Origin: Edaphobacter aggregans
Lineage (GTDB): Bacteria > Acidobacteriota > Terriglobia > Terriglobales > Acidobacteriaceae
Length of the DNA: 32,000 bases
Assembly: GCF_003945235.1 (NCBI RefSeq)
Contig: NZ_RSDW01000001.1
Coordinates: 3,510,001 to 3,542,000, forward strand
Direction of reading: 5' to 3'
Position numbers and translations under genes: made by a program. The notes below the pieces were generated by a model. It saw only the letters and a list, made by a program, of their open reading frames with translations. It was not told the DNA's origin and did no database searches. Numbering within the stretch: position 1 is the stretch's first letter; every line of letters starts with the position of its first letter. Of this stretch, positions 1 through 32,000 are shown one piece after another.

Positions 1-987
1 GGCAAGAATCTTCAGCAGGGTGTTGGCAACAACAATGTGACTGCAATCTTGCCGTCTGGTACAAGCACAACCAATCTAGCGAGTCCAGGCGCTGGAGGGA
101 CGATTCCATTCCCCGATTTCGCGTCGAATGGTAGTTTCCAGGCCACGGTAGGAGCCAGTAATTACAATGGATTGCAGACCAAGCTGGAACAGCAATTTTC
201 GAACGGCTTGAATCTCCTTTTCGCCTACACTTATTCCAAGACGCTCTCGGATGCAGGCGACTTGTTGAATGGTGGTAGCTTGGCTGGGCTCCGCGCGCCT
301 GCTGTACCGGGTCTTGGTCCCTCATTTGATTGGGGGCCAGCCAATTTCGATATCCGTCACGTATTTCACTTGAGTGGCGGGTATGAACTGCCAGTTGGCC
401 GGAATAAGCGCTTCATGGCGAACTCCGGTAGAGCAGCTGACGCTGTACTTGGGGGATGGTCTGTAAACTGGATTTTGGTACTTCAAGGTGGCCAGCCCAT
501 AACCCTCAGTTGCCCGACTTCCACGACAGCGGGAACAAACTGCTACGATGTGAGGGTTGCGGGACAAAGTCAGAAACTTGGGCGGTTCATGAAGAACGGG
601 AAGCCATTTTGGTATGGGAACCCCGCTGCCTTCCAGCAACCCTGTCCGCTGGGGGTCACACCCACCGCAGGCTGCATCCCATACACTGGCAGTGCCGTTC
701 TGGGTTTTCGCCCGGGGACGACCACAGGACCAGGATTTAATCGGTTTGATTTCTCGGCGTTCAAGGCTTTTCGCCTGAGCGATCGGTTCTCCCTGCAGTT
801 CCGGTCCGAGTTCTTCAACATACTCAACCATCCGAATTTCAATGCTCCTAATTTCGGCGGAAACGGTGTCGTCGCAATTAGCAACTCTGGCAACTTCACC
901 AGCGCCAACTTTGGGCAAATTGGATCGACTCGCGATGCTCCCTACGATCCGCGGCAGATTCAATTTGCTTTGAAGCTGCTTTTCTAA
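1..987 (+). CDS. TonB-dependent receptor / outer-membrane beta-barrel protein, C-terminal part (5' end outside window)
   Basis: Frame 1 is open from base 1; the ORF track only starts at an internal Met at 37. The sequence is Gly/Asn/Tyr/Phe-rich with an alternating beta-strand pattern. It ends ...QIQFALKLLF with a terminal Phe, typical of the last strand of TonB-dependent/OMP barrels. A strong terminator follows. Confidence 0.75.
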   Translation, partial: GKNLQQGVGNNNVTAILPSGTSTTNLASPGAGGTIPFPDFASNGSFQATVGASNYNGLQTKLEQQFSNGLNLLFAYTYSKTLSDAGDLLNGGSLAGLRAPAVPGLGPSFDWGPANFDIRHVFHLSGGYELPVGRNKRFMANSGRAADAVLGGWSVNWILVLQGGQPITLSCPTSTTAGTNCYDVRVAGQSQKLGRFMKNGKPFWYGNPAAFQQPCPLGVTPTAGCIPYTGSAVLGFRPGTTTGPGFNRFDFSAFKAFRLSDRFSLQFRSEFFNILNHPNFNAPNFGGNGVVAISNSGNFTSANFGQIGSTRDAPYDPRQIQFALKLLF

Positions 988-1000
988 GCTAAGATAAAAA

Positions 1001-1049
1001 CGCCCCGGAAAGGTACGCCTACTGGGCGCCTTTCCGGGGTTTTTCTTTT
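1001..1049 (+). terminator. Rho-independent terminator
   Basis: Perfect 11-bp stem ccccggaaagg (1003-1013) / cctttccgggg (1029-1039), followed by tttttctttt (1040-1049), 16 nt after the stop at 985-987. Confidence 0.85.
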
Positions 1050-1089
1050 GCGAAGCGCTTTGCTTTCGCGGCGATCATGGAGGTAGACG

Positions 1090-2505
1090 GTGAGCAGGAT
1101 GCCGCGGTTTCGGCTTGGGATTCTTTGCTCTCTTATGGTTTGCGCGACCTTTGCCGCAGCCGATGGCGACCAGAAGCAAAAGCTGGATCGCCAATTTCAG
1201 TCGGCGGTGGCGCAATATGACGCCGGGCGATTCGCAGAAGCAGCAGCCCAACTAGAAGACCTTTTACCTCAGGCACCAAATAACTTTGAGGTCGAAGAAC
1301 TTTTGGGGATGACCTACTCCGCGCTGTCGCAGGATACGAAGGCAATAAAACACCTTGATGCTGCGGTTCGATTGAAGCCGAACTCGGCTGCTGCGAGGAC
1401 CAATCTGGCGGCGAGTCTCTCGCGTTCAGGAAAGGCCGAATTGGCTGGCGAACAGTTCCAAAAGGCGCTCGAATTGGAGCCTAGGGACTATACCGCCAAC
1501 CACAACCTGGGTGAATTTTATATTCAGTCCGGAAAGATCGCGGAAGCGCACCCTTTTCTCGAACGGGCGCAACGAATTAATCCTGCCTCCTACGATAACG
1601 GCTACGATCTGGCGATGGCCGATCTCCTCACTGGACGGCTTGACGAGGCACGGCAACTTGTCCAAAGCATGATCCAAAGCAAGAACACCGCGGAGTTGCA
1701 CAACCTGCTAGCCCAGATTGAAGAGAAAGACGGAAAATTCGTAGCGGCGGCAAATGAGTTCGGGACTGCTGCTCATATGGATCCGAGTGAGGACAATTTG
1801 TTTGATTGGGGGAGCGAACTTCTTATCCACAGGACCTACGAGCCGGCCATAGATGTCTTTCGCCAAGCTACCCGGCTTTATCCGAATTCCCCCAGACTTC
1901 AGATCGGGCTGGGCATGACGCTATACTCGCGAGGTCTTTACGAAGAGGCAGTCAAGTCCCTTCTTGTGGCGGCTGATCTAAATCCTTCCGATGCTCGGTG
2001 CTACCTTTTTCTCTCGAAGGCCTACGATAGCTCTCCAAGCCAAGCGGAAGAGGTAATTCAGAGATTCCAGCGGTATTCGGAGCTTGAGCCCAACAATGCA
2101 CTGGCCCAGTACTATTACGCGATGAGTTTGTGGAAGGGAAAACGGGCTGAGGGCTCAGGCTTGGATCTTCAGGCAGTCGAGTCCTTGCTGAAAAAGTCTA
2201 TATCTCTGAATGAGAAGCTTCCCGAAGCCCATGTGCAATTAGGCAATCTTTATGCCGACCAGCATCAATATGCCAAGTCCATTCCGGAGTATGTGCGTGC
2301 ACTCGAACTGAATCCGAATCTCCCGGACGCCCATTACCGTTTGGGGACGGACTATGTTCACGTCGGACAAAAAGACCGCGCGCAAAACGAGTTCGACGTC
2401 TATCAAAAGCTCCGAGCGCAACATCTGGCCGAAGTCGACAAGGAGAGGATAGAAGTCAGGCAATTCGTGTACTCGGCGAAGGCTGCTCCTTCCACCAAGC
2501 CTTGA
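1090..2505 (+). CDS. Secreted tetratricopeptide (TPR) repeat protein
   Basis: GGAGG (1079-1083) lies 6 nt before GTG 1090. N-terminal signal peptide LGILCSLMVCATFAAADG. Successive 34-aa TPR-like units occur throughout (e.g. ...AIKHLDAAVRLKPNSAAARTNLA..., ...YVRALELNPNLPDAHYRLG...). Confidence 0.85.
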   Translation: MSRMPRFRLGILCSLMVCATFAAADGDQKQKLDRQFQSAVAQYDAGRFAEAAAQLEDLLPQAPNNFEVEELLGMTYSALSQDTKAIKHLDAAVRLKPNSAAARTNLAASLSRSGKAELAGEQFQKALELEPRDYTANHNLGEFYIQSGKIAEAHPFLERAQRINPASYDNGYDLAMADLLTGRLDEARQLVQSMIQSKNTAELHNLLAQIEEKDGKFVAAANEFGTAAHMDPSEDNLFDWGSELLIHRTYEPAIDVFRQATRLYPNSPRLQIGLGMTLYSRGLYEEAVKSLLVAADLNPSDARCYLFLSKAYDSSPSQAEEVIQRFQRYSELEPNNALAQYYYAMSLWKGKRAEGSGLDLQAVESLLKKSISLNEKLPEAHVQLGNLYADQHQYAKSIPEYVRALELNPNLPDAHYRLGTDYVHVGQKDRAQNEFDVYQKLRAQHLAEVDKERIEVRQFVYSAKAAPSTKP

Positions 2506-2603
2506 TTTCTGTGCAGCGACAGCCTCAAGCGTATGCTGGCGGAATAACGAGTGGAAGTTGAATGTCATTGAAACTCGCTCCAACGAATGATAAGGAGATT
2601 TAA

Positions 2604-3800
2604 ATGACGGGCCAATCATCATTCAGCAGAGCACATACAGTTCGTAGGAAGGAAGCGGCAAGCCCTCGCGAACTCGCCCAACGTCTCGGCCATAGCAGGC
2701 GCGATTTTCTGCGCGGTGCGGCAGGGATGGTCCTGGGAACTACACTCATGGGTGTAAGCCCTTTTGTCCGTGGACAAACTGCAAAGAAGCGGAAAGTAAT
2801 CGTCATTACATTTGGCGGAGGCGCCCGCGATCAGGAAACATTTGCACCTGAGGGTCAGGAAAATATCCCGCACCTGCTCCACGAACTTATCCCTCAGTCG
2901 AGTTTTTTTACACAAGTAACGAACCAAGGGATACTGGGCCACTACGTGGCGACTGCCAGTCTGGCGACGGGTGTATACGAAACCCTCAACAACTTTTCTG
3001 CAATCCCTCCGGAACATCCCACTGTCTTCGAGTACTTTCGCAAGGATCTGAGGCGCCCGTCCTCGGACGCGTGGGTGGTTGCGCCCAGCAACGGATTCAA
3101 CCGTATTGGCGAGAGTGAATGTCGCTCTTATGGTCCGGGCCTGGGAGCGAGGGTGGTTTTGCCAAAGCATTTGCTCAGCGCGGCGACATCCGGGACTGCC
3201 GCGGACTACGAACATCTTTTGCGCGATAACTACGAAACGCCGCTCTACACCCCCCCAATTGGGGGCGGGGAATTCGAATTGCAGCAACTGGAGTCAATCC
3301 TGAAGCTTTCGGTCAATGATTTTAGGACGCATGCCCAGACCTTATCGAGCCCGGACGAACTCTCTGTGTATATCGCGAAGCGACTGATGAAGCAGGAATC
3401 TCCCAGCCTTCTTTGGATCACGATGCACGATATCGACATCGCGCACTCCGGGGCCTACTCGCTCTACATTGATGCCATTCAGCGTACGGATCGTCTTTGC
3501 ACGGAGATATGGAAGGCGATTCAGAGCGAGCCGGAATACGCGGGCAACACGACACTTCTAATTCTTCCGGATTTTGGCCGGGATGCCGACGAGGATCCCG
3601 GGGGAAATGGATTTCAGCATCATCGCACGGGTGACGCAGCCTCCCGTACCACCTGGATGATGGCTCTGGGCACAGGTACCCGCCAAGGAGTGGTGTACGA
3701 CCGTCCGTTGCAGTCTATTGACCTTGTACCTAGTCTGGGGGCGATGATGGGATTTTCGCCTACGCTGTCGCAAGGTAAACCGATTCGAGAACTTTTGTAA
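2604..3800 (+). CDS. Tat-signal protein, alkaline-phosphatase-superfamily / DUF1501-like (family call tentative)
   Basis: AAGGAG (2592-2597) lies 6 nt before the ATG. Twin-arginine motif SRRDFLRGAAG is followed by a hydrophobic h-region. VIVITFGGGARDQETF near the N-terminus and LLILPDFGRDADEDPGGNGFQHHRTGD near the C-terminus resemble the metal-site segments of DUF1501/sulfatase-like proteins. This is recognised from memory, not searched. Confidence 0.6.
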   Translation: MTGQSSFSRAHTVRRKEAASPRELAQRLGHSRRDFLRGAAGMVLGTTLMGVSPFVRGQTAKKRKVIVITFGGGARDQETFAPEGQENIPHLLHELIPQSSFFTQVTNQGILGHYVATASLATGVYETLNNFSAIPPEHPTVFEYFRKDLRRPSSDAWVVAPSNGFNRIGESECRSYGPGLGARVVLPKHLLSAATSGTAADYEHLLRDNYETPLYTPPIGGGEFELQQLESILKLSVNDFRTHAQTLSSPDELSVYIAKRLMKQESPSLLWITMHDIDIAHSGAYSLYIDAIQRTDRLCTEIWKAIQSEPEYAGNTTLLILPDFGRDADEDPGGNGFQHHRTGDAASRTTWMMALGTGTRQGVVYDRPLQSIDLVPSLGAMMGFSPTLSQGKPIRELL

Positions 3801-3805
3801 TTTTT

Positions 3806-5014
3806 ATGCTGCCATCCAATCTCCAAGCCGAACAGTTCATCGGGTATCCTCCTGAGGCAAGGAGACTGGCGGTAGCCAACCTGCGAGCGCTGCAACAACT
3901 GCCACTCAGCTTTCTGCCGGGTTTACTGAGAGAACTTATCGATTACGATTTCAAGTTCCCAGTAGAGCGCATTGCAATCGAGAAGGAACTCGCGAACCTC
4001 AGTTCTCTTTCGCAGGCGCAGATTAATCAGTGGTTTCAAGCATTCTCCCAACTATCGCTCTCCTCGAAGTTGGAGCACCTCGACTGGGTCAATCATCCTG
4101 CCCGGTTTCTCGAACAGGAATCGGCACACCTATGGACCACGCATCAACTGGATGCATTTCGAAAGGCAGCGACGGATTACGGCGACCGACTGCGATCGGT
4201 GGTGTCCGTTGAGCCTATTCCCGTACCCAGGCTTGGAATTGCAGTAATCGGACAGGGCGTCGCGTCGTACGATGGATCTCTATTTCGCAACCTGCGCAAG
4301 CAGGGTACTTATTTTGGACGAGTCAAGCCCGAGAACGGACTTGAGCATCTGCTGACGGCGGTCGCTGTTCGGGCGAAAGCATATCCCGTTCCTTATGGCC
4401 ATTGGTACGTTGATGGAGGGCAAGCGGCCGATCATAGCCCGCTAATGACGTGCGTGCAGTACCAGGCGCTTGAACCCGTGCGCGTTGCCCTGCTCAAGTA
4501 CATGCAGAAAGAAATTGAGCAACCCGGTATGGGGCCGGAGGAACTACGCACAAACCTGGCACGACTGTTGCCCTCCGATCTTGGGATGGATAAAGCGGGA
4601 GACGCGGTGCTGGACCGCTTTCAGGTCAAACTGCTCACAGAAGGCTCCGGCACACAGATATTCAGCACCACCTTTGCACAGTGGACAGCACGCGAGGCCC
4701 TACGACGTGCTCAACCGCTCACCCTGTTGGTACGTTTCGCACCGCGACAACGGCAACGACCAATGAATGAGTTGCTTTCCGGCAGCCATGGCAATCCTGA
4801 ACTCGATCTCATAGGCTCCCTCATCGATGCAGACATGGGCACTTACTATCATTGGATAAACCAGCAGCGGCTATCGGGATCAGAGCACTCTTCGTTCCTT
4901 GTGTGGTTTGAAGGCCACAGTCAAGCTCTCGTGATTGCCCCGTCTCTTCCGCGAGGTGCGGAGTCAAATTCGGCCATTGATCTCAGAGAGCTAATTTCAC
5001 TCACTACCGGTTAA
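3806..5014 (+). CDS. Hypothetical protein, 402 aa, no signal peptide, no family recognised
   Basis: Long ORF starting 5 nt after the stop of the Tat-signal gene, in the same orientation. Ordinary amino-acid composition without low complexity. No competing ORF of comparable length. Confidence 0.7.
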   Translation: MLPSNLQAEQFIGYPPEARRLAVANLRALQQLPLSFLPGLLRELIDYDFKFPVERIAIEKELANLSSLSQAQINQWFQAFSQLSLSSKLEHLDWVNHPARFLEQESAHLWTTHQLDAFRKAATDYGDRLRSVVSVEPIPVPRLGIAVIGQGVASYDGSLFRNLRKQGTYFGRVKPENGLEHLLTAVAVRAKAYPVPYGHWYVDGGQAADHSPLMTCVQYQALEPVRVALLKYMQKEIEQPGMGPEELRTNLARLLPSDLGMDKAGDAVLDRFQVKLLTEGSGTQIFSTTFAQWTAREALRRAQPLTLLVRFAPRQRQRPMNELLSGSHGNPELDLIGSLIDADMGTYYHWINQQRLSGSEHSSFLVWFEGHSQALVIAPSLPRGAESNSAIDLRELISLTTG

Positions 5015-5405
5015 ATTTTCCGTCAGCGGGATCTGCAAAAAATGGGTGTTGAACGTTGTGTATTTTGTGGTCAGTTTGTGGTGTCACGAGTGGATAACGT
5101 GGACATTGGATTACCCGGCACGAGTGTGTTCAGGCGTACTTGTCGGAGAAGGCAGCGGAAACACAATCAAAGCCCTGGAAAGGGTTTAGTCATCCGCTCA
5201 AAGATTCGGTTTGAACCGATGAGTTCCAGCAGCCCCATACGTTCGAGGATGACAGCACAGTAGGGGAACGTTAGTAAGTCGCTGGCTTCTGGGCTGTGGG
5301 AGAGTAGTCTGCAATACGGACATTTCGGGGTTACTTCCGGATTGCCGGTTATTACTCGGTACAGAGTTCGCGATTTCTCGTGGCAATTTTGACAAGCTCT
5401 CTGGG

Positions 5406-5864
5406 TCAGTAGACGCGTCTTCCGGTGATGGTGTACTTCGCGTCAGGAGGATTCTCTGGGGCAATCACCTTCTCCTCCGCAGGTTTCTTCTCCTCTGCAG
5501 GCTTGATCGCCTCTGCAGGCTTGATCGCCTCTGCAGGCTTGATCGCCTCTGCAGGCTTGATCGCCTCTGCAGGCTTGATCGCCTCTGCAGGCTTGATCGC
5601 CTCTACAGGCTTGATCGCCTCTGCAGGTTTCTTCGCCACTATAGGCTCCTCTGGGATCATCGCCCACGCGAAGCCGTGCGCCAGCCATAAAAAGAAGGTG
5701 GCGAAGAGGCACACCGCAACAAGGCCAGCGATAAAGAATACTACCTGGCGTTCATTGTTGGCGGCAGCAAACAACCCGATTAAGAAGAAGGCGAAGGTTG
5801 CGATTGAGAAGCCGACCGCGAAGCGCTCAAGTCGACGCGATAAAACACGCATGCGATTACTCAT
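5406..5864 (-). CDS. Two-TM membrane protein with C-terminal (P-A-E-A-I-K)n hexapeptide repeat region
   Basis: GGAGG (reverse complement of 5871-5875) lies 6 nt before ATG 5864. Arg-rich N-terminus, two hydrophobic helices (FAVGFSIATFAFFLIGLFAAA; VVFFIAGLVAVCLFATFFLWLA), then KKPAEAIKPVEAIK(PAEAIK)x6 PAEEKKPAEEK. Confidence 0.8.
   Translation of the reverse strand: MSNRMRVLSRRLERFAVGFSIATFAFFLIGLFAAANNERQVVFFIAGLVAVCLFATFFLWLAHGFAWAMIPEEPIVAKKPAEAIKPVEAIKPAEAIKPAEAIKPAEAIKPAEAIKPAEAIKPAEEKKPAEEKVIAPENPPDAKYTITGRRVY
5497..5622 (-). repeat. 18-bp tandem repeat (gcaggcttgatcgcctct): six perfect units plus one with a single mismatch; degenerate units at 5479-5496 and 5623-5640
   Basis: Counted directly: units start at 5497, 5515, 5533, 5551, 5569, 5587 and 5605 (the last has a for g at 5605). 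The array is in frame with the minus-strand CDS and encodes PAEAIK. Confidence 0.95.
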
Positions 5865-5902
5865 TTAGGTCCTCCGTCGCTTAGCGAAATAGGCCTCGGG
5901 GG

Positions 5903-5931
5903 CTTATAGAAAAGAGCCGCTTACCTGCCCA
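5903..5931 (-). promoter_or_regulatory. Possible sigma70-type promoter for the repeat-protein gene
   Basis: On the minus strand: TGGGCA (5931-5926), 17-nt spacer, TATAAG (5908-5903), about 40 nt upstream of ATG 5864. Pattern match only. Confidence 0.3.
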
Positions 5932-6220
5932 GATAGGTTGCACCCTCCGTCTAGGGCTTGCAAGCCTTATCCCGACTCCTTGAGGAAGGAAACTCTGTTA
6001 ATTACCAACTCGCGGACTTGTGAAGAGGAAGAGGTTCGGGAGGTCGCGGCAGTAGCCATCGATTTGGAAGGTGAGGCTTCGAACCAGCGATTACCCGCCG
6101 GCGAATCGACCCCGATGAATCTCCGCAAAGACATGGGGCACGAGAGCTTCACCGATGAAGCGCGACCAATACACGACCGTGGCATTAAACAGCCAAGTTG
6201 CTGAAAAATAAAAATAATTA

Positions 6221-6248
6221 CCAAAAAATAAGGACCTCCGTGCGGAGG
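6221..6248 (-). terminator. Terminator-like hairpin plus T-run downstream of the distal tRNA-Phe fragment
   Basis: The minus strand reads CCTCCGCACGGAGG (6248-6235), then TCCTTATTTTTTGG and more T-rich sequence. The stem is short (5-6 bp, GC-rich). No equivalent structure follows the intact tRNA at 13065. Confidence 0.4.
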
Positions 6249-6272
6249 AGGCTTCTGTTGAAGATCTCTTAG

Positions 6273-6339
6273 TAAGTTACTGATTCTAAGTGGTGGCCAG
6301 AGACGGGATCGAACCGCCGACGCCGGCCTTTTCAGGGCC
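6273..6339 (-). repeat. Direct repeat, distal copy (att-like): tRNA-Phe 3' 49 nt plus 18 bp of 3' flank
   Basis: 65/67 identical to 13047-13113. The only mismatches are 6280 c/t and 6290 g/a, both in the flank. Positions 6291-6339 are identical to 13065-13113. Confidence 0.9.
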
Positions 6340-6363
6340 CCCTACCAATGGACCTAAGTGGCT
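6291..6363 (-). pseudogene. tRNA-Phe-derived pseudo-tRNA (perfect 3' half, diverged non-pairing 5' half)
   Basis: The reverse complement reads AGCCACTTAGGTCCATTGGTAGGGGGCCCTGAAAAGGCCGGCGTCGGCGGTTCGATCCCGTCTCTGGCCACCA. From the anticodon stem to CCA it is identical to the real gene. The 5' part matches about 16/21 with indels, and the acceptor and D stems cannot pair. Confidence 0.75.
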
Positions 6364-6452
6364 TAGAATCAGCGGACGCGATTGATACGAAAGAGGTTAG
6401 AGCAGTGCGGATTAGGATAGGCTGGGATCATTTGGGATGGTTTCCTCCCTAG

Positions 6453-6472
6453 GTTGTTCCCGTATTGTTCCC
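6453..6472. repeat. Inverted repeat, left copy (gttgttcccgtattgttccc)
   Basis: Perfect reverse complement of 12952-12971. It lies 113 bp inside the distal direct repeat. Internally it contains GGGAACAA twice with an 11-bp period. Confidence 0.85.
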
Positions 6473-6920
6473 GCCTACCAAGTCGACCGATTTCATCCGC
6501 GTATGCAAAGCTGTCCTGCAACCGCTTGCTAATGGTTGTGTAAAGCGGTGCAGGCACCGGTAGGACTGCTCTAAATTTTGCCGATTCCAAGAGGACGGCT
6601 TCAATGCAGGCATAGCTTGTTCTCAATACTTATGGAGAGTTGACGCTCGCGGGCATTCCGCCAGGGCAGACATAGGCGGTAAAGCAGTCTTTCGAGGAGG
6701 CGTAAGGTGTGGGAACGGCGGCAGACCGGCTACGGCGAGTAGAAGCTTGTTCGCAGCATTGAAGAGGATTCAAGTGAATGTCGACATAACCGTTGGTGGC
6801 GGCCAGAATAGTGGTCGTAATTGGCTGTTTTGTGTGGCCGACCCCAACTCTTCATCTCGCACTCTTGATGAGGGGTCACTTCTTTTATGTAGGGCCGCGA
6901 GAGATTTTTCAAGCAGGCTC

Positions 6921-8732
6921 TCAGAACCTCCAATAGAGAGGCGCGATGAATACTGCGACCACGAGCGACCACAACAGGACCATCATTCCAAGCTTCCAGT
7001 AGTCCCCAAACTCGTAGGCACCCGGCCCATACGTCACCAGGTTCACTGGTGTGCTCATAGGTGTAAGGTGAGCAGCACCGGACCCCATTGCCACGGCAAT
7101 CAGCAAAGGCAGTGGCGAAACGGAAAGTTCACCAGCCGTGGCGACTGCGATTGGGATCATTACCAGCGCTGCGGAAGTGTTGGAAATAACCTGTGTGAGC
7201 GCTGTGCTCACGACGAACAGTCCGGCCAACACGGCTCGCGGACCGCCGGCGCCAACCAGTTGGATGACATGGTCTCCGATCAATCCCGCCAAGCCTGTGT
7301 TGGTCATGGCAGTAGCCATCGGAATCAAACCTCCGATGAGGATGCAGGTGTTCCAGTCAACGCCACGGTATAGTTGCGGCAGCGTGATAACCCGCATCAC
7401 AACCATGGCGCCTGCACAGAGTACTGCCGCGATCGCTGGCGGTACCGCGTTGGTCGTGAGCAGGACGACCAGTAAGATCAAGATACCGATGGCTTCATAG
7501 GCGCCACGGCTCAGGGCGACTGCCTGGCGCCGAACCACTTCCGGAGAGTCGACCACCAGCACCTGCGGATCGGAAAGGTGCTTATCCAGTGCCTCCCACG
7601 TTCCCTGCAACAAAAGGTGGTCACCAATGCGCAGTTGTGTGATATTCGACTCCACGTCATAGCCGCCGCGCTGAATACCGAGAATGATTAGGTCCCCGTT
7701 GTGTGTGGCCATACCCGGGAATACTGTCTGGCCTATCAGAGCCGAGCGAGGCGGGACCACGATTTCGGCTAGACCGGATGAACGATTGAAAAGCGTATCT
7801 GCGATGTTATCGTCCTCTGCATTCGATTTGCGGATGGCAAGATGCATGTCACGCGCCAGCTTTCCCACCGTCTGTGCATCACCGCGCACCAACAGAAGAT
7901 CTCCTTCGGCCACTGGCTTCTGCGTGGGCTCCCCTCCTTCTGCATCCACTAGACTGACAATGCTTACGCCAGGGTAGGATGTCAGATCGATATCAGTTCT
8001 AGACATTCCGACATAAGGTGAACTGGCACGTACCCGCAGATGATGCATGTCGTCTTTGATTCGGTATTGTTCGACCAGCGTATGCGCATGACCGCTGAGG
8101 TCAACTGGGAGAGATCCACTCCGACGCTTCGGCAGCAGGTGAGGCCCGAAAATCAGAATGATGACCATCGCGCCAGCGAATAGGGGAACGCCCACGATAG
8201 CCCACTCGAAGAACCGGATAGGCCCCGCGCCAGCCAATTCGCCAGCATTTGACGCGATGACATTTACGGGGCTGCCCAGCAACGTGAGTTTAGCGCCGGT
8301 GAGGCACGCTATCGACACCGGCATCATTATCTGAGATGGCGCAATATCCGTACGTGCTGCGATGACGACCGCGATCGGGACCATCGTTACAACTGCACCA
8401 TTCATGCCAATCAGTGCGGTGAACAAAGCGGATAAGAGCAATAGTGATACGAGCAACAGCGTTTTATTTGTGCCTGCATAACGAATGAGGAGTTGACCGG
8501 CCCAAGTCCCTACGCCTGTCGCCTCCAGACCAGTGCCAATGACCAGAAGTGCAGCGATGAACACAACCAATGAGTCACCGAATCCCGCCAAAGTGTCGTG
8601 CGCGTTCAGGACGCCGGTGAAATACAGGACAAGCGACGAGAACACCGCTACGATTGCCGCTGGCAATTTATTCCAGATGAACAAGACCATCATCGTGACA
8701 ACAACCAGCGATGTGATCATAAGTTGACTCAT
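6921..8732 (-). CDS. SLC13/DASS-family anion permease with two central TrkA-C (RCK_C) domains
   Basis: GGGAG lies 8 nt before ATG 8732; the ORF-track start at 8756 has no RBS. Polytopic hydrophobic N- and C-terminal halves flank two soluble segments of TrkA-C type (...LRVRASSPYVGMSRTDIDL...GDLLLVRGD... and ...EIVVPPRSALIGQTV...GDHLLLQGT...). Confidence 0.8.
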   Translation of the reverse strand: MSQLMITSLVVVTMMVLFIWNKLPAAIVAVFSSLVLYFTGVLNAHDTLAGFGDSLVVFIAALLVIGTGLEATGVGTWAGQLLIRYAGTNKTLLLVSLLLLSALFTALIGMNGAVVTMVPIAVVIAARTDIAPSQIMMPVSIACLTGAKLTLLGSPVNVIASNAGELAGAGPIRFFEWAIVGVPLFAGAMVIILIFGPHLLPKRRSGSLPVDLSGHAHTLVEQYRIKDDMHHLRVRASSPYVGMSRTDIDLTSYPGVSIVSLVDAEGGEPTQKPVAEGDLLLVRGDAQTVGKLARDMHLAIRKSNAEDDNIADTLFNRSSGLAEIVVPPRSALIGQTVFPGMATHNGDLIILGIQRGGYDVESNITQLRIGDHLLLQGTWEALDKHLSDPQVLVVDSPEVVRRQAVALSRGAYEAIGILILLVVLLTTNAVPPAIAAVLCAGAMVVMRVITLPQLYRGVDWNTCILIGGLIPMATAMTNTGLAGLIGDHVIQLVGAGGPRAVLAGLFVVSTALTQVISNTSAALVMIPIAVATAGELSVSPLPLLIAVAMGSGAAHLTPMSTPVNLVTYGPGAYEFGDYWKLGMMVLLWSLVVAVFIAPLYWRF

Positions 8733-8799
8733 CTTTATATCTCCCGGGCAAAACACCGATCCTGGATTTGCTTCACAACACCGCCGTCAAGACGGCAGA

Positions 8800-10461
8800 T
8801 CAGTAACCCAGGGCGGCGCCGTCGCCCCGCGGATCGGCCCCTCCTTCGTAGAAACCCTGTTCGTGATCGACGCGGATGGCATGCGCATGCCCCATGTTGT
8901 CATTCCAGTCGGTAACCATTTGCACGGGCTGTCCGCGCCGTTTCAGTTCGCGCACCACCTCATCAGGGATGCGCCCTTCGAGTGACATATTCCGCGATTT
9001 CGTTCCCCAGGTCCGCCCCATCAGCCAACGAGGCGCTTCGATCGCCTGTTGAATGTCATAGCCGAAATCGATGATCCGGGTCGCGAGTGCCGCTTGCGAT
9101 TGCGGTTGTCCTTCGCCGCCCATCGAACCGAAAGCAAGATAGGGTTTTCCGTTGCGTGTCATCATGCCAGGGATCAACGTGTGAAACGTGCGCTTTCCGG
9201 GACGCAGATGGTTTGGATGATGCTCATCCAGTGAAAAGAATCCGCCCCGATTTTGCATGATGATACCTGTATTGCCGCCGATAACAGCGCTTCCGAAGTC
9301 GTGAAAAATCGATTGAATCAACGACACGACCATCCCATTCCTGTCCGCAGCGCAGAAATAGCAGGTATCTCCTTCAGGGACGCGACGTTCATGTGGATGT
9401 GCATAGGCAATACCGGCAGGTACCTGGCTAATGTCCAGCGCCCGTTCTGAGTCGATCAGCTTGCGGCGTTCATTGCAGTACTCCTTCGAGATCAACCGCT
9501 GCACCGGAATCTCCACGAAACGTGGATCTGTCAGCCATTCTTCGCGATCGGCGAAAGCGATCTTCACTGCCTCCGCCATATGGTGGTAGTAGTTTGCGGT
9601 GCCGTCGCCCCAGGCAACCACATCATAGCCTTCAATAAGATTCAGAATCTGGAGCGGAGTGAACCCCTGGGTGTTTGGCGGCAACTCATGCACATCGTAG
9701 CCTCGATACGTTGTGGTGATTGGGTCAACCCACTCTGCGTGGAAGTCGGCAAAATCGCTCGCCCGCAGCGGCGACCCTAACGATTGAACGCCTTCCGAAA
9801 TTTGCTTAGCGATTTGGCCCTCGTAAAATCCTCCGCGTGCGCCTTTATCGGCAATATGTTGCAATGACTGCGCAAGGTTTGTTTGGACGAGCCGTGCTCC
9901 TTCGCTCGGGACTTGACCACCAGGCAGGAAAACTGCGGCCGTCGCCGGGTACTGCGTCAGAATCGGCACATCCTGCACGATCCAATCAAGCAGGGACCGG
10001 CTAACCGGTACACCGTCGCGGGCATAGGTAATCGCCGCTTCAAATAATTCACTCCAGGGCAGGCCTCCAAAGCGCTCGTGTGCCGCACGCCACCCGTCGA
10101 CAGCGCCCGGCACGGTCAGAATGGCCAGCGGCCCACGCGATGGAATCTCATTGTTTTTGCCTTTGGAACGATAGAAATCCAACGTTGCAAGCTGCGCCGC
10201 ATGACCACTGGCGTTCAGCCCATGTACGCGATTGGTCTTTTCATCAGCGATCAACCAGAAGCCGTCGCCGCCCAATCCGGCCATGTGTGGATACGCCACA
10301 CATAACACCGCATTTGCGGCAATGGCCGCATCCACTGCGGTGCCGCCGCGCTGGAGTATATTCAATCCCGCCTGACTGGCGAGGTAGTGAGGTGTCGATA
10401 CCACACCGCGCGGTGCACGAGTAGACGGGCGACCGGTGCGAGGGCCATTCGGATGACTCAT
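8800..10461 (-). CDS. ggt: Gamma-glutamyltransferase family protein (no signal peptide, probably cytoplasmic Ntn amidohydrolase)
   Basis: AAGGAG lies 8 nt before ATG 10461. The N-terminus runs straight into the conserved core (GVVSTPHYLASQAGLNILQRGGTAVDAAIAANAVL). Autoprocessing/nucleophile region ...EGDTCYFCAADRNGMVVSLIQS. C-terminal ...GGADPRGDGAALGY is typical of the family. Confidence 0.85.
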   Translation of the reverse strand: MSHPNGPRTGRPSTRAPRGVVSTPHYLASQAGLNILQRGGTAVDAAIAANAVLCVAYPHMAGLGGDGFWLIADEKTNRVHGLNASGHAAQLATLDFYRSKGKNNEIPSRGPLAILTVPGAVDGWRAAHERFGGLPWSELFEAAITYARDGVPVSRSLLDWIVQDVPILTQYPATAAVFLPGGQVPSEGARLVQTNLAQSLQHIADKGARGGFYEGQIAKQISEGVQSLGSPLRASDFADFHAEWVDPITTTYRGYDVHELPPNTQGFTPLQILNLIEGYDVVAWGDGTANYYHHMAEAVKIAFADREEWLTDPRFVEIPVQRLISKEYCNERRKLIDSERALDISQVPAGIAYAHPHERRVPEGDTCYFCAADRNGMVVSLIQSIFHDFGSAVIGGNTGIIMQNRGGFFSLDEHHPNHLRPGKRTFHTLIPGMMTRNGKPYLAFGSMGGEGQPQSQAALATRIIDFGYDIQQAIEAPRWLMGRTWGTKSRNMSLEGRIPDEVVRELKRRGQPVQMVTDWNDNMGHAHAIRVDHEQGFYEGGADPRGDGAALGY

Positions 10462-10555
10462 GACGGAATCTCCTTACGTGCCTTCTGTATTAACAAGCCT
10501 GAGGTACTTCCCATGGCTTGCCGAATCCTACGGATATGGGCGCGACATCGGTGGA

Positions 10556-10774
10556 TCAAGACGCCCGGTCGTCAAACTCGATTCCGGTATCTCTAATCTT
10601 GTCCTTGGAGTGATCCATAAAACGTGTCACGATGGGCAATGCTCCCCCCAAGACAACACACAAAAGTCCCAGCCATAACGTGACCGTATGGCCTCCCGTT
10701 GCGCCAAAGCTGGTTAGCGGAAAGGCAACGAATAGTAATATCAGCGCGATTGTCTCAGCGGTTAGCTTGTCCAT
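10556..10774 (-). CDS. Small (72 aa) two-TM membrane protein
   Basis: GAGG lies 7 nt before ATG 10774 and overlaps the stop of the upstream permease gene. Two hydrophobic helices. Located between two operon genes on the same strand. Confidence 0.55.
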   Translation of the reverse strand: MDKLTAETIALILLFVAFPLTSFGATGGHTVTLWLGLLCVVLGGALPIVTRFMDHSKDKIRDTGIEFDDRAS

Positions 10775-10783
10775 TGAACTACC

Positions 10784-12409
10784 TCAATGCAGAAGAACGA
10801 GTGCAACGGTTGCCAATCCAGTCAGCACTGCAACAAGGATGGTCCAGGGCAACGCCTGTCGCAGTACTGCTCCTTCTTGACCCTTGATGCCAGTGATGCT
10901 CGTGCCTAGCACGACATTGGCGGGACCAATGGCATTCCCGTATGCACTACCCGCGGCCTGCGCAGCAATAATGGTTTCCACGGGTAAAGCGTGCAGATGT
11001 GCCACGTCGCTTTGCAATCCACCGAAAAGCACGTTGGATGCCGTGCTGCTCGACGTCATGAATGCGCCAAGCGCACCAATAACGCTGGCAATGCTGGCAT
11101 AGACTAATGGTGGAGACACCGCAGCGATGCCGTCGGCAAGAACTAATGTTTGGCCACTGTGGTCAAGTATTCGGCTCAATACCAGAAAGGCAATGACCGG
11201 CACGGAGGCTGGTACGCCATCAGCAATTAGACTTCGCGCAAGATTTTCAGTGCCGTGACGCGCTCCCCAGGCTCTGTAATAACCCTTCGCATTAAACACA
11301 ATCCAAACGACGATGGCCGTGATCAACAACATTGTTCCAGGGTGTGTTAATGGAGCGAACGGTGCGTAACGCTCGACTGCAGCATTGTGCACACCGAATC
11401 CGGTTTCCACTTCAGGAAAAGGTAAACCGACTCGGAACTGCCGCAACGCCGCGTTGAGTGACGGAATGAGCAGAATTCCAAGGGTCACAATCGGCAGCAC
11501 GATGTAGGGCAGAAACGACATCGACAGGCTCATGACGGGCTGTTCTTCGTGCTGCGTCTCAGTACGTTTTTCCTGCATCGCAGGTCTGTCGGGGATACCT
11601 TCTATCGGTTCACCATATCGGCGCCAACGTGATAAAGGATAAAGAGCGATCATTGCGACGGCGGCAGCCAAGAACGTTGAAAGTTCAGGACTAAAAAACG
11701 CAAATAGCAGTTGTCCAAAACCCAGGATCGTACCCAGAATGAGGACCAGCGGCCAGGCATGCCTTATGGCCGCCCAACGTCCATAGAGCCACACAATAAA
11801 GAGGCCGCCTAAATATGTCGAGATCAGTAGCAAAAGCGACGCTTCATAGGCAGTCCTTGTAACATCGTGCACGTCGGCAACCTGCAGTGTTGCCAGCCAA
11901 CCGACGCCGAGCGTGCCGAAGAACCTCGCCCACGCATGTGCAATGATCGACATCGACGCGGCATAGACCGGTCTTACGCCCATAGCGAGAAGAAGTGGAG
12001 CGACCACAACGATAGGTGCGCCAAAACCTGCTATGCCCTGGAGAAACGACGAAAATACCCAGGCGAGCGCTAAGATGATAAACAATTCATTGCGGCTAAA
12101 GCGCGCAATGCCTTGTCGGAGGGCGTCGTATCCACCCGCCTGTTTGGTTAGCTGATATAGCAACAGCGAGGGCCACATTACATAGAGAATAAAGATGGCG
12201 TCCCACACGCCTTTCGCACTTGCGACTGCCAGCGTGGCCAGAGGAGTTCGAAAGGCGAGGAAAGCGATGATACCGCCGGTGAACATCGCCACTGGTCCCG
12301 CTTCAGGCGCCCGCCAGCGCAGTGGCACAAGGAAAATGAGTAGCGCAAGAATGGAAAGCGTTGCTAACGTCCAATGGAGAAAATCAACCGGAACATGTGC
12401 CTCAGTCAT
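10784..12409 (-). CDS. L-lactate permease (LctP) family transporter
   Basis: GGAGA lies 6 nt before ATG 12409; the ORF-track start at 12541 adds 44 non-hydrophobic residues with no RBS. Family motifs: FLQGIAGFGAPIVVVAPLLLAMGVRPVYAA (compare E. coli LldP [30 protein letters not shown]) and C-terminal TSSSTASNVLFGGLQ. Confidence 0.85.
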   Translation of the reverse strand: MTEAHVPVDFLHWTLATLSILALLIFLVPLRWRAPEAGPVAMFTGGIIAFLAFRTPLATLAVASAKGVWDAIFILYVMWPSLLLYQLTKQAGGYDALRQGIARFSRNELFIILALAWVFSSFLQGIAGFGAPIVVVAPLLLAMGVRPVYAASMSIIAHAWARFFGTLGVGWLATLQVADVHDVTRTAYEASLLLLISTYLGGLFIVWLYGRWAAIRHAWPLVLILGTILGFGQLLFAFFSPELSTFLAAAVAMIALYPLSRWRRYGEPIEGIPDRPAMQEKRTETQHEEQPVMSLSMSFLPYIVLPIVTLGILLIPSLNAALRQFRVGLPFPEVETGFGVHNAAVERYAPFAPLTHPGTMLLITAIVVWIVFNAKGYYRAWGARHGTENLARSLIADGVPASVPVIAFLVLSRILDHSGQTLVLADGIAAVSPPLVYASIASVIGALGAFMTSSSTASNVLFGGLQSDVAHLHALPVETIIAAQAAGSAYGNAIGPANVVLGTSITGIKGQEGAVLRQALPWTILVAVLTGLATVALVLLH

Positions 12410-12951
12410 TTTAATTCTCCGCGCATCGCGAAAAAGATCATTAGCAAACGTAATTTGGTTTTGGTAATTGCAGCGCCCAAGTAGCGCATTGAGCAACACT
12501 CTTATAGGAAAGGCCCATGTACTTCTCTGATGCAGAGTCAAAGCTCTGAATTATGAGTTCCTGATTTGAGTGGAATCCTGGGACTAAAGAGCGGAGAGAA
12601 AATGGTGAGACTACTGCTCCGTTGGATGTCAGCTAAAAAGAGACGCTCTGTAGCGAACGAATGTTCTCATAGCTATCCCAGAGTGTCAAACAGTTTCGGT
12701 TGTTGTGGGATCTGTTTCCAATGCGCCTTATTTTATTGGCACCGATTTCCAGATGTAGTGGTCGTGAGAACTCTCCACAGGCAGTTTCCTCACGAGACCG
12801 CAACCTGTAAATGAATATCTCATTATTCAAAGATTTCGTGGAAGGCATCAAGCGATCGCGACCTTGACACATCATGGCTTGCGGCGGCATGACAGACTGC
12901 TCGACGGGCCATCACGAGAAACTCAGCTGAAAGCGGGTTTTATGATTGACG

Positions 12952-12971
12952 GGGAACAATACGGGAACAAC
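12952..12971. repeat. Inverted repeat, right copy (gggaacaatacgggaacaac)
   Basis: Perfect reverse complement of 6453-6472. It lies 75 bp inside the proximal direct repeat. Confidence 0.85.
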
Positions 12972-13046
12972 GTTGATTCAGTCTCTTCAACCACTTACGA
13001 AGCGAGACTAGAAATGGGCTCGGAGAATTACTGCGCTGCTCCCTGC

Positions 13047-13113
13047 TAAGTTATTGATTCTAAATGGTGGCCAGAGACGGGATCGAACCGCCGACGCCGG
13101 CCTTTTCAGGGCC
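13047..13113 (-). repeat. Direct repeat, proximal copy (att-like), overlapping the 3' half of the functional tRNA-Phe
   Basis: See 6273-6339; 65/67 identity. Confidence 0.9.
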
Positions 13114-13139
13114 GCGCTCTACCACTGAGCTATCTGGCC
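13065..13139 (-). tRNA. tRNA-Phe (anticodon GAA), CCA encoded
   Basis: The reverse complement is GGCCAGA TA GCTC AGTGGTA GAGC G CGGCC CTGAAAA GGCCG GCGTC GGCGG TTCGATC CCGTC TCTGGCC A CCA. The full cloverleaf has 7/4/5/5-bp stems, a canonical T-loop, and GAA in the anticodon loop. Confidence 0.95.
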
Positions 13140-13346
13140 TTGGCATGGTGCAACGCTTCTATTCGGGGATCGCCAAGGATGCCCGGAGCGTACGTCTGTC
13201 GCATCGGCCTTTTCAGGGGGAGCTTGCTACCGGTGGGGAACCAGCAACTCAAACGCAATTCAAGTATAGCAATCTCTGGCCATTCTCTCCAACTCGCCGC
13301 CCCTTCACGCTATTCTTGCTCATATCACTCACGATAAGGACGCCTC

Positions 13347-15002
13347 ATGCTACGTCCCACCCAGAGCCTTTTGGCCACTCTCCTTCTCTGCTTCACCGCT
13401 GCTGCTATTGCACAGACTCCAGCCAAGCCCAAAACGGCAGCCCCACGCGTATCGCGTGCTACACCTCAGGAGCAACGCGCCTCCCGCGCATTCGACGCCG
13501 CTAAACAGAGCAGCCCTCTCCAGCTCACTGCCTTCCTCGTCAACATGCCCAAGGGCGGCGATCTTCATATGCATCTCTCCGGGGCCGTCTACGCCGAGAC
13601 CTTCATCAGGAACGGCGCTGCCGACTTGCTCTGCGTCAATCCTGGGACTCACAGCTTCGTGAAGCCTGGTGGCACTACGCGTAGTATTCCGCCTCAGCCA
13701 GTTTGCGGCGAAGGTAATGTCCGTGCGTCGGACGCTTTCAAGGACCAGCGCCTCTATGATGACCTCGTCAACTCGTTCTCCATGCGCAGCTTCGTTCCCA
13801 GCGCCGGCGTCAGCGGTCACGATCAGTTCTTCGCTACCTTCGGTCGCTTCAGTGGCATCGACAAATCCCATACCGGCGAGTGGCTCGACGAAGTGGCATC
13901 TCGCGCTGCTGCGCAGAACGAACAGTACCTTGAGGTCATGGAGACGCCGATCTTCTCTGATGTCGCTAAACTTGGCTACTCCATTCCATGGCCAAGCACT
14001 CCTGCTGACCCTGTGCTGAATCGCACTGGTGACGCTACCGGAACCACGCGCGAGGATCTCAGCAAGCTCCGTGACGCGCTTCTGGCTGGAGGTTTGCGCG
14101 ATGAGGTCGCCGTCGATCGCAAGGAGCTCGACGATGCTCTGAACTCGCGCAACCAGATTGAGCACTGTGGTGAGCCAAGTGCTACCCGCGCCTGCTCCGT
14201 CAAAATCCGCTTCTTATACCAGGTCCTGCGAGCATTTCCGCCACAACAGGTCTTCGCACAGACTTTGCTGGGCTTCGAGGTCGCATCGCAGGACCCGCGC
14301 GTCGTCGGCATTAACTTTGTTCAGCCCGAAGACTCTTACATGTCGATGTCGGAGTACCACCGCCAGATGTTGATGCTCGACTACCTGCACGGCGTTTACC
14401 CCAAGGTGCACATCTCGCTTCATGCTGGGGAGCTAGCTCCCGGTCTCGTCCCGCCCGACGGTCTCCGCTTCCATGTCCGCGAGGCGATTGACCTTGGTCA
14501 CGCGGAGCGCATCGGCCATGGCGTCTCCGTCATGTACGAGAACGAGCCTCAATCGTTGCTCAAAGAGATGGCCTCGCGGCACATCATGACGGAGATCAAC
14601 CTCACCTCGAACGACGTCATCCTTGGCGTCACCGGGGCGTGGCATCCGCTGCCTGCTTATCGTGCCGCGGGAGTTCCGGTGGCGCTCTCGACTGATGACG
14701 AGGGCGTCTCTCGCATCAACATCACGCACGAATACGCCCGGGCTGCACTCGACTTCAACCTTTCTTACCTCGACCTGAAGAAGATGGCCCGCACCTCGAT
14801 CGAGCACAGTTTTCTTCCGGGGGCCAGCCTATGGGCACAGCCTGACGTATTTACTACGATCAACTCTGCCTGTGCTGCCCAACCGCTTGGCGGAGCCAAC
14901 CCGACGCCCAAGTGCCTGGCTTTTTTGCAGTCCAGTGAGAAGGCTGCCGAGCAGTGGCAGCTCGAACACCGTTACCTGCTCTTCGAGGGTAGCCTTCCAT
15001 AA
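13347..15002 (+). CDS. Secreted adenosine deaminase family protein (ADGF/ADA2-like, long form)
   Basis: AAGGA lies 6 nt before the ATG. Signal peptide LLATLLLCFTAAAIAQTPA. Metal-site motifs MPKGGDLHMHLSG, SLHAGE, ERIGHG and ALSTDDEGV occur in the expected order for adenosine/AMP deaminase-fold amidohydrolases. Confidence 0.8.
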   Translation: MLRPTQSLLATLLLCFTAAAIAQTPAKPKTAAPRVSRATPQEQRASRAFDAAKQSSPLQLTAFLVNMPKGGDLHMHLSGAVYAETFIRNGAADLLCVNPGTHSFVKPGGTTRSIPPQPVCGEGNVRASDAFKDQRLYDDLVNSFSMRSFVPSAGVSGHDQFFATFGRFSGIDKSHTGEWLDEVASRAAAQNEQYLEVMETPIFSDVAKLGYSIPWPSTPADPVLNRTGDATGTTREDLSKLRDALLAGGLRDEVAVDRKELDDALNSRNQIEHCGEPSATRACSVKIRFLYQVLRAFPPQQVFAQTLLGFEVASQDPRVVGINFVQPEDSYMSMSEYHRQMLMLDYLHGVYPKVHISLHAGELAPGLVPPDGLRFHVREAIDLGHAERIGHGVSVMYENEPQSLLKEMASRHIMTEINLTSNDVILGVTGAWHPLPAYRAAGVPVALSTDDEGVSRINITHEYARAALDFNLSYLDLKKMARTSIEHSFLPGASLWAQPDVFTTINSACAAQPLGGANPTPKCLAFLQSSEKAAEQWQLEHRYLLFEGSLP

Positions 15003-15272
15003 GTAAGTATCCCCTTACCCCGCACCTTAGGCCTCAAAGTATTGACTGCAGATACCTTAGGTCCGGACTTGATCCCGACTAAGGTATATCTTCGGGCAAA
15101 ATGGAGGCCGCTCTTTTTTGGCGGGAAATCGACCCTTCGGCCCGCCCTCCTGAAAAGTAATTTCGTGAATTTCCACGCGCTTTTCAAAACCAAGGCTTCC
15201 ACCATTCTCTAAAGTCAATTCCTTCAATAATGAATTACCGTAGCCGATGCTGAGGTAACCGAGGCATGTACT

Positions 15273-16178
15273 ATGTTTGGCGTGCGAACAAACGTTTTCC
15301 TTGCCGCTCTGTTAATTGTTGGGACCTTCGCGTCCGCACAACAGATCACCCTTCCGCTCTGGCCCAGCGGGGCGCCCGAGGCCTATCATGGCGACCCCGA
15401 AACTGACATTACGAAGCTCACAGATCGCCTCGTCGCCGGGAAGCCGTTAGCGCATCTGACTAACGTCAGCAAGCCGACGCTGACTGTCTACAAACCGACC
15501 GGCAAAAACACTGGTGCGGCGGTGGTCGTCTTTCCCGGTGGAAGCTATCGCATCCTCGCCTACGATCTAGAGGGCACGGAGGTTTGCACGTGGCTCAACT
15601 CCATCGGAGTGACCTGCGTGCTGGTGAAGTATCGCGTGCCCTTTGCCGAACACTTTCCTGAAAATCCTGCCGACCTTGAAGATGCGCAGCAGGCCATGCG
15701 CATCACGCGCTCTCATGCTACCGAGTGGGGCATCGATCCAAAGCGCATCGGCGCGCTCGGTTTCTCCGCTGGCGGACATCTTGTCGTCGTGTTGAGCAAC
15801 CATGCCGACTACAAGCGTGCCGGAGAGTCTGCGAACGAGATAGACGCACACCCTGACTTTGTTGTCGTCATCTATCCCGGCTATCTTTCCGATGCCCCGG
15901 CGCTGAACAAACTCGCGCATGGCATTGATCCCAGCCCGAATACGCCGCCGACCTTTCTTCTGCAGGCCGAAGATGATCCGGTGCACGAAGAGAATGCTCT
16001 GCTTTACTTTCAGGCGTTGAAGGAGGCAAAGGTTCCGGCGGAACTTCACCTCTACGCGCAAGGAGGCCACGGCTACGGCCTTCGCCCGACCGAACTTCCA
16101 GTGACCCACTGGCCCGGGCTCGTCGAAACATGGCTGCACACCATTCATGTGCTTCCCGGTCAGTCTTCGCATCCATAA
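15273..16178 (+). CDS. Secreted alpha/beta hydrolase (esterase/lipase-type)
   Basis: Signal peptide VFLAALLIVGTFASAQQ. Oxyanion-region VVVFPGGSY. Nucleophile elbow GFSAGGH (GxSxG). C-terminal ...GGHGYG carries the catalytic His region. Confidence 0.85.
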   Translation: MFGVRTNVFLAALLIVGTFASAQQITLPLWPSGAPEAYHGDPETDITKLTDRLVAGKPLAHLTNVSKPTLTVYKPTGKNTGAAVVVFPGGSYRILAYDLEGTEVCTWLNSIGVTCVLVKYRVPFAEHFPENPADLEDAQQAMRITRSHATEWGIDPKRIGALGFSAGGHLVVVLSNHADYKRAGESANEIDAHPDFVVVIYPGYLSDAPALNKLAHGIDPSPNTPPTFLLQAEDDPVHEENALLYFQALKEAKVPAELHLYAQGGHGYGLRPTELPVTHWPGLVETWLHTIHVLPGQSSHP

Positions 16179-16265
16179 TTCATCACCCAGCCAATCGTCC
16201 CGTGAGCCAGAGCCGATTACTGTCTTGCCCTTACAGAACATCGAAAACAACAGGAGTTTACCTAG

Positions 16266-18845
16266 ATGTTGCAAAGAACGTATGCACAAAGAGCAGCAAA
16301 TGTAGCTTTGTCTTTCCTCTCCGCAATCCTGCTGAGTGCGCCCTGCGCTCTGGCACAGTCGCCGCAGCCGGATAGTCCCGCTCTGCGCGCTCGCGTTGAC
16401 GCCATCGTCGAGAAGATGACGCTCGAAGAAAAGATCGACTACATTGGCGGCACCGGCTTTGCCATCCGCGCTGTGCCTCGGTTGAATCTGCCGGCCTTCG
16501 AGATGTCCGATGGTCCTTATGGCGTCCGCAGCAACGCTGGCTTCCCCTCCACCACGTATGTTTCCGGCATCGGACTAGCCGCCACGTGGAACCGCAATCT
16601 GGCCGTCCAGGTAGGTGAGGGAATTGGCCGCGATGCGCGTGCGCGTGGTGTTCATTACATGCTTGGGCCCGGGGTCAACATCTATCGCTCGCCGCGCAAT
16701 GGCCGCAACTTCGAGTACTTCGGCGAAGACCCTTTCCTGGCCGCTGCCATGACCGTCGGTTACATCAACGGCATGCAGTCGCAGGGCGTGAGCGCTACCG
16801 TCAAGCACTATATGGGCAACAACTCAGAGTTTCTGCGTCACGATTCCGACTCAATCATCGATGAGCGTACGATGCGCGAGATCTACATGCCGACGTTCGA
16901 GGCCGCTGTGCGCAAGGCCCATGTGGGTTCGATCATGAACTCGTACAACATGACCAACGGCCAGCACATGACGCAGAACGGTTATCTGAACATCGATGTC
17001 GCGCGCAAGGACTGGGGCTTCAATGGCGTGATGATGTCGGACTGGGTCGCAACCTACGATGCGGTTGCGGCAGCGAATGGCGGCCTTGATCTTGAGATGC
17101 CCACGGGCAAATTCATGAACCGCGCCAACTTGTTGCCCGCCATACAGAGTGGCAAGGTGACGCAGGCTACGATCAACGAGAAGGTGCGCAATATTCTGGG
17201 GACTGCGGCGCGCTTCGGCTGGCTCGATCGCAAGCAGACGGACAGTTCTATCTCGTTCTTCAGTGCGCAGAACAACACGATTGCACTGAACGCAGCGCGC
17301 GAGAGCCTGGTGTTGTTGAAGAACGACGGCAAGCTGCTGCCGCTCGATAAGGCGCGGGTGAAGTCGATTCTCGTGGTCGGCCCCGATGCCTATCCCGGGG
17401 TTCCGGTTGGCGGAGGCAGCGCGCGCGTGGTGCCGTTCCATACGGTCAGCGCGCTTGAGGGTATCAGCGCGTACGTTGGTTCAGGCGTGAACGTCTTGTA
17501 CGAGCGCGGTGTGCCGACTCTGTCTGAAGCGGCTCGTGCTACAGACTTCGTCAACGAGCAGCAGAATGGCAAACCCGGCCTGAAGATGGAGATCTTCGCT
17601 AATACTGATCTATCGGGGGCGCCCGTCAGCACCACCGTGGTTCAGCATATCGACAGTGCAGGCGCAGGTCGTGACAATAACATCGACGATCCGGTCGTTA
17701 CCGCCGCCCTTAGCCAAAGACATCAAATCTCGCGGCGCTGGTCCGGCTACTACATTGCCAGTAAGGCAGGAAGGTATATTGTCGTGCTGCAGGGTGCAGG
17801 TGAAGGGACTGGTAATCGTGTCTATGTGGATGACAAGCTCATCATCGACAACTGGAAGCTCGTCCGCGCTATTCAGCCCCACAGCACGCTCGAACTTCCT
17901 GCGGGCGTGCACAAGCTCGTCATCGAAGACTGGCGCCACGCACCGCTTGGCGGGCGCATTCGCTTCGCCATCGTCGACGCAAATGTTATTGTCAGCGCCC
18001 GAGCCAAAGAACTCGCCGCCGAATCCGACGCCGTCGTTGTCTCGGCAGGCTTCGACTTCGACAGCGAGTCCGAGGGCGGCGATCGCACATTCACACTGCC
18101 CTTCGGTCAGGACGAGTTGATTCGCGCAATGGCTGCGGCCAACAAGGCGACAGTCGTCACTGTAACTGCTGGAGGCAACGTAGATTCGAGTGAGTGGATC
18201 GATCAAGTGCCGGCGTATCTTGCAAGCTGGTACTCGGGTCAGGAAGGCGGAACTGCGCTTGCCGAGACGCTCTTCGGGGCCGTCAATCCATCCGGACATC
18301 TGCCCGTCACGCTCGAACGCAAGGCTGAGGACAATCCTACCTACGCGAACTACTATCCCGAGGGCGATTCGAATCGGGTCATCTATAAGGAAGGTATCTT
18401 CGTCGGCTATCGCGGCTACGAACACAACCACACGCAGCCGCTCTATTCGTTCGGATATGGGCTCTCCTACACGACCTTCAAATTTTCGAATCTATCGATC
18501 AAGCCAGATGCTGCTCATGCCACCGTCAGCTTTGACATTACCAACACCGGGGATCGTGCCGGGGCTGACGTCGCACAGGTTTATGTTGGCGACGATCATG
18601 CCAAGATCGCCCGTCCGGCGAAGGAGTTGAAGGGCTTCGAGAAGGTAATGCTGCAGCCGGGCGAGACGAAACATGTCTCGGTGGACCTCGATAGCCGCGC
18701 CTTCGCCTACTACGATGTCGAGGCGAAGAAGTGGAGCATCGCTCCTGGTAAATTCAGTGTCCTTGTCGGTGACTCCTCGGCCTCGCTTGACCTAAAGGGG
18801 ACGATAGACGTTTCGCAGGCCGCTGCAAATTCGGCTACGTTCTAA
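16266..18845 (+). CDS. Glycoside hydrolase family 3 beta-glucosidase with inserted PA14 domain and C-terminal Fn3-like domain
   Basis: AGGAG lies about 9 nt before the ATG. Signal peptide ends ...CALAQSP. GH3 motifs KHYMGNN and GVMMSDWVATYD (nucleophile Asp). PA14-like block GLKMEIFANTDLSGAPV...YVDDKLIIDNW. The Fn3-like tail ends ...GKFSVLVGDSS. Confidence 0.9.
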   Translation: MLQRTYAQRAANVALSFLSAILLSAPCALAQSPQPDSPALRARVDAIVEKMTLEEKIDYIGGTGFAIRAVPRLNLPAFEMSDGPYGVRSNAGFPSTTYVSGIGLAATWNRNLAVQVGEGIGRDARARGVHYMLGPGVNIYRSPRNGRNFEYFGEDPFLAAAMTVGYINGMQSQGVSATVKHYMGNNSEFLRHDSDSIIDERTMREIYMPTFEAAVRKAHVGSIMNSYNMTNGQHMTQNGYLNIDVARKDWGFNGVMMSDWVATYDAVAAANGGLDLEMPTGKFMNRANLLPAIQSGKVTQATINEKVRNILGTAARFGWLDRKQTDSSISFFSAQNNTIALNAARESLVLLKNDGKLLPLDKARVKSILVVGPDAYPGVPVGGGSARVVPFHTVSALEGISAYVGSGVNVLYERGVPTLSEAARATDFVNEQQNGKPGLKMEIFANTDLSGAPVSTTVVQHIDSAGAGRDNNIDDPVVTAALSQRHQISRRWSGYYIASKAGRYIVVLQGAGEGTGNRVYVDDKLIIDNWKLVRAIQPHSTLELPAGVHKLVIEDWRHAPLGGRIRFAIVDANVIVSARAKELAAESDAVVVSAGFDFDSESEGGDRTFTLPFGQDELIRAMAAANKATVVTVTAGGNVDSSEWIDQVPAYLASWYSGQEGGTALAETLFGAVNPSGHLPVTLERKAEDNPTYANYYPEGDSNRVIYKEGIFVGYRGYEHNHTQPLYSFGYGLSYTTFKFSNLSIKPDAAHATVSFDITNTGDRAGADVAQVYVGDDHAKIARPAKELKGFEKVMLQPGETKHVSVDLDSRAFAYYDVEAKKWSIAPGKFSVLVGDSSASLDLKGTIDVSQAAANSATF

Positions 18846-18857
18846 CCGCGTCATATC

Positions 18858-18896
18858 GCGCCGCCTCATCTTCTCGGGTGAGGCGGCGCTTTTTTG
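18858..18896 (+). terminator. Rho-independent terminator
   Basis: Perfect 11-bp stem gcgccgcctca (18858-18868) / tgaggcggcgc (18879-18889), followed by six T (18890-18895), 13 nt after the stop. Confidence 0.9.
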
Positions 18897-18934
18897 TGCA
18901 TGCACGCGCTAAACTCATCACGAGACCGTCGCCC

Positions 18935-19837
18935 ATGAAAAAACTTCTCTATGTCATCTTTATGACACTCACTGTCGCTGCCCAGACGCCGAAGTCCGAT
19001 CCGCAATTCCTGCAGCAGATCGAGCAGTTTCGCACTCAGCGGGCAAAAAATCTGTCAGCGCCTGATGGCTGGCTCTCCCTCGTCGCGCTGCAGTGGCTCA
19101 AGCCAGGGGATACCACCGTCGGTTCAGCCCCGGGCAATACGCTGCATCTCGATCACGCTCCTGCCCATCTCGCAACGTTTCACCTTGCAAACGATAGCGT
19201 CACCCTCGTGCCACCAGCTGGAGGCTTTTCGGCAGGCATCACGCTCGACGGCAAGCCCGCCACTTCGTCCAAGCTTTCCTTCGATGACAACCATCCCTCG
19301 GAGCTTCGTTACAACGGCTTGTTGATGATCGTGATCAAGCGCGGAGACCGCCTCTATCTTCGCGTCAAGGATGCACAGGCTCCCACGCGAACCAACTTCC
19401 ACGGCTTGAATTGGTATCCGCCCGATCCACGATTCGTCGTCACCGCCAAGTGGATTCCGTCGAACCCGCCACATTCTCTGACCATACCCAACGTTCTCGG
19501 GCAGATCAGCCACGAGGCTTCGCCCGGTGTCGCCGAGTTCATGCTCAACGGACAGACCCTGCGGCTTGAGCCCGTCATCGAAGATCCTGGCGAGCAGAAG
19601 CTCTTCTTCATCTTCCGCGATACCACGAGCACCACCACTACGTATCAGGCTGGCCGCTTCCTCTACACGTCTCTGCCCAGCAACGGTCTCGACAAGCCCG
19701 GTACCGTCGTGCTCGACTTCAATCGCATCCAGAATCCGCCGTGTGTGTACACGGCTTTCGCAACCTGCCCGCTCCCACCGCAGCAGAACCGCCTAAACAT
19801 CGCCATTCCCGCGGGCGAAAAACGTTACCACAACTAA
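18935..19837 (+). CDS. DUF1684 domain protein, secreted
   Basis: The ATG at 18935 gives signal peptide MKKLLYVIFMTLTVAAQ; the ORF-track GTG at 18878 lies inside the terminator. DUF1684-type segments: ...RTQRAKNLSAPDGWLSLVALQWL... and C-terminal ...DFNRIQNPPCVYTAFATCPLPPQQNRLNIAIPAGEKRY. Confidence 0.8.
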   Translation: MKKLLYVIFMTLTVAAQTPKSDPQFLQQIEQFRTQRAKNLSAPDGWLSLVALQWLKPGDTTVGSAPGNTLHLDHAPAHLATFHLANDSVTLVPPAGGFSAGITLDGKPATSSKLSFDDNHPSELRYNGLLMIVIKRGDRLYLRVKDAQAPTRTNFHGLNWYPPDPRFVVTAKWIPSNPPHSLTIPNVLGQISHEASPGVAEFMLNGQTLRLEPVIEDPGEQKLFFIFRDTTSTTTTYQAGRFLYTSLPSNGLDKPGTVVLDFNRIQNPPCVYTAFATCPLPPQQNRLNIAIPAGEKRYHN

Positions 19838-19888
19838 TCCATCACGCTAAGATGCTCTGAGATAAACCCACATGACAAGGCGATACGA

Positions 19889-20188
19889 ATGAAAAAGTTC
19901 CTCTCCACATTTTTGCAATTCTTCCTGTTCCTCCTCACGTTTGCCATTGGCAGCTTTGCTCACCCGTTCAATCTTCGGTGGGGTCTGACAGTCACGACGC
20001 CAACGGTCACGCGCTACTTCGTTCCCGATGGCCTGTTGCTCATGGTCATCCTCTTGATCCTCATTCTCATCATGGAGGCTCTGATGAAGCGCCTCCGCAC
20101 GTTCGCTCCATGGACCGCGCTGGCCTTTGTACTGGCTGCCATCGTTGGCTATGCCATGAAGCTTGGCTTCATCACCCGCGATCTATAG
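19889..20188 (+). CDS. Small hydrophobic membrane protein (99 aa, about 3 TM)
   Basis: Three hydrophobic helices and a Lys-rich N-terminus (MKKF...). Only a weak RBS. Fills the gap between two well-supported genes. Confidence 0.5.
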   Translation: MKKFLSTFLQFFLFLLTFAIGSFAHPFNLRWGLTVTTPTVTRYFVPDGLLLMVILLILILIMEALMKRLRTFAPWTALAFVLAAIVGYAMKLGFITRDL

Positions 20189-20194
20189 AGCTCC

Positions 20195-21121
20195 TTACTC
20201 CTTCACGACAACGACGATCTTTCCCGGGCCGCCTTTGACATAGTCTCCCGCGTAAGCCTCTTCTGCCTTTTCGAGTGGCACCGTCGCACCCACGAAAGTA
20301 CGCAGAGTGCCCGCATCCAGCATCCGAGCGACTTCAGTCAACTGATCGCGGTTCGGCTCCACGATAAAGAACGCAGCCTTCAGCTTCGGATCGTCCGTGC
20401 CCTCGACATCGGAGGCGATGGTGACCATCCTGCCTTCTGGCTTCAGCACACCCCATGAACGCTGCAGTGTCTCACCCCCGACGGTGTCGAACACGATATC
20501 GACCTTTCTGACACGATCTTCAAACTGTTCCTTTTGATAGTCGATGACCTCATCGACTCCAAGCTCCGATACAAACGCAAGAGTGTGTTCCGAAGCCGTG
20601 GCGATTACATGCGCACCTCGCGACCGTGCCAACTGTACGATAAATATCCCAACCGCACCCGCCCCGCCATGGACCAACACCCGCTCGCCAGCCTGAAGTT
20701 TGGCGCGATCAAACAGACCCTGCCATGCCGTCAGCGCACTGATGGGAACGGAGGCCGCCTCAACGTGCGTCAGCGACTTCGGCTTGGCCGCGATCGAACC
20801 CGGCAGCGTGACGCAGTACTCCGCCGTCGCCCCATCGGCAAACCAATCGTTCATTCCGTAGATCTCCTGCCCAACGTCGATGCCGGTAACGCCATCACCC
20901 ACAGCGGCGACTACTCCTGAGAACTCATGTCCTGGAACAGCGCCGGTCCGCGGCTCGCCAGTCTTTGTGTGCGTTGTGGGATACCACCCAAGCTCGGTAT
21001 GGATCACGCCCGCTGCATGTACTTTAACGAGGACTTCACCCGGCGCCGCTGCTGGTTTCGAAACATCTACTTCGACTAGAGTCACACCACCCGTTGCATT
21101 GCTCAGTTGTATCGCCTTCAT
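20195..21121 (-). CDS. NADPH:quinone oxidoreductase / zinc-type alcohol dehydrogenase superfamily (MDR) protein
   Basis: GGAGG lies 4 nt before ATG 21121. Contains GEVLVKVHAAGV...PGHEFSGVV and the nucleotide-binding VLVHGGAGAVGIFIVQLA. Confidence 0.85.
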   Translation of the reverse strand: MKAIQLSNATGGVTLVEVDVSKPAAAPGEVLVKVHAAGVIHTELGWYPTTHTKTGEPRTGAVPGHEFSGVVAAVGDGVTGIDVGQEIYGMNDWFADGATAEYCVTLPGSIAAKPKSLTHVEAASVPISALTAWQGLFDRAKLQAGERVLVHGGAGAVGIFIVQLARSRGAHVIATASEHTLAFVSELGVDEVIDYQKEQFEDRVRKVDIVFDTVGGETLQRSWGVLKPEGRMVTIASDVEGTDDPKLKAAFFIVEPNRDQLTEVARMLDAGTLRTFVGATVPLEKAEEAYAGDYVKGGPGKIVVVVKE

Positions 21122-21201
21122 CGTCCCTCCTGAATCGTTCGCGCTAAACTCATCACAGCTGTTTCATGAATAGATTCTTCCCATCGTTCTGCGATTTCAT
21201 C

Positions 21202-21227
21202 TTTTGCAAAAATTATTCTTTGCAAAA
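21202..21227. promoter_or_regulatory. Two TTTGCAAA palindromes (candidate operator) in the divergent intergenic region
   Basis: ttttgcaaaa (21202-21211) is a perfect 10-bp palindrome. ctttgcaaaa (21218-21227) has an 8-bp perfect core. Centres are 16 bp apart, in an AT-rich patch. The second palindrome abuts or overlaps the first in-frame ATG of the decarboxylase ORF. Confidence 0.4.
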
Positions 21228-22633
21228 TGGTTCGCCGCACACATATCCGAGCCATGGCCGATAACGAACTCTTCCGACTCCTGAACGCCGCTCAGCACCA
21301 CCTCGACGAAGGTTTTTCCGATCTTCCTCCCGCCCCTGCGCCGCCGCTGGACGAGCAGGCGGCTGCCATCCTCAAGGAAGCCGCGACCCGTCTCCACGAT
21401 AACTACCCGTACGCCCACCCGCTCTACGCAGGGCAAATGCTGAAGCCGCCACATCCCATCGCCCGCGCTGCCTACGCGCTCGCCATGTCGGTCAACCCCA
21501 ATAATCACGCGCTTGACGGAGGCCGTGCCAGCTCCGCCATGGAGATTGAAGCCGTCGCCGCGCTGGCGAAGATGTTTCACTGGCCGCATCATCTGGGCCA
21601 CCTGAGCAGCGGAGGAACCTTCGCCAACCTCGAAGCGCTGTGGGTCGCCGGCCAACTCGCACCGGGCAAGAGTGTTGCCGCCTCCGATCAGGCCCACTAC
21701 ACTCATAGCCGCATCTCCAGCGTCCTCGGCCTGCCCTTCGTCAGCATTCCGACCGACAACAACGGCCGCATGGATCTCGCCGCTCTCGAACGCCTGCTCG
21801 AAACAGGGAGTATTGGTACTGTCGTAGTTACGCTTGGTACGACTGCCATCGGCTCGGTGGATCCGCTCGACCAGATTGCGCAACTTCAGCAGCGCTACAA
21901 ATTCCGCATCCACGTCGACGCGGCCTATGGAGGCTACTTTACGCTCGCGTCCAACCTCTCGCCCGTGGCGCGAGCCGCCTACGACGCCATCGCACACGCT
22001 GACTCCATCGTTGTCGACCCGCACAAGCATGGGCTCCAGCCCTATGGGTGCGGGGCGATCCTCTTCCGCGACCCAGCAGTAGGCCACTTCTACAAACACG
22101 ACTCTCCGTACACTTATTTCTCCTCGAAGGAACTCCACCTCGGCGAGATTTCCCTCGAATGTTCCCGCGCCGGAGCTTCAGCCGTCGCGCTCTGGGCCAC
22201 GCAGCGTCTTCTGCCCTACACTCCCGGCGGAGCTTTCGCGCAGGGGCTCGAATCAGGCCGGGCCGCTGCGCTTGAACTGAATCAACGACTCTCCCTGTCC
22301 ACGTATTTCGTCACCCCGAGCGCCCCACCTCAGCTCGATATCGTCTTCTGGGCCGTCCGAGCCAAAACTCCTGAAATTTCATCCACATCCGCCCAGCACA
22401 TCTTCGACGAAGCTGCTCGCCTCGACCTTCATTTGGCACTGGCAAATCTGCCGACGCGCTTCTTCCCGGCGGGAACTTGGCCGGACTCCGAACAAACTAA
22501 AACAGTTACCTGCCTCCGCTCTGTGCTGATGAAGCCCGAACACCTGGCCTGGCTCGACCAGATCTGGAGTCGTGTTGAGTCGGCGGCGGAGGCCGTTTTT
22601 CTGTCAATACCCCCTCGGAACCAACCCCAGTAA
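21227..22633 (+). CDS. Pyridoxal-phosphate-dependent (group II) amino-acid decarboxylase
   Basis: Contains SSGGTFANLEALWVA and the PLP-lysine motif SIVVDPHKHGLQPYGCGAILF. The start is uncertain: neither ATG 21227 nor ATG 21254 (MADNELF...) has a clear RBS. Confidence 0.8.
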   Translation: MVRRTHIRAMADNELFRLLNAAQHHLDEGFSDLPPAPAPPLDEQAAAILKEAATRLHDNYPYAHPLYAGQMLKPPHPIARAAYALAMSVNPNNHALDGGRASSAMEIEAVAALAKMFHWPHHLGHLSSGGTFANLEALWVAGQLAPGKSVAASDQAHYTHSRISSVLGLPFVSIPTDNNGRMDLAALERLLETGSIGTVVVTLGTTAIGSVDPLDQIAQLQQRYKFRIHVDAAYGGYFTLASNLSPVARAAYDAIAHADSIVVDPHKHGLQPYGCGAILFRDPAVGHFYKHDSPYTYFSSKELHLGEISLECSRAGASAVALWATQRLLPYTPGGAFAQGLESGRAAALELNQRLSLSTYFVTPSAPPQLDIVFWAVRAKTPEISSTSAQHIFDEAARLDLHLALANLPTRFFPAGTWPDSEQTKTVTCLRSVLMKPEHLAWLDQIWSRVESAAEAVFLSIPPRNQPQ

Positions 22634-22810
22634 CCATAGTTCTACTGCGCGATGGAAACGATTTGGTAAACTCACGCCAACGGGCCCGATTTCGCTCTTT
22701 TGCACTGGAAATCATGCATTCATGCTTCCAGCTCTACGGAGCGCACCCAAGCTGCCGAGTGTACGTCAAAAGAGAACGACCGACCCGGCCAGAAAAGGAA
22801 GCACCCAAGC

Positions 22811-24613
22811 ATGAGCCTGCCTGCCTCACCGACCTCCGTACCCCCTGACCTTACCAACCGCACCATAGCTTACTTCTCGATGGAGATTGCGCTTTCTCCA
22901 AAGCTGCCGACGTACTCCGGCGGCCTGGGAATGCTTGCCGGGGATACCCTTCGTTCTGCAGCCGATACCGGCGCGCCGATGGTCGCCGTCTCGCTCGTGC
23001 ATCGCCGCGGCTACTTCCGCCAGCACCTCGATGACACGGGCCAGCAAACCGAATCCGACGTCCCCTGGTCGCCCGAGACGACACTTCCCAGCGCTAACCA
23101 GTTGATCGCCCTCACCGTTCAGGGAAGGCAGTTGCTTCTGCGCGCATGGCGCTTCGATGTCGTCGGCGTTACCGGCCATATCATTCCGGTCTTCCTGCTC
23201 GATACCGACGTGGAAGGCAACGACGAGTGGGACCGTCACCTCACCGACCATCTCTACGGCGGCGACTCCTACTACCGCCTTTGTCAGGAGACCGTGCTCG
23301 GTTTGGGCGGCATCGCCCTGCTGCACGCGCTCGGCTGCAAGCCCGAGGTCTACCACATGAATGAGGGCCACGCCGCACTACTGACCATTGCCCTGCTCGA
23401 GGAGCGGCTCGCAGGCAAACCCTTGCGTGAAGCCACCGAGATCGACATCGATGCCGTCCGCCAGCAATGCGTCTTCACCACGCACACGCCTGTTCCCGCA
23501 GGACACGACCAGTTCGGCCTCGACCATATGTATCAGGTGCTAGGTCACGACCGCGCCGCCGCCATCGACTGCGCCAACTGTCTGCACAACGGCCTGATGA
23601 ATATGACCTACCTTGCGCTGCGCTTCTCCCGCTACGTCAACGGAGTGGCCATGCAGCACGGCAAGGTTTCGCAGAAGATGTTCCCTGAGTACAAGGTCTA
23701 CTCGATTACCAACGGCGTTCATGCCAGCACCTGGATGTCCGAATCGTTTCAGGAGCTGATGGACAAGGAGATAGCGAACTGGCGCACGGATAACCGCTAC
23801 TTCCGCTCCGTCTATGGCATCGATCCGGCACGCATCACGGCCTGTCACGTCAAAAATAAGCATCGCCTGTTTGCGACGATCGCCAAGCGAAGCAATCACT
23901 ACTTCAATCCCAGCGTGCTGACCCTTGGCTTTGCCCGCCGCGTAGCCACCTACAAGCGCGCCAGCCTGCTGCTCCACGACCCTGCACGACTGGTCGCCAT
24001 CGCAGAGAAGATCGGGGGCCTGCAGATCCTCTTCGCTGGCAAGGCTCATCCGGCCGACAACGCAGGCAAGGGCCTCATCCGCGAGGTCTACGCAGCAGCG
24101 GCTAAGCTGAACTCCGCCGCGCTCAAGATATACTACATTGAAAACTACGACTGGGAGCTGGGAGCGCTGTTGACCCAGGGAGTCGACGTCTGGGTGAACA
24201 CGCCGCGGCGTCCCTACGAGGCATCGGGAACCTCTGGCATGAAGGCCGCCCTCAACGGCGTCCCCTCGCTTTCGATTCTGGACGGCTGGTGGATCGAGGG
24301 TTGCGCCGAAGATACCACAGGATGGGCCATCGAAGACGGCGAGACGGAAGCCGCCGAGGCGAACAGCCTATACGACAAGCTTGAGAAGCGCATCGCCCCG
24401 CTCTACGCCAATCCCAACGCCTGGGCTAAGATGCAGCAGCACTGCATCGGGATCAACGGAACGTTCTTTAACACGCATCGAATGCTCAGCCAGTACTTCG
24501 CTAACGCCTACTACCCGCCTGGGCCGATCGTACCGGCGGCAATCAGCGTTACGCCACATCGCCGCTCCACCGACACACCGGAACCAGAGCCCGCGTTGGT
24601 GACCGTCCGATAG
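22811..24613 (+). CDS. glgP: Alpha-glucan phosphorylase family protein (GT35)
   Basis: AAGGAAG lies about 9 nt before ATG 22811; the ORF-track start at 22700 adds a non-conserved leader. Contains IAYFSMEIAL...YSGGLGMLAGD at the N-terminus, NEGHAA, and the PLP-site region PRRPYEASGTSGMKAALNG. Confidence 0.85.
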   Translation: MSLPASPTSVPPDLTNRTIAYFSMEIALSPKLPTYSGGLGMLAGDTLRSAADTGAPMVAVSLVHRRGYFRQHLDDTGQQTESDVPWSPETTLPSANQLIALTVQGRQLLLRAWRFDVVGVTGHIIPVFLLDTDVEGNDEWDRHLTDHLYGGDSYYRLCQETVLGLGGIALLHALGCKPEVYHMNEGHAALLTIALLEERLAGKPLREATEIDIDAVRQQCVFTTHTPVPAGHDQFGLDHMYQVLGHDRAAAIDCANCLHNGLMNMTYLALRFSRYVNGVAMQHGKVSQKMFPEYKVYSITNGVHASTWMSESFQELMDKEIANWRTDNRYFRSVYGIDPARITACHVKNKHRLFATIAKRSNHYFNPSVLTLGFARRVATYKRASLLLHDPARLVAIAEKIGGLQILFAGKAHPADNAGKGLIREVYAAAAKLNSAALKIYYIENYDWELGALLTQGVDVWVNTPRRPYEASGTSGMKAALNGVPSLSILDGWWIEGCAEDTTGWAIEDGETEAAEANSLYDKLEKRIAPLYANPNAWAKMQQHCIGINGTFFNTHRMLSQYFANAYYPPGPIVPAAISVTPHRRSTDTPEPEPALVTVR

Positions 24614-24630
24614 CTTGCAGTAGGTTAAAA

Positions 24631-24668
24631 ATGAAAGGGCGCGACCTTAGTTGATCGCGCCCTTTCAT
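24631..24668. terminator. Bidirectional intrinsic terminator between convergent glgP-like and mdtC-like genes
   Basis: Perfect 14-bp stem atgaaagggcgcga (24631-24644) / tcgcgccctttcat (24655-24668). An A-run lies upstream (24627-24630) and T-rich sequence downstream. Confidence 0.8.
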
Positions 24669-24678
24669 ATTGTTTGAA

Positions 24679-27600
24679 TTAGTCTCCTGCAACCGGTTGA
24701 GGTACATGCACCGGTGCCGGATGCTTCCTCGCAAAGCGCACCCGCAGCCGATCAAAGAACAGATAGACTACCGGCGTCGTAAACAGCGTCAGCGCCTGCG
24801 AGACGATCAGGCCGCCGACGATCGCGATTCCCAGCGGCCGCCGCAGCTCACTTCCTGTGCCACGGCCCAACGCCAGCGGAAGACCACCAAGCATCGCCGC
24901 CATCGTCGTCATCATGATCGGACGGAAGCGCAGCAGGCATGCTTCGTAGATCGCCTCCCGTGGAGTCTTGCCGCCTTCACGCTCGGCTACCAGCGCAAAG
25001 TCGATCATCATGATGGCGTTCTTCTTCACGATGCCGATCAGCAGGATGATGCCGATCATCGCAATAACGCTCAACTCCACCTTGAACAGCAGCAGCGCGA
25101 CAAGCGCGCCGACTCCGGCAGAAGGCAGCGTCGAAAGAATCGTCAGCGGATGGATGAAGCTCTCGTAGAGCATGCCCAGGACGATGTAAACCGCAACCAG
25201 CGCCAGCAGAATCAGCATCGGCTCGCTCGACAGCGACGCCTGGAAGGCCTGCGCCGTTCCCTGGAAGCCGCCGTGAATCGTCGACGGCATTCCAATGTTG
25301 ACGCGAGCCTGTTCAATCGCCACAGTGGCGTCGCTCAGCGACACACCGGGTGTGAGATTGAAGCTCAGAGTTGCGGCAGGCGATTGCGACTGGTGGTTGA
25401 CCGTCAGCGGGATGCGCTGCTCCTCGAAGTGGGTGATCGCGCTGAGCGGAACCATTGCCCCGGTCGTGCTCTTGACGTAAATATTCTTCAAAGAATCCGG
25501 ATCACGCTGATACTGCGGCGCAACCTCCATCACAACGTGGTACTGGTTCAGAGGCCGGTAGGTCGTCGATACCTGCCGTTGCCCAAAGGCGTCCGACAAG
25601 GTCGCATCGATCGTCAGCGGCGAAACGCCAAGGCGGCTGGCCGTATCGCGGTCGATCACCAACTGCGCGCGCAGCCCCTGGTTCTGCTGGTCGGTTGCGA
25701 CGTCCTTGAGCTCAGGCAGCTTCTGCATGGCCGCCATCAGCTTCGGCGCCCATTCATTCAGGTCGTTGAGGTTATCGGCAGTCAGTGAATACTGGTACTG
25801 AGTCGCCGTGTTGCGCCCACCGATGCGCAGTTCCTGCTGCGACTGCAGATAAAGCTGTACGCCCGGAATATTCGCAGTCTTCGGACGCAGACGATTGATG
25901 ACGACCTCAGCGTTGTCCCCTGTCCTCTGCCGTTCAGCGTCAGGCTTGAGGAAGATGAACATGTTTCCAGAGTTGGCACCACCGCCGCCTGGACCGCCGC
26001 CGCCAACGAACGCCATTGTGTTCTCTACAGCAGGATCGTTCGCTACGATCTCAGCCAGGTGCGCCACATTCGGCTTCATCGTGTCGAACGAGACGTCCTG
26101 CTGGCCGCGTATCTGGCCTCCAATACGTCCCGTGTCCTGTTGCGGGAAGAATCCCTTAGGAATAAGGATGTAGAGATAGACATTCAGCGCAAACGTCAGA
26201 ATCGTAATGGTCAACACAAGACCCTGGTGCCCAAGCACCCACTTCAAGCCGCGCTCGTACTCTTCCGTAAGCCAGGCCAGGCCCCTCTCACCCCAGCGAT
26301 AGAAGACGCCATGCTTCCCGGTGCCGTGCGGTTTGAGGAACTTCGCGCTGAGCATCGGCGTCGTCGTTAGCGAGACGACCAGCGAGACCATGATCGCCGC
26401 CGACAGCGTTACGGCAAACTCGCGGAACAGCCGACCCACAATTCCGCCCATCAGCAGGATGGGAATGAAGACCGCGATCAGCGACGTACTCATCGAGACG
26501 ACGGTGAAGCCGATCTCTTTCGACCCGATCATCGCCGCATCAAACGGAGACTTACCGTTTTCAAGATGCCGGCTGATGTTTTCGATTACGACAATCGCGT
26601 CGTCGACGACAAACCCGGTCGAAATTGTCAGCGCCATCAGGCTCAGGTTGTCCAGCGTATATCCCAGCAGGTACATCACGCCGAAGGTGCCCAACAAGCT
26701 GAGCGGCACCGACACGCTGGGAATCAGTGTCGACCGTACCTCCCTCAGGAAGACGAACACCACCAGAATCACCAGCACGATCGAGATGATCAGCGTTTGC
26801 GTGACATCTTTGACCGAGGCTCGGATGGTCGTCGTGCGGTCCAACGCTACGTGAAGCTGCACTGCCGGAGGTACCGCCGCCTGCAGCGATGGCAGCAGGT
26901 TCAGCACATTGTCCACAGTCTGGATTACATTCGCCGTTGACGTCTTGAAGACGATAACGAGGATCGCCGGCCTGCCGTTGAAAAGACCGCCCGTGTGAAT
27001 GTCCTCAACACTGTCGATCACATCGGCTACGTCTTGAATTCGCACCACACCATGCGCTGCTGCGGCTGGAGATGCTGAAGCTGCACTTGCAGTCGTAGTA
27101 GCGGGGGTCCCGACGACTGTATTGACGCTGGCCACTGCACTTGCAGATGACGCGGGCAACCCGGTATCTGCAGCCGCCGAGCTTACCGGCCCTTTGTCCG
27201 TCGCGACGATCAGCGGAGCGTACTCCGATGCGCCGAACAGCTGGTCCGTTGTGCTGACCATCCAGCGTCGCGTCTCATCCTGCAGATATCCCTTCGGCTG
27301 GTTCACGTTCACCGTGCCGATGGCTGCGCGCAGCGCCTCAAGCCCCACGCCGTAGTTGAACAACTGCGTCGGGTTGGCCTCGATACGCACTGCAGGCTTG
27401 GCGCTGCCGCCGCAGAACGTCTGGCCAACGCCATCCACCTGGGCGATCTTCTGCGCCAGAATGCTGTCGCAGGCATCGTAAAGCTCAGGCACAGAGAGCG
27501 TGTCCGAGGTCAGCGCAAGAATCAGGATCGGCGAATCCGAAGGGTTGATCTTTCTGTACGTCGGATTGCTCGGCAGGTTCGCAGGCAGTTGGCTCCGCGC

Positions 27601-28011
27601 CGCATTGATCGCCGCCTGAACGTCGCGCGCCGCGCCATTTACATCGCGGCTCAGGTCGAACTGCAGCGTAATGGAGGCATTGCCCAACCCAGACGACGAC
27701 GTCATCTCATTGATGCCGGCAATCTTGGCGAACTGCCGCTCGAGCGGAGTCGCAACTGCCGACGCCATTGTCTCCGGGTCCGCTCCCGGCAGGCTCGCAC
27801 CCACCGAAATTACCGGATACTCAACCTGCGGCAGACTCGCTACAGGCAGCAGCTTATAAGCGACCGCGCCCGCCAAAATGATTGCGATCGACAGCAGTGT
27901 CGTCGCGACCGGACGCTTGATGAAAGGCGCGGAGAAGTGCACGCCCTCCGCGGAACGCTTCTCCGCTGTCTTCATCGCCGCAGCTAGATCGTGATTTTCT
28001 TCGTAAGCCAT
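24679..28011 (-). CDS. mdtC: RND multidrug efflux permease, MdtC-like (second RND gene of operon)
   Basis: The start overlaps the stop of the upstream RND gene (TGATG). Contains APFIKRPVATTLL, ...[16 protein letters not shown]..., ...[15 protein letters not shown]... and [14 protein letters not shown]. It is 1110 aa because of an Ala/Ser/Thr-rich insert of about 49 aa. An alternative start is Met13. Confidence 0.9.
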   Translation of the reverse strand: MAYEENHDLAAAMKTAEKRSAEGVHFSAPFIKRPVATTLLSIAIILAGAVAYKLLPVASLPQVEYPVISVGASLPGADPETMASAVATPLERQFAKIAGINEMTSSSGLGNASITLQFDLSRDVNGAARDVQAAINAARSQLPANLPSNPTYRKINPSDSPILILALTSDTLSVPELYDACDSILAQKIAQVDGVGQTFCGGSAKPAVRIEANPTQLFNYGVGLEALRAAIGTVNVNQPKGYLQDETRRWMVSTTDQLFGASEYAPLIVATDKGPVSSAAADTGLPASSASAVASVNTVVGTPATTTASAASASPAAAAHGVVRIQDVADVIDSVEDIHTGGLFNGRPAILVIVFKTSTANVIQTVDNVLNLLPSLQAAVPPAVQLHVALDRTTTIRASVKDVTQTLIISIVLVILVVFVFLREVRSTLIPSVSVPLSLLGTFGVMYLLGYTLDNLSLMALTISTGFVVDDAIVVIENISRHLENGKSPFDAAMIGSKEIGFTVVSMSTSLIAVFIPILLMGGIVGRLFREFAVTLSAAIMVSLVVSLTTTPMLSAKFLKPHGTGKHGVFYRWGERGLAWLTEEYERGLKWVLGHQGLVLTITILTFALNVYLYILIPKGFFPQQDTGRIGGQIRGQQDVSFDTMKPNVAHLAEIVANDPAVENTMAFVGGGGPGGGGANSGNMFIFLKPDAERQRTGDNAEVVINRLRPKTANIPGVQLYLQSQQELRIGGRNTATQYQYSLTADNLNDLNEWAPKLMAAMQKLPELKDVATDQQNQGLRAQLVIDRDTASRLGVSPLTIDATLSDAFGQRQVSTTYRPLNQYHVVMEVAPQYQRDPDSLKNIYVKSTTGAMVPLSAITHFEEQRIPLTVNHQSQSPAATLSFNLTPGVSLSDATVAIEQARVNIGMPSTIHGGFQGTAQAFQASLSSEPMLILLALVAVYIVLGMLYESFIHPLTILSTLPSAGVGALVALLLFKVELSVIAMIGIILLIGIVKKNAIMMIDFALVAEREGGKTPREAIYEACLLRFRPIMMTTMAAMLGGLPLALGRGTGSELRRPLGIAIVGGLIVSQALTLFTTPVVYLFFDRLRVRFARKHPAPVHVPQPVAGD

Positions 28012-31000
28012 CAGTCTGCACTCACCGCATGTTCATGCTCACGGAACTCCGCATCCGCCTTCGCGGTGTTCAGATACTTCCGCCCAATCCGGTCGAAGAA
28101 CAGATACACGACCGGCGTCGTGAACAGCGTCAGAACCTGCGACACGATCAATCCACCGACGATTGATATTCCCAGCGGCTGTCGCAACTCGCTTCCGGTG
28201 CCGCGTCCCATCGCCAGCGGCAGGCCGCCGAGCAGCGCTGCCATCGTCGTCATCATGATCGGACGGAAGCGCAACAGGCAGGCCTGATAGATCGCCTCCT
28301 CTGGCTCCATTCCATGCTCGCGCTCAGCTTCAAGCGCAAAGTCGATCATCATGATGGCGTTCTTCTTCACGATGCCGATCAGCAGGATGATGCCGATCAG
28401 TGCAATCACGCTCAGGTTGACGTGGAAGATAAGCAGCGCCAGAATCGCACCAACACCGGCCGACGGCAGCGTCGACAGAATCGTGATGGGATGGATATAG
28501 CTCTCGTACAACACACCCAGCACGATGTAGACGACGATGAGCGCCGCAAGAATCAACAGCGGCTCGTTGGTCAGCGATGCTTCAAACGCGCGGGCTGAAC
28601 CCTGGAACTCCGCATTGACGCTCGCCGGCAGTCCAAGCTCCTGTTTGGCGCGGTTCACCGCTTCGACAGCATCGCCGATTGACTTGCCCGGCGCGAGATT
28701 GAACGAAATCGTCACAGCAGGGAACTGCCCCTGATGGTTGATCGCCAGAGACGATTGTCTCTCCTCGATGTGGGTAAATGTCGAAAGCGGTACCTGTGTC
28801 CCGTTCGAGCTCTTCACGTAAATATTGTTCAGCGCGTCGGTGGTCCGCTGGAACTTCGGTGCCACCTCCAGCACGACGTGGTATTGGTTCTGCTGCGTAA
28901 AGATCGTCGAGACCTGCCGCTGTCCAAATGCATCATCCAGCGTGTCATCGATGTTCTGCGGTGTGATGCCCAGCCGCGCCGCTGTATCGCGGTCGATGAC
29001 AAGATGAGCCTCGAGACCGCTCAACTGCTGGTCGCTTGCGACGTCAGTCAGCACCGGAATCTGGCGCAGCTTATCGACCAACTTCTGCGACCATATCGCC
29101 AACTCATCCGCATTGGCGTCCTCAACCGAGAACTGATACTGCGTCCGGCTCACACGGTCATCTACGGTCAAATCCTGCAACGGCTGCAGGAAGCACTGAA
29201 TCCCCTCTACCTGCGCCAGTCTGGGTTGCAACCGCTGAATCACGTCCAACGCCGAAGATCTGCCCGACTCCCTGTCCCTCAGGTTGATCTGGATGCGGCC
29301 GCTATTCAGTGTGAAGTTCGTCCCATCGATTCCAATAAACGAAGACACGCTCTCCACGTCCTGATCCTGGAGGATGATCTTCGCCAGCTCCTGCTGACGT
29401 GCGGCCATCGCATTGAAGCTGATGGACTGCGGAGCCTCCGTGATGCCCAGCAGCACGCCCGTGTCCTGCACCGGGAAGAATCCCTTGGGTACGATGATGT
29501 ACAGGTACACCGTCAGCAGAAACGTCGCCAGCGTTACCAGCAACGTCAGCGTCTGATGACGCAACACCCACTTCACGCCTTTGCCGTACTTCGCAATCAC
29601 ATACTCGAAGAACTCTTCGCTCTTGCGATAGAAGGCGTTCTGCTCGTTCTCCGGCGTATGCTTCAGCAGTTTGGCGCTCATCATCGGCGTCAGCGTCAGC
29701 GATACAACGGCAGAAACAAGAATCGTCACGGCCAGCGTCACGGCGAACTCGCGGAACAGCCGCCCAACGATATCGCCCATGAACAGCAGCGGAATCAGCA
29801 CAGCGATCAGCGAGACCGTCAACGAAAGAATCGTGAAACCAATCTGCTCCGATCCCTTCAACGCAGCTTCCAGCGGAGAGTCGCCCTCTTCCAGATATCG
29901 CGCGATGTTCTCGATCATTACGATCGCGTCGTCGACGACGAACCCGGTCGAGATCGTCAGTGCCATCAGGCTTAGGTTGTTCAGGCTGTATCCCAACAGA
30001 TACATCACTCCGAACGTACCCACAATCGACAGCGGCACCGCAACGGAAGGAATGATCGTCGCCGCAATCGACCGCAGGAACAGGAAGATGACCATGACCA
30101 CCAGGGCGATGGTCAGGATCAGCGAGAACTGTACGTCCTTCACCGATGCCCGGATGGTGGCGGTTCGGTCGGTCAGCACCTGCACCGTCACACTGGTCGG
30201 CAGCGTGGAGCGCAGTTGCGGCAGAAGTCGGTTCACCTCATCCACGACCCCAATGATGTTCGCGCCGGGCTGCCGTTGGATGTTGACGATTACCGCCGGC
30301 TTGAGCGTCAAGTCACGCGCCGGCTGATTCCCAGCGGCTGGCCGCGCCGACATTCCAACCCAGGCCGCTTGATACAGGTTCTCTGCACTGTCGATCGCAG
30401 TCGCAACATCCGACAGCCGCACCGGCGACCCATTCCGGTACGCGATGATCACCTGGTTGTAGTCTTTGCTCGAGAGCAGCTGATCGTTCGCGCCGATCGT
30501 ATACGCCTGCCGCAGACCACTCAGATTTCCCTTGGCCTGGTCGACATTGGCCGTGCCCAGCGCTGTCCGTATGTCCTCGAGACTCAACCCATAGTTCGCC
30601 AATGCTGTCGGATTCGCCTGAATCCGCACCGCAGGCTTCTGTCCGCCATTGATCGACACCAAACCCACGCCAGAGAGCTGCGAGATCTTCTGCGCCATCA
30701 CCGTGTCGGCCAAGTCCTCGACCTTCGACAGCTCCAGCGTGTCGCTCGTCAAGGACAACGTCATGATCGGCGCGTCAGCCGGATTCACCTTGCTGTACAC
30801 CGGCGGATTCGGCAGGTCCTTTGGCAGGTATGTAAACGCTGCGTTGATCGCCGCCTGCACATCCTGCTGGGCGATGTCGATCGACTCCGACAACTCGAAC
30901 TGCAGCGTGATCACGCTGCCGCCGCCCGAGCTGGTCGATGTCATCTGACTCAGTCCTGGTATCTGCCCGAACTGCCGTTCCAGCGGAGCCGTCACCGAAG

Positions 31001-31181
31001 AAGCCATCACGTCGGGGCTGGCTCCCGGATAGAACGTCATTACCTGAATCGTCGGATAATCCACCTGCGGGAGTGCCGAAACCGGCAACTGGTAGTACGC
31101 GACGGCACCCGCAAGCAAAATGGCCACCATCAAAAGCGAGGTGGCCACCGGCCTAAGAATAAATGGCCTTGATGGGCTCAT
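28011..31181 (-). CDS. mdtB: RND multidrug efflux permease, MdtB-like (first RND gene of operon)
   Basis: ATGA overlap with the adaptor gene. Long stretches match E. coli MdtB as I recall it ([15 protein letters not shown]...[16 protein letters not shown]...YPGASPDVM...[11 protein letters not shown]; [18 protein letters not shown]; [18 protein letters not shown]). Confidence 0.9.
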
Positions 31182-32000
31182 GGACGCGTACCCCCTGCAT
31201 TACCCGGCTGTCCGTGCTGCTGATTCTGTCCGGCCTGTCCCGCATTGCCGGTAGGCGCCGAAGTTCCCGTTTGAGCGCCTATCGAGTCCGCCGCAAAAAC
31301 ACGAGTCGCCTTTGTCGGGATCACTCTGCTTCCGTTGCGCAGCTTCTCCTGGCCATCCACAACCACCGAATCGCCCACACTCACGCCGTCTTTCAGGATC
31401 ACCTGTGTGCCTTCCGTTACATCGACCGTTACCGGCCTTGCCTCGGCCCAGAAAGGCGCCTGATTCTGCTTTCCGCCGCCATTGCCTGCACCAGCACCTG
31501 CAGCTGGCGCCCCGGCATTCGTAGCTCCCGCAGCGCGTCTGCGCCTGCCCTGGGTGCCGCTATCGCTGCCGTTGGTCAGCAGATTCGCCGGAGGATCTCC
31601 CGGATGCACCAGGTACACAAAGCTCCCCTGGGTTCCGCTCTGTAGCGCAGCCGCCGGAATCACCAGCGAGTTCGCTCTCTGCTCCAGGATCAACCGCACG
31701 TTCACAAATTGGTTCGGGAACAGCGCCCCGTCCTTGTTGTCGAAGACGGCCTTTACCTTTACTGTGCCCGTCGTCGTATCAATCTGGTTGTCTACCGTCA
31801 GCACTTTGCCGCTCGCCAGGTGCGTCGTGCCCGACCGGTCATAGGCCTCAACAGCCAGGGTATGGCCGTTCCGCGTCAGCTTCAGCACATCCTGCAGATG
31901 ATCCTCCGGCAGTGTGAAGATCACAGCGATCGGCTGCAACTGCGTCACCACCAGCAATCCGGTCGTATCTGCGGCATGAACGATGTTGCCCGGATCAACC
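31178..32000 (-). CDS. mdtA: RND efflux periplasmic adaptor (membrane fusion protein), MdtA-like; N-terminus outside window
   Basis: The frame stays open to base 32000 (...[33 protein letters not shown]..., a typical adaptor beta-barrel motif). The ORF-track 'M' at 31957 is an internal TTG. Contains a Gly/Ala-rich insert and tail. Confidence 0.85.

Follow-up and report, generated by a model that had tools for sequence, protein, structure and literature searches.

A probable integrase-less CIME-type islet next to tRNA-Phe in Edaphobacter aggregans

In the Acidobacteriaceae genome of Edaphobacter aggregans, the 3' half of a tRNA-Phe gene is found twice, 6.8 kb apart, and the DNA in between carries a metabolic and transport operon. 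Is this DNA a mobile element, and if so which enzyme put it there? We analysed a window of 32,000 nt (the whole stretch of DNA considered here) that contains the segment 6273-13139. Our reading is that 6340-13046 is probably a CIME-type integrative islet without an integrase, part of a tandem accretion array at a tRNA-Phe hotspot. The features on which the argument is built are listed in the table.

Table. Features of the islet and its borders in the window
Feature	Position	Strand	Basis or remark
Second motif, other variant, GGTCGTGTATTGGTCGC	6162-6178	forward on tRNA strand (-)	just outside the islet
Terminator-like hairpin and T-run (displaced tRNA terminator)	6221-6252	-	stem 6234-6252, T-run down to ~6221
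Displaced original trailer, 18 nt	6273-6290	-	repeat search
attR, far-end att core copy (displaced original tRNA-Phe 3' half)	6291-6339	-	repeat search
Far arm (P arm, type 'c')	6340-6517	-	conserved with L014, L085, L053
Phased T[AG]GGAT boxes (n=3)	6413, 6423, 6433		in far arm
Motif copy in far arm	6453-6472	reverse on tRNA strand	113 nt from core
Non-coding spacer, islet-specific, far side	6518-6902	.	between far arm and operon end
Cargo operon, four genes	6903-12441	-	Pfam, NCBIfam
CitMHS/DASS anion transporter with TrkA_C domain	6921-8756	-	
Gamma-glutamyltransferase-family amidohydrolase (GGT)	8800-10461	-	
72-aa membrane protein	10556-10774	-	
LctP-family permease	10784-12409	-	
Non-coding spacer, islet-specific, tRNA side	12442-12884	-	upstream of cargo operon
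tRNA-side arm (P' arm, type 'b')	12885-13046	-	conserved with other loci
Motif GTTGTTCCCGTATTGTTCCC	12952-12971	forward on tRNA strand	in tRNA-side arm, ~94 nt past tRNA 3' end
Element-side trailer, 18 nt, TTTAGAATCAATAACTTA on tRNA strand	13047-13064	-	within the 67-nt direct repeat
attL, tRNA-side att core copy	13065-13113	-	3' 49 nt of tRNA-Phe
Intact tRNA-Phe(GAA)	13065-13139	-	ARAGORN, sole tRNA call in window

Borders and content of the islet

A first-pass annotation had described a direct repeat at both ends of the segment, and the repeat search of the window confirmed it: 6273-6339 and 13047-13113 lie in the same orientation and are identical at 65 of 67 positions. Both mismatches (6280/13054 and 6290/13064) fall in the 18-nt trailer. 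The tRNA part is identical at 49/49 positions and runs from CCA through the anticodon loop to four bases of the 5' arm of the anticodon stem; by our estimate an exact repeat of 49 nt has a chance expectation of ~1e-21 in 32 kb. ARAGORN and Rfam agree with the annotation that only the copy next to the element-side trailer belongs to a complete tRNA (67.6 bits with Rfam), and at most of 80 related loci tRNA-Phe agrees with it at 75/75 positions. In the far copy (6273-6339) ARAGORN found no tRNA, and Rfam none even at E<=1. Perfect identity does end at 6339/13113, as had been claimed, but less abruptly than described: over the next ~26 nt (6340-6365) the sequence still resembles the 5' part of the tRNA in decayed form, with 17/23 matches and one gap of 3 nt, a score that was matched by 1 of 2000 shuffles.

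The element-side version of the trailer also follows tRNA-Phe in many relatives; there are 66-67 matches out of 67 in L005, L008, L009, L011, L016, L024, L028, L035, L039, L040, L053 and L070. A hairpin homologous to the one at 6221-6252 lies directly 3' of tRNA-Phe in L002, L003, L005, L015, L021 and L042 (alignment A1). The hairpin of the window had been called the only terminator-like one. Since other weak terminator-like sites are present in the region (10 observed for 7.6 expected) it is not strictly the only one, but it is the only one placed as a tRNA terminator. The proposed displacement of the original trailer and terminator to the far end is supported, as are att-type repeats left by the insertion of a tyrosine-recombinase element into the 3' half of tRNA-Phe.

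No gene for such an enzyme was detected. When every large ORF of the 32-kb window was run against Pfam, no integrase, excisionase or other recombinase came up; tblastn of seven integrases from relatives against the window gave only matches with E>0.07, none of them in the arms; a six-frame Pfam scan of both arms at E<=1 and a recombinase profile run against the window gave no match. By tblastn, six-frame Pfam and the recombinase profile no remnant of a recombinase or of Xis was seen in the arms, and by Pfam on the ORFs, the six-frame scan of the arms and the profile no transposase or invertase in the window. The absence of integrase and excisionase between the repeats, noted from the start, is upheld by these searches. 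Pfam and NCBIfam identified no conjugation or mobilisation genes inside the islet, whose interior consists of the four genes of the operon.

The two arms had been taken for gene-less DNA. Rfam at E<=1 found nothing but tRNA in them and their small ORFs are no more conserved than the DNA itself, yet they do have features: other loci share 6340-6517 and ~12885-13046 with the window as conserved att arms. The tRNA-side arm is conserved with L008, L014, L016, L039, L040 and L082 and reaches 96% identity with L085; the far arm has 86% identity over 239 nt with L014 and 87% with L085, and its alignment (A3) takes in L053. Between arms and operon lie the two spacers. The one on the tRNA side is common to L085 at 96% and, up to 12568, to L086; it is absent from the other copies of the operon, the homology of which stops at 12441, and it has no Pfam or Rfam match. 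It probably holds the promoter of the operon, a promoter-like site being present on the - strand at 12851-12822 (consensus match only). For the far-side spacer, no homolog was found in any of the fetched loci, and neither six-frame Pfam nor Rfam gave a match.

The tRNA-Phe locus in related species

In 80/80 related Acidobacteriaceae species tRNA-Phe adjoins the same adenosine-deaminase-like (Ada-like) gene, and the DNA past tRNA-Phe is different in each of them. Downstream of tRNA-Phe the only ORFs of at least 200 aa common between species are those of Int-A and of one conjugative element. tRNA-Phe is a hypervariable integration hotspot in Acidobacteriaceae. The islet is missing from all 80 species, none of which has islet genes or the left flank of the window within 10 kb of tRNA-Phe.

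Int-A, a tyrosine integrase of 371 aa, abuts tRNA-Phe in L006, L022, L029, L030, L033, L034 and L037, and is accompanied in L006 and L037 by genes for TrbI, VirB9 and VirB4. In relatives, the conjugative elements that occupy this tRNA carry a member of its family, and so do integrative elements of a small replicative type. Decayed remnants of Int-A, together with the L001-type trailer, adjoin tRNA-Phe in L018, L032, L046, L073 and L080. A second integrase family occupies the site in L027 and L065. No relative of Int-A was found in a collection of viral contigs; thus Int-A elements are not recognisable prophages in that collection.

The annotation had proposed to look for an empty site, i.e. 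tRNA-Phe followed directly by the DNA that now lies beyond the far repeat. A strict empty site was not found: of this flank, only the first 110-130 nt, which comprise the trailer, the terminator and a GGTCG-type motif, lie directly after tRNA-Phe in six relatives. Farther left, window 1-5023 is a conserved core block that includes the gene for a 402-aa protein; it has 82-83% DNA identity in L210-L212, relatives in which the block does not lie near tRNA-Phe. One contig of a strain at 99% ends at ~window 6220, beside the repeat.

An ancient tandem duplication of tRNA-Phe, with one copy decayed and no mobile DNA involved, would account for the faint tRNA 5' likeness beyond the 49-nt block. But this likeness is common to the whole far-arm family, and the sequence adjoining the fragment is a conserved arm that is also found at the ends of integrase-bearing elements. 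Moreover, the arrangement is missing from 74 of the 80 related species, whereas the annotation had named its presence in all relatives as the finding that would point to a duplication, and the loci with a second fragment have other interiors. On these comparative data we regard a duplication as refuted.

Other loci carry comparable units. L014 has the same arms as the window islet around a different (metabolic) cargo; L053, which has only the far arm in common with the window, carries Wadjet defence genes; in L016 and L061 tRNA-Phe fragments lie at the flanks with no recognisable arms. No recombinase was found in these four loci. The metagenome contig L085 contains the same islet at 96%, whole tRNA-side arm included, as second unit of an array, and in it the core adjoins a P arm that belongs to a different element. 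As a new element is inserted there beside the same islet, the system must still have been working once the islet was in place. This other array context is the sole hint of excision or transfer of the islet, and L085 is also explicable by a later insertion beside a static islet. The metagenome loci L141 and L149 have the same order as the window, P arm, fragment, terminator and GGTCG motif. In the rest of the window, no third tRNA fragment or further arm closes a second unit to the left; the motif at 6162-6178 may be either the arm of a next array unit or resident flank.

The cargo has a history of its own. As a block with 88-92% DNA identity the operon is found between other flanks in L082, L083, L086 and L087. 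Bradyrhizobium japonicum carries all four genes in this order too, with GGT ~80% identical. In L083 the operon is 90% identical, against only ~70% for the Ada gene; it is inverted there, with another gene between it and the tRNA. These comparisons indicate that the operon was gained horizontally. Two proteins of the window, looked up in the assembly index by exact match, had no record there.

The 17-nt motif and Int-A

Within the window repeats the 17-nt motif GTTCCCGTATTGTTCCC forms a perfect inverted pair, 6453-6472 and 12952-12971; by repeat search the pair is perfect over 20 nt, its copies 6.5 kb apart. In 1.37 Mb of related loci the motif adjoins tRNA-Phe only, with one exception (L040, position 873), near which no tRNA-Phe sequence was detected. 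The metagenome yielded 120 loci, with 79 motif instances in three fixed geometries around tRNA-Phe. In the first (18 instances) the motif lies 47-48 nt after the tRNA; an integrase match is present in 16 of these loci and is Int-A in 14. In the second, that of the type-'b' tRNA-side arm (19 instances), it lies mostly 96-97 nt after the tRNA and there is no integrase at any locus. In the third, that of the far arm (42 instances), it lies mostly 115-118 nt before a tRNA fragment, which adjoins every time. For 43 of the 120 loci no tRNA-Phe match was given by BLAST within 400 nt; on inspection most of them have a tRNA that has diverged or lie at the end of a contig, and some nine seem unrelated. 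A scan of viral contigs gave one match (L081), with no tRNA nearby.

Arms that are otherwise 60-80% identical keep the motif: the GGTCG variant is invariant in 7/7 sequences of alignment A1, and the copy at 6162-6178 has the same post-tRNA position in the six relatives it contains; the GTTCCC variant is intact in 7/9 sequences of A2. The identical 17-nt motif also lies directly past the stop codon of Int-A in L030 and in 14 metagenome loci. In Int-A the residue before [VI]RWRE is K in 9/9 proteins of the GTTCCCG type and E in 6/6 of the other types. We rejected the possibility that overall identity of Int-A tracks the motif variant, as only N-terminal residues co-vary: L030 and L034 differ in their motifs although their proteins, the N-terminus apart, have 89% identity, and the metagenome integrases of the GTTCCCG type are farther from the protein of L030 than are integrases linked to other motifs. 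Both ends of the islet have one motif type in the window and in L014; different types meet at the junctions of L082, L141, L149 and L207. Taken together, the motif, with its two half-sites, is most likely an arm-type site, predicted to be recognised by the N-terminal domain of Int-A. The three geometries and the co-varying residue make this a concrete, testable model of arm-site recognition.

An inverted pair of this kind 6.5 kb apart, and an operon that in L082 and L083 is oriented oppositely relative to tRNA-Phe, could suggest transposon ends or invertase sites, the tRNA repeat being incidental. This we consider hardly credible: transposase and invertase genes are lacking, and the motif occurs at fixed distances from tRNA-Phe cores and directly past an integrase stop codon. 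Inversion of the cargo through the motif pair was likewise rejected, as homology in the inverted copies stops at the operon ends, 6903 and 12441, and not at the inverted repeats.

Origin of the islet and relation to known elements

In the mechanism that we propose, a circular DNA with an attP made of a P arm, the 49-nt 3' half of tRNA-Phe and a P' arm would have recombined with the chromosomal tRNA-Phe. With a crossover in or beside the anticodon loop, the tRNA would be completed by the 3' half and trailer brought by the element, which would now form the complete tRNA-Phe, and the original 3' half, trailer and terminator would have moved 6.8 kb away. The candidate enzyme is a tyrosine integrase of the Int-A family, with putative binding to the tRNA-side arm. 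The islet holding only its four-gene operon, further excision or transfer would need the integrase of some other element, acting in trans if that element is co-resident or in cis if it lands adjacent. The 32-kb window, which is the scope of our search for a trans donor, contains no visible one. Neither an excised circle nor a restored attB of the window islet was seen.

Two other histories have to be weighed, and we hold each of them to be unlikely. The islet could be an inert remnant, i.e. an integrase-bearing island that lost its integrase and other genes, with arms that are relics and nothing that moves. The window has no integrase, decayed Int-A remnants do lie beside tRNA-Phe in five species, and decay is the published origin of CIMEs (PMC5704250). 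But the two motif copies are still a perfect 20-nt pair, neither arm holds any remnant, and the insertion of a new element beside the same islet in L085 also speaks against inertness. Compared with the arm adjoining Int-A, the tRNA-side arm has the motif reversed, at ~94-97 nt instead of 47 nt from the tRNA, and another trailer. Simple deletion from one of the Int-A elements observed therefore does not account for the islet, and the same difference counts against our main reading as well. Arms of this type were seen at 19 further loci in metagenomes and 9 in genomes, always without recombinase; their origin we can only infer.

Alternatively, the tRNA-side arm could be resident DNA, and donor chromosomal DNA trapped between att cores would have moved in a composite element. 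In 15 related species type-'b' arms follow an intact tRNA, never with an integrase, and the terminator-bearing variant of the arm resembles a native tRNA 3' region. For ICESt3, PMC5704250 cites Bellanger 2011 as documenting capture by accretion. Lambda-type attB sites, nevertheless, have no arm sites; the forward motif has the sequence variants of the integrase-linked one and a fixed spacing, motif types match at both ends of the islet in the window and in L014, and no two species have the same DNA past these arms.

An integrative islet that would depend on foreign integrase stays the probable reading. A bolder version of it, possible though we would not bet on it, is that the islets with a forward motif are not decay products but a dedicated class of recombinase-less cassettes, each with its own complete attP. 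In that version the attP (P arm, tRNA-Phe core, P' arm) would be built unlike that of the integrase-bearing elements, and the cassettes would exploit the Int-A of resident conjugative elements and stack at tRNA-Phe. If true, Acidobacteriaceae would have a tRNA-anchored gene-capture array, integron-like but with lambda-type att sites, and with cargo ranging from metabolism to Wadjet defence. Integron gene cassettes are, as textbooks describe them, recombinase-less cargo units with their own sites, stacked, with an integrase encoded elsewhere, and in this one respect they recall the islet. In contrast to them the islet has neither attC hairpin sites nor IntI; its att sites are lambda-type, long-armed and built on a tRNA core, and such units are multi-gene with their own non-coding spacers.

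The annotation had offered three readings: a decayed island or a cargo module mobilised in trans, either of which may hold, and something not yet described. Elements that keep attL and attR and lack integration and transfer genes are in fact already published as CIMEs, and occur in tandem accretion arrays (PMC5704250, PMC6323972). The islet is bounded by attL and attR, has no integrase, excisionase or conjugation genes, and its att sites are related to those of Int-A elements: identical motif, same tRNA-Phe core, and the same P arm type, which closes Int-A elements of ~10 kb each in L162 and L189. Remnants of ICE or IME integration or transfer modules are absent from it, and, as the tRNA-side arm is not of the integrase-adjoining type of the cognate elements, a CIME-like origin by simple deletion would be no more than putative. 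The islet fits a known class of hitch-hiking elements, uncharted earlier in Acidobacteriota; the element type being known, the gain is in scope and detail and not in principle. Acidobacteriaceae are abundant soil bacteria with poorly charted mobile DNA. Their tRNA-Phe hotspot gathers recombinase-less islets alongside conjugative elements and small replicative ones, and the islets bring ready-made operons, here one with ~80% protein identity to that of Bradyrhizobium, elsewhere Wadjet defence.

The ICESt1/ICESt3 family does not use a tRNA as target but a protein-coding gene, fda, at its 3' end. As PMC5704250 and PMC6323972 describe after Pavlovic 2004 and Bellanger 2011, the CIMEs of this family in Streptococcus thermophilus have attL and attR without integration or transfer genes, lie at the site of related integrase-bearing conjugative elements, and form tandem arrays with att-core junctions and adaptive cargo. 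The islet shares all this, and differs by its host, an acidobacterium, and its target, tRNA-Phe.

The pheV and pheU islands of Enterobacteria are large and carry their own integrases. Like the window, they make tRNA-Phe a recurrent hotspot with very variable content in Escherichia coli, according to PMC11537424. Islander-type tRNA islands, made by tyrosine integrases whose attP is centred on the anticodon (PMC4383910, with Williams 2002 cited there), resemble the islet further: the tRNA is regenerated by element DNA, a displaced 3' fragment lies in direct orientation at the far end, and the identity block extends from the 3' end back to the anticodon stem. The Islander algorithm accepts an island, or a member of a tandem array, only with an integrase gene inside it (PMC4383910). 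The window has the intact tDNA and the displaced direct fragment but no integrase within the island, so Islander would filter the islet out; island finders that require an integrase miss such islets by design. The 17-nt motif offers a simple sequence tag for locating them.

Repeats, tRNA gene and cargo

The islet (6340-13046) lies between two direct copies of the 3' part of tRNA-Phe. The first-pass annotation had described this duplication, and we confirm it: both mismatches fall in the 18 nt past the tRNA 3' end, and the 49-nt tRNA part (the core), from CCA to four bases of the 5' arm of the anticodon stem, is identical in the two copies. ARAGORN and Rfam agree with the claim that the tRNA-side copy is a complete tRNA and the distal one is not: in the latter, ARAGORN found no tRNA and neither did Rfam at a threshold as loose as E≤1. 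The terminator-like hairpin placed past the distal fragment is present. The identity had also been said to stop abruptly at 6339. This holds for the exact block, but past it some 26 nt still resemble the tRNA 5' part in decayed form (17/23 matches and a gap of 3 nt, a score reached by 1 of 2000 shuffles).

Features of the islet and its borders
Feature	Position	Strand	Remarks
tRNA-Phe(GAA)	13065-13139	-	single tRNA in the window by ARAGORN; Rfam 67.6 bits
67-nt direct repeat	6273-6339 and 13047-13113		65/67 identical
Hairpin and T-run	6221-6252	-	directly beyond the distal copy
Perfect 20-nt inverted pair GTTGTTCCCGTATTGTTCCC	6453-6472 and 12952-12971		inside the repeats
Motif in geometry (c)	6453-6472
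Motif in geometry (b)	12952-12971
LctP-family permease	10784-12409	-
72-aa membrane protein	10556-10774	-
Gamma-glutamyltransferase (GGT)-family enzyme	8800-10461	-
CitMHS/DASS transporter	6921-8756	-

Two minor elements lie close to the repeats. The displaced tRNA fragment is flanked by the two copies of an inverted repeat of 11 nt, CTGATTCTAAG / CTTAGAATCAG, at 6280-6290 in the trailer and at 6362-6372 in the far arm (P arm, 6340-6517); CCGCTGATTC is kept in the P arms of three compared loci, L014, L053 and L085. Between the tRNA 5' end and the adjacent adenosine-deaminase-like (Ada-like) gene lies a conserved element some 60 nt long (13190-13250), without any Rfam match, in which 13205-13218 is a 14-nt exact copy of the anticodon stem-loop region 13098-13111. 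At least 10 of 65 relatives have its own core, GCCTTTTCAGGG, at a distance of 65-70 nt upstream of the tRNA. The element might act as a promoter or leader, or else be left over from an old att site.

The interior holds four genes, all on the minus strand. No recombinase was detected in the 32 kb by Pfam on all large ORFs or with a recombinase profile, by tblastn of the window with seven integrases from relatives, or by Pfam at E≤1 in the six frames of both arms, which upholds the reported lack of an integrase or excisionase between the repeats. Relatives of the GGT-family protein are 92-95% identical in metagenomes and about 80% identical in Bradyrhizobium, Paraburkholderia and Xanthobacteraceae; some homologues are labelled oxamate amidohydrolase by JGI. 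The same gene order (LctP, small protein, GGT-family enzyme, CitMHS) occurs in Bradyrhizobium japonicum (L208, 4031-9616). The four-gene operon is a compact module common to different phyla. Elsewhere in the window and unrelated to the islet, two AcrB/RND transporter genes, both full-length (1110 and 1056 aa), stand in tandem at 24679-31181 on the minus strand.

The tRNA-Phe site in relatives

We collected 80 Acidobacteriaceae loci (Edaphobacter, Tunturiibacter, Granulicella and MAGs) through the Ada-like gene (13347-15002), whose top match among them has 88% protein identity. A tRNA-Phe match occupies the same place in at least 76 of the 80, usually with 75/75 identity, and is absent in L052, L058, L069 and L079. 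None of the 80 carries islet genes or genes of the window's left flank within 10 kb after the tRNA. A second, partial copy of tRNA-Phe is present in six species. When ORFs of at least 200 aa in the 10 kb past the tRNA were compared all-against-all, almost none were common between species; as an integration hotspot the site is hypervariable.

Seven species encode a tyrosine integrase of 371 aa, Int-A, whose gene ends some 70 nt away from the 3' end of the tRNA, and Int-A fragments persist in five further species. Homologues of TrbI, VirB9 and VirB4 accompany it in L006 and L037, which are therefore conjugative elements. A second integrase family is present in L027 and L065. In two metagenome loci, L162 (also with a rolling-circle Rep-like gene) and L189, Int-A stands at one end and an arm of type (c) with a tRNA fragment 9-10 kb off; the far arm of the window is thus of the P-arm kind that closes Int-A elements. 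The order P arm of type (c) with a GTTCCCG motif, core, tyrosine integrase was also observed in L104 (11649-12578) and L151 (4490-6006); these integrases belong to other families, with 30-37% identity to the L027 type, so several integrase families use the same tRNA-Phe core in arrays.

The motif and its arms

The arms carry a 17-nt motif made of two half-sites 11 bp apart (half-site, TATTG, half-site repeat), known in four variants: GTTCCCG, GTTCGCG, GTTCGGA and GGTCGYG. In 1.37 Mb of relatives' loci it occurs only beside tRNA-Phe or its fragments, with a single exception (L040, at 873). The metagenomes were searched for exact matches to the window's variant alone, which gave at least 120 loci, most on short contigs. 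Among the matches listed, 79 instances lie near tRNA-Phe-like sequence, in three geometries. In geometry (a) (18 of the matches listed) the motif lies 47-48 nt past the 3' end of the tRNA, right behind an integrase stop codon, and reads in reverse on the tRNA strand; an integrase match is present at 16 of these 18 loci, 14 of them Int-A. Geometry (b) (19 of the matches listed) has it in forward orientation behind the trailer TTTAGAATCAATAACTTA, mostly 96-97 nt past the 3' end, with an integrase in 0 of the 19. In geometry (c) (42 of the matches listed) it is reverse, stands mostly 115-118 nt ahead of the core and adjoins a fragment every time, never a whole tRNA. Of the 120 loci listed, 43 have no BLAST match to the window tRNA-Phe within 400 nt; on inspection they are mostly diverged tRNA-Phe cores, truncated arms and contig ends, and about nine appear unrelated.

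In the arm alignment A1 the GGTCG variant is invariant, and in A2 the GTTCCC variant is intact in 7/9 sequences, other positions being 60-80% identical in both. Core repeat and P arm together are 86% identical to L014 (6273-6510) and 87% to L085 (6273-6517), and the tRNA-side arm (about 12885-13046) aligns with L008, L014, L016, L039, L040 and L082. Just outside the motif, at 6413-6438 in the P arm, there are three phased T[AG]GGAT boxes with 10-nt spacing; TAGGAT..TGGGAT..TGGGAT is kept in many metagenome P arms, and an accessory protein, for example an excisionase, may bind these boxes.

The 17-nt motif is, we infer from protein and DNA comparisons, a candidate arm-type site of the N-terminal domain of Int-A. 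K precedes [VI]RWRE in 9/9 Int-A proteins of the GTTCCCG type, and E holds that position in 6/6 proteins of other motif variants. L030 and L034 encode Int-A proteins with 89% identity outside the N-terminus, yet both the motif and the N-terminal segment differ.

The type (b) arm, found without an integrase, might be a P' arm made for cassettes that lack a recombinase, a reading to which we give rather little credence; the alternative is a captured resident flank. The first-pass annotation suggested a check for an empty site in relatives. In its strict form, with the entire left flank after tRNA-Phe, such a site was not found among the compared loci, but trailer, terminator and GGTCG motif follow each other directly past an intact tRNA in six relatives (L002, L003, L005, L015, L021 and L042; alignment A1), the nearest approach to an empty site found.

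As for the left flank itself, 1-5023 is a conserved core block (an outer-membrane protein, a TPR protein and two hypothetical proteins) with 82-83% DNA identity in L210-L212, where homology stops just past a 402-aa gene and neither tRNA-Phe core nor motif is present. Between this block and the att array, 5024-6161 is lineage-specific. In the ORF 5406-5864 (minus strand), which encodes a putative membrane protein of 152 aa, an 18-nt unit is repeated in tandem about eight times at 5500-5643 and gives (PAEAIK)n. In a 99%-identical strain the left-flank contig that carries P0121 (JGI 3300050821) ends at about 6220 of the window, beside the distal repeat, a place where assemblies break at repeats or polymorphic junctions.

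Tandem units, past movement of the cargo and class of the islet

Several compared loci contain other islets. L014 has both window-type arms, 7.4 kb apart, around a LysR gene, an SDR, two hydrolases and a nitronate monooxygenase. L053 combines a window-type P arm, here with the motif variant GTTCGCG, with a complete Wadjet system (JetABCD) and a DUF1016 protein (950-8425); this islet is 9.3 kb long, with tRNA-Phe at one border and a 48-nt fragment at the other. In L016 and L061 there are glycosidase-like genes and ABC genes. No recombinase was found in these four islets.

A copy of the islet itself is present in L085, a 6012-nt contig 96% identical to 8287-13113 of the window (cargo, whole tRNA-side arm and core). 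Its core joins a P arm, not the tRNA 5' half, and past that arm lies unrelated DNA with a DUF2950 gene; this is thus the same islet in another genome, one place further from the tRNA, after insertion of another unit. Junctions of P arm, core and type (b) arm are found in L085, L135, L137 and L140; in L082, L141, L149 and L207 such junctions combine different motif variants. This is the appearance of tandem arrays of independent units. The variants agree from end to end in both complete units available (window and L014). The far junction of the window has the same form: displaced fragment, trailer, terminator and a GGTCG-variant motif at 6162-6178.

The operon also occurs alone, 88-92% identical and with different flanks, in L082/L087, L083 and L086, homology ending at 6903/6904 and 12441 (12568 in L086). 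In L083 it lies near tRNA-Phe and an Ada-like gene (about 70% DNA identity), inverted and behind an MGMT-like gene, and in L084 it stands among IS elements. These flanks, orientations and settings indicate that the cargo moved between lineages.

That a tyrosine recombinase inserted the islet into tRNA-Phe, as had been proposed for the 3' part of the gene, is evident from the repeats, the arms, the hotspot and the displacement of the terminator. By the length of the identity block the islet falls in the anticodon-centred class of Islander (PMC4383910). An element not yet described had been another option. Instead the islet keeps attL and attR and lacks integration and transfer genes, as in the definition of a cis-mobilizable element (CIME), and the arrays fit the accretion model, in which new elements insert beside CIME-type units (PMC5704250, PMC6323972). 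It is therefore filed as a CIME-type islet. The literature searched holds no description of CIME-type elements in Acidobacteriota, and as far as it shows, the islet extends this known kind to a new phylum.

In the metagenome contigs L137 (89-136/576-623) and L124 (2013-2045/2503-2535) copies of the tRNA-Phe core are opposite in orientation, a few hundred bases apart, an arrangement that a simple direct array does not predict.
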